Below are positions 1-64,000 of a stretch of 64,000 nt of DNA, piece by piece (position 1 is the first letter of the stretch; every line of letters starts with the position of its first letter). Where the stretch lies: positions 32,001-96,000 of the forward strand of contig CAVTBU010000004.1 in assembly GCA_963733035.1 (NCBI GenBank). The letters run 5' to 3'. The notes below the pieces were generated by a model. The model saw only the letters and a list, made by a program, of their open reading frames with translations. It made no database searches and was not told the origin of the DNA. Both the position numbers and the translations under genes were made by a program. This DNA comes from Pirellulales bacterium. Lineage in GTDB: Bacteria > Planctomycetota > Planctomycetia > Pirellulales > PALSA-1355.

Positions 1-114
1 AAACGGCTCAAAGCGCAGGCGACGATACGCGATTGCTCAGTTGAGCAGGTTCTCCGCGAGGCGATCACCGCATTCTGCGACCAGGGGAAGGGTGAGCCTA
101 AAGTCAACAAGTAA
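1..114 (+). CDS. 3' end of a small protein, possibly ribbon-helix-helix/CopG-like (partial, runs off window)
   Basis: Frame 1 reads KRLKAQATIRDCSVEQVLREAITAFCDQGKGEPKVNK*; the 'LKxxAxxxxxSVxxVLRxAI' pattern resembles RHH helices. Confidence 0.35.
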   Translation, partial: KRLKAQATIRDCSVEQVLREAITAFCDQGKGEPKVNK

Positions 115-190
115 TGTTCCCGGCATAAAGGAAGCGCGGCGATATCGCCGCTCAACTCGGGCAGTCGCTCAAGCCGTGACTGCTTAGCTC

Positions 191-265
191 GGCTATACTG
201 GCCGTATGAGCGACAAGCCACCTAGCACTGACTTAGTAGCGAAAACGAGATTAAAATGGCATTAA
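191..265 (+). pseudogene. Leaderless-type start (TATACT-N6-ATG) followed by a 19-aa truncated ORF MSDKPPSTDLVAKTRLKWH
   Basis: GGCTATACTGGCCGTATGAGCGA is nearly identical to the start of the gene at 60065 (GGCTATACTGGCAGTATGAGCGA). Confidence 0.4.
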
Positions 266-384
266 GCCGATTGCCGGACAGGACAAACGCGGCCGATTCT
301 ATGAAGTCGAGATCCCGAGCTACTGGTAACAGCGTCGACGCACGATGTTTGAGCTGGCGATGAGCCAGGCGAGCGACGGCGCAG

Positions 385-1467
385 TCAAGCAGATGTGATC
401 TTACGCCGACGCATGGCAAAGACGGTGAGTCCGATAAGCCCCATCACTGCGAGCGCGATGCTGGAGGGCTCGGGGACGGCCAACACGTCGATCGAGAAGG
501 ACAGGCTCTGAGATGTAGCATAGGAGTAGTTCTTCGTGGTTGTTTGCTGGGCAGCAGAAATGCCAAGAAACCTCGACGCCACCACGTTGTTCAGGACCGT
601 CAAATCGGCAGTAATTCCGGGTACGGTTTTGTCCGTGAGAGTTCCGGCCAGTTGAAAGCCGGCCAGCGTGAAGTCATAGACCCCTGGCACCGGTAAATTG
701 ACCATCACGCCGTTGGAGCCTGCCAGCGAAACGGGCACCATGCCCGTGACCGCCGGCATTGTCGCGTGATGGTACATCAGCATGGCACCGATGCTTGATC
801 CAACGTCTACCGTCGAGGTGCCCGTGACCGTCGGCGTGGCACCAGCTGTACCCACGTCGACCAACGGTACGGCGATGCCAACGGCGACGCGTCCTGCTGA
901 GGCGGTGTCGCTGTCGCTGAGCGAGGACCCCAGTGCTCCACTGTTGCTACCGGAAGTTGCGATTGACAAATCCGTATCCAGCACGTTCACCGGAATACTG
1001 AAATTGCTCCCGATAATTGGGTCCAGAAAAACGTCCGCGCCGGCCGTGAACGCCACGCCGGGCGACGTGTCGGAGAAGGTGTTCGACAGCCCGGATTGCT
1101 GAAAGCTGATCGTCGCCATCCCAGGCGCAGCGAGCTGGTCGGGGTGGTCGATCGAGATCCTCGATTTGTGTGACGCTTGGAAGGCTCCCACCGTGGCGAA
1201 CGAAAAACCGGCCGAGAAATTAACGCCCGTCACGGAGGCAACTCCCAGATTGATATTCAGAGGCACCGACTTGCTGGCGTTAAAGCCGGTTGCCGGCGGC
1301 GCCGCGGAGCTGTAGGAGAGCGTCACGTCACTTTGCACCAGCGACCCGACAACTCGATCCGCGCTAGCGACAAGCGACCATTGCGCGGCGATGAAAAGCG
1401 CCAAGAACGTCGCTGGTCTGGATAGTGGCCTCATGCTCGCGAATCTAAAGGTTGACTTATCCATCAT
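385..1467 (-). CDS. PEP-CTERM sorting domain surface protein
   Basis: Signal-peptide-like N-terminus, Ser/Thr/Gly-rich body, C-terminal VPEPSS + TM helix + RRRK; GGAG SD upstream. Confidence 0.9.
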   Translation of the reverse strand: MMDKSTFRFASMRPLSRPATFLALFIAAQWSLVASADRVVGSLVQSDVTLSYSSAAPPATGFNASKSVPLNINLGVASVTGVNFSAGFSFATVGAFQASHKSRISIDHPDQLAAPGMATISFQQSGLSNTFSDTSPGVAFTAGADVFLDPIIGSNFSIPVNVLDTDLSIATSGSNSGALGSSLSDSDTASAGRVAVGIAVPLVDVGTAGATPTVTGTSTVDVGSSIGAMLMYHHATMPAVTGMVPVSLAGSNGVMVNLPVPGVYDFTLAGFQLAGTLTDKTVPGITADLTVLNNVVASRFLGISAAQQTTTKNYSYATSQSLSFSIDVLAVPEPSSIALAVMGLIGLTVFAMRRRKITSA

Positions 1468-2065
1468 ATCTCTCCCTTAAGGAGGCTAGCGCACAGGGCG
1501 CCGCGGTGCGTATTTCGAAACCGTTTGTCTGCGACCTGCTCCGGTCAACAGGCGGGGCACTCCGGCACAAGCCGGAAACTAGAAAGGCCTCCGAAGTTCG
1601 CTCCGCTAAGCGGGAGAACCCAGAAGCCTTGAGTGAAAACCAAGCTAGATTAGCGTCGCCTCTTTGGGCTATGACTCCAGCAAATCAGCCTCGCGAGACA
1701 ATAATGAGAAACGAGTTGCTCGTCGTTCGAAGTACACAACTCTCAAATCGTTGAATTTGAAAACTCAAGACAGCGTCAGCGGTGAGAACCGCTTCGCACC
1801 AGCCCATGCTAGCCGCTAGCTGACGTATTGCAAGTAAATTCTCTGTCAAAAGCCGAGACACGAGTCGGCGAGACACGAACGGGCAACTCCACCCACAGAC
1901 AATAAAGTTGGGCCGCGACGGTTCGCGGTCCGATGGTGGCGACCCGGCCATCAGTGAGAAGGGCCGCTGTCGCTGGGCCACGTTCGGCACCGCCAAAGAA
2001 AAAAGCCAGAGCAGAGTTGGCACCCGTCCTGGCTTTTGGCGTTGTACTGAAACTGAAGTAGTGCA

Positions 2066-2197
2066 CTACGCGGCGGCTTTGCGTCGTCGCCACCACGTTG
2101 CGCCGATGGTTAGCCCGAGCAGGGACCAGACGATCAGGCTGGTGGGGTCTGGGACGGCCGCGCATGCAAAGCCGGGCGCGGTATGCCATCCTGATAA
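2066..2197 (-). pseudogene. Orphan PEP-CTERM C-terminal remnant
   Basis: Minus-strand frame not in the ORF track reads ...AAVPDPTSLIVWSLLGLTIGATWWRRRKAAA*; an in-frame stop lies just upstream and there is no start codon. Confidence 0.75.
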
Positions 2198-2309
2198 TCA
2201 ATGTGACTGATTGCCCAAGGTAGTGCACCACGGCTGAAAACCGGCGTGTTACGCGGTCATGACACGACGTGATCGACTTCAGAGCTCGTCAATAATACGG
2301 GTGGCCTCG

Positions 2310-3744
2310 TCAGTTCCAATCCAGAACACTCCCCACCACCACTTCCTGCGGCTGGTTCAGCATGTCACCAGCCAGGCGGACAGCCATTTCCAATGCATCA
2401 GGGCCGTCATCGTGGTCTCCGTTCGGGAAGTCCCGAAGCTGCTCGACCAATAACCGGGCTCCAGGCGAATCCCCTTTGAACCGTATCCGTCCTTGAGCCA
2501 GATAGGGAGTCAAGCGGCGAATCCGCACGGCCTTGTTCACGCGATTGTCCAGCGTATAGAGCGGGAGCAGAACGTCTCGTTCCCGGCTCAACCGGTTCAA
2601 CTCGTCAGCCAAAAGCTGTTGGAATTGGTTCACCTCGACGCCAAAGCCATCCGGCCGAAACCCGCGCTGAATCTCCAGGGCCGTTTCCCCGATGATCGCC
2701 GTATTGCGGATCGCCAGGTCCGCGTCGACGTACAGCACTCCGTCGCGCCCCAGCATCATCATCGCGAACGCCGAGTAGTCTCCGAACTTCGCATCGGTCC
2801 CCTTGCTGGGATCAAGCGCCACGGTCTTGATCGACCACTCCCTGGGCCATTCGTCGAACCAGACGTGCGGACCAAAGTATTCACTCGGCCATTCGGCTCC
2901 GCCCTCGGCCTGAGGATTCTGCTGGTAGAGTGACTGCCAGTAGTACGCCGTGCGCGCTGATTTGGCAGCCTCCAGTCGTTCGATCGAGTACATCTCCGGC
3001 CAAAGTGCTTCTCCTGGCTCTCTGCCTAGCAAGTCGTGCTCTTCGGCAATGGCTGGGAACTTCACCTGTCGCCAGTTCTGGCCCTTGCGGTGGGCCTGCT
3101 CGAGGATCCGCCCGGTCAGGTCATCTCGATGCCAGCGGGTCTGAATAACGATAACCAGTCCACCAGGTCGCAGACGTGTGGTAGCCACCGACTGCCACCA
3201 TTCCCATTGCCGCTGCCGGGCGCTGGCGCTGCGTGCCTCTTCGTCGTTCTTGATCGGATCGTCGACGATCAAGCAGGTGGGCGCCTTTGCCGGTGATCGG
3301 ACCTCCCACGCCGGCCGTCATCATGCCGCCCCCCAACCCCTCAATCTCCCAGCGGCTGGCGGCCGACGAGCTGCGCGACACACGCACGCCAAACAGCTGA
3401 CCATGCTGGTCCAATAAGTCGCGTGCCTTGCGTCCCCAGCTGGCCGCGAAGTCGGCCTCGTAGCTGGTCAGGATCACGCGTCGGTCGGGATGGACACCCA
3501 GATACCAGGCCGGCAGGTACTTGCTGCACAGTTCGCTCTTGCCATGCTGGGGTGGCATCGACACGACCAGGCCTTCCTGCTTACCGGCAGCCGCCGCATC
3601 GATCGACTGCGCAATGGCTGTATCCAGATAGGCCAAGTGCCGGGCCGGACGCCAAGCTCCCTCAGTCACCAGCTGGGCGAACATCCCCGGGCTGGTCGAG
3701 GCTAAGAGTCGCTCCAGCTGGGCCAATTGCGGGACGCTGTTCAA
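2310..3744 (-). CDS. Phage terminase large subunit 1 (Terminase_6-like ATPase + RNase H-like nuclease), frameshift at ~3272; start approximate
   Basis: Walker A MPPQHGKS and AGVGGPITGKGAHLL in ORF 3121-3954 join IVDDPIKN, IQTRWH, VALDPS, VEVNQFQ and HDDGPDA in ORF 2310-3272. Confidence 0.85.
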
Positions 3745-4246
3745 GGCTGGCGATGAGCGCAACGACTTGTGATCGACGTTCTTCGAAGGTGACGTTGGAA
3801 CGGGCATGGCTGCCGGACTCCATGGAAGCCGGGCGCGAGATCGAGACCAAGCAAGCGCACGACGCGTGGCGATGCACTGATTCACCAGGGCCAGGAAACG
3901 CGGGTCGCCGTACTGATTGCGGATTCGTCTTGCGATTGGGGCGGTTTGAGCCATCGCCCGCCAGGTCTGCCGACTGCTGGGGTTTCTGGGACCGCTCCCA
4001 GGCCTGCCAGGCTTCCTGCTCGATCAGCGCCAGCTTCTGCAGCTCATGTTGCCGGCAGAGGTCAAAATCTCGGACAGCGTCGGCCCGCCACTGTTTTTCA
4101 ATGATCTTGAGATCGCCGCATACGGTGGCCTGGGATACGCCCAGGCGCTCAGCGATCTTCGTCTGCGTGTAGCCCTGGATATGGAGCTGCGCCACTTCCT
4201 TGCGGCGGGATGCCAGCTCGGTCCGTTTACTGGTTTTTTTGATCAA
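3662..4246 (-). CDS. HTH-containing putative terminase small subunit 1, with internal frameshifts (~3925, ~3852, ~3835)
   Basis: AAGGAG SD + TTG start; HTH GYTQTKIAERLGVSQATVCGDL; shares AWERSQKP, NQxGDPRFL and CIAxRRAxLGLD with the 6857-7423 paralog across shifted frames; directly upstream of TerL. Confidence 0.7.
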   Translation of the reverse strand: MIKKTSKRTELASRRKEVAQLHIQGYTQTKIAERLGVSQATVCGDLKIIEKQWRADAVRDFDLCRQHELQKLALIEQEAWQAWERSQKPQQSADLAGDGSNRPNRKTNPQSVRRPAFPGPGESVHRHASCACLVSISRPASMESGSHARSNVTFEERRSQVVALIASLEQRPAIGPAGATLSLDQPGDVRPAGD

Positions 4247-4260
4247 GGTGATCTCCTTGT

Positions 4261-4912
4261 TCAAACAATCTGGGCGAACAGGTTCCCCAAAGCTTCGTCG
4301 TCGTCCACCGCCACATGCAGGTAGCCGCTGGTGATCGTGATATTCGAGTGACCAGCAGCGTCGCGGACCTCGGCCAGCGTGCGGCCACCAGCCAGTGCGT
4401 GGCTCAGGAACGTGTGGCGGCCATGGTGAATCGTAAGCGTGGCCAAACGATTGGGACCCAGCACTTTGCACGCTGTCCGAAAGCGCTTGCGAAGCGTATG
4501 ACGCGATAGAGGCGTCGGTTCATGGCCGGGTCTGAGCGATGCGAGATAGACCGCACTCCGACTTCGCTCCCTGCACAATGCGATGCTTCTTCCAGGCTGC
4601 CAGGTCGGCCAGTGTTCCCGCGTCCCACCACAGCGGAACAATGCGTGGTCGGCCACCCTTGGCCGCCCCGGCCCGAATGCGCAAATGTGGTCGCGGCAGT
4701 TCCGTTCGCACGTCGCCTACCTGCAACTGGGCGATCTCGCTAGCCCTGAGGCCACAGCACGCCGCCAGGCGAAAGAGGACTAGGTTCATGCGGGTATTCG
4801 GCGAACGCGGTGCCTTGCGCGCCAGGTCGGCCAACACGGCCCCGACTTCGCGGCGCGTGAGGATCTTCGTGGGGTCGGCGGTTCGTGATCGGTAGATCGA
4901 CATGGTCTTCAC
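4261..4912 (-). CDS. Tyrosine recombinase, catalytic domain only (~215 aa), frameshift at ~4555
   Basis: CGLRASEI (Arg), AKGGRPR (Lys), HHGRHTF (HxxR), GHSNITITSGY (His, Tyr) split over ORFs 4520-4912 and 4261-4656. Confidence 0.85.
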
Positions 4913-5379
4913 CTTTTTGCGGAGGATTCTGGATTGCTCTTAGCACGGCGCTTGCCGCGTCGCGCTGTCAGTCAGTTACCTCCGTTTGCCACCAAGCTCA
5001 AGCGAGTTCGGACCCAGTTCGCCCATGTTGGGTCCTTCCTCGTAGCACACTTTATGCTTGAACGAGCGCACCCGGTCGCCGGCGAACCCGATACCATAGA
5101 GTCGATATGGCGGCCGGGATTTTGGCGTTTTAGAAGCCTTTGGAGCACCGCTGGCGAATTGCCAAGCGCACTGCGGCCATGTAGCAAACCGTTTCACGCC
5201 AGGCGGTTTTGCCTTGTCCCTTCGGAATTGGTCGAGTTGAAGACCTTTTACCGTTGGCGCACAAGTCGCCCCAAATGACATCTAAGTAGCGGCTACATCG
5301 GGCCTAGATCACGCTAAGTCAGGGCAACTTGGGGCCAATTCGCCAGGAAGTGGCGAATTTCACCGGGCCTACGCCCCAC

Positions 5380-6900
5380 TCAATTCAAGCCAGGCCGCAG
5401 AAGAACAGGCTCGATGTGCATGATGCCGCCGGCCATACCGTATTGAGCGTGTCCCGCCGCGTAGGCGGCCGCATCGATCTGGTCGGACGGTTCTTCCTCG
5501 AGGCCCGTCCAGGCCAGCCATTCCTGTTCCAGGTCGGCCAGCCAGGTGCTGTTGGCACTGGGGAAGAAGATCTGGCCCTGTTCGAGCTTCGTGAGCAACG
5601 GCGTCGCCCGCTCCACCTTGCCCGGCCGGCCGCTCTGGCCACGCATGTACTGCGTGACCGGGTTGACCAGCTCCGCATTGAATTCGCCTCGGAGCTCATG
5701 GTACAGCGGTGGCCCGTGATGCGCGTTTTCCACCAACACCACGCTCGGCCGCCAGTCGCGCAGTGTACGCCGCACGCCAGCCTTCAGCCCGTCCCAGTTG
5801 ACCCGTTCCCGCCACACGTGCCTCAGAAACATGAACTCGTGCTGCGGCCAGTAATCCCAAACCTGGCATACCGACCAACTCGGTGGCTTTCCCTTACGCT
5901 CCTCCGCCTTCTGCTTGCTGGTGCCGGCCGTGTCGATGGTCGCCAGCCGTGTGCATTCGTGCATATTGATCACGGACCCGAGGGATTCCCGGAACTTGTT
6001 GAGGGGGACCAGGATCTCTCCTCGGACATCGTAGTACCGCAGCCAATCCGGACGAATAATCGCGTCCTCGACGACCGACCAGTCCCCCTGCAGTAGACGG
6101 GCCCGCGTCACGGAAGGTAGATGCAACAGGTTCTGGATGTACTGCTCCCGGTCGATGTGGGGATTGTCGGCCAGCAGGGCCGGCACAAACGCCCGGTCGC
6201 GCTGCTGGGGGTCGGCATAAAATACCCGGGGCTGATCGTCACGTAGCGCCTCCAGCGCCTCATCGGTGATAAAACGGCGTTTCACGTAGAAATGCCCGAT
6301 GTTCCCCGGGTTGCTGGCGGCTCGCATCCGCAAAGGGACCTGCATGCCAGTAGGTTTTCGGAGCCGGCTGAACATAAACTCATACGGATTGTCGTCGCCG
6401 ACTCCCAGTCGGAACTCGGTCAATTCGTCCCAGCCAATGTATTGGTACTCGCTGGACGCGTAGCGATAGCGGTCTTCCGGACTGTCGATGTACCCGAACT
6501 GCAGCACCGCCGATGATGGGAAGCGGTAGGTCTTGCTCTGCGCGTTCCAAACGGCATCCGTCCCCCGCAGCCACTGGTGAGCACGGTCCATGATGGCGTT
6601 GGGGAGCGACAACCGGGGATAATCACGGCGCAGAATCAAGGCCGAGTACCCAGGCACATGGACATACTGTAGCGCCGCCATCAAGAGTGCCTCACTCTTG
6701 CCAGGGCCGGCACCGCCTCCGAATAGTGCTTCGCGGCAGTCCAGGTCCAGGAACGCTTGCTGCTTGGGGAACGGCCGATGCGGGCAGTACTGCTCAAGCC
6801 CTGACTTCGCCTGCGGCGCCAGCGGGCTCATCCGCAGCAGCTCTTCATCGCTGAGCTTAGTCAGCCGCCGCCTCAATTCGTCGAAGTCCATCTGCTTCAT
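5380..6900 (-). CDS. Phage terminase large subunit 2 (intact; different subtype from TerL1)
   Basis: PFPKQQAF, FGGGAGPGKS (Walker A), IGWDELTEF (Walker B), RAASNPG (coupling motif), TIDTAG, LVENA and SDQIDA nuclease acidic motifs. Confidence 0.9.
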   Translation of the reverse strand: MKQMDFDELRRRLTKLSDEELLRMSPLAPQAKSGLEQYCPHRPFPKQQAFLDLDCREALFGGGAGPGKSEALLMAALQYVHVPGYSALILRRDYPRLSLPNAIMDRAHQWLRGTDAVWNAQSKTYRFPSSAVLQFGYIDSPEDRYRYASSEYQYIGWDELTEFRLGVGDDNPYEFMFSRLRKPTGMQVPLRMRAASNPGNIGHFYVKRRFITDEALEALRDDQPRVFYADPQQRDRAFVPALLADNPHIDREQYIQNLLHLPSVTRARLLQGDWSVVEDAIIRPDWLRYYDVRGEILVPLNKFRESLGSVINMHECTRLATIDTAGTSKQKAEERKGKPPSWSVCQVWDYWPQHEFMFLRHVWRERVNWDGLKAGVRRTLRDWRPSVVLVENAHHGPPLYHELRGEFNAELVNPVTQYMRGQSGRPGKVERATPLLTKLEQGQIFFPSANSTWLADLEQEWLAWTGLEEEPSDQIDAAAYAAGHAQYGMAGGIMHIEPVLLRPGLN

Positions 6901-7423
6901 CCACCGTGATGACTTGGGATTGCTTGAGCGCCAGAATAATGGCTTCCACATGCTCGTTCCGCTGTTCGGCGGTCAACGGCACGGGTGCCGGCAACACCGG
7001 CTCGACCTGCGCCGGTGCGTCCAGACCCAAGATGGCCCGGCGCGACGCAATGCACTTATGCACCTGCTCGAGGAACCGAGGATCGCCCACCTGGTTCTTG
7101 ATCGTCCGGTCCGCATTCTGGTCGGACTGCGAAGCCTTGACGCGTGCCTGCTGGGATGGCTTTTGGGAGCGTTCCCAGGCGGCCCAGGCTTCTCGCTCGA
7201 GGCGATCGATCTTCTGCAGCTCCATGGTCACCCGGGCGTCGAAGTCCCGGATCGTCGAAGCGCGCCATTGCTGCTGAATCCGCTTGAGGTCGTTGGAAAT
7301 CGTCGATTGGGCAGCCTGCAAGTGCTCGGCGATTGCGCCCTGGGCCCAGCCCTTGAGATACAGGTCGGCCACCTGCTGGCGTCGCTGGGTGACGATGAAT
7401 TGGCGACGCGTGCGCTCACCCAT
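6857..7423 (-). CDS. HTH-containing putative terminase small subunit 2
   Basis: RRQQVADLYLKGWAQGAIAEHLQAAQSTISNDL HTH followed by coiled coil; overlaps the TerL2 start. Confidence 0.75.
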   Translation of the reverse strand: MGERTRRQFIVTQRRQQVADLYLKGWAQGAIAEHLQAAQSTISNDLKRIQQQWRASTIRDFDARVTMELQKIDRLEREAWAAWERSQKPSQQARVKASQSDQNADRTIKNQVGDPRFLEQVHKCIASRRAILGLDAPAQVEPVLPAPVPLTAEQRNEHVEAIILALKQSQVITVDEADGLRRIEAAAD

Positions 7424-7662
7424 GGGATGCCTCGGCCAGGCGTAGAAGTCCTCGCAAGTCAAGCAGGATTTCGTGCATCTCAGAAGCTTAACACAGCCAC
7501 CACGACCGGCCCCGACCGAATGCGCCAGAGTTCCCCGGTCGAGCGCCAAAGCGTGGAATTCTTTTGCCTCCTGGCCAGAACCGCGCTTGATGTTCCCCAC
7601 CCGTCATGGCTGTGTGTGACTGTCCGAGCGGGACATTCCCACACAAACCAGGAGCAAAACCA

Positions 7663-7917
7663 ATGATGAACGCAAACAACGACAACCATGAATCCGGGGC
7701 GGTCGACCAGGAGGCCTTCGAGAAGGTGATCCAGGACAACCTTTCGCCCGAAGGCGTGGCCACGATCATCGCTTTCCTGCAGCCGGCGGCGTTCCACAAA
7801 CCGGCCCATGAAGGAGCGCTGCGCGGCTTGCGACAGGCCGAATGGTTCGCCAACACGCTCACGGAGATGCTGGGCGTCGACGAGCTGAACCGCCTGATGG
7901 AAGAACTGGGGCTGTAA
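7663..7917 (+). CDS. Hypothetical acidic helical protein (84 aa)
   Basis: GGAG SD, coherent helical sequence, first gene of a 2-gene plus-strand unit. Confidence 0.7.
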   Translation: MMNANNDNHESGAVDQEAFEKVIQDNLSPEGVATIIAFLQPAAFHKPAHEGALRGLRQAEWFANTLTEMLGVDELNRLMEELGL

Positions 7918-7934
7918 GTCCAAGGGAGGCCACC

Positions 7935-8561
7935 GTGCGCTACTACCTGCAAAACCTGGCACCCGGCACGAGGTTTCGGGTAGCCGGAATGCCAGAGCTC
8001 ACTGGCATACTGGTCCGCTGCTCCGACTCGAGCGCCGTCGTCCGTGTTGATGGCGGCGTGCGCGATGTCGAGTTTGAATCCGCCGACGGCACCTCGAGGC
8101 GTTTTCGCGCCAATCGTTCCATGACCACTACCTGGGCCCCGGCCACGTTGGTCGAGCCCGTTCCCTTTGATGACGAGGAGATTTCCATGTCGCCCAAGAA
8201 GACCACCAAGAACCCTGCTACGGCCGCGAAGAAGACCAAAAACCCGCAGTCCCGAAAACCGGCTGCGAAAAAGACGGCCCAAGCCACTGCCCCGCCGCAG
8301 AAGCCGAAGGCAGCTCGCAGCGCCAAGCCGACGAAGCTCAGCGCACTGGACGCCGCCGCCCAGGTCCTGGCAGCATCGAAGGAACCGCTGAACGCCAAGC
8401 AGATGATCGACGCGATGGCGGCACAGGGCCTGTGGACAAGTCCTGGCGGAAAGACGCCGCACGCCACGCTCTACAGCGCCATCCTGCGTGAGATCGGGAC
8501 GAAGGGCAAAGAAGCCCGCTTCAAGAAAACCGAACGCGGGCACTTCGCCGCGAACGCCTAG
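7935..8561 (+). CDS. HARE-HTH (HB1/ASXL-type) winged-helix protein with Lys/Ala-rich linker
   Basis: GGGAGG SD + GTG; C-terminal KLSALDAAAQVL...MIDAMAAQGLWTSPGGKTPHATLYSAILREI...RFKKTERGHF. Confidence 0.8.
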   Translation: MRYYLQNLAPGTRFRVAGMPELTGILVRCSDSSAVVRVDGGVRDVEFESADGTSRRFRANRSMTTTWAPATLVEPVPFDDEEISMSPKKTTKNPATAAKKTKNPQSRKPAAKKTAQATAPPQKPKAARSAKPTKLSALDAAAQVLAASKEPLNAKQMIDAMAAQGLWTSPGGKTPHATLYSAILREIGTKGKEARFKKTERGHFAANA

Positions 8562-8583
8562 CCTTTGCACCAGGGCCCGCCCC

Positions 8584-8619
8584 AACGCCTCGCGTTCGCC
8601 ACGTCGGGGCGTTTTCTTG
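8584..8619 (+). terminator. Probable intrinsic terminator between convergent genes
   Basis: AACGCCTCG...CGGGGCGTT stem followed by TTCTT. Confidence 0.5.
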
Positions 8620-8677
8620 TGGGTGGCCCCAACGGCTAGCTGAGGCCATCGTTTGCCACACGGACCAAACGTCGCGT

Positions 8678-9985
8678 TCACTTGGCCACCTCCGAGAGCC
8701 GCTCGGCCTTTTGGCCAGTGAACTTCTCCCACCGCTCGACGATCACGTCACAATAGAGCGGATCGAGTTCCATCAGGTACGCATGCCGGCCGGTTTGTTC
8801 TGCGGCAATCAGCGTCGACCCGCTGCCGCCAAACAGGTCGAGCACGTTCTCGCCCGGGCGTGACGAGTACTGCATCGCGCGAATGGCAAGCTCGACCGGT
8901 TTCTCGGTTAAATGCACCATCGACTGCGGGTTGATCTTCTTCACGCTCCACACGTCGACGGCGTTGTTCGGGCCGAGCCATTGGTGTGCCGCGCCTTCGC
9001 GCCAGCCATAGAAGCACCACTCGTGGTTGCCCATGAAATCCTTGCGGGTCAGCACGGGGTGCTCCTTGACCCAGATGATCGCCTGCGAGAAGTACAGCTC
9101 GCAGGCCTTCAGCACCGGCGGGTAGTTGGCACAGTTCGCATAGCCGCCCCAGATGTAGAACGCACGGCCGGGCTCAAGCACGCGGGCGATGTTACCGAAC
9201 CAGGCGGTCAGCAGTTGGTCGAAAGCCTCGTCCGAGACAAAGTCGTTCGCCAGCGGCCGGTCTTTCGCCCGGAGCTTCTTGCCAGTCGGTTTGGACTTCT
9301 CCGGATGCCGAGCCAGGTCGAGCGACTGGTGGTGCTTCGGACCGGCGAACGAACTCAGGCCGGCGGCGATGGCGTTGTTGCTGCGTGGCTCGACTTTGAC
9401 GTTATACGGCGGGTCGGTATTGACCAGGTGAATCTTGGACCCATCGAGCAGGCGGTCCAAGTCCTCGGCCTTGCTCGAGTCGCCACACAGGAGCCGGTGG
9501 TTCCCCAGGATCCACAGGTCGCCCGAATGCGTCGTGGCCTCGTCGGGAGGTGCAGGCACGTCATCCGGGTCGCACTGGCCTTCTTTGAGATCGGGATTGA
9601 GTATCTTGATCAGCTCGTCCTGATCGAATCCAAGTAGCGCCAAATCGAACTCCATCTCCTCCAAAGCGGCCAGTTCGATCGGCAGAAGCTCGAAGTCCCA
9701 CTCGGCGAGCTGGGCGGTCTGATTGTCGGCAATGCGGTACGCCCGGATCTGAGCTTCTGATAAATCCGTCGCGACGTGCACTGGTACTTGTTCGAGGCCC
9801 AATTTACAGGCCGCCTTCCAGCGGGTGTGCCCCACAATGATCACGCCGGCCTCATCGACCACGATCGGCTGGCGGAACCCGAACTCGCGCAGCGATGTTG
9901 CCACTGCGTCGACCGCCTCGTCGTTGTGCCTGGGATTGGCTTCGTAGGGCCGGATTTGCGAAACCTTGCGTAATTGGACTTCCAC
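8678..9985 (-). CDS. ParB/Srx N-terminal domain + N4/N6 DNA methyltransferase
   Basis: PYEANPRHN...FGFRQPIVVD...GHTR...AYRIADN (ParB-like); TDPPYN, HLTEKPV, VLDLFGGSGST (beta-class MTase); AAGGGAG SD before GTG at 9985. Confidence 0.92.
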   Translation of the reverse strand: MEVQLRKVSQIRPYEANPRHNDEAVDAVATSLREFGFRQPIVVDEAGVIIVGHTRWKAACKLGLEQVPVHVATDLSEAQIRAYRIADNQTAQLAEWDFELLPIELAALEEMEFDLALLGFDQDELIKILNPDLKEGQCDPDDVPAPPDEATTHSGDLWILGNHRLLCGDSSKAEDLDRLLDGSKIHLVNTDPPYNVKVEPRSNNAIAAGLSSFAGPKHHQSLDLARHPEKSKPTGKKLRAKDRPLANDFVSDEAFDQLLTAWFGNIARVLEPGRAFYIWGGYANCANYPPVLKACELYFSQAIIWVKEHPVLTRKDFMGNHEWCFYGWREGAAHQWLGPNNAVDVWSVKKINPQSMVHLTEKPVELAIRAMQYSSRPGENVLDLFGGSGSTLIAAEQTGRHAYLMELDPLYCDVIVERWEKFTGQKAERLSEVAK

Positions 9986-10033
9986 ATCAGACTCCCTTGA
10001 GGTGCCAACTCTGCTCACTCCAAGGCCGCGGCT

Positions 10034-10133
10034 GGAACCATCGGAACCTTGGAACCACACTTCCGGTTTGTTCACCTATGCGCTGCGCGTAAGGACTTAT
10101 CTGGCTTTCAGGTTCCAAAGTTCCAATCCTTCC
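10034..10133. repeat. Inverted clusters of GGAAC(C) repeats, candidate replication origin
   Basis: GGAACC at 10034, 10043, 10051; GGTTCC/GTTCC/CTTCC at 10111, 10120, 10129; directly downstream of the helicase gene. Confidence 0.6.
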
Positions 10134-10152
10134 GCCCCGCAACGATCGAGCC

Positions 10153-11676
10153 CTAATGCTCATGGCCCACAATCGAAATCCCGTCATACCAGACGCCGTT
10201 GCTCTTTCGGCGATGTATGCCACGACCACACATCACTCCACCGAATGTGCGCTGGCTCATGGCACGCTCGCCGGTTGTCTCACACCATCGGCAATACTCG
10301 CCATAGAGGTCGCTGGCTTTGACCGAAGATTGGGCGCCTTCGACGCAACGGTCTTCAATAAATGCACCGAGAACGTCTTGACTTTCACGATACTCGGAAG
10401 TCGCGTTGGCAATCACCTTCGACTGCCCCAATCCGTCGTTCTGCCATGCCAAGCAGCCCTCGACGAGCCATGCCAGAATGCCGGGATGCTCTGCAGCAAG
10501 ATGATCTCGAAGATGTTTGTCCGCCCGTAAACGCTCTGAGCCCGACTCGCCGCGATCGGGGTCCCAAAATCGCTGCTGAAACGGAATGAGCACTAGACGG
10601 CGCCAAATCCCGTGGTCCGTGCCGTGCACCCGCGGTTTCTGATTGGTCAGCAACAAGAGAGTGTGAGATGGCCGGAACTGCCAAAAATCTTCCCTCATAC
10701 GCCGGGCTTTTAGCGTATCGCCACCGGTGATTTCCTTCACAAATCCCTCTCGAAGTCTTCGGCCGTCATCGGTCTCACTTGCAACGACGAGGCGTTTCCC
10801 ATGCAAATCCGCGAGCTCCGTTGGATGTCGATCGTTCGGACGCGACATGAGCATTTCCGCATTGATTTTGCAAGCAAAGTCCGATCCAAGAACGTCCATA
10901 ATCGTCTCTATAAATAAGCCTTTGCCATTGGATCCGCCTCCATAGAAGATGGGGAGCAAGTGCTCAACGACCGTTCCGGTGAGAGCGTAGCCTAGAAGCC
11001 GCTGTATGAAACCGATTAATTCGCAGTCGTCGTCGAAGATCGTTGACACAGCCCTCGTCCATCGCTCGCAGCTTGCGTCAGGGTCGAATGGCACGGGACA
11101 GATTTTCGTCAGTAGGTCACTTCGATCGTGACGTCGTAGCTTGCCGGCCTGAAGATCTAACGTGCCGTTCAATACATTGAGCAGCGACGGTTGACGATCG
11201 AGTGAGTCGGGCAGAACCGACACTCCGGGCTCACTTTTTGCCAGCGAAAGCATGTTATTGATTCCGCGAGCGCTTGCCGTATGGCGGGCGAAGTTGGTCA
11301 GCCATCTTCCCGTCGTCGAGTCAGCGTCTGGCATTATCACGCCGACCGCCTTCCAGACGTCGCTTGCAACCTGCTTGGCCAGCTGTTCGACCTTTTTCGT
11401 CTCATCGACCTTCCATCGTTTACCGTCCCACACGAGCCACTTGCCCCAGGGTTCGCACCAGCGCACGTTCGTCCCATGCGCTTTACTAAACCGAATAGCG
11501 TTGGCAATATCAGTTCTTCCAGAGGGCAACCTAAGATCGATTGGTTCGGCAATGATCCTGACGTGATCAGGATCGCCGGTCACACTGTGACGCGATCCGT
11601 TTGTCTCAAAGCCGTTAGCCCCGTCGCCCCACGCGGCCTCCTGTGCCAACCTATTGAAATCCATTTCGTCGCTCAT
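10153..11676 (-). CDS. P4-family phage/plasmid primase C-terminal region (D5_N + SF3 helicase + wHTH)
   Basis: TDIANAIRF, WLVWDGKRW, LLNVLNGTLDL, YGGGSNGKG, LHGKRLVVASE, KEITGGD, TNQKP, GIWRRL. Confidence 0.92.
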   Translation of the reverse strand: MSDEMDFNRLAQEAAWGDGANGFETNGSRHSVTGDPDHVRIIAEPIDLRLPSGRTDIANAIRFSKAHGTNVRWCEPWGKWLVWDGKRWKVDETKKVEQLAKQVASDVWKAVGVIMPDADSTTGRWLTNFARHTASARGINNMLSLAKSEPGVSVLPDSLDRQPSLLNVLNGTLDLQAGKLRRHDRSDLLTKICPVPFDPDASCERWTRAVSTIFDDDCELIGFIQRLLGYALTGTVVEHLLPIFYGGGSNGKGLFIETIMDVLGSDFACKINAEMLMSRPNDRHPTELADLHGKRLVVASETDDGRRLREGFVKEITGGDTLKARRMREDFWQFRPSHTLLLLTNQKPRVHGTDHGIWRRLVLIPFQQRFWDPDRGESGSERLRADKHLRDHLAAEHPGILAWLVEGCLAWQNDGLGQSKVIANATSEYRESQDVLGAFIEDRCVEGAQSSVKASDLYGEYCRWCETTGERAMSQRTFGGVMCGRGIHRRKSNGVWYDGISIVGHEH

Positions 11677-12113
11677 CGTGCAACCCTGCGAGTAAGTCTG
11701 ATTCCTTGGCTCAAGGCGTAGCTCTCGATGGCATCGAGGGCGACAGAGAGGCGAGAAAGGCGCAGGACGAGCTTGCTGGCTGTTTCAATTGTTGCCTGCG
11801 AAGCGCCGGTAAGAGCCCTGATTCGCCGCCCCCAGACGTCTACAGTGCAGAATTCCGCGTCGCGAATCTCTTCCGCTCGCTCATTGATAGCGATCTGCGC
11901 CCAGTCAAACGCTTCCGCCACGCCGCCGGGACCCCTTTCGTCGTCGATGCGCACTAAGGCGCGGTATAGCCGCGTGCACAGCCATACTTCCATCGCGTCG
12001 GCTTGCCCAACGTTATCAAGTTCTGGCGTTCTCACTTGTGTAACCTCCTTCGAGGACCTGACCTCTACGACCCGATCCGGAGGGTCACCCACATCCGGCG
12101 TTGTTGAGTCCAA
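11673..12113 (-). CDS. Hypothetical protein
   Basis: ORF between the HTH gene and the helicase with a 4-nt stop/start overlap to the helicase; start uncertain. Confidence 0.55.
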   Translation of the reverse strand: MDSTTPDVGDPPDRVVEVRSSKEVTQVRTPELDNVGQADAMEVWLCTRLYRALVRIDDERGPGGVAEAFDWAQIAINERAEEIRDAEFCTVDVWGRRIRALTGASQATIETASKLVLRLSRLSVALDAIESYALSQGIRLTRRVAR

Positions 12114-12469
12114 TCGACGACCGCCGCAATGGGCTGCAACTGTCGCAGGTGTATCTGTTCGCGTCCCCGCTCAATCTCCGGAAGAAACAGAAGCTCTTCC
12201 TGAATGTCCGGGGCGAGCAGGAGCAGATTCATGATTTGCGTGACCCGAGCTCTGCTGACGTGACCCAGGCGGGCGATTTCGGCGTAGTCCCGAACCTTCC
12301 CAGCGCGGATCAAACCATCGAAGTGAACGGCCAGTGCCATCAAGCGAGCAACTCGAGGAATTCGGCCTGAGGGCGACTCGGTTACCCGCCGTGGCCCCTT
12401 CTGCAAAACCTTCCGACCATGTGCGCATCGCGCCACATGGAACTCACAGTCGACGGTCAGACTGCTCAT
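12065..12469 (-). CDS. HTH protein typically found downstream of DUF2924-type serine recombinases
   Basis: GRIPRVARLMALAVHFDGLIRAGKVRDYAEIARLGHVSRARVTQIMNLLLLAPDIQEELLFL; ATGA overlap with the recombinase stop. Confidence 0.8.
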   Translation of the reverse strand: MSSLTVDCEFHVARCAHGRKVLQKGPRRVTESPSGRIPRVARLMALAVHFDGLIRAGKVRDYAEIARLGHVSRARVTQIMNLLLLAPDIQEELLFLPEIERGREQIHLRQLQPIAAVVDWTQQRRMWVTLRIGS

Positions 12470-14031
12470 GCACTTTGCTCCTGTTTGTCCACGAGGCATT
12501 GCAGGCCCGTTGGATGGAAGGTGATCGACACCTTGCCGGCCACACCGTCGAAGTCGACTCGCTTTACCACCAGTTGGATCAACTGCACCTGCTCGCGCGG
12601 AGTGAGCGCATTCCACACGGGATCGAACTGCGACAGGGCCTTGGCGGCTAGCTGCTCGTCCAATGCCTCTCGGCGAAGATGGTCGAGTTGATCGTCGATT
12701 TCGGCGAGGCGAGCTTCCCCGACGCGGATTCGCTCTAGCAGGTCCGCCAGGCGAGCAACGGCTGGCGAGTCGACGTCTCCCGAAGTCGCTGGCCCCAATA
12801 GGCCACGGCTGTCGGCACTACGGCGCGACAGTTCACGCTCGAGCGCACGCCGTTCCGACTTCAGCTCAGTGGTACGCAATTCCGACTGTCTGCGGGCCTG
12901 CTGCAGCGTTTCAGCAACCAACGTCGGATCGCCGCCCAGGCTCCCAATCTGGTCGACAACCACCTGCTCGATCTGATGCGCGGGCACGGACGGGGATGGA
13001 CAGGCTCCGCGACCGTTCTGCTGACCGTGCTGACAGCGATAATATCGGTATCGCTTTTGGCGATCCTTGGTCGCATACGTGGGCGTCATTAAACAGCCGC
13101 AGGCCACGCACCACACAATCCCTTTGAGCAAAGCGTTCGACTTGTTTCTGGCGGCCGAGCCGCCCCGTTGGCTGTTCCGGGCAAGCTGTTCCTGGGTGCG
13201 CTGCCAAGTTTCCGGGTCCACGATCGCGTCGTGCTGGCCATCGTAGATTTCACGCTTGTACTGCGTTTTGCCGATATACGTGACGTTGGTCAGCAGCCGG
13301 TGCAGACTCGTCTTGGTAAATGCCTTTCCCCCAAGACGGCGGCCATCCTTGGTCGTTGATACCTTGCCTTTCCGGCCTCGCCTAACCAGCTCTTGGACAA
13401 CTGAAATCAGCCCTCCCAATTTCAGGTACAGCCGAAATATCTCCCGGACCAGCTCAGCCTCCGGTGCATTGACCACCAATCGCCTATCCACGACGTCATA
13501 ACCCAACACGGGCCGGCCACCCAGCCAATAGCCCCTCCGTCGTGCCGCGGCCATCTTGTCGCGTGTCCGCTCCGAAATCATTTCCCGTTCAAATTCGGCG
13601 AAGCTGAGCAGCATGTTCAGCATCAGGCGTCCTGACGGCGTGGTCGTGTTGAACGCCTGAGTGACGCTGACAAACATCACGTTGTGCTTCTGGCAAAGAT
13701 CCATCAGCCACAGAAAATCGCGAAGCGACCGGCTAATGCGATCGACCTTGTAGACAACAATGCAGTCGATCTTGCCCCCAATAAGGTCTTCCTTAAGGCT
13801 GCGAAGCCCAGGTCGTTCCATATTGGCGCCGGAATACCCCAGGTCGTCGTAGCGCTTCTCAACGCACTCCCAGCCTTCCTGTCGCTGACTGGCGACGAAC
13901 GCCACGCCCGAGTCTCGTTGGGCTTCAATCGAGGTGTAGCCCTGGTCGGCACCTTCGGATGTGGACTTACGCGTGTAAACCGCGCACCGATAGATGGTTT
14001 TGAACTTCCAATGCTTCGGGTCTGCTTTCAT
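12466..14031 (-). CDS. Large serine recombinase (resolvase + recombinase + zinc-ribbon domains)
   Basis: CAVYTRKS (catalytic Ser), DLGYSGANMERPGL, YKVDRISRS, FAEFEREMISERTRDK, GGRPVLGYD, CxxC...YYRC...C. Confidence 0.95.
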   Translation of the reverse strand: MKADPKHWKFKTIYRCAVYTRKSTSEGADQGYTSIEAQRDSGVAFVASQRQEGWECVEKRYDDLGYSGANMERPGLRSLKEDLIGGKIDCIVVYKVDRISRSLRDFLWLMDLCQKHNVMFVSVTQAFNTTTPSGRLMLNMLLSFAEFEREMISERTRDKMAAARRRGYWLGGRPVLGYDVVDRRLVVNAPEAELVREIFRLYLKLGGLISVVQELVRRGRKGKVSTTKDGRRLGGKAFTKTSLHRLLTNVTYIGKTQYKREIYDGQHDAIVDPETWQRTQEQLARNSQRGGSAARNKSNALLKGIVWCVACGCLMTPTYATKDRQKRYRYYRCQHGQQNGRGACPSPSVPAHQIEQVVVDQIGSLGGDPTLVAETLQQARRQSELRTTELKSERRALERELSRRSADSRGLLGPATSGDVDSPAVARLADLLERIRVGEARLAEIDDQLDHLRREALDEQLAAKALSQFDPVWNALTPREQVQLIQLVVKRVDFDGVAGKVSITFHPTGLQCLVDKQEQSA

Positions 14032-14505
14032 GGCTTACCTCCAGCCAGTCCAAAGAACTGGTAGCCATTGCAGTGCGAACCGGTGATCTTCTTGGCCAAC
14101 CCCGAAAGGGATTTAAAACGCTCGCCTTCGTACTCGAATCCGTCGGTGACGACTTTCACTTGCAGGGTTCGGCCCTTGTAGGTGCGAGTGATGACCGTAC
14201 CTGGTACAGGCAACCGGTGGTCACGGGTTACCACGGCGTGCCTCGGAACTTCCGGTACGGTTCCGTTCTGCTTCGGAGGCGAAAGTCGCAGGTCGGATTC
14301 GCGCCAGTTCGGCGGCTCGCCGCTGTGCACGTTCGGACAGGCCGCCTTCGGCCAGAGCTTGTAGTCGCCACGCGATACGCTTGACTAACCAGTTCTTGTG
14401 GCGAGCCCCCGTCGGTTCGCCAAAGACTTCGGCGTACTTTGAGCGAAGCTCGTCGACCGTCATTTGCTGCAGCTCAATCAGCGTGCTCGCAAGGTGCAAT
14501 GTCAC
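14028..14505 (-). CDS. DUF2924 domain protein, frameshift at ~14302
   Basis: ELRSKYAEVFGE...WLVKRIAWRLQALAEGGLSERA + DLRLSPP...RLPVPGTVITRTYKG...FEYEGERFKSLSGLAKKITGSHCNGYQFFGL. Confidence 0.85.
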
Positions 14506-14711
14506 GGGTCCTCCTTTCTCGGCTCTCGTCGGCCGTTAACCCCATGGACACTGAGCACGGTTTCCGACGAAACCTCAAGGCATGTTTCCGGCTGGCCGCA
14601 ACGAATGTCCGCCGCGTTACAAGATGCAGCCGATTTGCGTTGCAATCGCAGCAATCCTGTCGCCAGGATGTTCGCTAGTTCGGCCCGTCGAGGTTCGACT
14701 TCTGGCGGCAA
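14502..14711 (-). CDS. Small hypothetical protein upstream of DUF2924
   Basis: RRAELANILATGLLRL; GGAGG SD; stop overlaps the DUF2924 start. Confidence 0.6.
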   Translation of the reverse strand: MPPEVEPRRAELANILATGLLRLQRKSAASCNAADIRCGQPETCLEVSSETVLSVHGVNGRREPRKEDP

Positions 14712-15083
14712 AATAAACCTCCTCCCTGATGTCTCTTCGTTACGGTCCGACTCAGCCCGGTCGTCTGATGACAGCCGGAGTGAACACAGCTCAGTCTAGC
14801 GCCCGACTACGAATCGTGGGCGGCCGAATGCGCCAGGTGGGGCCTCGTACGTCAATAGATGGGTTTCTCAGGCACGCCAGGCGCGCTTGCGCAGCAAGAC
14901 GATCTGTTAACTCGTCGCCAAAGTCGGTCAGAGAGTCCGAGAGTTTGCGGGTGTCTCGCGCGGGGTTCGATCGATACCATGAAGGTTACGAGCGGGCCCC
15001 CGAAAGATCTTTTCAAACCCGAGAGAGGACCTAGAGAGACGGCGATTGACAGAAGGTCGGCCGACGTAGCGGGATAAACGCCA

Positions 15084-15117
15084 AACGCCCGCTCACCGGG
15101 GATCGGCGACGGGCGTT
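15084..15117 (-). terminator. Hairpin downstream of tRNA-Asn
   Basis: AACGCCCG...CGGGCGTT inverted repeat, with T-rich sequence following on the minus strand. Confidence 0.4.
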
Positions 15118-15155
15118 AACTCAAATGGAGGCGGGATTTTGCATCCCCTCAAGAG

Positions 15156-15229
<74 letters not shown>

Positions 15230-15245
15230 GTGTGGTAAACGATCT

Positions 15246-15274
15246 AATTTAGTGCGATTTTTGTCATTCGGCAA
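15246..15274 (-). promoter_or_regulatory. Sigma70-like promoter of tRNA-Asn
   Basis: TTGCCG-N17-TAAATT on the minus strand. Confidence 0.5.
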
Positions 15275-15549
15275 GCCGCAATCTTGGCCACGGCCAGCAG
15301 GCCAATAAGTGCCAGTGGTGCGGGTTTTGCCTTTCATGACAGGCGCTTTACGACGGAACAACATGTCCTTGCTCATTTGTTGCCGGCGCCGGGGAAGTTC
15401 CCGTGGTAGGATCTAGAGAAACCTTCCCGATTTGATAGAGTTTCCCGCCGCTAGTTGCTCCTCGCCGAATCGGAACCGGTAGTTTGGAGCTCATTCCAGG
15501 TTTGTAAACTGGGCATCCTCTGCCCTGGTTCGATCCCTAGGACACGCTG

Positions 15550-17517
15550 ATGATGGATGATTCGGTCTTGTCAGCCATCGAAGGTCGGCGCCGTGTGGTC
15601 GTCGAGAATGTGCAGCCGACCGTCGATTGCGGCCGCTTCCCAATCAAGCGTACGCCAGGCGAGCAAGTGGTCGTTACGGCCGACGTCTTTGCCGACGGCC
15701 ACGACACCGTACGTGCGGCCCTGCTATGGCGGATCCGGGGAGAAACCGTCTGGCGTATTTCGGCCATGACAGGCCTGGGCAACGATCGATGGCAAGGCTC
15801 GTTCCCGATCGACACGATGGCGCCGTATGAGTATGCCGTTCGCGGCTGGGTGGACGCCTTCGAAACATGGCATCACGACCTCAAGAAGCGGATCGATGCC
15901 GAGCAGGATATCGATATCGATTTGCAAATCGGAGCGAAACTCCTGGGTGAAGCGGCAGGGCGTGCCGACGGCGAGGATGCGGCACGTCTACGACATTGGC
16001 AAAGTGTCTTGGCGACGAACCACAATGTATCTGCCTATCAAGCGGCCGCCGCCGAGCTGGAGGAGGTGGCGCTACGACATCCCGATCTCCGATTTGCCGT
16101 GGAATCGACTCCGTTGGCGGTCGACGTCGAACGACAGCGGGCTCGCTTCAGCAGCTGGTACGAGTTTTTCCCCCGTTCGACGACTGGCGACCCAAATCGC
16201 CATGGCACCTTTCGCGACTGCATTGGTTGGATACCCCGAATCGCCGAGATGGGCTTCGATGTGATCTACCTGCCGCCGATCCATCCAATCGGCCAGCAGT
16301 TTCGCAAAGGCAAGAACAACCGCACCGAGGCCCAAGCTGACGACGTGGGTTCTCCGTGGGCGATCGGGTCCGAAGAAGGGGGCCACAAAGCAATCCATCC
16401 CCAGCTAGGTACCCTCGAAGATTTCCATGCCCTCGTGGCGGCAGCTAATGAACGAGGCATGGACGTTGCACTGGATATCGCTTTCCAATGTTCACCCGAT
16501 CACCCGTATGTGAAGGAGCATCCAGAGTGGTTCCGTGCACGTCCCGACGGCACGATCCAATACGCAGAAAACCCGCCCAAGAAGTATCAAGACATCTACC
16601 CCTTCGACTTCGAAACGCCTGAGTGGCAGTCGCTGTGGCGCGAGTTGGCGGACGTCTTCCTTTATTGGTGCGAGCAGGGCGTGCGGATGTTTCGCGTCGA
16701 CAATCCACACACGAAATCGCTTGCATTTTGGGAATTCTGCCTGGCGGAAGTGAAAGCAAGATTTCCAGATACGATCTTTCTCTCCGAAGCTTTCACTCGC
16801 CCTCGCGTGATGTATCGCCTGGCGAAACTCGGCTTTTCACAGTCCTACACCTATTTCACGTGGCGCAACACTTCGCAGGAACTGACCGAATACTTTACGG
16901 AGCTAACGCAGCCACCTGTCAAGGATTTCTTCCGACCCAACTTGTGGCCAAATACTCCCGATATTCTGCCCGAGCATTTGCAAGTCGGTGGCAGGGCGGC
17001 ATTTATCGCGAGATTGGTGTTGGCCGGAACTCTCTCGTCGAATTACGGCCTCTACGGCCCCGCGTTTGAAACGATGCAGCACTTGCCGCGCGAGGCCGGC
17101 AGCGAAGAATACCTCCATTCGGAGAAGTATCAGATTCGAGCCTGGGATTTCAGCAGCCCAGGTGACCTTGGAGACCTGATTAGCAAGCTCAATCGAGTTC
17201 GGAGAGAGAATCCAGCACTGCAGTGGAACGAAAGGCTGGTCTTTCATCGGACCGATAACGATCGCATTTTGTGCTACAGCAAGCGGAGTGAGGATGGATG
17301 CAATCTACTTCTGATCGCCGTCAATCTGAATTTTCGCGACACGGAGCAAGGCTTCCTCCGTTTGCAGATGGACCAGCTGGGGCTTTCGCTAGACCGCCCT
17401 TACCAACTCCACGACTTGCTCACGGACCAGATGTTCACCTGGCAGGGAGACCGAAACTTCGTCAAGCTCGACCCACAAAAGCTGCCAGCTCACATATTTC
17501 GAATCGCGCAAGCGTGA
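15550..17517 (+). CDS. glgE: Alpha-1,4-glucan:maltose-1-phosphate maltosyltransferase (GH13)
   Basis: SSWYEFFPRS, YLPPIHPIG, GSPWAIG, YAENPPKKYQDIYP, FRVDNPHTK, FLSEAFTRP, PNTPDIL. Confidence 0.96.
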   Translation: MMDDSVLSAIEGRRRVVVENVQPTVDCGRFPIKRTPGEQVVVTADVFADGHDTVRAALLWRIRGETVWRISAMTGLGNDRWQGSFPIDTMAPYEYAVRGWVDAFETWHHDLKKRIDAEQDIDIDLQIGAKLLGEAAGRADGEDAARLRHWQSVLATNHNVSAYQAAAAELEEVALRHPDLRFAVESTPLAVDVERQRARFSSWYEFFPRSTTGDPNRHGTFRDCIGWIPRIAEMGFDVIYLPPIHPIGQQFRKGKNNRTEAQADDVGSPWAIGSEEGGHKAIHPQLGTLEDFHALVAAANERGMDVALDIAFQCSPDHPYVKEHPEWFRARPDGTIQYAENPPKKYQDIYPFDFETPEWQSLWRELADVFLYWCEQGVRMFRVDNPHTKSLAFWEFCLAEVKARFPDTIFLSEAFTRPRVMYRLAKLGFSQSYTYFTWRNTSQELTEYFTELTQPPVKDFFRPNLWPNTPDILPEHLQVGGRAAFIARLVLAGTLSSNYGLYGPAFETMQHLPREAGSEEYLHSEKYQIRAWDFSSPGDLGDLISKLNRVRRENPALQWNERLVFHRTDNDRILCYSKRSEDGCNLLLIAVNLNFRDTEQGFLRLQMDQLGLSLDRPYQLHDLLTDQMFTWQGDRNFVKLDPQKLPAHIFRIAQA

Positions 17518-17558
17518 AACGCGTGGCTGGTGGAACTGGCCTTCTATAGTAAAGACAC

Positions 17559-19208
17559 ATGGACGACACCGCTTTCACCGGCACGCTGCCGACGCTGGCA
17601 ATTGAGCCCCCATGGAACTGGGACAAGGTGCTTGCAGGGCCGGCCCGAGAATTGTTGACGAAGGCCATGGCCGAGGCGATTGCTACGCGGCGATGGTTCG
17701 GTTCCAAGGCCAGGACCGTTCGCTCGCTTGAAATCCTCGATGCGCTCGCTCTGGACCAACGCATTCGCGCGCTGATCGTTCAAGTGCACTTCGCCTCCGG
17801 CCCGGAAGAAGTCTACCAGATCCCCCTGACCTTTTTACCCGCGGGTGGAGAGGCGCCGACATCGGGCGATATGCTCTGGATCCAGGTTCGATCGTCGTCC
17901 GGCGAACTGCTCGGAGGGTTCGTCGATGCGCTCGGAGATCAACAGTTCCTCAAGCTTTTGTTGGAACTATTCGACCAACCCGGCGTACGAGCAGGAACAA
18001 ACGGCAAGGTGCTGATTCAGCGATCCGCGGCATTTTCCGAGGCTCGGGGTGACGCGAAGCAAATTCTCGCGCCCAGGTTGGTGCAGGCGGAACAAAGCAA
18101 CAGTTCCGTGATCTATGGCGATCGCCTCATCATGAAGATCTTCCGTCGCATCGAAATGGGACTGAATCCGGATGTTGAAATCAGCAATTTCCTGACTCGG
18201 CAACACTTCGCAAATACGCCGCCACTGGCGGGATCCGTTGACTATCGGCAAGATGGCGAGCCTTGGGCGCTGGCGATGCTGCAGGCGTATGTGCCGAACT
18301 TAGGCGACGCCTGGAAGTTCACACTCGACTGGCTCAGTGCATCCTTACCCTCGTTCGGTGCGGGCGGCCTTGGCAACGACATACCGGCTTCGCCAGATAC
18401 GAATCTTCTTACCGCGGCTCAGGAAGTCGTGGCCGAGCCCGCCAAATCTGCGTTTGGCAACTATCTAACGCGATTGGACCTGCTCGGTCGGCGGACGGCG
18501 GAAATGCATCTCAAGCTCGCTTCCGACTCCCAAGATGCGAACTTCGCCCCCGAACCGTTTACCGAGATTGATCGGCAGCAGTTTTGCCGACGTGCCAGCG
18601 AACAAGCGGGCAAGACGTTCGCCCTGCTACGCGAGCGAGCTGGCAACATGCCAAGCGATCTCAAGCAACAAGCCGAACGTGTGGCATCACTTGAACCGTT
18701 ATCACTAGCACATTTTGCGCGGCTGGCGACCGAGGCGGTCGAGGTTGACAAGATGCGCATCCACGGTGACTACCATCTCGGCCAAATACTTACCACAACG
18801 GATGACTTTGCCATTATCGATTTCGAGGGGGAGCCGATTCGAAGCATTTCAGAGCGCCGCCAGAAACAACCTGCACTGCGCGACGTAGCAGGGATGATCC
18901 GCTCGTTGCACTATGCCAGTTGTGCGGCAGCCAGCGAGGCGCGACCGGCCGCATCGCGCGCTGAATGCGCGGAGGCCTGGATGCGCGCCTGGTATGAATG
19001 GAGCAGCGTCGCGTTTCTCGCCGCCTATCGTCGAAAAGCCGGTGCCGCCCGTTTCCTACCTGCATCCGATGATGCATTTCTGCTCTTGCTGGAGAGCTGC
19101 CTGCTCGACAAGGCAATTTATGAATTGCGATATGAACTCAATAATCGGCCGGACTGGGTCTATCTGCCGATCGCGGCACTTGTAGACTTGCTGCGGAAGC
19201 CTGAATGA
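17559..19208 (+). CDS. Maltokinase (Pep2/Mak type)
   Basis: RRWFGSK, AEQSNSS, LGRRTAEMH, RIHGDYHLGQ, IIDFEGEP, RDVAGMIRS, YELRYELNNRPDW; follows glgE. Confidence 0.9.
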   Translation: MDDTAFTGTLPTLAIEPPWNWDKVLAGPARELLTKAMAEAIATRRWFGSKARTVRSLEILDALALDQRIRALIVQVHFASGPEEVYQIPLTFLPAGGEAPTSGDMLWIQVRSSSGELLGGFVDALGDQQFLKLLLELFDQPGVRAGTNGKVLIQRSAAFSEARGDAKQILAPRLVQAEQSNSSVIYGDRLIMKIFRRIEMGLNPDVEISNFLTRQHFANTPPLAGSVDYRQDGEPWALAMLQAYVPNLGDAWKFTLDWLSASLPSFGAGGLGNDIPASPDTNLLTAAQEVVAEPAKSAFGNYLTRLDLLGRRTAEMHLKLASDSQDANFAPEPFTEIDRQQFCRRASEQAGKTFALLRERAGNMPSDLKQQAERVASLEPLSLAHFARLATEAVEVDKMRIHGDYHLGQILTTTDDFAIIDFEGEPIRSISERRQKQPALRDVAGMIRSLHYASCAAASEARPAASRAECAEAWMRAWYEWSSVAFLAAYRRKAGAARFLPASDDAFLLLLESCLLDKAIYELRYELNNRPDWVYLPIAALVDLLRKPE

Positions 19209-19220
19209 GTTGCTGGGGGT

Positions 19221-22200
19221 CTATTCGAGGCGCATCAGCAGGTCGTTTGTGTCCACTTGCGTGCCGGGGGTTACCAACATCTCAACGACTTTTCCGGCTC
19301 GTTCGGCATAGAGCGTGGTTTCCATCTTCATCGCTTCCAGCGTCATCAACTTTGCACCCGAGTCCACCTTGTCACCCAGCTTGACCGACACGGTTACGAC
19401 AAGGCCCGGCATTGGAGCGCCGACCTCTGACGGGTTGCTGCGGTCGGCCTTCGGTCGATTCTTCTCCTCCGGCTCTAGCGACAAGTCCTGCACGTTAATG
19501 CTGCGCGGCTGGCCATTCAAATCGAAGAATACGGTCCGCCGCCCGTCGGGATGTGGATCTCCTACGGTCAGGTATTTGACAATCAGTGTCTTGCCTGTCT
19601 CGATTTCGACGGCCACTTCCTGGCCCGGCTCCTGTCCGTAGAAGAAGACATCGGTCGGCAACACACTGACATCGGCATACTTCTGCTGATGCTCGACAAA
19701 ATCCGTAAACACTTTCGGGTAGATTGAGTACGAGAGTACCTCCTGCTGGTTCGGCTCGCGACCGAGCATTTGCGTAAGCTCTGTGGCGACGGCCTTAAAG
19801 TCTGCTGGGGGCAAACTTGCACCCGGCCGATCGGTGAGCGGTTCCTGTCCCCGCAGAATTCGAGCTTGCACGTCCTGGGGAAATCCACCCGGCGGTTGTC
19901 CCATCCGTCCCGCCATCAGATCCACCACCGATTCAGGAAACGACAGCTCGCGGCTTGGGTCGAGCACGTCATCACACGTGAGATTGTTTGTAATAAGAAA
20001 CAACGCCATATCTCCGACTGCCTTCGACGATGGCGTCACTTTCACGATATCGCCGAACAACTGATTGACGTCGGCATACATCCGGCAGATTGCGGGCCAG
20101 TGCGAAGCCAAGCCCAGCGACGTCGCTTGCTGGTACATATTCGTGTACTGGCCCCCGGGGATCTCGTTAAGATACACGTCCGTCGTACTAGCCATCATGC
20201 CCGTTTCGAACGGCACGTAGAACTCACGCACAGCTTGCCAATAACGATTGATATCTTGCGTGCTCTCAAAGTCCAGCTCGGAGTCGCGGGGAAGAAACCG
20301 CAGGGCCTCGACGACGGCATTCAGACTGGGTTGCGAAGTAAGCCCCGACAGCGATGCCATCGCACCATCGGCAATGTCGACGCCCGCTTCGGCCGCCTTG
20401 AGAATCGCACCCGTCTGCATTCCACTTGTATCGTGCGTGTGAAAATGGATTGGAATGCCGATTTCCTGTTTCAATGCGCTTACCAACTTCTCGGCCGCGT
20501 ATGGCTTGCAGAGACCGGCCATGTCCTTAATGGCCAGGATGTGTGCCCCCATCTTTTCAAGCTGCTTCGCCATTTCGACGTAGTACTTGAGGTTGTACTT
20601 CGTCTTTTGCCCATTGAGGATGTCACCCGTGTAGCAGATGGCCGCCTCGCACAGCATTCCGCTTTCGAGGGCCGCATCCATGGCGACTTTCATATTGGGC
20701 ACCCAATTGAGCGAATCAAAGACGCGGAACAGGTCCATGCCCGCCGCCGCCGACTCCTTTACGAACTCCTGGACCAAGTTGTCTGGATAGTTCGAATAGC
20801 CCAGTGCGTTCGAGGCCCGCAGTAGCATTTGAAACAGGATGTTCGGAATACGTTCTCGGAGGTCCGCCAGCCGCTGCCAGGGGCACTCCCGCAGGAAACG
20901 CATGGCCGTGTCGAAAGTCGCCCCTCCCCACATTTCGATCGAAAAGAGTTCCGAACAGGTGCGGGCATACGTCTCAGCAATTTCCAGCATGTCATAGGTT
21001 CGCAGCCTGGTGGCGAGCAACGATTGATGTGCGTCGCGAAACGTCGTGTCGGTCAGCAACAGACGCTTTTGCTCCAGGATCCACTTGCTGAACTTTTCCG
21101 GACCAAGCTCTTGAAACTTCTGACGTGTGCCCGCCGGTACGGGACGTTCATGGTCCAGCGTGGGTACTGGAGCCGGTTCGCGGCGAATTCTCTCCGGACG
21201 TCTCTTCACCAAAGGATGCCCGTTGACGATGATTTCGCCCAGATAGGCGAACAGCTTAGTGGCGCGATCCTTTCGCGGCGCCAAGTCCAACAATTCCGGC
21301 GTGTCATCAATGAATTTCGTCGTGAAGCCGCCTTCGATGAATTTGGGATGCGTCACCAAATTGATCAGGAACGGAATGTTCGTCTTCACGCCGCGGATAC
21401 GAAACTCCGAGAGTCCCCGTTCCATTCGACGCGCCGCATCGGAGAAGCGAGGCCCCCAAGCGGTAACTTTCACGAGCAGTGAATCGTAGAACGGCGTTAC
21501 GGTGGCACCGCTAAACGCCGTGCCCGCATCGAGTCGCATGCCCATACCACCAGCCGATCGATAGTGCGCAATGCGGCCATAGTCGGGCAGAAATCGATTT
21601 TCGGGATCCTCCGTCGTGACGCGGCATTGCAATGCATAACCGTAAGTACGCACATCCTGCTGTGAAGTCAGACCCACGTCCGGATCAGAAAGCGTACGAC
21701 CCTCGGCCAGCAGTATCTGGCACTTCACGATATCGACACCCGTGACAGCTTCTGTAACCGTATGCTCGACCTGTATTCGAGGGTTAACCTCGATGAAATA
21801 CTGTTTTCCCGTATCGGCATCGACCAGAAACTCGACAGTACCCGCGTTCTGATAGCCGGCCGCTCGACCGATCCGCAGCGCTGCTTCGCAGATGGCCTCG
21901 CGCAATTGGGGATCAAGATTAATCGCCGGCGCGATCTCTACCACCTTTTGATAGCGGCGCTGCACGGAGCAGTCACGTTCAAATAAGTGCACGAGGTTGC
22001 CGTGTTGGTCGCCCAAAAGCTGAACCTCGATGTGCCGCGGACGTTGAATATACTTCTCCAGAAACACGTCGGAACTGCCGAAAGCCGCCATCGACTCGCG
22101 TTGTGCTTGTTCCAGTTGACTAGTCAACTCGCCGGGCTCGTTTACTACGCGCATACCGCGACCACCGCCTCCTTTGGCCGCCTTGAGCAACACCGGGAAG

Positions 22201-22667
22201 CCAAGCTTTTCTGCCAGTTTCAGCGCGGCCTTGGGCTCGGTGAGCGGTTCGCTACTGCCCGACAAAATCGGCACCTTGGCCTTGGCAGCAAGTGCCCTGG
22301 CGGCAATTTTGTCCCCGAGCATTTCCAGTATTTCCGGTGTCGGGCCGCAGAAGATGATGCCTGCCTCCTGACACGCCTTCGCCAAATCCGGATTCTCGGA
22401 CAGAAATCCATACCCAGGGTGAATGGCATCGACTTCGTATTGCTTGGCAAGGTCCAGAATTCCGGCGATGTCAAGATAGGCCCGGATCGGTTCCCCTTGC
22501 TTGCCCACCTGGTAGGCTTCGTCAGCTTTGAAGCGGTGCAGTGCGTAACGGTCCTCGTGCGAGTAGATCGCGACGGTACGGATTCCAAGTTCGTGGGCCG
22601 TGCGAAAGACCCGAATGGCGATTTCGCTACGATTGGCGACCAGGATTTTGCGGATCGATTTCGACAT
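19221..22667 (-). CDS. pyc: Pyruvate carboxylase
   Basis: ANRSEIAIR, GGGGRGMR, FIEVNPRIQVEH (BC); TDTTFRDAHQSL, IKDMAG, HTHDT (CT); EAMKME biotin motif; 1148 aa. Confidence 0.98.
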   Translation of the reverse strand: MSKSIRKILVANRSEIAIRVFRTAHELGIRTVAIYSHEDRYALHRFKADEAYQVGKQGEPIRAYLDIAGILDLAKQYEVDAIHPGYGFLSENPDLAKACQEAGIIFCGPTPEILEMLGDKIAARALAAKAKVPILSGSSEPLTEPKAALKLAEKLGFPVLLKAAKGGGGRGMRVVNEPGELTSQLEQAQRESMAAFGSSDVFLEKYIQRPRHIEVQLLGDQHGNLVHLFERDCSVQRRYQKVVEIAPAINLDPQLREAICEAALRIGRAAGYQNAGTVEFLVDADTGKQYFIEVNPRIQVEHTVTEAVTGVDIVKCQILLAEGRTLSDPDVGLTSQQDVRTYGYALQCRVTTEDPENRFLPDYGRIAHYRSAGGMGMRLDAGTAFSGATVTPFYDSLLVKVTAWGPRFSDAARRMERGLSEFRIRGVKTNIPFLINLVTHPKFIEGGFTTKFIDDTPELLDLAPRKDRATKLFAYLGEIIVNGHPLVKRRPERIRREPAPVPTLDHERPVPAGTRQKFQELGPEKFSKWILEQKRLLLTDTTFRDAHQSLLATRLRTYDMLEIAETYARTCSELFSIEMWGGATFDTAMRFLRECPWQRLADLRERIPNILFQMLLRASNALGYSNYPDNLVQEFVKESAAAGMDLFRVFDSLNWVPNMKVAMDAALESGMLCEAAICYTGDILNGQKTKYNLKYYVEMAKQLEKMGAHILAIKDMAGLCKPYAAEKLVSALKQEIGIPIHFHTHDTSGMQTGAILKAAEAGVDIADGAMASLSGLTSQPSLNAVVEALRFLPRDSELDFESTQDINRYWQAVREFYVPFETGMMASTTDVYLNEIPGGQYTNMYQQATSLGLASHWPAICRMYADVNQLFGDIVKVTPSSKAVGDMALFLITNNLTCDDVLDPSRELSFPESVVDLMAGRMGQPPGGFPQDVQARILRGQEPLTDRPGASLPPADFKAVATELTQMLGREPNQQEVLSYSIYPKVFTDFVEHQQKYADVSVLPTDVFFYGQEPGQEVAVEIETGKTLIVKYLTVGDPHPDGRRTVFFDLNGQPRSINVQDLSLEPEEKNRPKADRSNPSEVGAPMPGLVVTVSVKLGDKVDSGAKLMTLEAMKMETTLYAERAGKVVEMLVTPGTQVDTNDLLMRLE

Positions 22668-22906
22668 GGGAAGCTTGCGTCAACTCGCGTTTGAGAGCTC
22701 GCGGCGGGCTAGGAACTCGGTCAAAATGTAACAGCGCCCGGGGGCGAACGACTAGGGGCAAAGTCGACTCGACAACCCACGTATGCCAAGCTTAAGGTAG
22801 AGCTTACCGCACGATGCCGCGCGAGCGGACTCGGGATTGCGCGGTGGCCGTCGAGCAGCATTCGAAATGGTCCACAGACCGCAATCGTGAAGAGAGCCTA
22901 TTTCCT

Positions 22907-24493
22907 ATGAATCCACGCACGCTGTCGGATTTGCTTGCCGGTTTTGCCTTGGCGCAGGCGATCCTGACTTCATACGCCGCTGCGATCGAAGCCGACGCAC
23001 GAGCCGCGGCCCTCGAGTCGATCACCAAGGATGAGGTCAAGCATCATGTAGACGTCTTGGCCGACGACACGTTCGAAGGTCGTGAGGCCGGTAGCCGGGG
23101 AAACCGCGCGGCTGGTCTTTACATTATTGAGGACCTCAAAAAGTACGGAATCCCCGGGGGTGCCGGCGACGGCAAGTTCTATCAGACGGGCCCCCAGTCG
23201 AACAGCATTCTGGCGATCGCCGAGGGGCGTGATCCGGAGTTGAAGAACGAAGTCATTCTCGTTGGCGCACATTATGATCACGTCGGCTATGGCACGCTGC
23301 GCAACAGCCACGGGCCGATTGGCTACATTCACAACGGGGCGGACGACAACGCCAGCGGCGTGGCCGCACTGCTCGAAGTCGCCCAAGCCGTGAGCCGGTT
23401 GCCCGAACGTCCTAAGCGAACGATCTTGTTTGCCTTCTGGGATGGCGAAGAGAAGGGCCTTTGGGGATCCAAATACTGGATCGAACATCCTACGATTCCG
23501 CTTGACCATTTGCGCGTGGCAATCAACGTCGACATGGTGGGACGGCTTCGCAACTCAAAGGTCACGGTTTATGGAGCCCGCACCGCCCCGGGCTTTCGGC
23601 GGCTTGTCAGTCGGCAAAATGCCCCTGCCCTGCTCCTCGACTTCGACTGGGACGTCCGTGGCGATAGCGATCACTACTCGTTTTTCAACCGCAACATCCC
23701 GTTCATCATGCTGCACACGGGTTTGCATGACGACTATCACCGTCCCAGCGACGATGTCGAAAAGATCAACAACGAGGGGCTCAAAGAGATCACTCGCTTG
23801 ATATTTGGCATCGTCGTTGAGCTGGCCGACGCACCCCAGCTGGGTAGTTTTCGTAGCCAGTCGCGGTCGGAGTCGAACTTCGTTCGCCGCGGTGTGGAGG
23901 TGTCGCTGTCTTCGCCGCCAGGACGGTTGGGCGTGCGCTGGGATGAGGCGCAAGCCCGCAATGGCTTGATCGTCGTGCGTGCGGTGACCCCCGACTCGGC
24001 CGCGGATCGCGCCGGTATTCGCCCGGGCGATCGCATCATCTCGTTCGACAAGCACGAGGTTCACGATGCCCGGCAGTTTCGCATGGGTGTGCTGGCTGCC
24101 GAAAGTCCGGCACCAGTCAGCGTGGCTCGCGAAGGCGAGGAGGAGCCACTCGAGTTGAGCATCCAGCTGCCCGGCTCGCCGGTACGCCTGGGCATCGCTT
24201 GGCGGGTGGATCAAGCCGAGCCGGCCTGCGTCATCGTCAACCGGCTTACCCCCGGTTCGCCGGCCGATATGGCGGGTCTGCGGCCCGGCGATCGGATCCA
24301 CCGGATCTGCGGCCGCGATTTCAGCGGCAGCGACGAGTTCCGCGAGCTGGCCCACTCCCTTCCCAACCCGCTAGTTCTCGAAGTAGAAACCGGTGGCCGC
24401 GTGCGGGCCGTGACGATTCCGAGCTTTGAGCAGGCATCGCAAGCGAACTCGCCGGCCGAAGACGGCAACGCATCTTCGGCCGACGAATCCTGA
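22907..24493 (+). CDS. M28 family metallopeptidase with two PDZ domains
   Basis: GAHYDH, GADDNASG, GEEKGLWGS, SDHYSF, YHRPSDD; two GIRPGDRI/GLRPGDRI PDZ signatures. Confidence 0.9.
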   Translation: MNPRTLSDLLAGFALAQAILTSYAAAIEADARAAALESITKDEVKHHVDVLADDTFEGREAGSRGNRAAGLYIIEDLKKYGIPGGAGDGKFYQTGPQSNSILAIAEGRDPELKNEVILVGAHYDHVGYGTLRNSHGPIGYIHNGADDNASGVAALLEVAQAVSRLPERPKRTILFAFWDGEEKGLWGSKYWIEHPTIPLDHLRVAINVDMVGRLRNSKVTVYGARTAPGFRRLVSRQNAPALLLDFDWDVRGDSDHYSFFNRNIPFIMLHTGLHDDYHRPSDDVEKINNEGLKEITRLIFGIVVELADAPQLGSFRSQSRSESNFVRRGVEVSLSSPPGRLGVRWDEAQARNGLIVVRAVTPDSAADRAGIRPGDRIISFDKHEVHDARQFRMGVLAAESPAPVSVAREGEEEPLELSIQLPGSPVRLGIAWRVDQAEPACVIVNRLTPGSPADMAGLRPGDRIHRICGRDFSGSDEFRELAHSLPNPLVLEVETGGRVRAVTIPSFEQASQANSPAEDGNASSADES

Positions 24494-24511
24494 TCGCGCG
24501 TCGTTTCCGGC

Positions 24512-25222
24512 TTAACGCGTTCGCGGCGGGGCCGTTTTGCGAATCGCTCCAGTCGTGGCGCCGGGCTTGGCAATGTCGATTAGCTCTAACTCGAACACCA
24601 GCGTCGTGTTGGGCGGAATGGCCGGCGGTGAACCCTCGGCACCGTAGGCCAATTCCGGCGGAATGAACACCAAGAACTTCGAACCGGTCGGCATCAACTG
24701 CAACGCCTCTTGCCAACCGGGAATGACCTCCTTGATCGGCGTGGCGAACGGCTTTTCGCCGTTGTTTTCGAACTCGGTGCCATCGATGAACATGGCCTTG
24801 TAGTTCACCTGCACCATGTCATCAGCCTTGGGACGCGGTCCCTTACCGGCTCGCAGCACTTTGTATTGCAGGCCGCTCTTGGTGGTTTGCACGCCCGGCC
24901 GCCGCTGGTTGTCGACCAGGAATTGCTTGCTCTTGCCAGCCTGTTGGGCAATCATCTGCTGCTCGAACTGCTGCATGGCCTGCATGGCCTCTTCCTCGGT
25001 CAACACGGTCTTGCCGGCCGTGGCATCCCGAAGGCCCTGGATGAGCAGGTTGATGTCGATGTCGACGCCTTGCTTCTTGAGCGTGCTGCCCATGCTCATG
25101 CCGAAGCTATAGCTGGCCTTTTGACGCAGGTCTTTCAGACCACCCGCCTGCTGGGCTTGGGCCTGGTTGACAACGACGGCGGCCGCGACGGCCACCAGTA
25201 AAAGCAATCTTCGAAGGTTCAT
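24512..25222 (-). CDS. FKBP-type peptidyl-prolyl isomerase (FkpA/Mip-like)
   Basis: Signal peptide, ASYSFG, SGLQYKVL, VIPGWQEAL, IPPELAYG, IPPNTTLVFELEL. Confidence 0.93.
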   Translation of the reverse strand: MNLRRLLLLVAVAAAVVVNQAQAQQAGGLKDLRQKASYSFGMSMGSTLKKQGVDIDINLLIQGLRDATAGKTVLTEEEAMQAMQQFEQQMIAQQAGKSKQFLVDNQRRPGVQTTKSGLQYKVLRAGKGPRPKADDMVQVNYKAMFIDGTEFENNGEKPFATPIKEVIPGWQEALQLMPTGSKFLVFIPPELAYGAEGSPPAIPPNTTLVFELELIDIAKPGATTGAIRKTAPPRTR

Positions 25223-25808
25223 GCGAGGTCCTTTCCGGCACATATTTGGCTGGAGTCTGAGCGGGAACGCATGCCGGAGGCCACCTCCTGCAAGCGAGCC
25301 AGATAATAGCCAAAGGGCCCAATTCCACCTAGACCGCTTCACCAGCCTTCCACGCGCAACTCCGCTTCCGCACCGCGACCTATGCGCACCGCGCGGCACG
25401 CGGGCCGCTCCACATTGTGCGACGGTCGCTGGCCCGAATTCAATCGACGATTCGCGGCGCAAGTTTTTCGGTGTCCCATACACGTCCGGCATGCCACGTT
25501 TGGGCACCGCCTCGGTACCGGTTGGCCCAATTCGGATTTTCGAAGATTTTTGAGTGGCCCATTTTCGTGCGATTTGTTCGTGATTCTTTTTCTTTTCCAT
25601 GGGAGCCCGATAAATTGTCGACCAACTCAATGCCATATTTCGCAGTTTGCCCTGTTTGAACATCGACGCCTGGCCTCCCCTCGCCAGTCCAGAATCTGCC
25701 GACCGTAAGCTACCTGAACCGCTGGCCCGATTGAAAGCGCTGGATGGGCCCGGAGGTGCAAAACGCAAGCCGCAGCGGGAAAAATGCAGCGGTTCCGCAT
25801 GGCGACGT

Positions 25809-27797
25809 TCACCGACCCGCGCTGACGAAGATCCGATCGCCGGGGAACACCTGGTAGTTTTCGGACGTGGCGCCGGAGGTGATTTCTTTCCAGTCGACTG
25901 GCAGGATCAGGTCGCGGCCTTCGGCTCCCGGCGAGGGACGCGCAATCCAGATCCGTTTGTTCGACAGGTTGCTCAAGCTGTTTGTCTCGGCCAGCGCGTC
26001 GAGCACGGTTTCGTTGCCGGTGATGGGGAAGCGGCCCACGGTGTCGCCCAGGCCTTCCCCTTCGGTTACCACGTAGTAGACCCTGCTGTTGTAAGCGAAG
26101 ACGCTCAGGAAGACCTGCGGCTTGTCGAGAAACTCCGCCAGGTGACGTTCGATGGCGGCGCGGGCTTCGTCGAGTTTCAGACCGGCCACGTAAACGCGGC
26201 CGTAGGTTCCGAGGTTGACCGTGCCATCGGGGGCCACCAGGTGCTCGCCCGTGATCGGCTGCATGCCGGCCGACTGGTCGAGTTGCACCGAAACCTGCGG
26301 ATCTTTGACGACTTGCCGGAGGCTCTCTTCAACGGCGTGAGCGGCCCCCTCTTCGGTCAGGCCGGCAACCTGCACGCGCCCCGCCTCGCCATATGCGGGT
26401 CCCAAGTCGATGCGGCCCGAGGGGCGGACCGAGTATTCGTTGTGGTTGGGCCCGCTGCCAATGGGAGGTGTGGGAAATCCGCCCTGGAGTTGAATCGTCA
26501 GCGTGTCGGCCGATTGAATCTTGTACGGAGACTTGGGGACAACGCGAACCGCCTCAATAAACAGGATGTCCGGGGGCTCGATGGTGTACTCGGGCAGCCT
26601 AACCATGTTCTTTTCCGACGGCAGCGCCGCTTTTTCCACAGCGCTGAGCGGAGTGGCCGCGCCGGTCCAGTCGGGCCATTTATTGACGATGCCCGTCGGC
26701 GGAGCCGAAGGTTTGTCCAGCGCGGCGACGTTGTTTTTCTCGCTCGTCGCATACATCACCAGGAGCCACGCCAGCGAGGCCGCGGCAGCGCCGACGAGCG
26801 CGCACGTGAGCCCGTAAAACCGACCGTGAACACGCCGCGAAATTCCTAGCACGTTGCGGACCCGTTCGAGTAGCAGCATCTTCGAGCCTCCAATTCCGGC
26901 CGCCAGCATTGGCTCCCACACGGGGCCCTGCCGCGCGGCTAAAAAAGTCAGCGCTTCGACGTAAACCAGGCGATCTCCGGTCGCCCAAGCCGCCCACTGG
27001 TCGCAGCAGAGTTCTCGTTCGATTCGCATTCGCCGCGAACACCACCACACCACGGGATGGAAAAACAACACCGTTTCCACGACGCGCTGCAGGAGATTGA
27101 TCGGCAAGTCCCAGCGGCGCAAGTGCGCGAGCTCATGCGCTAACACCGCTTCGAGCATCTCGGGCTGTAATTCCCACACCCAGGCGGCAGGGAGCAGCAC
27201 CATCGGCTTGAGGACGCCGACGGCCAGGGCCTGCGAAATGCGCTCGGTAACGTAGACGGCCGGCCGCGTGCGAAACGCCATCCGTTTGACAAGTCGCTGG
27301 ACGACGTGTTGCAAGTCCTCCGGCAGCGGCCGGCGCCGGCGCGTGATACGCCAGACGCCAATCGCACCCAACGCGAGCCTGACAGCGAAAAACACGACGC
27401 CAACCAGCCAGGCGGCCACTAACCAAGACTGGCTACGAATCAGCCATGCGCGAAGTACCACGTCGACTCGTTGCGGCGGCTCTCCCGCTGCGTTTCCAGC
27501 TAGTGCGCTTTGTGGATCGCCCGCATAAGGGGAGACGGCAACTTGTACGTCTGAAATTCTGGTGCCCGACCGCGCTGACGCACCGGACAACGTGAGAAAC
27601 GTGGCCAGCGGGCACAACAGCAGAAGCAGCATCAGTCCGCATTGAATCGAGTAGCGAATCTGAGCACTTAAAGGAGTCAGAACGTGGAGGACGCTCCAGG
27701 CCAACGCGCCCAGCAGGGTCGCTTGCCAAAGGAAATGCACGATCGTGGACGCCAGGGCGTGAACCATCTGGTCGCCGAGCGGTAAGCTTGCAATCAT
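25809..27797 (-). CDS. BlaR1/M56 peptidase fused to polysaccharide export (Poly_export/SLBB) domains
   Basis: HFLWQ, AVLAHELAHLRRWD, FFHPVVWW, ERELCCD; C-terminal LPEYTIEPPDIL, VAPDGTVNLGTYGRVYVAGL, ITGNETVLDAL, NYQVFPGDRIFV. Confidence 0.85.
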   Translation of the reverse strand: MIASLPLGDQMVHALASTIVHFLWQATLLGALAWSVLHVLTPLSAQIRYSIQCGLMLLLLLCPLATFLTLSGASARSGTRISDVQVAVSPYAGDPQSALAGNAAGEPPQRVDVVLRAWLIRSQSWLVAAWLVGVVFFAVRLALGAIGVWRITRRRRPLPEDLQHVVQRLVKRMAFRTRPAVYVTERISQALAVGVLKPMVLLPAAWVWELQPEMLEAVLAHELAHLRRWDLPINLLQRVVETVLFFHPVVWWCSRRMRIERELCCDQWAAWATGDRLVYVEALTFLAARQGPVWEPMLAAGIGGSKMLLLERVRNVLGISRRVHGRFYGLTCALVGAAAASLAWLLVMYATSEKNNVAALDKPSAPPTGIVNKWPDWTGAATPLSAVEKAALPSEKNMVRLPEYTIEPPDILFIEAVRVVPKSPYKIQSADTLTIQLQGGFPTPPIGSGPNHNEYSVRPSGRIDLGPAYGEAGRVQVAGLTEEGAAHAVEESLRQVVKDPQVSVQLDQSAGMQPITGEHLVAPDGTVNLGTYGRVYVAGLKLDEARAAIERHLAEFLDKPQVFLSVFAYNSRVYYVVTEGEGLGDTVGRFPITGNETVLDALAETNSLSNLSNKRIWIARPSPGAEGRDLILPVDWKEITSGATSENYQVFPGDRIFVSAGR

Positions 27798-28192
27798 GAC
27801 TCTGACTCCTGCTGGATTGCGTAGTCAGCGATGGCGCGGCGGATTTCGGCAAGTTCCTCGCCAGTCGGGTTGGCTTCTTCCAACAGGTGAGCGACCAGCA
27901 GGCTCGCCGAGCCTTCGAAGGCGCGGCCTAGCAAGTCGCCCAGCATGCGGCGCATGGTTTTCTGGCGACCGGCTTTCGGCGAGTAGACAAACGCCCGGCC
28001 GCGCGGCTTGCGGGTAACCAGGCCTTTGTCGGTCATCACACTGAGCAGGCTCATGACCGACGTATAGGCGCGGGGCCGGCGGCTATTGAGGACCTGCATG
28101 ACCTCGCGAACCGAAAGCGGGTGCTGTCGCCACAAGACGTCCAGCACTTCCAGTTCGCCGGGCGTCGGATGTTCGTATTTGGGACGCGGCAT
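27794..28192 (-). CDS. BlaI/MecI/CopY family repressor
   Basis: PTPGELEVLDVLW...SVREV...AYTSVMSLL...KGLV...FEGSASLLVAHLL; ATGA overlap with the M56 gene. Confidence 0.93.
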   Translation of the reverse strand: MPRPKYEHPTPGELEVLDVLWRQHPLSVREVMQVLNSRRPRAYTSVMSLLSVMTDKGLVTRKPRGRAFVYSPKAGRQKTMRRMLGDLLGRAFEGSASLLVAHLLEEANPTGEELAEIRRAIADYAIQQESES

Positions 28193-28243
28193 GACGGCGG
28201 CCAACGAAGAAGCGGCGTTCAACGTTCACGCGTATCGCCGCCT

Positions 28244-28287
28244 AGTCTACTGTTTAATCCGTAGATGTCAACGGCAGAAACAGTAGA
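28244..28287 (-). promoter_or_regulatory. Promoter and probable BlaI operator
   Basis: Minus strand TTGACA-N16-TAGACT; TCTAC-N10-GTAGA palindrome (28246-28265); TCTACTGTTT/AAACAGTAGA inverted repeat (28246/28278). Confidence 0.65.
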
Positions 28288-28536
28288 TAGATTGTGGAAG
28301 CGAAGCGAGCCAGAGGGATGAACTGCAACGAGCTGTCGACCGAATTATGGCTGATTAAGCAACTCCGCGATGCAGCGACGTCGCGGTGAGAGGCAGGTAA
28401 ATTGCCGCGCGCTTCATCGCAGGGACCGGGGACGAGCCAGGCAGGCCCAAACCGCTGCGAAGCGGTTCGGCCGATGGCGGAATTGAGTGAGCTTGCCGGT
28501 AGGTTACGGCACCGCGGACCGTCGTCCCAGGCCAAA

Positions 28537-29136
28537 CTAGGAACGTCGCTTTCGGCGGCGACGAATCAAAATGGCCGCGAATCCGGCGATGGCCAACGTG
28601 CCAAGGACGATGCTGGACGGCTCGGGGCCAGGAATAAAGATGGTGCCATCGATCAAGTTCGTGGCAGGCGCGTAAAACGGCGGCAAGTCCGACGGCCCCA
28701 GGTCAGGATGCGTCAGCGAAATCGAGTAGACGCCGGGCAGGGCTCCCGTTGTGTCGATGGTCACGAACGCCAACACGCCATTGGGCCCGACGGTGCCGCT
28801 GAGCGTGGTGATGAACGCCTGGGGTTCACGACCGGGTGCTTGCCACGGTGGATTGCCGTAGTCCTGCTGACCATTGTTGTTGCCATAGAACAACGTGCCG
28901 GGACCAACCATATCGAGGGCTGTTACGACTGGGCCGACAACTCCACCACCGATCGCAAATTGCAGGTCGGCGCCCTGAAACTCATCGCCAGGGTTGCCAG
29001 TAGTGGTAATCTGAATCACCGTCGTCGTGTTCGTACCAATGATCCAGTCACCGGCGACGATCGTCGGAGCCGCCGTCGCCACGGCCGATAGGCAAGACAC
29101 CAACAGCGCCGCTAACAGCGCTTTTCGACAAAGCAT
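28537..29136 (-). CDS. PEP-CTERM protein (cohesin-like beta-sandwich?), tandem copy A
   Basis: Signal peptide; PGPEPSS + TM + RRRRKRR. Confidence 0.9.
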   Translation of the reverse strand: MLCRKALLAALLVSCLSAVATAAPTIVAGDWIIGTNTTTVIQITTTGNPGDEFQGADLQFAIGGGVVGPVVTALDMVGPGTLFYGNNNGQQDYGNPPWQAPGREPQAFITTLSGTVGPNGVLAFVTIDTTGALPGVYSISLTHPDLGPSDLPPFYAPATNLIDGTIFIPGPEPSSIVLGTLAIAGFAAILIRRRRKRRS

Positions 29137-29225
29137 TTAAAAGTCTCCTTCGGTAGCTGATCCTCTCCAGCACCCCAATTCCCGGCCGGCGTCAGGATCG
29201 TGAAGAATATGGGCCCCCCCGACCT

Positions 29226-29822
29226 TTACCAATCACGCCTTCGGCGTCGACGCATTGCAACAGCCGCGAACCCGGCGATGGCCAACGTGCTGAGCAGGAC
29301 GCTAGACGGCTCGGGCTCAATCCAGATGGTGCCATCAATCAGGGGCGTATCCGGCGTGAAGAACGGCGGCAGGTCCGACGGACCCAGCTCGGGATGCGTC
29401 AGCGTAATCGCGTAGACGCCCGGGCCGACTCCCGTCGAGTCGAGCGTTACGAAGGCCAGCACGCCGTTGGGACCAACGAAGCCGCTGAGCGTCGTAATGA
29501 AGGCCTGCGGCTCACGACCGGGCGTTTGCCACGGAGGATTGCCGTAGTCTTGTTGACCATTGTTGTTGCCGTTGAACAACGTGCCGGGACCAACCATGTC
29601 GACGGCCGTTACGACGGGGCCGACAAGTCCGCCGCCGATCGCAAACTGCAGGTCGGCGCCCTGAAACTCGTCTCCAGGGTCGCCCGTGACCGTAATCTGA
29701 ATCACCGCCGTCATGTTCGTACCCATAATCCAGTCGCCGGCGACGATCGTCGGAGCAGCCGTCGCCACGGTCGATAGGTAGGACACCAACAGGGTCGCTA
29801 GCAGCGCTTTTCGACAAAGCAT
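29226..29822 (-). CDS. PEP-CTERM protein, tandem copy B
   Basis: Highly similar to copy A; IEPEPSS + TM + RRRRRR; identical GAAGGAGACTTTTAAATG start region. Confidence 0.9.
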   Translation of the reverse strand: MLCRKALLATLLVSYLSTVATAAPTIVAGDWIMGTNMTAVIQITVTGDPGDEFQGADLQFAIGGGLVGPVVTAVDMVGPGTLFNGNNNGQQDYGNPPWQTPGREPQAFITTLSGFVGPNGVLAFVTLDSTGVGPGVYAITLTHPELGPSDLPPFFTPDTPLIDGTIWIEPEPSSVLLSTLAIAGFAAVAMRRRRRRDW

Positions 29823-30536
29823 TTAAAAGTCTCCTTCGCCAAGTGAATCGCGTGGGTCTTGTGAGTCATGGCATGCACGGAACTGCCAATAGCAGGGCTA
29901 CAAGCGTACGAACGCCTGAGTCCAAAGGCAGGGAATACGGCGAATGCAATTCAGAATGGCCTGCGAATCAGGCGGTTCACATTCGCGGTGCGAGGTGTTG
30001 CAATAGCGGCTCGTGCGGCAGGACACCAAAATGAGCGTTGCCGGCAGTCTAACCGTGGGGCGGCATCCGTGTCAAGAAAAAACCGATCCGCCGTGCCGCT
30101 GGCGGCGACGCCTTTTCCCATCGCGTCCCAACTGTCCCGGCGGCCCCTTCCGAATGTTTGATTGGCAGACATTGCGGCTAGCGAGAGTCGCCGGTTCATT
30201 CGTTGCATTGATCGAAGTAGAAACGATGGAGTTTCCGCACGGCGCGCGCATTTCCGCCCACCCTCCGCAATTCAGGACGCGCCGAAGACTCGCTCCGTCG
30301 TACGCGGCCGAAGTCGTTGTCGCGTGGATGCAAAACGATCAGTCCACCCAGCCGGCTTAAGTCGCCGCTGGGTTCCATCGGTTCGCGTGCGAGCCGTTGT
30401 TCAACCGACCAACCGCGTGCGAACTAATGTTCGTGTTCGAGCGCTTTGCAAAGTGCGCACTCTGAGTTTCCTTGGTGAGTAGAATGTATTTAGGTGCCGA
30501 GGCGTTTCCACGAAAAACGCCGGAGAGGGCTCTGCC

Positions 30537-31778
30537 ATGACTCGCTGTCAAAGAGTATTCGGCTACGCGATTGCGGTGATCGGCTGTGTGCTTGTGCTCC
30601 TGTTTCGCCTGGCCATGAGCGAAACGCTGCAAAAAGAGGCCGTGTTGTCACCCTTCGTTCTTCCCGTGCTGGCGGCCGCCTGGTGCGGCGGGTTCCGGCC
30701 AGGAATGTTCGCCACGCTCCTGAGCATGGGTTGCGCGATTGTGTTTGTCTTGTCGCCGGACATGTCCCTTTCGATTGCAACGATGGCCGACGGATTTGTC
30801 GTGGGTATTTTTGCCGTCACCGGCACGACGATCAGCTTGTTGTTCGACGCGTTGTACGAAGCGCGTCGTCGCGAGACGGAGAAACAATTCCGCCGGCTGG
30901 CCGACTCAATGCCTCAGATCGTTTGGATCGCGCAGGCAAATGGGCGCTCGGTCTGGTTCAACCAACGCTGGCATGAATACACGGGGACGTCACCTGACCA
31001 CGTGGGTAAATCTCCCGTGCGGCCCTTTCACGACCCGGCCGTCATCACGTTTCGAGATAACGGCCAGGGTATTCAACCGGATATGCTCGATGCCGTGTTT
31101 GAACCGTTTCGCCAAATCAAAAACACCCGACAATGCTCGGGCGGCGGATTGGGGATTGGCTTGTGGCTCGCCAGGCAATTGGTGGAATTGCAGGGCGGCA
31201 CGATCCTGGCCCACAGCGAGGGTCCGGCGAAAGGGAGCGAGTTTGTGGTCATGCTTCCGGCGATCGCCGAACCTCGACCCCTCGACGCGTTGAGCGGAAC
31301 GCCCCAGCCGGAGCAGCAACGGGACGACATCCCCTCCCATCGCATTTTGATCGTCGACGATGTAAAGGAGTCGGCCCAGACGCTCGCGAAGCTGCTCCGT
31401 TCGCTGGGGCAGGATTCAACGCCGCTCTACGACGGGCAGGCGGGCCTGGACTGGATCGTCGCGAATCATCCAGATGTTGTGTTTCTGGACATCGCGATGC
31501 CAAAGCTCGACGGCTACGAGGTCGCCCGTCGAGTCCGACAACACCCGGAGATGCAAGACGTCGCGCTGATCGCCTTGACGGGCTACGGCCAGCACGCGGA
31601 TCAGCAACGCGCGTACGACGCGGGCTTCGACTTTCATCTCACAAAGCCCGCCAACATCCCGATCTTGAAAGACCTGCTTCGGAAACTGCCGACTGCTGGG
31701 TCTGTATCCGAGACGGCAACACATCGATCATCACCGTCAAGCCGCAACAGTCATGCGATGAACGCCGAAGGACCCTAG
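30537..31778 (+). CDS. Hybrid sensor kinase, internally deleted (DUF4118-like TM, partial PAS, partial HATPase, REC); possible pseudogene
   Basis: LADSMPQIVW...WFNQRWHEYTG jumps to DNGQGI...FEPFRQ...GGLGIGL; no H-box or N-box visible; REC ILIVDD...FLDIAMP...HLTKP. Confidence 0.75.
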   Translation: MTRCQRVFGYAIAVIGCVLVLLFRLAMSETLQKEAVLSPFVLPVLAAAWCGGFRPGMFATLLSMGCAIVFVLSPDMSLSIATMADGFVVGIFAVTGTTISLLFDALYEARRRETEKQFRRLADSMPQIVWIAQANGRSVWFNQRWHEYTGTSPDHVGKSPVRPFHDPAVITFRDNGQGIQPDMLDAVFEPFRQIKNTRQCSGGGLGIGLWLARQLVELQGGTILAHSEGPAKGSEFVVMLPAIAEPRPLDALSGTPQPEQQRDDIPSHRILIVDDVKESAQTLAKLLRSLGQDSTPLYDGQAGLDWIVANHPDVVFLDIAMPKLDGYEVARRVRQHPEMQDVALIALTGYGQHADQQRAYDAGFDFHLTKPANIPILKDLLRKLPTAGSVSETATHRSSPSSRNSHAMNAEGP

Positions 31779-31867
31779 ACGAATCACCTCAGGCAATTCA
31801 CTTCGACTTGATCGCAGCGGGCCGAAGCATTTCAAGAAGCTGCATCCAATGTGGAGGTCAAATTACG

Positions 31868-32254
31868 ATGTGGAAATCTTCGATTCTGCTTGTCGACGAC
31901 GACCCGGACGCCTGCGCCACCGCGGCAAAGCTCCTCTGGGCATGGGGCTATCAAGCAGACGTTGCCTATGATGGCCCAAGCGCCCTAAAACTCGTCGACG
32001 AAAAAAAATACAGCTTGGCGGTTATCGACTATCAATTGCCAGGCATGGACGGCATCGAGCTATTCCGCCGGATGCGTCGACTACAGCCCGATATCGCCGC
32101 CATCTTCTTGACCGGCCACACGTCGATCGACGTCGTATACCCTGCCATCGAGGCCGGAATCCTGAGGGTGTTGGCCAAGCCCGCGAACTTCCAAGAACTG
32201 ATGCCGATCATTGAGCAACATGCGGGAGGAAGTGCGTACGACACGCTGGCTTGA
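31868..32254 (+). CDS. Single-domain response regulator
   Basis: ILLVDDD, VIDYQLPGMDG, FLTG, LAKP; GGAGG SD. Confidence 0.88.
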   Translation: MWKSSILLVDDDPDACATAAKLLWAWGYQADVAYDGPSALKLVDEKKYSLAVIDYQLPGMDGIELFRRMRRLQPDIAAIFLTGHTSIDVVYPAIEAGILRVLAKPANFQELMPIIEQHAGGSAYDTLA

Positions 32255-32384
32255 TGAACGCGAACGCCGGAGCAAGTGTCGGAGAGCCCGGGTCGGGAAA
32301 TGCGGCGTCTCTTGCGGGGGTTGAGACGATTGTTTCAACGGGCGCCGCGACGGTAGCAAAGAGTTCCTCGAATCCCTCAATGGG

Positions 32385-32597
32385 TTCCAACTTCCCTCGA
32401 CGATGATCATCGGCACCGACGGCACGCTGCAGGCGATTCACGCCAAGGGCTACTCGCTGGATGCCAACCATCCAAACGGTCGCTTCAAAGAAACGCTCAC
32501 CGCCGACCTCGAAGCTCTGCTATCCGGCAAGAACCTGGCAGCGGAATATCTGTCCCATCGCGCGAAAGAGGGCGGTGACGAAACGACGGCGAAATGA
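32385..32597 (+). pseudogene. C-terminal fragment resembling a TlpA/thioredoxin-like protein
   Basis: (P)TMIIGTDGTLQAIHxxGY...LxADLEALLSGKNLA; no N-terminal CxxC region present. Confidence 0.35.
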
Positions 32598-32714
32598 ACA
32601 GCCGGACCGCCGCACTCGAGCGCGAGGCGCATGCAAAAGGAAACCGCGTCAGGAGCACCGGCAATCCGCCAGAGCCCGACGCGGTATTTATTTGTTGCTG
32701 GAGCTATCCGGCGA

Positions 32715-34316
32715 TTAGCCGCGGCGGCGGTAACCCCAGAGTACCGCGACGATGCCAATGCCCATGAGGACCAGAGAGCTCGGTTCCGGAACGAGTTGCG
32801 TGACGAACACGCCTGAGCTGCCGTCCAAGAAGCTGGCGGCAAAACCGACTGAGCCATCGTCGCTGAATCCGGAGCTGAAGTTGTTTTCGTGCCCGGCATC
32901 GGATCCATCAAGACCGTGGAAGGACAAGAATTCGATCTGGCGGAAATCGCCCGGCGCAACTTCAAGCGATTGTCCCTCGGCGACCACCTCGTGCAGCACG
33001 CCGGACTGATCTTGGGCAAAGATGGCCTCCGAGAAATCGGACAGTTGGGCGAGAAACGCGGTTTGACCGTTTTCGTTGATCGTCCAGCGCACGATGCCGA
33101 TGAACGTCAGGCCGCCGGTGTCTGGCGCCACGTCGCCCGTCAGTGCAACCGCGTGCAGTCCGCCGAAGGATTCGGAATACAAACCGAGTCGGCCGTCAGA
33201 AAGATACGCGGTGAACGCGGCGTCGCCGGCGGCGTCGATGCCGAGTGTGGTCGAGTTGATGCCGGTACCGCCGGTGCCGAACACCGCGCCGCCCCCGCCG
33301 GGAGCCAGATCGCCCTCGACCGCCACTTTGTCGATGCCGCCGCCGCGTGCTACCCAAATGCCGTCGGGAACGGTGCCGCCGACCAATCGAGCGCTGAAGA
33401 CAATGTCGTCGCTGTTGTTGATTGCCGTGGTGTCGTTAAACAGGATGCTGAACGTTCCGCCGCCCGGCGCGAGATCGCCGCTGGCAACGACTTTCGACAG
33501 GGAGCCGCTGCTGTCGGTCCAGACGCCTTCGCCGCTGCTGCCACCGGTAATTCCACCGACCATGGCGATGTGTCCGGCATTGTTAATGGCTGGCGTGGCG
33601 AAGGCGTTGAAGATGCCGGCGGTGCCGGGCGCGCCGTCCCCTTCCTCGGCAACCTTAGCGAGCGACCCGGAACCTTGCGACCAGACTCCGGTCGAAGGGA
33701 AGTTTCCGGGAGGCGCGGCCGTCGGAGGCATGTCGCCCATGAACGTCGCTTGTCCACTGTCGTTGAAACCCCCGGTCGTTCCGAAGAAGGGCTGAAAGAC
33801 ACGATTCGGGTCTGTGGTGCCCGGCGCTGGGTCGCCACCGGCCGCAACTTTCTGCACCGCGTTGCCGATGCCGGTTTCGGAAAACAATCCGGCCGTGTTG
33901 AAGTCACTGAGATCTTGTTGGAAAGCGGCTTGTCCAGAGTTGTTCAGATAGAAACGAACGTTTGGATCAGAGAAGTCTCCAAAATTGAGCGCGGTGCCCG
34001 GTGCGGCCTCGCCTTGCAAGGCAACCTTGGCGAGCGAACCACTTCCTTCTGACCATAGCCCCGATGAAAAGTCGTTATCGTCGATACCGCCGATGAACGC
34101 GGCCTGATCGCTGTTGTTAATGATTGGCGCGCTGAGATAGCTGTAGTTGAAGGATGTTCCCGGCGCCGCCGCGTCAGATAAGGTGACGGTCCGAACGTCA
34201 ACCGCGTTTGCCAATCGGGAGACCGCGAACTGGCTGGCGAGTGCCAGCAGCAAACCAAGAGCGAGTGGTAACGTTGAAATTCGCTTTGAGCAGTGAGACA
34301 CGGTTGTTGACATCAT
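32715..34316 (-). CDS. PEP-CTERM protein with tandem NxxGxxAF-type repeats
   Basis: Repeats INNSDQAAF, LNNSGQAAF, FNDSGQATF, INENGQTAF, each with a KVAxxGDxAPG spacer; VPEPSS + TM + RRRG. Confidence 0.9.
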   Translation of the reverse strand: MMSTTVSHCSKRISTLPLALGLLLALASQFAVSRLANAVDVRTVTLSDAAAPGTSFNYSYLSAPIINNSDQAAFIGGIDDNDFSSGLWSEGSGSLAKVALQGEAAPGTALNFGDFSDPNVRFYLNNSGQAAFQQDLSDFNTAGLFSETGIGNAVQKVAAGGDPAPGTTDPNRVFQPFFGTTGGFNDSGQATFMGDMPPTAAPPGNFPSTGVWSQGSGSLAKVAEEGDGAPGTAGIFNAFATPAINNAGHIAMVGGITGGSSGEGVWTDSSGSLSKVVASGDLAPGGGTFSILFNDTTAINNSDDIVFSARLVGGTVPDGIWVARGGGIDKVAVEGDLAPGGGGAVFGTGGTGINSTTLGIDAAGDAAFTAYLSDGRLGLYSESFGGLHAVALTGDVAPDTGGLTFIGIVRWTINENGQTAFLAQLSDFSEAIFAQDQSGVLHEVVAEGQSLEVAPGDFRQIEFLSFHGLDGSDAGHENNFSSGFSDDGSVGFAASFLDGSSGVFVTQLVPEPSSLVLMGIGIVAVLWGYRRRG

Positions 34317-34750
34317 GAGCGCCCTTCACGCAAAGAAAAGTAGGTCTAGCTGACAATTCCCGTTACGTTGACCCGCCGCCTTTCCAGGCCAGCAACCGCC
34401 ACGATTGTAATCACTTGCCCCCCCAACGGTGCATGATGAAAGCTAACTTTTTCGTTATTCTTTTGGGGGGCGATATGTCGTGCTGCGAAACGGAATCATA
34501 AATCATTGCCCGACAATGCCTTTTGGCCGTCAAGCTAAGAATTGGGATAAGTCTCGCTAACAAGAAGCTAATAGAGCGAAGGTCTCCCGAACGAGATCCC
34601 GGCAGCCTAGCTGGCTTGCTGTTTTGCCTCAGCAGTGCGATGGCTGAATTGCCTGGACGCGGCTCATCACGGCAACCGCCACGCGCTAGCAACGTGCGCT
34701 TTTGGCGAAGTCGTGAGACGAACGCGTAAACGACAAGGGGGCACGCGCGC

Positions 34751-35848
34751 TCACTTGAACTTGCGGTTCAACCAATCGATCATCACCCGATTGACCTCGT
34801 CCGGCTTTTCCTGCTGGGTCCAGTGGCCGCAGTCTTTGACCGTGTAGCGGTCGAAGTCGACGATGAAATCTTCCATGCCGTCGGCCGACGAGGGACGCAA
34901 AATCACGTCATTCTCGGCGCCGATATATAGACACGGCACGTCGATCTGCCACTTGGCGCCCTTCATCGAGGCCGGGGCGCGGGCAATGTTGCGATACCAA
35001 TTCAATCCGCCGCGGAAACCGGTGATCTCGAACGTCTCGACGAAGTAGTTCAGCTCGTCGTCACTGAGAAAGGCCTCGCCGGCAAACTTGTCGCGCTCGA
35101 GCATCGCCAGCAGATTGAGCTGCCTCTCGGGCGAACCCTTGGGAAGCGCCTTGAAGCGTTCGACGTTCCAGATGTCGCCACGGGTGAGAATCATGCGGAA
35201 CGTCTTGCGAACGTCTTTCTCCAGGGCCGCCTCGGCGACGCCCGGCTTTTGAAACTGCGCCACGTAGTAGTTCGGAGACATCTCGATGAGCGGCGGCTCG
35301 GCTGGTTTCTTGAGCGCCAACCCCGGCGGGCGCGAGCAAGGCGTGTTGACGCCAATAACGCCCAGGCAGCGCTCGGGGTGGATGCGGACCATCGCCCACA
35401 CCACGCCGCCGCCCCAATCGTGTCCGCAGAACACGGCCTTCTCAATACCCAGCGCGTCGAGCATGCCAGCTAGGTCGTCGCACAAATGCTTGAGGTCGTA
35501 CGTGGTGACGTCTTCGGGGCGATCGGTGAGCCCATAACCGCGCTGATCGGGCGCGATGGCGCGATAGCCCGCCTCGCGGAGTGCCTTGACCTGGTGTCGC
35601 CAGGAAAAGGCCAACTCTGGAAATCCATGGCACAAAACCACCGGCACGCCTTCGCCCTGCTCGTAGACCGCCATGCGAATGCCGTTAGTCTGGATGAACT
35701 TGGGGGCCGGCATCTGCGGTGCGGGGCGCACTTGGTTAGCGGGCGCTTTTTCGTCTGCGCACATCGCAGGTGATCGATTCCAAAGCAAAACGACGAGAAC
35801 AATCATGGCAAGCGACGTTAGGCGCCGGCGGAAGCGGTTGTCAGTCAT
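34751..35848 (-). CDS. Alpha/beta hydrolase, epoxide hydrolase-like, with signal peptide
   Basis: LCHGFPE, PDQRGYG, GHDWGG, LNWYRN, GHWTQQEKP. Confidence 0.92.
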   Translation of the reverse strand: MTDNRFRRRLTSLAMIVLVVLLWNRSPAMCADEKAPANQVRPAPQMPAPKFIQTNGIRMAVYEQGEGVPVVLCHGFPELAFSWRHQVKALREAGYRAIAPDQRGYGLTDRPEDVTTYDLKHLCDDLAGMLDALGIEKAVFCGHDWGGGVVWAMVRIHPERCLGVIGVNTPCSRPPGLALKKPAEPPLIEMSPNYYVAQFQKPGVAEAALEKDVRKTFRMILTRGDIWNVERFKALPKGSPERQLNLLAMLERDKFAGEAFLSDDELNYFVETFEITGFRGGLNWYRNIARAPASMKGAKWQIDVPCLYIGAENDVILRPSSADGMEDFIVDFDRYTVKDCGHWTQQEKPDEVNRVMIDWLNRKFK

Positions 35849-36041
35849 GGCGGGCGACTCCGACCAATTGCAGATGGAGCTGAACTTCACGGCAATAGAA
35901 GGCCAATTGCCAGGGACATCGTACCACGACCGCAGGCGGGGAGAATAACGAAATCCATGACGCGCGGATTGAGCGGGTTCGTGCGAACCGCATTGACGTC
36001 TCGGCGGCAGCGTACGGGCAGCGCGGACGGGTGAGGACGGG

Positions 36042-37046
36042 CTAATAGCGGAAGGAAAAGCCGACACCCGTGAAAAAGTTGTCGGCGTTCTGATTCAGGC
36101 CCAGGCCCGCGCGCCAGTCGAACTGGACGTTGTGCGACGGGCGCCACTTGAGGCCGCCGTCGAGGTACGGTGCCACGTAGCTCTCGTCTCGGTACGCGAA
36201 ATAACCGTAACCGTAATACAAACCGGGAAAATAGAAGTACCGATACACCTTCTGGTGGCCGAACACGGCATAACCTTCGGCGAACAAGCTGAGCCGCGGT
36301 GTGCATTGATAGCGCAAGATGACTGATTGAAAATACTCGGTCAGAGAAAAGTAATCCTCGCTGTCGAACACGCCGCCGGTGCTGCCGCCGAGCGAAAGTT
36401 TGTCGGTGAGCGACCAGGTATAGATATAGTCGACCAGCGGCGCAACGTGCTGACTACGATTGAGCATATTGCTGGGTATTGGCAGCGCCCACCCGTCGCC
36501 GGTCGGCACGAATAAGGTCGTCACCAGCGCCGATTGCGGCATCCAGCCGCCGTGCGTCGATATCTGAAACTTGAATCCTACCTGCAAGTTCGCCACCCAG
36601 TTGTTGGAATAATCGTATTCGGAGTAGCGACCGCCACCCAACAGCGCCGGGCCGTTCCAGATGGCGCGAAACTCCACCCGACGCGTCATGCCCAATCGCA
36701 GGGCAAGCTCGGGCAGCACGTGCAGGCTCCGCGACGGATAGCTTGACCGGTTCGCGTACAAGTAGCCACTCTCCACCTGGGCCCACCCCTTGGGAACCGT
36801 TGTGTCTGAGTACGTGAAGCTTGGCCGATCAGTGATGATGCCCGTCTCGTCAACAGCGGCGCGCCGCGCGTGATCCTGCTGCCAGCGACGAAAGAAGCCG
36901 GGTTCGTCGGTAAAGTCGACCAGAGGAACCACTGGTTCCAAAGGGGGCAATGGCTCGAGTTGGTCGGCGCCGGCGCACACCGCCCAGACGGTGCACAATA
37001 CTGCCAAAACACCGCCCAAGATTAAAAGGAAATGTCGGCAAGGCAT
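36042..37046 (-). CDS. Outer-membrane beta-barrel 'transporter' (MetA-pathway phenol degradation-like)
   Basis: ITDRPSFT...VPKGWAQVESGY, PELALRLG, terminal GFSFRY. Confidence 0.8.
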   Translation of the reverse strand: MPCRHFLLILGGVLAVLCTVWAVCAGADQLEPLPPLEPVVPLVDFTDEPGFFRRWQQDHARRAAVDETGIITDRPSFTYSDTTVPKGWAQVESGYLYANRSSYPSRSLHVLPELALRLGMTRRVEFRAIWNGPALLGGGRYSEYDYSNNWVANLQVGFKFQISTHGGWMPQSALVTTLFVPTGDGWALPIPSNMLNRSQHVAPLVDYIYTWSLTDKLSLGGSTGGVFDSEDYFSLTEYFQSVILRYQCTPRLSLFAEGYAVFGHQKVYRYFYFPGLYYGYGYFAYRDESYVAPYLDGGLKWRPSHNVQFDWRAGLGLNQNADNFFTGVGFSFRY

Positions 37047-37085
37047 TGATCAATCAGGATTTGAAACGGGAAGCTGCTTCGACGG

Positions 37086-38054
37086 TTAATAGCGGAACGA
37101 AAACCCGGCGCTGGTGAAAACGCCGTTGCCATCGTGGATGCCGGGTCTGCCGATGATCCAATCGAGCTGGGCGTTGTTGAAGAAGCGCCACTTGACGCCG
37201 GCGTCGATTCCGGCGCCGTTGCCGCCGTAGTACTGGTCGGTGAACACCTCATAGTATTCCGTGAACAGCGTTAATCGTCGCGTCCAATGAAACTTGAGAA
37301 TGGCCGATTGGAAAAAGTGATCGACGGTCGTACCGTTGTTCGTTCCAATCACCAATCCACTGCTGCCGCCGACCGAGAACCGCTCGCTCAGCCGCCAAAA
37401 GTAGATGTAATCGATCAGGGGACTCGCCGATTCCCAAGCGTAAAAGGCGGTCAGCTGGTAGGGGGTGCCATAGAAGTTGCCGGTCGGAATGATCACGTCG
37501 GTGATCAGTGCCGACTGCGGGAGCCATCCCCGCTGTTGGCTGACTTGAATTTTGACGCCAAACTCCGTGCTCGACGCACCCGCAAAGCGCAGCGTGCCAT
37601 GGCTCGATTTACCGGTGAGCCTGGCGGTCGAAATACCGCCCCATAGAGCCCGAAACTCAACGCGCGGCAGAATTCCGATCCGCAGATTCATCTGCGGGAA
37701 ACTGTTCCACGTGAACGTGCTCTGGCTATCCTCTGCCGAAACCGTGACAAACCCCGTTTCGAGTTGCACCCAGCCCTGCGGCACCGTGGTGGGCGCTAGC
37801 GTGAAACTGGGGCGGTCGGTTTGAATCATGGTGCCCTGCGCAACGCGCCACGCATGGTTTTGCTGCCAACGCTGCAGGAAGCCCAAGTCGGTGGTGAACA
37901 TTTCCAGCGGCACGACGGGCTGGGCCTCGGGCATGAGCTCAACGGCATCGAGCGCGGGAAGCGTTTCCACGCCGCCGGCTACTTTTGCAATGCAGCAGGC
38001 CAACAGCGCTGCAAACGCTAGCGGCGCCGCGGATGAGCGACGGGCGGTATGCAT
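37086..38054 (-). CDS. Outer-membrane beta-barrel 'transporter', tandem paralog
   Basis: QTDRPSFT...VPQGWVQLETGF, GWLPQSAL, terminal GFSFRY. Confidence 0.8.
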   Translation of the reverse strand: MHTARRSSAAPLAFAALLACCIAKVAGGVETLPALDAVELMPEAQPVVPLEMFTTDLGFLQRWQQNHAWRVAQGTMIQTDRPSFTLAPTTVPQGWVQLETGFVTVSAEDSQSTFTWNSFPQMNLRIGILPRVEFRALWGGISTARLTGKSSHGTLRFAGASSTEFGVKIQVSQQRGWLPQSALITDVIIPTGNFYGTPYQLTAFYAWESASPLIDYIYFWRLSERFSVGGSSGLVIGTNNGTTVDHFFQSAILKFHWTRRLTLFTEYYEVFTDQYYGGNGAGIDAGVKWRFFNNAQLDWIIGRPGIHDGNGVFTSAGFSFRY

Positions 38055-38245
38055 CGGGAAAAACCGGGAGGTGGAAAAGTTCGAAGCAGAATTGGCAGGG
38101 GCCGCCAGGTTGGTCGGGAGCGGCCCCTAAAGACGGGGTATAAGGCCTATCGGCCATTTGTGTACTTACGATATATGAATTCTGCGGACTGCGCCCGGCA
38201 CTTTTGGCAGGCCGAATGCTAGCAGCGCGAACGCCCGGCCGATCG

Positions 38246-39079
38246 CTATTTGAGCCCGAACACCCTTCGCGCGTTGACCGCGAGGAATTTGGCCTTGGTC
38301 TCGGGCTTGAGCTCCAGTGCGCGGGCCTGCTCAGCGCATTGCTTGAGGTCGAGCATCGGGAAGTTGCTGCCGAAGAGGACTTTGTCCTGACCGTAGGTGT
38401 TCATGAAGTGCAGCAGTTGCGGCGGGTAGTAGCGCGGCAGGTAGGCGCTGGTGTCGATGTAGACGTGCTCGTGCTTCCAGGCCAGTGCGATCATCTCGTC
38501 GGTCCACGGGTAGCCGATGTGGCCGCCGACAATCTTGAGTTGGGGAAACGTCAGGGCCACTTCGTCGATGTAGGGGATCGGGCGGCCGGTGTCCGACGGC
38601 ATGAGCGGCCCGGTGTGCCCCACCTGCGTGCAAAACGGAATGTCGAGCTCGACACACTTGACGTACAGCGGATAGTACAGTCGGTCGTTGGGCGGCAGCT
38701 TCCACAACCAGGGAATCACCCGCAACGCTTTGAAGCCAAACTCGCGAACCGCGCGGTCCAGCTCACGGACCGCCTCGACCGGGTGTTCGAGATCGACGCC
38801 GGCCACGCCGACGAAGCGGTCGGGATAATCGCGAATGAACTCGGCGATCCGCTCGTTCGAGGCGATCTGGCGGCCGGGCGCCGTCCAACTGGTGACGAGC
38901 AGTCGCTCAATGCCGGCGGCGTCCATCGCGGCCACAAGCTCGGCGGGGCTGAGGCCTCCCTGCCGCTTGTGTGCGCCCGATTGCTCAAAGAGTCGCTTCA
39001 CCTCGGGAAGCTTGTCGCTCATCTCGGCCAGCGGCGGATTGACCCAAGCGTCGATGATCGGGAGCGGTTCGGTCGTCAC
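38246..39079 (-). CDS. Amidohydrolase_2 family protein
   Basis: IIDAW, YPDRFVG, YPLYVKCVELDIP, GHIGYPW, VYIDTSA, KVLFGSNFP. Confidence 0.9.
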   Translation of the reverse strand: MTTEPLPIIDAWVNPPLAEMSDKLPEVKRLFEQSGAHKRQGGLSPAELVAAMDAAGIERLLVTSWTAPGRQIASNERIAEFIRDYPDRFVGVAGVDLEHPVEAVRELDRAVREFGFKALRVIPWLWKLPPNDRLYYPLYVKCVELDIPFCTQVGHTGPLMPSDTGRPIPYIDEVALTFPQLKIVGGHIGYPWTDEMIALAWKHEHVYIDTSAYLPRYYPPQLLHFMNTYGQDKVLFGSNFPMLDLKQCAEQARALELKPETKAKFLAVNARRVFGLK

Positions 39080-39107
39080 AAGGAATTCTCCGGCGGCGAT
39101 GACTCGG

Positions 39108-39848
39108 CTACTTGTCGAGCGGCTTGAGTTTGATGTTCTTATACCAGCAATCGCCGCCGTGATCTTGGAGGCCGATGTAGCCGCGGCGGGGATGGTCTTT
39201 GTAGGCCACGTCAAACTTGTGCTGACTGCCGTCGGGACGCTTGTTCTTCTCGGTCCACTGGTCGAAGTCGATGCGGTTGACCTGCCGGCCGTTGAGTTCG
39301 ACGGTCATGAGGTTGTCGTCACAGGTCACCTGCAAGTGGTTCCACTGGCCGGCGGGCTTCATGGCATTCTCCTTCGGCGGCACCAAGTCGTAGATCGCGC
39401 CGGTGTCGTGCAGGCCGGCGGTCGTGGTGTCGTCGACGGCCACCTCGATGCCGTTGTAGCCGACGTCTTTGCCGGGCCGTGGCTCGAGCGGCCAGGTGCG
39501 AACGAACACGCCGCTGTTGCACTTGGGACTGATTTTGAATTCGAGCGAGAGCACAAAGTCACTCCAAGGTCGATCGTGGATCATCATGTAGCCGCCGCAG
39601 CCGTGCGGATTGATGGCATGATCCTCGACCGGCTTGCGGCTCGGCTTCTGGCTGCTAGTCATCCAGCCGTCAAGCGAGTGGCCGTCGAAGAGGAGAATCC
39701 AGCCGTTTTGTTTTTCTTCGGGCGTGAGCCGGTTTTCGGCGGCAAGGGCGACCGTAGCGGTGATGAAGCACCCCGAAGCAATGACTAGCCATTTCACGTT
39801 GGTGGCCCTTTCGGCATGGTGCGAGGTTGACGGCATTGTGGCCGGCAA
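39108..39848 (-). CDS. DUF1080 (3-keto-disaccharide hydrolase-like) secreted protein; start uncertain
   Basis: LLFDGHSLDGW, DFVLSLEFK, CNSGVF, TGAIYD, GQWN, GYIGLQDHG, YKNIKLK. Confidence 0.92.
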   Translation of the reverse strand: MPATMPSTSHHAERATNVKWLVIASGCFITATVALAAENRLTPEEKQNGWILLFDGHSLDGWMTSSQKPSRKPVEDHAINPHGCGGYMMIHDRPWSDFVLSLEFKISPKCNSGVFVRTWPLEPRPGKDVGYNGIEVAVDDTTTAGLHDTGAIYDLVPPKENAMKPAGQWNHLQVTCDDNLMTVELNGRQVNRIDFDQWTEKNKRPDGSQHKFDVAYKDHPRRGYIGLQDHGGDCWYKNIKLKPLDK

Positions 39849-40051
39849 ACGCCCAGCTTAGCGAACTCCGACGAATCCCGACAGCGCGGCCCCGGGGCGG
39901 GACCGTCGAACACTCGAAATGCACCGCCTGCGCGAGAAGACATTTGCATCGAAATACTGACCCCTCATGTCGTCGCTTGACGCTATTAGAGGGGCAGACT
40001 AGACTCGCCCTGTTCGGTCTATCTGTCCTTTTTCGTCTAGGGGCATAGGGC

Positions 40052-40693
40052 GTGTCAGCCAAACGATTGGCTCGCTCGTCGAGCACGCGGTTCGACCGCT
40101 CGCTGGTAGAGGCGCGCCACGGCTCGTTCTCGGCCTTGGGCCAATTGCTCGAGCAATATCGGGACTATTTGCTGCGTATTGCGCAGGCGGAGCTGCGCGC
40201 CGATCTGGCGGCCAAGGTGGCCCCCTCGGACCTTGTGCAGGAGACATTTTTGCGGGCGGCCAAAGCGTTCGACCGTTTTCACGGGACGACTGAAGAACAA
40301 CTGCGATTTTGGCTGCGTCAGATCTTGCTCTACAACGTGCTCGACGCCGTCAAATACTATCGAGGGACCCAGAAACGGGCAGCCGGCCGAGAGATCTCGC
40401 TGGAGGCGATTTCCCCGGCCCACTTCCCCAAGGAAATGGAGCGCAGCGGCGGCGCAAGTTCACTGTTGAGGCAAGCGGAAACGCAATGCCTGGTCAGAGA
40501 GATACTCAGCCGACTACCTACGGACTATCGTCGAGTGATCGAGTTACGAAGTATCGAAGAACGTCCCTTTGAAGAAGTGGGCCGCATACTTGATCGGTCC
40601 GCCGACGCGGCCAGGCAGTTGTGGGCTCGGGCGATTCAGCGTTTTGCCGGCGAATTGCAGGGAACGACCTGTGACGAAGCAAGACCCATTTGA
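40052..40693 (+). CDS. ECF RNA polymerase sigma factor (planctomycete type)
   Basis: LLEQYRDYL, SDLVQETF, WLRQIL, LPTDYRRVIELR, RSADAARQLWARA. Confidence 0.92.
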   Translation: MSAKRLARSSSTRFDRSLVEARHGSFSALGQLLEQYRDYLLRIAQAELRADLAAKVAPSDLVQETFLRAAKAFDRFHGTTEEQLRFWLRQILLYNVLDAVKYYRGTQKRAAGREISLEAISPAHFPKEMERSGGASSLLRQAETQCLVREILSRLPTDYRRVIELRSIEERPFEEVGRILDRSADAARQLWARAIQRFAGELQGTTCDEARPI

Positions 40694-43600
40694 CGATCGG
40701 CTGGTCGACTTACTGGTTGACTACGACGAGCATCCATCGAGCCCTACTCACGCGCCCAACTTCGATGAATCGACGGTCGCTGCCGAGCTAAGACCGCAAT
40801 TCATCCAAGCGAAGGCTGCCCTAGATTTGCTGCGAGAGCTAAGAACGAGCGGCGACAATGGTTTTGCAGATGATGAGGAGTTCGAGTCGCTGGTCTGCCG
40901 CGACATCCCACCCGTACGCAGAATTGGCCGGTTTGAAATCATCGCGGAGTTGGGTTGCGGCGGCTTCGGCATCGTTTACCGGGCCTGGGACCCCCGCACG
41001 TCTCGTGACGTCGCGCTCAAAATTCCGCGGCTCCAGGCTTTGGCCTCCGGCGATCTGAGGCAACGCTTCGAACAGGAAGCTCGCGCCGCAGCGCGACTGG
41101 ATCATCCTCACATCGCCACCGTGCTGGACGCCGGAATCGAGGCCGGCCTGCCGTACATGACGTCGGTCTATTATCCGGGCGTCACGCTGGCCACCTGGCT
41201 ACGGGAGCGCACGGTTGATGTCGATCAAGCCGAGGCAGCAAGACTGATCCAGCAGCTTGCTGAAGCAATGGCTCACGCGCACGAGCGCGGCGTGTTGCAT
41301 CGCGATATCAAGCCGAGCAACGTGCTGCTGGTTGCGCAGGAAAAGTGTTGCGGCGAAGCGATCGAACTACACCTGACCACTCCCAAATTACTGGATTTCG
41401 GCCTGGCCAAGCTCACCGCCGAAGCTCACGATCTGACGCAGACGGGCATGCTGCTGGGTACCATTCGCTACCTGCCGCCCGAGCAGGCGGCAGGGCGCGT
41501 GCGTGAGATTGGCCCCGCGGTAGACGTCTACGCGCTGGGTGCCATTCTATACGAGTTGCTGACCGGGCAGCCGCCGTTTGCGGCCGATTCCGATCTAGAA
41601 GTACTCCGCTGCATTGAGCAGCGCGATCCGAGCAAGATCCGCGAGCTGCGCCGCGGAGCATCCAAGGACTTGGAGACCATCTGTCACAAATGCCTGGAGA
41701 AAGATCCGAGCAGGCGTTATCCCACCGCCAAGACGCTTGCCGAGGACTTGGGGCGTTACCTACAAGGAGCCCCCATCCTGGCTCGGCCAGCGACAAGCCC
41801 GGAACGTGCATGGAAATGGATCAAGCGCAACCCAGCCCGGGCGAGCCTGTTGGCATTGGCGCTCGCGTCGACGACGGTCTTGATTCTGGGGTTGGCGATA
41901 TCGAACCACCGTATCCGGCTCGAGCGCGACCGTGCGACCGCCAGCGAAGCGGAGGCGACGAAGCAGACCTTGATTGCCCGCCGGTACGCCTATGGGACGG
42001 ATTTCCGACTGGCTCAAGAGGCCTGGGATCATTCAGCGCCCGAGGAAGCCATCCGGATCATGGACCGGTACGTGCCGAGTGCGGGCGAAACCGATTTGCG
42101 GGGCCCGGAGTGGCATCTGTTGTGGAACCAGATCCATCGTCAAAACCAAATCTTGACCCAATCCGACGCGATCGCCTGGTCGCTCGCAGCCAGTACTGAC
42201 GGCAAGCTATTTGCCATCGGCGATTCCGCAGGCAAGATTCAACTTCGATCGGTCAACCCGCCGCGACTGTTGCGCGAAATTTCCACCGGATGGACCGGCA
42301 ACATCGACCAGGTCCTATTTGCGCCCAGCGGCAGGGAATTGATTAGTGGAACCGAGGATGGTGCGATCCGAATCTGGTCCGTTTCCGATGGAAAGCTGCT
42401 CGACACTTTGCTGGAACACAAGAACTGGGTCGGCGCACTCGCAATATCGCCGGACGGTGAAATTCTATTTAGCGGCGACGGCGATGGTCGGGTGTTGATG
42501 TGGGACCTCAATCAAAGAAAGCTATTGTGCCAGCTGATGCAGCAGCAGGGAGAGGTTCGCTGCCTGGCAATCGATTTCGTACATCCCATGATAGCGAGCT
42601 TCACAGAAGAGGGTGCTGCGGGCGTTTGGGACTATCGACGGCGCATTCCCCAAGATGCGCTGCCCGACGGGAAGCTCGCAGTGCCGTCGAAGAGGCCCAT
42701 TCGGGCCGCAGCATTCAGTCACAACGGGCACGCTTTGTACGCGCTGCAAGACAAGAACATCTTGCAATGGGACGCCAACCGTCAATTCCAGCTTACGACG
42801 CTGCCGGAACCAGCAAGCGACCGCACGCTGGCGATTTCCGGTGATGACAAATGGTTGATTGTCGGGGGTTCGAATGCGACTCCCAACGTTTTTTTGTATC
42901 GCAGCTCGGACTTCGCTCAGCGAATGCTGCGTGGACATTCCCGACGGATTCGTTGTTTGGCACCGATTCCGCAGACCGACCGGTTTCTGTCCGCGTCGGA
43001 CGATGGCTCGGTAAGACTGTGGAAGACAAGTTCAACGGATGGCCTGAAAGTCGGAGACATCGACATTGATTTGAACGCCGATGTTAAGTCACTCGCCTTC
43101 TCGGCTGACGACCGGCAACTGGCCATTGCAACCGACAACGGAGAAGTGCGGGTTCACTCATCGCACGACGGCCAACTGCGCGCTTCCGGAGAATTTACAA
43201 AACCAATCCGCTACGTCGCATTTGCCCGCAATAGTCAACATGTCTTTGTTATGGACGGCTCGTTTGAACTGGTTAGTTGGGATCCCGTAAGGGGAAGCAA
43301 GAAGACCGTGCTTCGCCTGGTGGATGGATCGCGTTTTTGCCTTGCCGGAAACGACAGGCTTTTGTGCTATGAAATGGGCAGGGAATATCTGGCGGTCAGG
43401 TTAGACGACGGACGCGAGGTCTGGCGACTAGCGATGGCCGACGACGTGATGGACACTGATGCCGACGGCAATCGGGTATTTGCGAGCTGCGGCGACGGTA
43501 GACTGTATGCTTTCGATGCCAATACCGGGCACAAAATCGCCGAGGCGATGCATCGCGGAACCGTCATGGCACTCAGCATCGATCGTGCCGGCAAGCGAGT

Positions 43601-43892
43601 CGTAACAGCATCACACGACAAGACCGTGCGGATTTTCGATCGCGACACGCTGCGCGAGTTGGCCCGATTCTCCCATGAGACTTCGGCCGATGTGGCATTC
43701 CTTATCGGCGACGGATCCAGGCTGATGGTGCACGACGGAAAGAGAATGAACATCATTGACCCCGAAACTGCGCAGGTCGTCTTGGCGCTGGCTGATCCGG
43801 TGGATAACGCAATGGCGGTGGCCAGTTCCAATGGGAGACTCGTTGCCGTACAAACCGAGGCAGGCGTCTCGATTATCAAGTTCGTTCCCTAG
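40671..43892 (+). CDS. Ser/Thr protein kinase with TM helix and WD40 repeats
   Basis: LGCGGFGIVY, VALK, HRDIKPSN, DFGLAK, GTIRYLPPEQ, DVYALG; WD repeats (SGTEDGAIRIWS, SASDDGSVRLWK); overlaps the ECF gene. Confidence 0.93.
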   Translation: MTKQDPFDDRLVDLLVDYDEHPSSPTHAPNFDESTVAAELRPQFIQAKAALDLLRELRTSGDNGFADDEEFESLVCRDIPPVRRIGRFEIIAELGCGGFGIVYRAWDPRTSRDVALKIPRLQALASGDLRQRFEQEARAAARLDHPHIATVLDAGIEAGLPYMTSVYYPGVTLATWLRERTVDVDQAEAARLIQQLAEAMAHAHERGVLHRDIKPSNVLLVAQEKCCGEAIELHLTTPKLLDFGLAKLTAEAHDLTQTGMLLGTIRYLPPEQAAGRVREIGPAVDVYALGAILYELLTGQPPFAADSDLEVLRCIEQRDPSKIRELRRGASKDLETICHKCLEKDPSRRYPTAKTLAEDLGRYLQGAPILARPATSPERAWKWIKRNPARASLLALALASTTVLILGLAISNHRIRLERDRATASEAEATKQTLIARRYAYGTDFRLAQEAWDHSAPEEAIRIMDRYVPSAGETDLRGPEWHLLWNQIHRQNQILTQSDAIAWSLAASTDGKLFAIGDSAGKIQLRSVNPPRLLREISTGWTGNIDQVLFAPSGRELISGTEDGAIRIWSVSDGKLLDTLLEHKNWVGALAISPDGEILFSGDGDGRVLMWDLNQRKLLCQLMQQQGEVRCLAIDFVHPMIASFTEEGAAGVWDYRRRIPQDALPDGKLAVPSKRPIRAAAFSHNGHALYALQDKNILQWDANRQFQLTTLPEPASDRTLAISGDDKWLIVGGSNATPNVFLYRSSDFAQRMLRGHSRRIRCLAPIPQTDRFLSASDDGSVRLWKTSSTDGLKVGDIDIDLNADVKSLAFSADDRQLAIATDNGEVRVHSSHDGQLRASGEFTKPIRYVAFARNSQHVFVMDGSFELVSWDPVRGSKKTVLRLVDGSRFCLAGNDRLLCYEMGREYLAVRLDDGREVWRLAMADDVMDTDADGNRVFASCGDGRLYAFDANTGHKIAEAMHRGTVMALSIDRAGKRVVTASHDKTVRIFDRDTLRELARFSHETSADVAFLIGDGSRLMVHDGKRMNIIDPETAQVVLALADPVDNAMAVASSNGRLVAVQTEAGVSIIKFVP

Positions 43893-44173
43893 CCGGCCGT
43901 TTCGCGTGAATCAGGCAAGCGAGGCAAAGTATTGCCGACATTAGATTTGCGCATAAGTGATTTGCGTTCCTGGGCCGGCGGCCTAGAATGGGGCGATTGC
44001 AAGGGGGGCGTGTGAAGAACCTCGCGGCCCATCGCCAACGAGAGAGACCGAAAAATTCGGAATTGCTGCGAACTAAACGCTCAAACTTTCGTATAACACG
44101 GCGCAGTCGGGGAGACCGACTGGCTCGTTTTTAGTCGACTCACAATTTCTTAGGCTTCGGAGGAGTTTCCACG

Positions 44174-44740
44174 ATGAAAGCTTTCAGTTTGGCAGTGGCC
44201 ATTGCGTTGGTTGCGGTCGGTACGTTGCGTGCCGCCGAATTGACCAGCGGTTTGCAGCCGGGTGACCTTGTCGGTGCGTTCAATGTCGAGAAATGCGGCG
44301 GCGCGGTGAACGACGGCCGTGAAGTAGGCGCCAACTTCTGCTATCGGTGCATGCTCGGCAACAAGCCGGTCGTGATGGTCTTTGCCCGCAAGGCCGACGA
44401 TAAGCTATCGGCCCTGGCCAAGCAATTGGACAAGCACGTTGCCAAAAACTCCGATCAAAGGCTGTCGTCGTTCATCAATTTGCTCGGCAGCGACCCGGCC
44501 GAGTTGAAGGGCGAGGCCAAGGCATTTGCCGCCAAGAACCAGCTTGAGAACGTGGCCCTGGTTGTGCCTGACGACAACGAGAACGGTCCGGAAGAGTTCC
44601 AGATCAACCCCGAAGCCGAAGTGACCGTCACGATTTATCGCAACGGCAAGGTGGCCGCCACGCACGCGCTTGGCCCCGGCGAGCTCACGGACTCCGAGAT
44701 CCAGAGCATCATCAAGGACACCGGCAAGATTCTGAAGTAA
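44174..44740 (+). CDS. Secreted hypothetical protein, possibly thioredoxin-like fold
   Basis: Signal peptide, SGLQPGD, FCYRC, PVVMVFAR; GGAGG SD. Confidence 0.75.
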   Translation: MKAFSLAVAIALVAVGTLRAAELTSGLQPGDLVGAFNVEKCGGAVNDGREVGANFCYRCMLGNKPVVMVFARKADDKLSALAKQLDKHVAKNSDQRLSSFINLLGSDPAELKGEAKAFAAKNQLENVALVVPDDNENGPEEFQINPEAEVTVTIYRNGKVAATHALGPGELTDSEIQSIIKDTGKILK

Positions 44741-44771
44741 GCCGGTCGGATTGCCAGCGACTTAACCCCCT

Positions 44772-44811
44772 GGGGCGCGATTCGGTTCGCCGAGTCGCGC
44801 CCCGCTTTTTT
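44772..44811 (+). terminator. Intrinsic terminator
   Basis: GGGGCGCGATTCGG-TTCG-CCGAGTCGCGCCCC then GCTTTTTT. Confidence 0.8.
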
Positions 44812-44928
44812 CTGGGTGCCGTCCGCGTATTCCTAGCTACCGAGCGGCTCTTTTATTTGTCGTTTCGCCGGGCGGCAATTCTCGCTAACATTGTGCGATT
44901 GCCCCGCGATTCGTTCCTTTGTTGATCC

Positions 44929-46718
44929 ATGACCGTACTCGTTCAAATCAGGGACGCCCATAAAAGCTATGGCGACCAGGCGCTGTTGGACGGTGCCGAG
45001 GCGACGCTGACCGACGACCACAAAATCGGTTTCATCGGCCGCAATGGCGCCGGCAAGTCGACGCTCTGCCGCATCCTGCTCGGCGAAGAGGAACTCGACG
45101 TCGGTGAAGTGGTGTTTCATCCCACGCTGCGGCTCGGGTACTTGCGGCAGCACGACCCGTTTCTGCCCGGCGAAACGGTGCTCGAATTTCTCATGCGCGA
45201 CAGCGGCCAGCCGGATTGGAAGTGTGGCGAGGTGGCCGGCCGCTTCGAAATCAAGGGACCGTTTTTGGAAGGCCCGGTGCAAGAGCTCTCGGGCGGTTGG
45301 CAAACCCGCGTCAAGCTGGCCGCGCTGCTGCTGCACGAGCCGAATTTACTGGTGCTCGACGAGCCGACGAACTTCCTGGACCTGCGGACGCAAATTCTGC
45401 TCGAGCATTTCCTGCGCGACTTTCGCGAGGCTTGCCTGGTCGTTTCGCACGATCGGGCGTTCCTGAACGCCACTTGCAGCCAAACGCTGGAACTATCGCG
45501 CGGCAAACTCACGCTGTATCCCGGCAAGGTCGACGCCTTCCTCGAGAATCAACAACAGCGCCGTGAACACGACGAGCGCGTGAACGCCGCCGTGCTGGCG
45601 AAACGCAGGCACCTGGAAACCTTCATCGACAAGAACCGCGCGCGGGCAAGCACGGCCTCGCAAGCCCGCTCAAAGAGCAAGCAACTCGAACGGTTGCAAA
45701 CGATCGAAGTTGCCGGTGCCGAAGCCACGGTCAACATTCGCGCCCACAAGTCGAGCCGCGCAAAGGCCCTGCCGTGCGTTGCAAGGACCTGGCGATCGGC
45801 TACCCTGATCACGAAGTGGCCAGCGGCATCGACGTCGAAATCGACCACGGCAACCGCGCGGCGATCGTCGGCGACAACGGCCAGGGCAAAACGACATTTC
45901 TGCGGACGCTGGTCTCCTCGCTCAATCCCCTGGCCGGCGAGGTGCGATGGGGCTACGGCTGTGAGCTAGGCGTCTACGCCCAGCACGTGTACACCAGCCT
46001 GCCCGAAAGGCAGACAGTGCTCGAATACCTGGAGTACCACGCCGCCCCGGGCACCAAGTCGCAGGCGGTGCTCGATTTGGCCGGCAGCTTTTTGTTCCGC
46101 GGCGATCATGTGAACAAGCGAGTCAACGTGTTGAGCGGGGGCGAGCGAGCACGGCTCTGCCTGGCCGGCATCTTGCTGGGGCAATGCAACGTGCTGGTAC
46201 TCGACGAACCAGGCAACCACCTGGATGTCGAAACCGTCGAAGCCCTGGCGACGGCGTTAAACGACTATCAAGGCACCGTCATCTTCACGAGTCACGATCG
46301 ATATTTCATGCAGCGCGTGGCGACGTCGGTCATCGAGGTGCGCGGCGGCCGCGTGGTGAACTACCGGGGCGACTACGAGGCCTACGTCTACGCGGTCAAC
46401 AAGGAGATCGACGAAGGGGAACGCGAGCTGGCGGCCAAGCAATCGCCCGGCAAATTAAAGACGCCGCGCAAGCCAGAGAATCGCAAACAGCGAAACCAGG
46501 AGCAGCGCGAACTGCGCAAGCAGCTGACGAGCCTCGAGCGCACGATCGAGCGACTCGACGCGCGTACGCGAGAGGTGAAAGAAAAGCTACTTAATACGAC
46601 CGACGCCGACGAAGCGATGCGCTTGCACGAAGAACTGACCTCGATCGCCTCGGAGCTAACGCCGGCCGAAGAGCGGTGGTGCGAAGTGCAGGCCGAGCTC
46701 GAAACCGATGACGAGTAG
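44929..46718 (+). CDS. ABC-F family ATPase, single frameshift at ~45745
   Basis: GRNGAGKST/LSGGW/LDEPTN and GDNGQGKTT/LSGGE/LDEPGN; restoring one C in the GCCC run joins the two ORFs. Confidence 0.9.
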
Positions 46719-49088
46719 TCAGTCGGCTTGGCACCAACCGCGCCATAGGTCACGGTATGCCGCTTCCAGATTACGCGTGAAGCCCTCGAAATCCAACAGC
46801 GGCGAGGCGGCCATCCGCTGGCGGAGCGTCGAGCGATAGTCGGCCAGCCGGCCGCGGTCGTTGGCCAGGGCAACCGCCGTGGCAATGTACTGATCGCGGG
46901 AGTGGCTAATCAACTCCGTCAGGCCCAGCGTGGCCAGCCCGCTGCCGCCAAACCGCGAGACATAAGTCTGCCCGGAAAGCGTAACGACCGGCACGCCCTG
47001 CCACAGGCAGTCGCAGGTAGTTGTGTGCCCGTTGAACGGGAAAGGATCGAGGGCGATATCGACGCTGCTGATCAGATCGAGATACTTCTCGCGCGGCAGG
47101 CGGCGCACTAATTCGAGGCGTCGTGGCTCCACCCCCTGCCCCGAAAATGTCTCCCGTAGCGACTGTTCGACCGAAGCGGTCATCTCGGCCAGCAACACGA
47201 GCCTCGATTGCGGAACCGCGCGAAGAATCGCGGCCCAGGCCGCGAGCACTTCGCGGTTGATTTTCGCCAGACTATTGAATGAGCCGAACGTGATATTTCC
47301 TCGCAAGTTCGCTGGCAGCGTGCCAACCGGCGGCGCAAAGATCGAGGGTTGATAACAGAAGAACGTTTGAGGCAGACGCATCAGCCGTTCGGAATGGAGT
47401 AACTCGGTCTGGCCCGGCGGATCGGCGTATGCGTCGGTAAAGCGAACGTCCATCGCCTGCATACCCGTGGTGTTCTGGTAGCCGATGTACGTTGCTTGCA
47501 ACGGCGCCGGCTTACGCGCGAACATCGGGAGTCGATTTCCACCGATATGTCCCGTGAGATCGACCAGGATGTCGATGGCGTCGTGGCGAATCTGGCGGCT
47601 GATGTGCTCATGCCCCTGCCCGCGGATGGCGCGCCAATGATCGGCGTAGGTTCGTAGCCGCGCGGTGGTGTCGTCTTCGACCGCGACGTCGCTGTAGCAG
47701 AACACTTCGAAGTTTGCATGATCGTGCGAGGAGAGGATCGGCTCGGTGAAGAAGTTTACCGCATGGCCGTAGAAATGCGGCGAGACATAGCCGATCCGCA
47801 GCCGGCGGTCGGGCGAACGGTCGTTGGCGTGGGGCGGACTGGCAATCGAGAACGGGTCGGCGTGCCGCTGGCCCCAAAGTCGATGCTCGGCAAAGATCGT
47901 CTGGGCATCCAGCCCGGGATGGTAGTTGAGGCAGTACAGGTAGTTGCTGTGGTGCAACGCGGAATTCGGATTCAACTCGATCTCGCGGCGGTGGTGTTCC
48001 AGGGCTTCCTCGACACGACCCTGTAAATGCAGTGCAACCGCGAGATTGCCATGGGCCGACGGCAGTTTTGGGTCGAGTTCGATCGCGCGGCGGCCATATT
48101 CGATCGCCTCGTCGCGGCGCGCTTGCTCGTTGAGCATCTTGGACATGTTCAAATAGGTCTGCGCGTCGCTTGGATCGATTTCGAGTGCTCGCCGGCAAGC
48201 GGCCAGCGCTTCGTCGAGCTGTTGCCGGGCATAGTACACGCTCGCCAAACCATGATGCGCGGCGATCGAACGAGGGCTGATCCGCAGCACTTCGGTGAAG
48301 CACGCCTCGGCCTCATCCAGCTGACCCAACCGTTGCAATAGCGCTCCCAGGCTAATGCGGGCGGCGGTTGCGGCTGGACTCGCCGTGATCGCGTTGCGAT
48401 AACAAATCAGGGCCTCGTCGGTTAATCCCTGGAGTTCGTAGGTCGCGCCCAGGTTGCCGAGCGCCACCGCGTTGCCCGGCTGCAAGGCTAGTGCGCGCTG
48501 GAAGTTTTGAACAGCCTCGTCCAACCGCCCCTGTTGTTTGTGAATCGTGGCCTGATTAACGAGTGAGAGCGCGTGGTTGGGGTCGATGCCCAGCGCCGCC
48601 GTGTAGCAACGAGCGGCGGCGTCAACTTGTCCCAACATTTGCAGGGCGCTCCCCAGGTCGAAATGGGCGTCGGCCGACGGTTCGGCGACAACGACCCGCC
48701 GAAAACATTCGCTCGCTTCCGCGAACCGCCCTTGCGATTGCAGCAACGTTCCGAGGACGGACGCGACTTGCACCCAGCCGGGTTCCAACTCCAACGCCCG
48801 CCGCAGCGCGCATTCCGCTTCGGCAGGGCGTCCGAGATGGCGAAAGCAGTCTCCCAGGCTCGCGTGAAAAGCAGCCTGCCGTTCGTCGAGTTCGATGGCG
48901 GCCGAATACAGCCGCACCGCCTCGTCGAATTGTCCGGCCTCCATTGCCAGCACGCCAAGGTGGTACAACGCCGTCAAGTTGCGCGGGTCGAGATGCAGCG
49001 CCGCGCGGTATGCCGCCTCGGCGTCGGACATCCGCCCGGAGCGCAGGTGCCGGCTGGCGGATTCGAGAATCTCTGGCAGCGTCGGCAT
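46719..49088 (-). CDS. TPR-repeat O-GlcNAc transferase-like (GT41/SPINDLY family) protein A
   Basis: Many TPRs, then RLRIGYVSPHF, IDILVDLTGH, KPAPLQATYIGY, FGSFN, ALDPFPFNGHTTTCD. Confidence 0.92.
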   Translation of the reverse strand: MPTLPEILESASRHLRSGRMSDAEAAYRAALHLDPRNLTALYHLGVLAMEAGQFDEAVRLYSAAIELDERQAAFHASLGDCFRHLGRPAEAECALRRALELEPGWVQVASVLGTLLQSQGRFAEASECFRRVVVAEPSADAHFDLGSALQMLGQVDAAARCYTAALGIDPNHALSLVNQATIHKQQGRLDEAVQNFQRALALQPGNAVALGNLGATYELQGLTDEALICYRNAITASPAATAARISLGALLQRLGQLDEAEACFTEVLRISPRSIAAHHGLASVYYARQQLDEALAACRRALEIDPSDAQTYLNMSKMLNEQARRDEAIEYGRRAIELDPKLPSAHGNLAVALHLQGRVEEALEHHRREIELNPNSALHHSNYLYCLNYHPGLDAQTIFAEHRLWGQRHADPFSIASPPHANDRSPDRRLRIGYVSPHFYGHAVNFFTEPILSSHDHANFEVFCYSDVAVEDDTTARLRTYADHWRAIRGQGHEHISRQIRHDAIDILVDLTGHIGGNRLPMFARKPAPLQATYIGYQNTTGMQAMDVRFTDAYADPPGQTELLHSERLMRLPQTFFCYQPSIFAPPVGTLPANLRGNITFGSFNSLAKINREVLAAWAAILRAVPQSRLVLLAEMTASVEQSLRETFSGQGVEPRRLELVRRLPREKYLDLISSVDIALDPFPFNGHTTTCDCLWQGVPVVTLSGQTYVSRFGGSGLATLGLTELISHSRDQYIATAVALANDRGRLADYRSTLRQRMAASPLLDFEGFTRNLEAAYRDLWRGWCQAD

Positions 49089-49114
49089 CGTAAGGCTTTC
49101 GTCGAGACGGTGGA

Positions 49115-51604
49115 CTATGCTTCGGCAACCGGTTGTTGTTGGTCGCACCACTGGCGCCACATCTGCCGATAGGCGGCTTCCAGGTTGGCCGTGAACGTTT
49201 TGAAGTCCAACAGCGGTGAAGCGGCCATCCGCTCGCGAAGCGTAGAGCGATAATCGGCAAGCCGTTCGTGGTCGTTGGCCAACGCTACGGCCGTTTGAAT
49301 GTACTCATCCGGCGAGTGGGTAATTAGTTCCGTAAGCCCCAGCGTGGCCAGCCCACTACCGCCAAATCGGGATACATAGCTTTGACCCGAAAGGGTCACG
49401 ACGGGCACGCCCTGCCACAGGCAATCGCAGGTGGTTGTATGCCCGTTGAAGGGAAACGGATCAAGCGCCACGTCAAGTCGCGCGATGAGTTCCAGATATT
49501 TCGGCCGCGGCAAGCGGTTCACAAGTTCCAGCCGATCGGGAGCGATGCCGAGTCCGGCGAACGTTTCGCGAAGCCGTGCGTGCAGTGATTCGGTCATGTC
49601 AGCTCGAATGACCAGCCGCGCTTCAGGCACGCGGCGGAGAATCTCGGCCCAGGTTTCCAAAACCTGGGGAGTCACTTTCGTAAATGCATTCACCGACCCG
49701 AACGTCACGTAGCCGTTTGACGCGGCCGGCGACGGACCGACCGGCGGTGCGTAGGTCGACGGCTGGTAGCAGAAGAAGGTCGTCGGCAGGCGCCAGAGCT
49801 TCTCGGTATGCAAAGCGTCGGTTTGGCCGGGCGGATCCGAATAGTCGTCGGTGATCCGGTAGTCCATGGCCTGCATGCCGGTCGTGTTTTGATAGCCGAT
49901 ATACGTGATTTGCACCGGAGCCGGCTTGCGGGCGAACAGCAGCATGCGTTCGCCGCCCGTAATGTGGCCCGTCAGATCAACCAGAATTTCGATCTGATCG
50001 TCACGCACCATCGCCGCAACGTCCTCGTTCTTGCGGCCGCGCACTTGGCGCCAGTGGTCGGCATAGGTGCGCAGCCGCGCAGTGGTGTCGTCGGGCTCGT
50101 CGACGTCCGAGTAGCAAAAAATCTCGAACTGCTGGTGATCGTGCGACGCCAGGATCGGCTCGACGAAGAAGTTGACCGCGTGCGCAAAAGTGGGGCGAAA
50201 CGTAGCCGATGCGCAACCGCCGGTCGGGTGATCGCTCGTTTGTGTGCGGAGGACTGGCGGCGGAGAGCGGGTCGGCATGACGCGCCCCCCAGGCCAGATG
50301 CTCGGTGAAAATTGTCAGGGCGTCATAGCCCGGGTGATAGTTGAGCGAATAGAGCAGATTGCTGTGCTGTCCGGCGGCATGGGGATTTTGACGGATTGAC
50401 TCGCGATGCGCCGCGATGGCTTCGTCCAACAGACCAAGCGACTGCAGCGAGACGCCGAGGTTGCCGTGGGCCTGGGCCATTGCCGGAGCCAATGCGATGG
50501 CCTGCCGCGCGGCGACGATCGCTTCGTCGTGACGCCCCTGGCCCGCATACGCCACGCACAGATTGTTGTATGGCTCGGGCGTTCCGGGCGCAGGCGAAGT
50601 GCCTCCTCGCAATGCACAATCGCTTGCTTGTGTCGTCCCTCGAGCTGATAGAGATAGCTCAGTCCCAGATGAGAATCGGCGTGTTCCGGGTCGGCGGCCA
50701 ACGCCCGCTCAAAGTAGCCTTTCGCTTCGTCCAGATAGCCCTGCCGCTGCACGAGCGTGCCCATGCCGTGCAGTGCGACAACCGAGTTGGGTTCAATCTC
50801 CAGGGCCGCTCGATAGCTGGCGGCCGCCTCCTCCATGCGATCTTGCATCAGCCGGATCACGGCGACGTTGATGTGCGCCGGGGCAAACCGCGGGTTCACT
50901 CGAAGGGCCGCGTTCAGGTGGCGCTCGGCATCTTCAAACTGGCCGCGGGATTTGTAGATCGTGCCCAGATTGTTGTGGGTTTCGATGTGGTCGGCCTGCC
51001 GAGCCAGCACGGCCTGATATTCGGCGATCGCTTCATCCTCGCGCTCGAGGCTCTGCAAGACGCTGGCCAAATTGAAATGCGCGGTTACCGAATCTTCGGT
51101 CCGCAACACCCGGCGGAAACAGGCCTCGGCCTCGCTGAACTTATTCTGCTGGTCGAGCACGTGTCCTAACCGCGAACGGGCCTGCGCGTTGTCGGGCTGC
51201 AATCGCAGCGCCTCGCGCAAGGCCACGGCCGCCTCCTCGAGCCGACCTTCGTCGTGCAACAGCGTGCCCAGCAGCATGTGCACGGGGGCCATGCCCGGAT
51301 TCAGCCGCAAGGCTTTGCGATAGCTTTCCGAGGCTTCCGCCGCGCGGCCCCAATGTCGGTAGGCCTCGCCCAGATTTGCATAAAACGCGGCCTGTGATCG
51401 GTCGGCCTGCACGGCCTGATTTATCAGGTCAACCGCCGTCTGAAACTGCCGGGCCTGCATGGCCAACATGCCCAATTGATGCAAGGCATGCGGATGCCGC
51501 GGATCGGCGGCCAACACATGGCGATACGCGCGCTCGGCCTCGGCCAGACGTCCCGCCTGATGCAATTGCGTTCCCTGGGCCAGAATTTGCTCGATGCTGC
51601 TCAT
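49115..51604 (-). CDS. TPR-repeat GT41/SPINDLY-like protein B, frameshifts at ~50580 and ~50190
   Basis: ORFs 50315-51604, 50001-50612 and 49115-50278 together reconstruct a paralog of the 46719-49088 gene. Confidence 0.85.
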
Positions 51605-51688
51605 TCGTTCATTGTCCTACTGCCCGGACAATCAGGCAACCGCCGGCCTGAATAACCGGAACTGCTTCGGAGTCGGGCTCGCGGCCAG

Positions 51689-52438
51689 CTAGGATTTGAC
51701 TCGCCCTGATCGCAGGTAAAGCGGCCAAACGACGGAGCGGCTCTCTCCCGGCAAGCCCCACGCGGCGGTCAACTCACCTTTGATCTGTTCGATGGCGCTG
51801 GTCCCATGCTGCTGGAGATACTTCTGGGCACTCGACCAGGTGCTCAGATAGCCAAGCAGCTCGTCCAGATTCCAGCGAGCCTGCATGGTAAAATTGGGAG
51901 CCTCGATTTCCTCGAACGGAAATGGGAGGCCGGCGTAGCGGTCTTCCACCAGTCGTCGTTCGGGCGGCCAGAAGTCCCCCAAGATGTCGGCATACAACCG
52001 CCATACCACGGCGTCGACCTCCGCCGAGATCGTCGCCAGGCCGTACGTCCACAGCGCGATCGCTCCGCCCGCACGCGCGACCCGGCGGACCTCGCCATAA
52101 AACGCAGCGAGGTCAAACCAGTGTGCCGCTTGGGCCACCGTGACCAGATCGACCGACTCGTCGGCCAGCGGACACCGCTCGGCTGGAGCCACAAGATAGG
52201 TTACGCCGACCAGCGGCTGGGCATGTTCGATCTGTCGCTCGCTGGGATCGGTGGCAACCACTTCGCGAAAGTAGTCGGCCAGCGCAACGGCGGCCTGCCC
52301 GTTCCCGGTCCCACAATCCCAAGCCCGCTCGTGCCTGGCCGGAAGCGATGCCAGAAAGGCAAAAAGGTGGCGCGGATAGCGCGGCCGAAACCGAATGTAG
52401 CGGTCGGCCTGCGGCGAAAAATGGTCTTTGAACTCCAA
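51689..52438 (-). CDS. Class I SAM-dependent methyltransferase
   Basis: FKDHFS...YxxFRPRYP, WDCGTGNGQ, DLVTVAQAAHWFD. Confidence 0.9.
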   Translation of the reverse strand: MEFKDHFSPQADRYIRFRPRYPRHLFAFLASLPARHERAWDCGTGNGQAAVALADYFREVVATDPSERQIEHAQPLVGVTYLVAPAERCPLADESVDLVTVAQAAHWFDLAAFYGEVRRVARAGGAIALWTYGLATISAEVDAVVWRLYADILGDFWPPERRLVEDRYAGLPFPFEEIEAPNFTMQARWNLDELLGYLSTWSSAQKYLQQHGTSAIEQIKGELTAAWGLPGESRSVVWPLYLRSGRVKS

Positions 52439-52693
52439 CGGAAAAACGCCCCGGGATGATCGGACTTGGCTGGTGCGGTTCTCTTGAAGTTTACACCGAG
52501 AACGCCATTTTGAGATGCCCCAAGCAACCGCCTTGCCAGCGGGCGCCGTCGGCTTAAAGGCACTGGGCAACCGGACTTGTCGCCGACGAGTCGCATGGTA
52601 CACTTGGGTCTCGGAAGTCGCCTGGCGACGACCAGCAAACGATGGGGAAGTGCCCAACGGCATCGACCGTAAGCAATTTCCCCCCGATCCAAC

Positions 52694-52767
52694 GGCGGCG
52701 TAGCTCAGTTGGTTAGAGCAGCGGAATCATAATCCGCGTGTCCGGGGTTCGAATCCCTGCGCCGCTA
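52694..52767 (+). tRNA. tRNA-Met(CAT), probably elongator
   Basis: GGCGGCGTAGCTCAGTTGGTTAGAGCAGCGGAATCATAATCCGCGTGTCCGGGGTTCGAATCCCTGCGCCGCTA. Confidence 0.95.
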
Positions 52768-52828
52768 CTTTTGCACGTCGCGGCACCGTGTCGCACGGTG
52801 TCGCTCAAGTCCTGAGCCTCTGAGAGGT

Positions 52829-53212
52829 TTAGGCTATCAATGCCGGCCAGTGTCGGCGTAGCCTCGTCGCACTGGCCTGCATGGCTTGGCGCCAATTCGC
52901 TTCGCGACTGTTGCGCTCGGCGTTGCGCGCCTCTCCGGCACCCGCTGGCAGGGCGGAGTCGGTTGCGGTCGCTCGCGCCGCCGTCGCCACTTCTCCAAAG
53001 CCCTTGCGGCGCTCGGCCACAATATTCGCGTGATACCTCGTCCGGCCTTGCGCCGCTTTTCGCTCGTTGTCAATTTGGCGAAACTCTGGCCTCCGGCGTA
53101 ACAGCCGGCTACGAAGCCTCGCGCGTTCGCGTTGCCGCTCTTGGCCGGTGAGGCCGGCAAGCGCGGCTTGGATTTGGTCGCGCTCGTCGGGGGTGAGGGT
53201 GAAAGCGGGCAT
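52829..53212 (-). CDS. Hypothetical basic protein, possibly a decayed mobile-element gene
   Basis: Coherent helical N-terminus and upstream TATAGT; C-terminus looks degenerate. Confidence 0.35.
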   Translation of the reverse strand: MPAFTLTPDERDQIQAALAGLTGQERQRERARLRSRLLRRRPEFRQIDNERKAAQGRTRYHANIVAERRKGFGEVATAARATATDSALPAGAGEARNAERNSREANWRQAMQASATRLRRHWPALIA

Positions 53213-53294
53213 GGCTGAGGCTGGGATCGACTATAATTTGGGCTTAGTGACGCTGCGCTTTTGCATACGTCACCTGCGATTTGGTCATCGTGCG

Positions 53295-53960
53295 ATGGCC
53301 TATCAAGCATTCAAGGGGCATCCGTCGGTGCAGTCACCAGCAGGCGTTGAGCTGTCAGATCGGGATGGAATCGTAACAATCCGTTTGCCGAGAATTGAAG
53401 GCAAGCGACTTGTCCGATTGATGGCTCCATATCTTCTGCTGGCGATTGTTGCCATCGGAATGTTCGCTTTCGGCGTGTGGCATTTCGGCACTCACTGGGT
53501 CGAAGTTCAGCGGGAGGTGCCCATCCTGCCACAACTGTTTCTCTCATTCATGGCCCTGTTTTTCGTCTTAGCCGTCAGTGCGGCTGTCACATTCTACTTT
53601 GCGAACCGCTGCGTTACGATCCGTGTTGACGGCGAAGGTTTGACAGTGTCGTCCGAAGGCAGCATTGGACAAAAACACTACTACTACCGCCGCACCACTA
53701 TCACGGCAGTGTATGCCGACCGATACTGGCTGTGGGTTCACGGGTCTGAACGACGTCCAAGCCGTGTCTTGTGGCAGCGGCTTCCTGAAGAACGCCATTG
53801 GCTCGCTGTAACTCTCGCGCGGCAATTGGGAGTACGCGGCTCGTTGCCCCTTGGGCGGGACGAATTAGAAGTCCGAGTTGTCATCCTGGATGACGACAAA
53901 TTGAGACGATGCCTACACCGGAAAAGAAATCGGCCGCTATTCCTCGGTTTGGGGATTTGA
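53295..53960 (+). CDS. Hypothetical membrane protein (2 TM)
   Basis: Two hydrophobic segments; TATAAT at ~53232 upstream. Confidence 0.6.
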   Translation: MAYQAFKGHPSVQSPAGVELSDRDGIVTIRLPRIEGKRLVRLMAPYLLLAIVAIGMFAFGVWHFGTHWVEVQREVPILPQLFLSFMALFFVLAVSAAVTFYFANRCVTIRVDGEGLTVSSEGSIGQKHYYYRRTTITAVYADRYWLWVHGSERRPSRVLWQRLPEERHWLAVTLARQLGVRGSLPLGRDELEVRVVILDDDKLRRCLHRKRNRPLFLGLGI

Positions 53961-54089
53961 ACTCTATTGAATGTGAACCGCCAAAAAATAGGCCGGCGCA
54001 ACGCTCGCTACGCTATGCCGGCCAAGCATGCCCGCCGCCGGCAGCGAATCGCTTTCTCGGACAATCCCGCAACCGGCTAAAATACTCCT

Positions 54090-54498
54090 ATGAGCGAAGC
54101 AGGCCCCAATCCGACCCCTGCCCCTAAGCGACGATGGTTCCGATTCTCTTTGCGGATGCTCGTTGTCGTCGTCATGCTGTTCGCGCTCTGCTGGTTGGGA
54201 TACGAATTAAATTGGATTCGGGAGCGTCACCAAATCGTGGCGCGCCAGTTCGTTCGATTTCAGCTACTCACCCAACCCATAACCGGCGTCGCAGTCTACT
54301 CGCCTGCCCCGACCACTCCTCCGCTGTCGGTGCGCTGCCTCTCATGCTTCGGCGAACCCGCGCGAGATGGTGATCGTCGTCCTCTATGACGAGGAAGGCC
54401 ACCGCGAGCCGAGCGAACAGCACACATACGAGCTCAACAGAGCCCGCGAAATGTTTCCGGAATCGGCAATTGCTTGGTACCTGACGGATGATTTCTAG
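54090..54498 (+). CDS. Planctomycete 'KRRWFRFSLR' membrane-anchored protein, frameshift at ~54365
   Basis: MSEAGPNPTPAPKRRWFRFSLRML...WLGYELNWIRER; continuation frame ...NRAREMFPES...DDF*; TAAAAT-N6-ATG. Confidence 0.7.
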
Positions 54499-54643
54499 CT
54501 AGACAATCCTGTCCAGCACGACGGTTCACGTATCGCAGAGCGTCCGTTCTAGTTCGTCAAAGTCGTATTGCGGCCGTATCGTCCGGGCTGGCGCGGCGGG
54601 CGGCTGGCACGGGTTGGATCAGCAGAATGTCTGGCTGGCTGGT

Positions 54644-54877
54644 TCACGTCGAAGGCGCCGGCGGGCGGCCGACGTTGTCGCAACTCAGGTAGTGCAATTC
54701 CAGGTGCAGGTCCTGCAACTTCTCGCGGGCCCGGCAGACCAGTACGAGCAGGCGGTCGTCGTCGGAGAATTGCTGGTCCCGCATTCGCTTTTCCAGCCGC
54801 GCCAGATACGCCATCATCGGGCGAACGCGCGCGGCGAGGGCCGAAAGCTGGTCGTCAGTGAGTTGGTCGGAACGCAT
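54644..54877 (-). CDS. Small hypothetical protein (77 aa)
   Basis: MRSDQLTDDQL...YLARLEKRM...LHYLSC; TACATT-N6-ATG start overlapped by a palindrome. Confidence 0.65.
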   Translation of the reverse strand: MRSDQLTDDQLSALAARVRPMMAYLARLEKRMRDQQFSDDDRLLVLVCRAREKLQDLHLELHYLSCDNVGRPPAPST

Positions 54878-55016
54878 GGGAATAATGTACATATGTATAC
54901 ATTTCATGCCAAGCACCTTTGGCGGGGGGCTCGTGCGACTTTCAGAGTGCCAGCGTTTCGCGCACCCATCGCCGCGCACGAAATTCCGCCGGACCACCGA
55001 ATGCCGGGCGTCGCCA

Positions 55017-55556
55017 TCAGGTCGCGCAGCACGCCGTCAGCTTGAGCACGGTGTTCCAGTTGCGCCCCGTGCCGCGGGTGGCCAGGTGTTTTTCGATGGC
55101 GGCGCCGGAGAGCTTTGAGGTACCGATCCCATCCGGGTAAACGATGTACAACTGTTTGCCGCGTGGCGCAGGGTTTCGCGGCCGCGAATGGAGTCTTTAA
55201 GCGTTTGCACAGGCCGTGTCCTGGCGGTCTCTTTGAGAAACATTACCACCAGGTGCGACGGATCGCGCTCGGCCTCTCGGGGAAACGGATTGTCGGCCAA
55301 CACGCGCTGAAATTCCTTGGCCGAACGGACCAGATAGTCAACGTCGATGCCAAAACGCCGCTTCGTCTCGGCCTCGAGCCGCCGCTCGAGCGACGCGGTT
55401 TGGGCCGGGCTGCCGTGGAACACAACGTTACCGCTTTGCAAAAGCGTTTGCACGTCGCAAAATCCAAGCCCGCCGAACATCGCGCAGGTCGGCCATGGCG
55501 ATGCGATTGCGTCCTCCAACATTAATGGCTCGCAGCAGTGCGACGTAGGCTGGCAT
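55017..55556 (-). CDS. DUF1697 family protein, two frameshifts (~55480, ~55165)
   Basis: MPAYVALLRAINVGGRNRIAMADLR / DVQTLLQSGNVVF...NPF / LYIVYPDGIGTSKL...TGRNWNTVLKL. Confidence 0.8.
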
Positions 55557-55687
55557 GGATTTTCCTTCGTTCGCCCGTGCGCGGAGTGCCGGCCGGTCGC
55601 CCGGCGCTGTTCGCTCCGACTATTTGACCCGATCGACGCCGGGCAGCACAATGCGCGAAACGCCAAGCTCATCGTGCGAGGTTATCC

Positions 55688-56263
55688 ATGCTCGAGATTG
55701 CCATCCTGCTCGGTTCGGTGCGTAGTGATCGCATCGGTATCAAGCCCGCGCGATACTTGGAGCGGAAATGCCGCGAGCGCGGTCTGGTCACAACGCTGGT
55801 CGATCCGGTTGAGTATCGCCTGCCGCTGCTCGACCGGATGTACAAGGAACATCCACCGGGGAAGGCACCCGAGGTGCTCGAACGATTGGCCGAGATCATC
55901 AAGAGGGCCGACGGGTATCTGATCGTCTCGGGGGAATATAATCACTCCATTCCGCCCGCCCTGTCGAACCTGATCGATCACTTTTTGGAAGAGTACTTCT
56001 TCAAGGCGTCGGCCATCGCCTGCTATTCGGCCGGTTCGTTCGGCGGCGTGCGCGCGGCGATGCAATTGCGGGCCATGCTCGCCGAGATCGGTACGGCCAG
56101 CATCCCTTCGCTGCTCCCATTTCCCAAAGCGCATGACGCCTTCGACGACGAGGCCAACCCGATCGATCCGCGCACGGATCGATCAACCGACCGTTTTCTG
56201 ACGGAGTTTGAGTGGTTCGCAGGCGCTCTGAAACAAGCACGGGCGAGCGGCACTCCGTACTAG
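55688..56263 (+). CDS. NADPH-dependent FMN reductase
   Basis: LGSVRSDRIG, GEYNHSIPPALSNLID, YSAGSFGGVRA. Confidence 0.92.
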   Translation: MLEIAILLGSVRSDRIGIKPARYLERKCRERGLVTTLVDPVEYRLPLLDRMYKEHPPGKAPEVLERLAEIIKRADGYLIVSGEYNHSIPPALSNLIDHFLEEYFFKASAIACYSAGSFGGVRAAMQLRAMLAEIGTASIPSLLPFPKAHDAFDDEANPIDPRTDRSTDRFLTEFEWFAGALKQARASGTPY

Positions 56264-56351
56264 GCAAGAAAAAATGCTTGCCAGACAAACGGCAGATAGC
56301 TACATTGGCGAAACTGACACCACCCACTGTAGCTACCTGGGGGAAAATCCG

Positions 56352-57803
56352 ATGTATCGGCCACGCACGTCTTTGGGCCGGGTCCTGCCAATTTGCCTGG
56401 CGCTGACGTTGTTCTTGGCGGCCGTGGCCCACGCGGCCGAGCTGGTCGACGTCGTGCGGCAGGTGGAAAACTCGGTGGTCCGCGTCAACACCGACGTGGC
56501 CGTCGGCAGCGGAGTGATCGTCGGCGATGAGGGGTTGATCCTGACGAACTATCATGTGATCGAGGGGGCCCGCAGGGTCGAAATCGTGCTGCGAAGCGGC
56601 CAGAAGCTGACCTGTTCGGGTTACCTGATCGTTGACCCGACGCACGATCTGGCAGCACTGCGTACCCCGAAGCTGCCGGCCGGTTCAGCGATGAAAATTG
56701 CGGCCGGATTGCCCCCCGTGGGTGAGAAGGTGGCCGCGTTCGGCAATCCGCAGGGGTTTTCGTTCACCACGTCCGAGGGCATCGTCTCGGCCGTGCGGAG
56801 CGGCCAGGAAGTCGAGCAGACGATCGGTAGCGCCGAATATCAGGCGTTGGGATTCGCGGTCGATGCGACCTGGGTGCAAACCACCGCCGCCATCTCGCAC
56901 GGCAATAGCGGCGGTCCGCTGGTGACCATGGAGTGCGAGTTGGTGGGCCTCAACACCTGGAATCACACGGACGGGCAGCAGCTGAATTTTGCAATCAGCG
57001 TGGTCGATGTCCGGCGCGTGCTGGCCAAGATCAATGACCGTACGCCGGTGCAAGGCTTCGACACACTGCCCAAGATTCGCAGCACGCCGATTGCCGGCGA
57101 TTGGAAAGGACCGCGCGAGCCGTTTCGGCTGGAATTGCCGACGGGGCGCGTATTCGGCTTCGAAGTGTTTTTGACCGACGCCAGCGCACTGGGCAAACTG
57201 GCACAAACGACCAAATCGGATCGGGTCGTGATCAGTCATCCCAACGGCGCGATGTACGCGGCGGCTGAGCAACAACACGGCGTTCTGCACGGACTGACCG
57301 TGGCGCAGTGGGACAATCGGGAACCCATGGTCCACGTTAGCTACATCGACGGCCGCCGGCACGGCCTCTTGAAGACCTGGGACGAGGCGGGCGACCCGGT
57401 GATGTTCGGTCAGTACGAACGCGGGCGGCGCAGCGGGTTCACCTGCCTGTTCGAAGACACGGCGCCCGTCTTGATCGCCCAGTACGACAACAATCGGCTG
57501 GAGTACCTGCAATTGATGTCCGGGCTGACGCCGCGGGAAGGATTCGCCAGCGAGGAAGAGGCGCTCAAAAACCCCGCGGCCAAGGCCTACCTCGACCGCC
57601 TCGAAGAGCTCGACGCGAAGCTGAAGAAAAACGAAGTGCAATTCCGCCGGCAGGTCAAACAGATCGAGATTGAAAAACGGCGGGAACTGGCCGCCCGGCT
57701 CGGACCCAAGAAGCGCGCCCTGGAATCGCAGCGGGCCAAGCAGCGCGCCGCCGCCGAGAACGCCTTCATGCAGCGGATTTACCGCCTGGCCAACGGTCGC
57801 TAA
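56352..57803 (+). CDS. Secreted trypsin-like (S1C) serine protease with MORN-like repeats and C-terminal coiled coil
   Basis: GSGVIV, TNYHVI, HDLAAL, GNPQG, AAISHGNSGGPL; GVLHG/GRRHG/GRRSG repeats. Confidence 0.88.
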   Translation: MYRPRTSLGRVLPICLALTLFLAAVAHAAELVDVVRQVENSVVRVNTDVAVGSGVIVGDEGLILTNYHVIEGARRVEIVLRSGQKLTCSGYLIVDPTHDLAALRTPKLPAGSAMKIAAGLPPVGEKVAAFGNPQGFSFTTSEGIVSAVRSGQEVEQTIGSAEYQALGFAVDATWVQTTAAISHGNSGGPLVTMECELVGLNTWNHTDGQQLNFAISVVDVRRVLAKINDRTPVQGFDTLPKIRSTPIAGDWKGPREPFRLELPTGRVFGFEVFLTDASALGKLAQTTKSDRVVISHPNGAMYAAAEQQHGVLHGLTVAQWDNREPMVHVSYIDGRRHGLLKTWDEAGDPVMFGQYERGRRSGFTCLFEDTAPVLIAQYDNNRLEYLQLMSGLTPREGFASEEEALKNPAAKAYLDRLEELDAKLKKNEVQFRRQVKQIEIEKRRELAARLGPKKRALESQRAKQRAAAENAFMQRIYRLANGR

Positions 57804-57891
57804 CCAAACGGCTCGACGTTCGCTCGGGGCGCCCGCGCCCCGTATCGGGCATCATTCACGCTCCCAGCTGCCAAGCGCGCACTTCGGCGCG

Positions 57892-59226
57892 CTACCGGTA
57901 GTTCACCATCACGTCGCTCATGGTCTCGGGCGAGATCGCCCCCTCGTCGACCAGGTTTTGCAGCGAGGTTTGCATTGAGACCATGCCGAACTTCTTGCCG
58001 GTCGTAATCACGTTCCGCAGGAAGAATGTGCCCCGGTTGCGAATGATGTGCTTGGTGGCCTGATTGACCACCAGAATTTCACTTGCCACGCGTTTGCCGC
58101 CGTCGCGCGTGGGCACCAGTTCCTGATGAATGATACCCACCAGCGTGTCGGCCAGCACGTAGCGAATGTGGCCTTCGTCTTCGATCGGCACGAAGCTCAA
58201 CAGCCGCTCGATGATCTTGTCAATCGACATGATGTGCAGTGTCGAAAGCACCAGGCAACCGGTCTCGGCCGCGGTAAGCGCGATGCGAATGGTCTCGAAA
58301 TCGCGCATTTCGCCGATCGAAATCACGTCAGGATTTTGTCGCAGGGCCGCCCGCAGGCCGCTATGAAAGTCCGCCGTGTCGCGTCCGATCTGCCGCTGCC
58401 GCACGAGGCCCACCTTGTTCGTATGCAGGTACTCGATGGGATCCTCGATGGTAATCACGTGCCGCGGCTGGGATGAGTTAATCTCGTCGATGATGGCGGT
58501 CATCGTGGTCGTTTTGCCCTGGCTGGCGCTGCCGGTCAGCAGCACCAGGCCCTTGGTCGCCGAGGCCAGGTCGCGCACCACGTCGGGCAATTTCAACTCG
58601 GCCAGCGTCTTGGGCCGCTGAGCCAAAATACGGATCACGGTGCCGACGTCGCCGTCGAAGTAGCCGACGTTGACGCGATAGCGGCCGTAGTCGTCGATGG
58701 CCATGTAGTCGAAGTCGAGGTCCTTGCGAAACTGGGCCTCCTGGTGCTCGTTGAGCAGTTGCAGCGAAAGCCGCTCGCTTTGCTTGCTGGTGAGCGGCTG
58801 CTCGGTGGCCGGCACCAGACGGCGAGCGATGCGAAACAACACCGGCGAACCTGGCGCCACATGAATGTCGCTCACCTTGTGCGCTCGACCGTGCCTGAGT
58901 ACCTCGTGAATCGAAAGCTGGTCGAGCGGCGTCTGCAGCCTTGAAATCGTGGGGATGGCGGTCGGTCGCTCGGGCGCGAGCAGCGAATCGGGCTCGATCT
59001 CTTGGATCGAGGGGGCCACGCGCTGCGGCCGTCCGGTCTTGGGCCCGACGTTGATGTTCGGCGGCGCCACCGTGGCTGCCCCGCTGGGCACGGCGGCCAC
59101 CGGAGCCGAGGCGGGAATCTTCACCACCCCCCGGCAATGCGTGCAGTTGACCTGCTGCTCGCGCGGCTGTGGTTCCACCTGAAACGTACCGGCACAGTGC
59201 GGGCAGCGAAAGCGAACGGGCGCCAT
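57892..59226 (-). CDS. PilT/PilU-family ATPase with N-terminal zinc ribbon
   Basis: CPHC...CTHC; SDIH, GSASQGKTTT, ITIEDPIE, ALRQNPDVISIGEMRD, AAETG, STLH. Confidence 0.88.
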   Translation of the reverse strand: MAPVRFRCPHCAGTFQVEPQPREQQVNCTHCRGVVKIPASAPVAAVPSGAATVAPPNINVGPKTGRPQRVAPSIQEIEPDSLLAPERPTAIPTISRLQTPLDQLSIHEVLRHGRAHKVSDIHVAPGSPVLFRIARRLVPATEQPLTSKQSERLSLQLLNEHQEAQFRKDLDFDYMAIDDYGRYRVNVGYFDGDVGTVIRILAQRPKTLAELKLPDVVRDLASATKGLVLLTGSASQGKTTTMTAIIDEINSSQPRHVITIEDPIEYLHTNKVGLVRQRQIGRDTADFHSGLRAALRQNPDVISIGEMRDFETIRIALTAAETGCLVLSTLHIMSIDKIIERLLSFVPIEDEGHIRYVLADTLVGIIHQELVPTRDGGKRVASEILVVNQATKHIIRNRGTFFLRNVITTGKKFGMVSMQTSLQNLVDEGAISPETMSDVMVNYR

Positions 59227-59499
59227 GGGCGTTCCTCTCCTAGCACGGGCAAGCGCCCGGCCATTTCTGGACTGGGATTCACTGTTCCTGGGACCTCTAG
59301 TCTACACCGGGAAGAGAGCCGGAGCAGCATGCCGCGCGACAGACGGGAAACTGTCGGTTGCAAACGCAACGATCGCGGGGAGTTTTCAGGCGGGAATGCG
59401 GTGAGCGCGGCTCGACGCGAAAAAAGAAACCCCGATGGCGTAGCGTGGGCGGACCTCGTCCGAGTGATGGGGCATCTTCACGCGCGGTAGAATGTTGGC

Positions 59500-59628
59500 A
59501 TGGAACCAACCCAGCTCATATTCAGAGCGGTCCAACAGGTGATTCAGTGGTCGGTATGGGCAGCGGTGATACTGGCGGCATCCGTGACACTGGCCTGGCT
59601 CTTTTATCGGCGCCCCCGACCACCGTAG
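59500..59628 (+). CDS. 42-aa single-TM peptide (not in ORF track)
   Basis: TAGAAT-N6-ATG; MEPTQLIFRAVQQVIQWSVWAAVILAASVTLAWLFYRRPRPP*; CACTACC motif follows the stop. Confidence 0.6.
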   Translation: MEPTQLIFRAVQQVIQWSVWAAVILAASVTLAWLFYRRPRPP

Positions 59629-59636
59629 TCCTAGGA

Positions 59637-59670
59637 CACTACCGACAGGCGCGGGTAGTGGGTGATTAGT
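59637..59670. repeat. CACTACC...GGTAGTGGGTGATTAGT junction (copy 1)
   Basis: Inverted CACTACC/GGTAGTG pair; the 17-mer GGTAGTGGGTGATTAGT recurs exactly at 60425. Confidence 0.75.
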
Positions 59671-59690
59671 GTGTGCAGGGGCGGAGGCGC

Positions 59691-59984
59691 CTATGGACCG
59701 CCGCAAATCAAAGCCAGTAACGGAATGACTACAACGAGAATCGGCACGACCGCTATGCATGCCCCCACAATTGCCCCCTTGAACCACATTCCAAACAGAG
59801 CCCCACACGCCGCTCCGAGAAAAGTGGCGGTCAGGAATACCAAACACAACGTGGACATAATGCTCGTTCCCCACGGGAGCCTCCAGACCGCCAATCCACA
59901 CCCGATGAAGAACGTGCATAAGAAGATGCGTCGAATCGTGCTCCCAGCTGTGCGCTCCCGCGTTTCGTCAACGGCTTCGCTCAT
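59691..59984 (-). CDS. Small multi-TM hypothetical protein
   Basis: MSEAVD... with about 3 hydrophobic helices; TAGAAT-N6-ATG. Confidence 0.7.
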   Translation of the reverse strand: MSEAVDETRERTAGSTIRRIFLCTFFIGCGLAVWRLPWGTSIMSTLCLVFLTATFLGAACGALFGMWFKGAIVGACIAVVPILVVVIPLLALICGGP

Positions 59985-60064
59985 TCCGGCATTCTAGCAG
60001 GGGAGCGGACGCGCACGAAAAAGCCCGCGAGGAACTTTTCCGCCTCGCCGGCTATACTGGCAGT

Positions 60065-60388
60065 ATGAGCGAGGCATGCGACAAACCGCGATCGCGTAGA
60101 AAAAGTTCCGCCGGAATTTCGGTTGCGCTGACTTGCGGTCTAATTACTGGCTCGTCTCTGTTTCAGAGTTCCGGCATCCTTCCCTCGATTGCCGGATTCG
60201 CAGTAACCGCTGCAATGGCCTTTGGGCTCTGGTGGCTTGTCGATCCGCGAAAGAGTCATTGGACCGGGCTTCTATTGGCGGTCGTGCTCACTGCAGCCGC
60301 AGCAACTATTCTGGTCACCACGCCCGTCCTCCCCGACCTCCTGACCTGGGCAGGTTTCTTCGACATCGGCCCAATCCCTGACCCGTAG
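60065..60388 (+). CDS. Small multi-TM hypothetical protein
   Basis: MSEACD... with about 3 hydrophobic helices; TATACT-N6-ATG. Confidence 0.7.
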   Translation: MSEACDKPRSRRKSSAGISVALTCGLITGSSLFQSSGILPSIAGFAVTAAMAFGLWWLVDPRKSHWTGLLLAVVLTAAAATILVTTPVLPDLLTWAGFFDIGPIPDP

Positions 60389-60405
60389 CCGTATCGGCAA
60401 TTCCA

Positions 60406-60442
60406 ATTTCAGACTGACCCACTAGGTAGTGGGTGATTAGTC
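60406..60442. repeat. ATTTCAGACTGACCCACTA-GG-TAGTGGGTGATTAGTC junction (copy 2)
   Basis: Perfect ACCCACTA/TAGTGGGT palindrome containing the 17-mer also at 59654. Confidence 0.75.
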
Positions 60443-60456
60443 AGGCGCGACACGCC

Positions 60457-60485
60457 TTGAACCGCACGCCCCTTGGCCTTATAAA
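60457..60485 (+). promoter_or_regulatory. Sigma70-like promoter of tRNA-Leu
   Basis: TTGAAC-N17-TATAAA. Confidence 0.5.
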
Positions 60486-60496
60486 TTGTTGTTTGG

Positions 60497-60580
60497 GCCG
60501 AAGTGGCGGAATTGGCAGACGCGCTAGCCTCAGGAGCTAGTCCGGGTAACCGGGTGCAGGTTCAAGTCCTGTCTTCGGCA
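60497..60580 (+). tRNA. tRNA-Leu(CAG)
   Basis: GCCGAAG acceptor stem, CTAGC-CTCAGGA-GCTAG anticodon arm, long variable arm, GGTTCAAGTCC T-arm. Confidence 0.96.
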
Positions 60581-60724
60581 CTTTCTTGAAAGTTGCGGGG
60601 CGGATCGGCTCAAGTAGCCGCCCGCCCCGTTCTCTTTGGCTGCGGGGCGATTTACAATGCCTCCCCGGCGCTGCGTGCGTCAACTCTCCATGCCAGCCGA
60701 ACCGCCACCCCCTGCTCCGTCACT

Positions 60725-61841
60725 ATGAAAATCTCCCAAATCGTCTGCCAGATTCTTCGCATCGAAAACGTCGAGGCCAAAACGGCCAGCAGCCAGGACG
60801 CGGTGATCGTCCGCGTCCGCACCGACTCGGGTTTGGAGGGAATTGGCGAGGCGGACGCTTCGCCCGAGGTCGTCAAGGCGATCGTCGACGCGCCGTTCAG
60901 CCACAATATCGCCTGCGGCCTGCGGGAAATTCTCATCGGCGAGAACCCGCTCGAAACCGAGCGGCTCTGGCAAAAGATGTATCGCCGCACGATGTACTTC
61001 GGCCGCACGTCGGTTGGCATCGCCGCAATGGCCGCCGTCGACATGGCGCTGTGGGACCTCAAAGGCAAGCACTACCACGAGCCGATCCACCGGTTGCTCG
61101 GTGGCAAGCAACACGACAAGATTCGGGCCTACGCCTCGATTCTGTTCGGCCACGACGGCCAGGCCACGCGCGATATCGCCTGTCGCTGGCGCGATGCCGG
61201 CTACACGGCCGTCAAATGCGGTTGGGAACCGATGGGCACCAGCGAAGCGGTCGACATCGACCTGGTGCGCGGGCGCGCGAAGGGGTTGGCGATGGCACGC
61301 TGCTCGTCGACGCTGGCTGCGTGTGGGACGCGCGGACCGCCCTGCGGCGCGCCCACGCTTTCGCCGAGTTCGGCATCGAGTGGCTGGAAGAACCGCTGCG
61401 CGAGGACGATCTGGACGGCTACTGTTGGCTGCGCGACCGCTCGCCGGTGCCGATTGCCTCGGGCGAAGGAGAATGCGGCCGAGAAGCGTTTCGCCCCTGG
61501 ATCGATCGCCATGCCCTCGACGTTTACCAGGTCGACCTGTCGAGGTGTGGTTTCACTGACGCTGCATTTATTCGCGCGCGGGTCGAGGAGCGCGGGCGCG
61601 GCTCTGCAACCACAGTTACACCAGCCCGCTGACCGTCGCGGCCAGTTTGCATTGGCTGTGCACGTGCCGCGATGCGTTCCTGTTTGAAGACTGCGTGGAA
61701 GATTCGCCGCTGCGGCACGAGCTGACCACCGAGAAGGTGCAAGCAGTCGATGGCTGGATCACGCCGACCGAAAAGCCGGGCCTGGGCGTGACATTGGACG
61801 AGAAGTTTGTGAAGCGACATTTGGTCTGCGAGAGTTTATAG
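60725..61841 (+). CDS. Mandelate racemase/muconate lactonizing enzyme family protein, frameshifts at ~61272 and ~61595
   Basis: TDSGLEGIGE, AVDMALWDLKGK, LLGG / LLVDAG, WLEEPL, IASGE, QVDLSRCG / PTEKPGLGV. Confidence 0.88.
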
Positions 61842-61908
61842 CGCAAGCGAGAATGCGTACCACGCAGCGTCGGCGCTGCCTCCGGGCGAGACTTGTGAGT
61901 GAGGAGCG

Positions 61909-63360
61909 ATGCACGTCGATACGCCACAGACTCATTGCCTGGCGGCCGCGGCTCGGCGAGACATCACGCCGCCGGTGGGAATCTATCATCGGATGTGGGG
62001 TGCCGCGACGCACGACCGCTCGATCGGCGTGCATCGACCGCTGACATGCACGGCGCTCGCACTCGCGCCGGACGAGGGAAAGCAGCCGACGGCGAAAACG
62101 GCCGTGCAAGTCGTCGTGGCAGTAGATCACTGTTTGCTCTGGAACGACGACATGCAGGCGCTCAGCGAGCGCGTTTGTCGTGCAACGGACCTGGAGCGCA
62201 GCCAACTGCAAATCGCCTTCTCGCACACGCACGGCGCGGGCTTGATGGACTCATCGCGGGCCGACTTGCCCGGCGGCGAATTGATCGGGCCGTACCTGGC
62301 CTTGCTGGCAACGACGATCGGCGACGCGGTCAACCAGGCGGTCAACTCACTCGCGCCGGCGGGCATCGTTTACGGCGCGGGGCATTGCCGTTTGGCAGCC
62401 AACCGCGATTTTCGCGACACCGAAAACGGATTGTACGTTTGTGGTTTCAATCCGCAGGGTGACGCCGACGATACGGTTGTCGTCGCTCGTGTCACAGACG
62501 CGCGGCAGCGGGTAATTGCGACCGTGGTAAACTATGCGTGCCATCCGACGACACTTGCTTGGGACAACACTCTGATCAGTCCTGACTATGTCGGTGCAAT
62601 GCGCGAGGTGATTGAAAACGCCACGGACGGGGTCCCTTGCGTGTTTCTGCAGGGAGCTTCCGGCGACCTGGGACCGCACCGCGGATTCGTCGGCGACCCG
62701 GCCGTCGCCGATCGAAACGGCCGCGAGCTGGGGTACGCGGCGCTGGCCGCGCTCGAATCGCTACCCGCCGCCGGAACTCGCTATGAATACGCCGGACCCG
62801 TCGTCTCGGGCGCCACGATCGGCATGTGGAGCGACCGTCCGCTGCCGAACGACGATCTGTGCCAAAAGTATCGTTGGCAGGTCGAAACGCTCGAGATCCC
62901 TTTGCCCTACCGACCCGACCTGCCGAACCGCGAACACACCGAGGAGGAACTGGCGCGCTGGATGCGCGAGGAGCATCAGGCGAAACAAGCTGGCGACGCG
63001 GCGCTGGCGCGGGATTGTCGTGCGCAGATCGAACGCATGACCCGGCAACTCAGCCGACTGCGTGCCCTGCCGCCGGGAGACTCGGCCACGGTTCGCGCGG
63101 TCCTATGGCGGTTGGGAGATGCGCTGTGGGTGTTGGTCGCCGGCGAGCACTATCAAACGCTGCAGCGCAGCCTGCGCGAGCGATTTTCCGATCGTCCGCT
63201 CATTGTTGCCACGGTTACCAACGGCTGGCTCCCCGGTTATTTGCCGACGGCCGAGACGTACGGCCAGGGAATATATCAAGAGTCGATTGCGGTCGTTGCC
63301 GCGGGCTCGCTGGAACGGTTGATTGAATTGCTGGCGCACGAGCTTGAGCGGCTCTTGTAG
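61909..63360 (+). CDS. Neutral/alkaline ceramidase-like hydrolase (planctomycete hypothetical family)
   Basis: RDITPPVG, FSHTHGAG, VNYACHPT, ISPDYVG, FLQGASGD, GYLP. Confidence 0.75.
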   Translation: MHVDTPQTHCLAAAARRDITPPVGIYHRMWGAATHDRSIGVHRPLTCTALALAPDEGKQPTAKTAVQVVVAVDHCLLWNDDMQALSERVCRATDLERSQLQIAFSHTHGAGLMDSSRADLPGGELIGPYLALLATTIGDAVNQAVNSLAPAGIVYGAGHCRLAANRDFRDTENGLYVCGFNPQGDADDTVVVARVTDARQRVIATVVNYACHPTTLAWDNTLISPDYVGAMREVIENATDGVPCVFLQGASGDLGPHRGFVGDPAVADRNGRELGYAALAALESLPAAGTRYEYAGPVVSGATIGMWSDRPLPNDDLCQKYRWQVETLEIPLPYRPDLPNREHTEEELARWMREEHQAKQAGDAALARDCRAQIERMTRQLSRLRALPPGDSATVRAVLWRLGDALWVLVAGEHYQTLQRSLRERFSDRPLIVATVTNGWLPGYLPTAETYGQGIYQESIAVVAAGSLERLIELLAHELERLL

Positions 63361-63471
63361 TGTGCCGCCGGACGGCGACTGCCGCCGCCCATCGGCGGCA
63401 AATGCACGACGTCGAGGAACTCGGTAAATCGGCAGCATCCTGCGCAATCTGATCGCGCAGTCGGCGCCATT

Positions 63472-64000
63472 TTACTTTGCGTACTGCAGCACCGCCGTCA
63501 CTGGAAAGTGATCGGATGGGTATCGGCCATCGCGACTAGCACGGTCGATCGTCGCCTCGATCGGCTTGAAGGCGGGCGACGCCAGGATGAAGTCGATCCG
63601 CCCCCCTCGCGTGCGCCCCTTAAATCCGTTGAACGTGGCTTCTTCCTCGTCGGCCATCGGATGCAGCTGCCGGTAGACGTCGAGGAACTTCAGCGAGTCC
63701 GTCTCGGAAGTCATCAGGGCCCGCAGACCCGGGTGAGTTTCGTTGACGTTAAAATCGCCCGTGATGATCGTCGGCTGGTTGGCGGCTTTCTCGCCCATCC
63801 AGGTATGAATGATCTTGCCCGACTCGATGCGGGCCTGGTTGCCGACGTGATCCCAGTGCGTATTGAGAAAGACGATCTCGCGGCCATCCGACTGCACGTC
63901 GCGGAGCTTGGCCCAGGTGGCCACGCGCGGCAGCGAGCTATCCCAGCTTTTGCTGCCAGGCTTGCGCGGCGTTTCGCTCAGCCAGAACGTGCCCGAGGAG
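63472..64000 (-). CDS. Endonuclease/exonuclease/phosphatase family protein (5' end outside window)
   Basis: GTFWLSETP...LPRVATW, NTHWDH, TGDFN, RIDFI, PSDHFPV. Confidence 0.9.
   Translation of the reverse strand, partial: SSGTFWLSETPRKPGSKSWDSSLPRVATWAKLRDVQSDGREIVFLNTHWDHVGNQARIESGKIIHTWMGEKAANQPTIITGDFNVNETHPGLRALMTSETDSLKFLDVYRQLHPMADEEEATFNGFKGRTRGGRIDFILASPAFKPIEATIDRASRDGRYPSDHFPVTAVLQYAK

Follow-up and report, generated by a model that had tools for sequence, protein, structure and literature searches.

The window, i.e., the whole 64,000-nucleotide stretch of Pirellulales DNA analyzed here, may well hold one essentially complete member of a family of integrative elements, next to a decaying fragment of a second member. 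These 10–15-kb elements of a planctomycete order most likely represent an undescribed PICI-like family that carries a full terminase (TerS and TerL) and no capsid genes. A small integrated element that brings its own complete packaging enzyme, lacks shell genes, and recurs across genomes suggests an undescribed kind of phage parasite. Gene content, recurrent synteny, and purifying selection on TerL in these elements were observed directly, and no structural genes were detected; from this architecture, we infer a satellite lifestyle. A preliminary description of this DNA had placed two TerS–TerL modules in tandem between positions 2310 and 7423. Both are there, but they are not equivalent: module 2 is intact, while module 1 is broken by frame changes and can only be stitched together across reading frames. 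The complete element and its tRNA neighbor are laid out as follows:

15155..15229, minus strand: tRNA-Asn, a neighbor ~690 bp past the DUF2924 end of the element
14028..14463, minus strand: DUF2924 gene, first of the element, split in two frames (14224-14463 and 14028-14330)
12466..14031, minus strand: large serine recombinase (LSR), 521 aa, presumed integrase (Pfam Resolvase, Recombinase, Zn_ribbon_recom)
12065..12616, minus strand: orf183, conserved partner gene downstream of the LSR (phrog_14161, E 3.7e-19)
11673..12113, minus strand: orf146, no family
10153..11676, minus strand: D5_N/DUF5906 primase-helicase, 507 aa, replication module (Pfam D5_N, 1.7e-33, and DUF5906)
8678..10075, minus strand: ParB_N-N6/N4 DNA methyltransferase fusion (ParB-MTase), 465 aa, family backbone gene (Pfam N6_N4_Mtase and ParB_N)
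7842..8561, plus strand (opposite to the rest): HARE-HTH protein, 239 aa (Pfam HARE-HTH, 5.9e-8)
6857..7423, minus strand: TerS2, HTH small-terminase-like, intact, 188 aa as called in the database (longest ORF to 7600)
5380..6951, minus strand: TerL2, large terminase, intact, 523-aa ORF, 503 aa as called (phrog_979, 4.1e-57)
4999..5035, minus strand: 37-nt site GGACCC-N14-GGGTCC..., which opens a conserved site–TyrRec block
4261..4912, minus strand: short tyrosine recombinase (TyrRec), ~217 aa, limited to the catalytic domain, final gene of the element, split in frames 4520-4912 and 4261-4656

Listed in gene order, the ~10.2-kb element runs from 14463 to 4261 on the minus strand, with TerS2–TerL2 at its packaging end. 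At the opposite end, DUF2924 matches positions 10-74 and 75-134 of Pfam profile PF11149 in different frames, and a homolog adjoins the LSR in six related genomes or records (G696, G784, G912, G962, G1054, and G1065). The LSR itself matches phrog_95 integrases (E 1.2e-121) and is 51–57% identical to LSRs at the equivalent position in G696, G784, G962, G912, and G1065. Copies of orf183, a possible directionality or accessory factor, adjoin the LSR in G696, G784, G912, G1054, and G1065 (49–58% identity); orf146 had no match in Pfam, PHROG, or PADLOC. The primase-helicase belongs to phrog_2478 (8.6e-123). ParB-MTase genes, 70–87% identical, lie 1–3 genes upstream of the short TyrRec in G696, G700, G450, G482, G784, G1011, G868, G833, G803, G1054, G1065, and L301, and HARE-HTH homologs lie between MTase and TyrRec in most family members, and also in metagenome contig L092. 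A search for an att repeat at the tRNA-Asn found none.

All motifs quoted in the preliminary description are present on the minus strand, and each TerS overlaps its own TerL. TerS2, which overlaps the start of TerL2, matches phrog_645 (1.5e-17) and reaches 20.0 bits against Pfam Terminase_5, below the 20.3 cut-off; many of its homologs (n = 443) have a precomputed PF06056 match. Its fold, i.e., HTH, long helix, and β-hairpin, weakly matches the G20c small terminase (Z 7.2). TerL2 retains every one of the 48 columns that do not vary across 25 relatives, Walker A G84/K85 and E176 among them, and comparison with its 74%-identical counterpart in L092 gave pN 0.164 and pS 0.749. The 37-nt site downstream is followed, after ~16 nt, by GAGGTAACT. 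Under a strict pattern, the site lies ~120–150 nt upstream of TyrRec in 10 of 14 genomes, and the sequence upstream of it is unrelated between the genomes compared; it occurs once in the window, against none expected by chance, and has no match in Rfam. TyrRec matches the Pfam Phage_integrase profile in two frames (positions 11-73 and 101-169), and an intact 209–230-aa ortholog is present in 47 of the 401 genomes of the order and stands at the end of the related elements. If the splits in DUF2924 and TyrRec are real, the window copy of the element may be immobile; some frame breaks may, however, be assembly errors, since 3 of 37 sulfatase genes in the same assembly are also split.

The preliminary description proposed a synteny search, and most of the proposed order recurs. 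The complete one-contig genome G696 carries a ~15.5-kb element with DUF2924, LSR, orf183, SSB, RusA, helicase, primase, ParB-MTase, TerS, TerL (494 aa), the site, and TyrRec; G784 repeats this order over ~14.6 kb, with a primase/polymerase. Variants include G1011 (9.8 kb: tyrosine integrase, helicase-primase, MTase, TerS, TerL, site, TyrRec), G1007 (MTase fragment, TerS, TerL, and TyrRec, the left side cut by an IS), and G1065, an 18.2-kb record with an inverted LSR arm that IMG/VR labels a provirus of 37% estimated completeness; L301 and L092 are fragments of the family. The part of the proposal that did not recur is a second TerS–TerL after TyrRec, absent from all other members compared. The slot between MTase and TyrRec holds TerS plus TerL, TerS alone (G700, G868, G803), TerL alone (G962), HNH (G482), or other genes, and G450, G912, and G1054 lack any packaging gene. 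Three unrelated TerL lineages stand directly before the site and TyrRec, i.e., phrog_979 in the window, phrog_38 in four genomes, and a third in G962. The phrog_38 TerLs of G696, G784, G1007, and G1011 are intact, 65–76% identical, and under purifying selection (dN 0.18–0.30 against dS of at least 1.25; dN/dS ~0.1–0.15), and these four TerLs form a supported clade (97/95) separate from those of viral contigs and chromosomal clusters. Thus, elements that have a terminase but no portal represent an architecture that recurs, rather than a deletion that happened once.

The earlier observation that portal and capsid genes are missing held up under tblastn with 18 head proteins of relatives, which found none in window positions 1-16000 (all E > 0.2), and the worry that structural genes lie just left of the window was put to rest by a Pfam search, which found none in the 32 kb to the contig end. 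PHROGs and Pfam missed the presumed portals of five distant TerL2 relatives (L012, L013, L106, L107, and L109) that have decoration, capsid, or adaptor genes downstream, so divergent structural genes could escape annotation alone. In the elements of G696, G784, G1011, G1007, and G1065, no head or tail genes were found; among 151 ORFs of related loci (68 + 83), the only ‘head and packaging’ PHROG matches were TerL and TerS, and tblastn queries with 24 portal, capsid, and tube proteins had no matches in these loci. Because the only ORFs of at least 85 aa without assignment in G1011 encode 220, 104, and 239 aa, this element has no room for a portal and a capsid gene.

We favor, at about even odds, the reading that these elements are PICI-type phage satellites that bring a whole terminase instead of TerS alone; in size and content, they fit the definition of satellites quoted in PMC10085698. 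Upon induction, a helper-dependent cycle could be rationalized into five steps. (i) The element would be excised by its serine recombinase, or by the tyrosine integrase of some members. (ii) Its own primase-helicase would replicate it. (iii) TerS would recognize a pac site on the element. (iv) TerL would cut the element DNA and pump it into procapsids supplied by the helper. (v) The short recombinase and the conserved site may resolve multimers or carry out a second recombination step.

An unlikely alternative is ordinary prophage decay: two temperate phages would have integrated next to each other and then lost all that lay beyond TerL, and the look-alikes elsewhere would descend from a single defective prophage that is either still mobilized by its recombinase or simply inherited. 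Both TerLs are of phage type (phrog_38 and phrog_979), and portal or capsid genes follow TerL in relatives at 42–55% identity: a portal follows in all four contigs with downstream sequence among TerL1 relatives (42–59%), and TerL2 relatives at 45–55% sit in ordinary phage head modules. The element terminase genes are thus of phage origin, and the elements could conceivably share an ancestral deletion. A phrog_38 paralog elsewhere in this genome also lies in a TerS–TerL–portal–capsid–tube cluster; frame breaks affect module 1, TyrRec, and DUF2924, another truncated copy of module 1 adjoins an IS at C4:1-511, and planctomycete assemblies often contain orphan TerLs with no recognized portal (6 of the 9 loci examined in the phylum). 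Against decay, the portal-less layout with a clean end, i.e., TerL, site, TyrRec, and then host genes, is found again in no fewer than five other genomes or records from different genera, combined with either of two integrase types and with three lineages of TerL; the TerLs of related elements are intact and selected, and no portal or capsid remnant is detectable in the window.

TerS–TerL could instead be island cargo, used against phages (e.g., as a decoy or poison terminase that mis-cuts or blocks phage packaging) or for processing the island's own DNA (e.g., concatemer resolution), and not for encapsidation of the element, a reading to which we give little weight. The MTase–TyrRec slot varies in content, much as accessory hotspots do in satellites and islands, some members carry TerL or TerS alone, and interference with helper packaging has been described for satellites. 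However, no element gene matched a PADLOC defense model except the generic methylase, the slot is packaging-themed (TerS, TerL, HNH) in most members, and TerS and TerL still overlap and follow each other in the order seen in phages, with every invariant motor and nuclease residue retained in TerL2.

Downstream of TyrRec lies module 1 (TerS1–TerL1, 4245->2310):

3662..4245, minus strand: TerS1, second HTH small-terminase-like gene, readable only with three frame changes (~3925, ~3852, ~3834)
2310..3687, minus strand: TerL1, phrog_38 large terminase, with one frame change at ~3270, just before the Walker B motif IVDDP

This module, non-functional as assembled, may well be the decaying remnant of another member of the family, one of the common phrog_38 type. 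It contains four frame changes in total and has no element of its own. In TerS1, the motifs AWERSQKP, NQYGDPRFL/CIATRRA, and LLGLD and the C-terminus are spread over different frames; the paralogy proposed for the two TerS genes is borne out (38.7% identity over 173 aa, E 4.8e-27, both matching phrog_645). The two pieces of TerL1 match consecutive stretches of phrog_38 (profile positions 252-416 and 407-713) and align end to end with intact relatives, so the claim that both TerLs keep their catalytic residues is correct for TerL2 and applies to TerL1 only if it is read across the break. The TerLs are indeed of different types by HMM classification, and BLASTP finds no significant similarity between them (best E 1.6). 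TerL1 is 63–79% identical to the intact element TerLs of G696, G784, G1007, and G1011 and is their sister in the tree (support 80/91). The second, partial copy at C4:1-511 has the ~3852 insertion, lacks the one at 3834, and bears an 85-bp deletion; both inserted TerS1 bases are absent from short-read contigs of related samples. Third codon positions account for 10 of 14 substitutions against this copy and, as counted from the listed positions, 17 of 21 against environmental variants, which indicates that the module-1 genes were functional until recently.

The earlier proposal of a single element deliberately carrying two motors for two kinds of helper procapsid could draw on this recent function, on the adjacency and shared orientation of modules with TerLs of different lineages and paralogous TerS genes, on the TyrRec-to-TerS junction common to the window and G700, and on breaks that could be assembly errors, but it is highly improbable given the four frame changes, a second module reduced in G700 to a 45-codon TerS stub at the equivalent place and found in no other member, and tandem modules in none of 173 loci around TerL2 relatives. 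Most likely, the window element is not a satellite with two motors, and it is more than a prophage that suffered a deletion.

As a putative PICI-type satellite, the element resembles PICIs (including SaPIs), as defined in the quoted text of PMC10085698, in being an integrated island of 10–15 kb that has an integrase at one end and a small-terminase gene close to the other, encodes its own primase-replicase, includes a variable accessory slot, and lacks virion structural genes. Unlike them, it has an LSR partnered by DUF2924 (some members have a tyrosine integrase instead) and a full large terminase, its family backbone includes the ParB-methylase and the terminal short TyrRec with its conserved site, and Pfam and PHROG recognized no AlpA, Stl, or MerR-type regulator, nor was a capsid-morphogenesis gene recognized; its hosts are Planctomycetota. 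The cfPICIs and the Streptomyces satellites MulchRoom/MiniFlayer also encode both TerS and TerL but, as described, add major capsid, portal, protease or scaffold, and head–tail adaptor/connector genes, none of which were found in the window or the related elements. Marine VEIMEs and tycheposons are likewise small integrative elements with an integrase and primase-helicase, some with TerS or HNH, but rely on a helper large terminase, as far as PMC9618062 describes them, whereas the window element has its own. Cryptic or defective prophages also have integrase, replication, methylase, and terminase genes of phage origin but no morphogenesis module, and several genes in the window are broken; they differ from the element family in its layout conserved across genera, its dedicated end module of site and short recombinase, and its intact, selected TerLs. 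Finally, tailed phages have the same type of module, i.e., a PHROG 38 or 979 TerL behind an overlapping HTH TerS of PHROG 645, but there, as in viral contigs L216 and L217 (phrog_645, phrog_38 TerL, then portal), a portal follows TerL, where the element has a recombination-type site and the short TyrRec. The PEP-CTERM ‘remnant’ of the preliminary description is a full-length 360-aa ORF with its motif at residues 330–355.

The ~10.2-kb integrative element at 14463 to 4261 of the window can be assigned, on its gene content, to a family of related 10–15-kb elements that share one backbone within the same planctomycete order, and comparative genomics supports the reading of this family as probable phage satellites with a single packaging motor. 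The preliminary description had seen two divergent terminase modules in tandem and had proposed a satellite bringing two motors. All the motifs it quoted are present, the two TerS genes are paralogous and the two TerLs distinct; module 2 (TerS2–TerL2, 7423 to 5380) is the packaging end of the element, and module 1 (TerS1–TerL1, 4245 to 2310) is not an open gene pair. The idea of two motors is not supported: module 1 is frame-broken as assembled, and no other member of the family has a second module. TerS1–TerL1, which follows the short tyrosine recombinase (TyrRec), would be a fragment of a second family member of the common phrog_38 type. For the window itself the message is more modest: an apparently complete element, two of whose genes show suspicious frame breaks, and beside it a dead fragment.

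Genes and intervals of the window element and its flanks (window coordinates)
15155–15229: tRNA-Asn gene, right of the element
14463 to 14028, minus strand: DUF2924 gene, Pfam profile positions 10–74 and 75–134 in two frames
14031 to 12466, minus strand: large serine recombinase (LSR) with Resolvase, Recombinase and Zn_ribbon domains
12616 to 12065, minus strand: orf183, phrog_14161
12113 to 11673, minus strand: orf146
11676 to 10153, minus strand: D5_N primase-helicase (D5_N, DUF5906, Pox_D5)
10075 to 8678, minus strand: ParB_N–N6/N4 methylase fusion (MTase)
7842–8561, plus strand: HARE-HTH protein
7423 to 6857, minus strand: TerS2, phrog_645
6951 to 5380, minus strand: TerL2, phrog_979
5379 to 4913: spacer of 467 bp between TerL2 and TyrRec
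4912 to 4261, minus strand: TyrRec, Phage_integrase profile positions 11–73 and 101–169 in two frames
4245 to 3662, minus strand: TerS1, phrog_645
3687 to 2310, minus strand: TerL1, phrog_38
2309 to 1468: 840 bp with no convincing gene
1467 to 385, minus strand: full-length PEP-CTERM protein

The last of these genes had been taken for a PEP-CTERM remnant, which its full length contradicts. Structural genes do not lie just left of the window, an explanation considered at the outset: the 32 kb up to the contig end contain IS elements, FGE-sulfatase genes, PEP-CTERM proteins and a kinase, and no structural phage gene by Pfam. No portal or capsid remnant was detectable in window 1–16000, and Pfam, PHROGs and tblastn found no capsid, portal, protease or connector gene in the element. 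The island lacks flanking direct repeats, whether of the tRNA-Asn end or of any other long sequence, and none was found around the element of genome G450 at its tRNA-Val gene. GlgE was not found in the three same-order genomes used for an empty-site comparison; in two genomes of the same genus (G810, G866) the tRNA-Asn–GlgE side is conserved and the other flank is not syntenic, so that the ends given for the element are provisional. A promoter and terminator scan of window 1400–5450 stayed at chance level. Another genome of this genus has a short recombinase of 56% identity (L291, G596:C2:98800-118799) at a distance of ~2.4 kb from a tRNA-Asn gene, so elements of this kind may repeatedly land near tRNA-Asn within the genus.

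TerL2 is a single open frame that matches phrog_979 (E 4.1e-57 over residues 49–498, spanning the ATPase and nuclease domains) and keeps all 48 columns invariant in 25 relatives, including the motor and nuclease positions. TerL1 matches phrog_38 in two pieces (E 3.2e-31 and 1.8e-63), consecutive parts of that family that align collinearly with intact relatives; as assembled, its frame changes between GKGAHLL and IVDDP. At the BLASTP level the two TerLs are unrelated (best E 1.6), and Pfam Terminase_6N scored only 18.1 and 17.7 bits, under its 22-bit cut-off. No close relative of TerL2 turned up in IMG/VR, and a metagenome scan returned short contigs only, the best being L092, which carries HARE, TerS and a TerL of the TerL2 type with 74% identity. 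TerS1 and TerS2 share 38.7% identity over 173 aa and both match phrog_645, a family labelled ‘Rnase E’; HTH_23 and HTH_38 matches were found, and Terminase_5 scored 20.0 bits against a cut-off of 20.3. TerS2 lies directly upstream of TerL2 and overlaps it, the position expected of a small-terminase gene, and on the viral contigs L216 and L217 a phrog_645 gene likewise stands ahead of TerL and portal. The TerS2 fold model (mean pLDDT 74) gave HTH matches by VIA-align, with the G20c small terminase as best long match (Z 7.2, rmsd 12 Å, within the noise range), and Foldseek returned nothing at E ≤ 0.001. Among 400 other genomes sampled across the phylum, none had a TerS2 homologue at E ≤ 1e-8, the carriers found later being outside that sample.

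The state of module 1 calls for caution. TerS1 has three frame switches (~3925, ~3852 and ~3834), TerL1 one at ~3270 and TyrRec one at ~4560, so that the stretch TyrRec–TerS1–TerL1 has five breaks in 2.6 kb, far above the assembly-wide rate of ~1 per 12–25 kb of monitored coding DNA. The break in DUF2924 lies at ~14270–14330. Split genes occur elsewhere in the assembly: 3 of 37 sulfatase genes (C6:732837-733756, C8:492324-493305, C6:677751-678823), the ABC-F gene at window 44929–46715, and the portal gene within a head-tail cluster of contig C6, in two frames near C6:459314-459329. The TPR/GT41 pair at window 49118–51604 may be a further split gene. The junction of TerS1 and TerL1 is present a second time, incompletely, at C4:1-511 (L001; 96% identity over 389 nt). 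This copy is truncated on the 5' side, extends past the start of the contig and has an rve-family transposase gene beside it (C4:821-1885); it has the ~3852 insertion, not the one at 3834, and an 85-bp deletion. Of the substitutions between the two copies, 10 of 14 are third-position changes when read in the locally correct frame; for those between module 1 and environmental variants the figure is 17 of 21 (manual count). Short-read contigs from related samples, sparse and of low depth in the three runs checked, cover two of the TerS1 sites and show there a variant that has neither inserted base. The third-position bias and the variant without insertions indicate that the two genes still functioned in the recent past. 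Consensus error could account for some of the damage, and a frame break in this genome should be taken as decay only where reads back it. An association of the breaks with GATC sites, which occur every 155 bp genome-wide, was not significant. TerS1 starts 10–15 nt past the TyrRec stop, and the same recombinase-to-TerS junction is found in G700, where only 45 TerS codons are left.

We compared 20 kb around 20 recombinase genes together with six loci from a first search. Ten of the 20 fetched loci (L287, L291–L299) contained only a more distant recombinase without recognisable neighbours; the remainder revealed a common order of genes with variable slot contents.

Members of the element family (G, genomes or records; L, fetched loci)
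G696, ~15.5 kb: DUF2924, LSR, orf183, …, SSB, RusA, helicase, primase, ParB-MTase, TerS, TerL, site, TyrRec
G784, ~14.6 kb: order of G696, with primase/polymerase and HARE
G1011, 9.8 kb: Tyr integrase, helicase-primase, MTase, TerS, TerL, site, TyrRec
G1007, partial: MTase-to-TyrRec part, IS-cut
G962 (L282, G962:C6:~60990-65350), ~4.4 kb: DUF2924, LSR, TerL, site, TyrRec
G700, G868, G803: MTase, (HARE), TerS, TyrRec, without TerL
G450, ~9.6 kb: tRNA-Val, Int, …, MTase, 418-aa ORF, site, TyrRec
G482: MTase, HNH, deoxyribosyltransferase, …, TyrRec
G912, G1054: further variants
G1065 (IMG/VR provirus), 18.2 kb: LSR arm, MTase, HARE, TerS, TerL (77% identity), site-TyrRec
L301 (IMG/VR): family fragment

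The packaging slot, which holds a phrog_979 TerL in the window element and the phrog_38 type in most members, is the variable part. The mini-element of G962 has an intact TerL of 511 aa, from a third lineage, without TerS or a replication gene, and some members carry no packaging gene at all. In terminase-less members, a protein of ~320–420 aa (o418 type) fills the slot between MTase and recombinase (L244 8449–9702, L290 4847–6019, L283 6309–7088, L247 11564–12517); it had no PHROG match and no usable ESM Atlas match.

No head, tail or lysis gene, or remnant of one, was found in the related elements examined. Among 151 ORFs of the family loci, TerL and TerS gave the only head-and-packaging matches to PHROGs, a collection that can miss divergent structural genes, as with the unrecognised, presumed portals of L012, L013, L106, L107 and L109. 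Tblastn with 24 portal, capsid and tube proteins gave no match in these loci, and with these queries it did detect a portal on viral contig L361, beside a TerL of 50% identity. In the G1011 element, all ORFs of at least 85 aa are accounted for except three (220, 104 and 239 aa). The four phrog_38 element TerLs are intact, 65–76% identical, with dN of 0.18–0.30 against a saturated dS of 1.25 or more; they group in one clade (97/95) with TerL1 as its sister (80/91), separate from the TerLs of viral contigs and chromosomal clusters.

Window 1500–5350 was searched as DNA against the class, and then G450's intact orthologue of the short recombinase (~209 aa, catalytic domain only) as protein against the order, which located this recombinase in 47 of 401 genomes, representing 33 of 187 genera. 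It is often multi-copy or placed at contig ends or starts (e.g., G564:C28:2-574 and C59:2-577; three copies each in G1051 and G808), as expected of a repeated mobile sequence, and the G833 copy (L286) stands inverted with respect to the ParB-methylase. A 37-nt imperfect palindrome, GGACCC-N14-GGGTCC…, stands at a fixed distance upstream of the recombinase (window 4999–5035), with GAGGTAACT about 16 nt later, and site and GAGGTAACT box are conserved at the nucleotide level across genera (orthologous sites in L242, L243, L244 and L280–L285). The strict pattern occurs in 10 of 14 genomes tested, and the sequences upstream of it are unrelated; the site is a candidate recombination or operator site. 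Rfam gave no match on window 4850–5420, nor did an IMG/VR search with the site as an exact degenerate pattern. An inverted repeat flanking TyrRec (4266–4286/5010–5030, 17/21) matched only at chance level in 10 other genomes and is not a family feature.

More distant relatives of both TerLs can have head genes as neighbours. TerL2 relatives with 45–55% identity have them downstream in L012, L013, L106, L107 and L109; portal or head genes were recognised in 13 of 20 genome loci with downstream ORFs scanned and in none of the other 7. For TerL1 relatives (42–59% identity), the portal comes next in all four viral contigs with downstream sequence, two of which have a phrog_645 gene upstream. A 44–55% paralogue in the window genome lies inside a TerS-TerL-portal-cement-capsid-tube cluster. 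Two independently truncated prophages were at first considered quite probable, a reading dropped once recurrent portal-less family elements emerged.

Satellites are defined in PMC10085698 by an integrase, their own replicon, packaging gene(s), a size of 10–15 kb and no structural genes; by this definition the family has a phage-satellite architecture. Like a PICI, the window element has its integrase at one end, although of the serine type instead of the typical tyrosine recombinase, and its D5_N, DUF5906 and Pox_D5 domains match the PICI primase-replicase module. A PICI carries TerS without other morphogenesis or packaging genes, whereas the window element has a TerS-like gene and a full TerL; of the cfPICI set of TerL, capsid, portal, protease and head-tail adaptor/connector, TerL alone was found in it. 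In the literature consulted, satellites either borrow the helper TerL (PICI, SaPI, VEIME; PMC9618062 describes the dependence of VEIMEs on it) or bring a capsid-plus-packaging set, as do the TerL-encoding cfPICI and MulchRoom/MiniFlayer, which also encode capsid and portal. Against these accounts, a whole terminase carried without capsid genes appears to be what sets the family apart. No literature on such elements in Planctomycetota was found among the openly accessible papers searched.

The main rival holds that the family is a defective prophage lineage spreading by its recombinases. An intact or recently deleted prophage should have head, tail and lysis genes, or remnants of them, near its terminase or in backbone relatives; none was found in window 1–16000, in the 32 kb to its left or in the related elements. 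Weaknesses of the satellite reading include the following: the window copy has two split genes, some members have no packaging gene, divergent structural genes can escape PHROGs, and no satellite regulator was recognised, the PICI regulation module (AlpA, MerR, Stl) having no Pfam or PHROG match in the window element and regulators in the family being sigma-like only (G784, G1054, G696). The second rival takes the terminase pair as interference cargo. PADLOC gave no specific anti-phage model for any gene of the element, the ParB-MTase matching generic methyltransferase models only; a weak CARF3 HTH match was seen for TerS1 (E 3.5e-4) and TerS2 (E 3.8e-5).

If the family are satellites, a complete motor (TerS and TerL) without a shell would be an intermediate satellite strategy, and compatibility of motor and portal, beyond pac-site recognition alone, could be tested as what decides packaging. 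They would also give Planctomycetota, in which very few phages have been studied, a first candidate satellite, and carriers with complete genomes (G696, G1011) offer a possible experimental entry point.

A particular helper can be imagined in the order's own chromosomes. The head-tail cluster at C6:~451000-466300 (L003) encodes GNAT, TerS (phrog_4102), TerL (phrog_38), a lambda-type portal, cement, capsid, a CBM96 protein and tail tube. Each of the three genomes of the order that were examined (G330, L228; G190, L229; G370, L230) has a collinear cluster, the collinearity extending in G330 to the upstream host-like genes. It looks vertically inherited and is on that account a candidate GTA-like cluster, or a prophage domesticated in this order. 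Between the common element TerL and that of the chromosomal cluster identity is 37–41%, with a nearly identical C-terminal segment. That the elements parasitise this cluster in place of an infecting phage, their own TerS–TerL loading element DNA into chromosome-made capsids, is a long shot; if true, a selfish element would hijack a GTA-like particle through its own packaging motor.

Orphan TerLs of another kind, 43–45% identical to TerL2, lie on Pirellulaceae/Blastopirellula MAG contigs L015 (1655–4371), L027 (8145–11460) and L014. Host-like LRR or other genes follow the TerL, with no portal recognised, and a P-loop ATPase–GNAT fusion (phrog_11143) lies upstream; within the phylum, this layout is a further recurrent setting for orphan TerLs.
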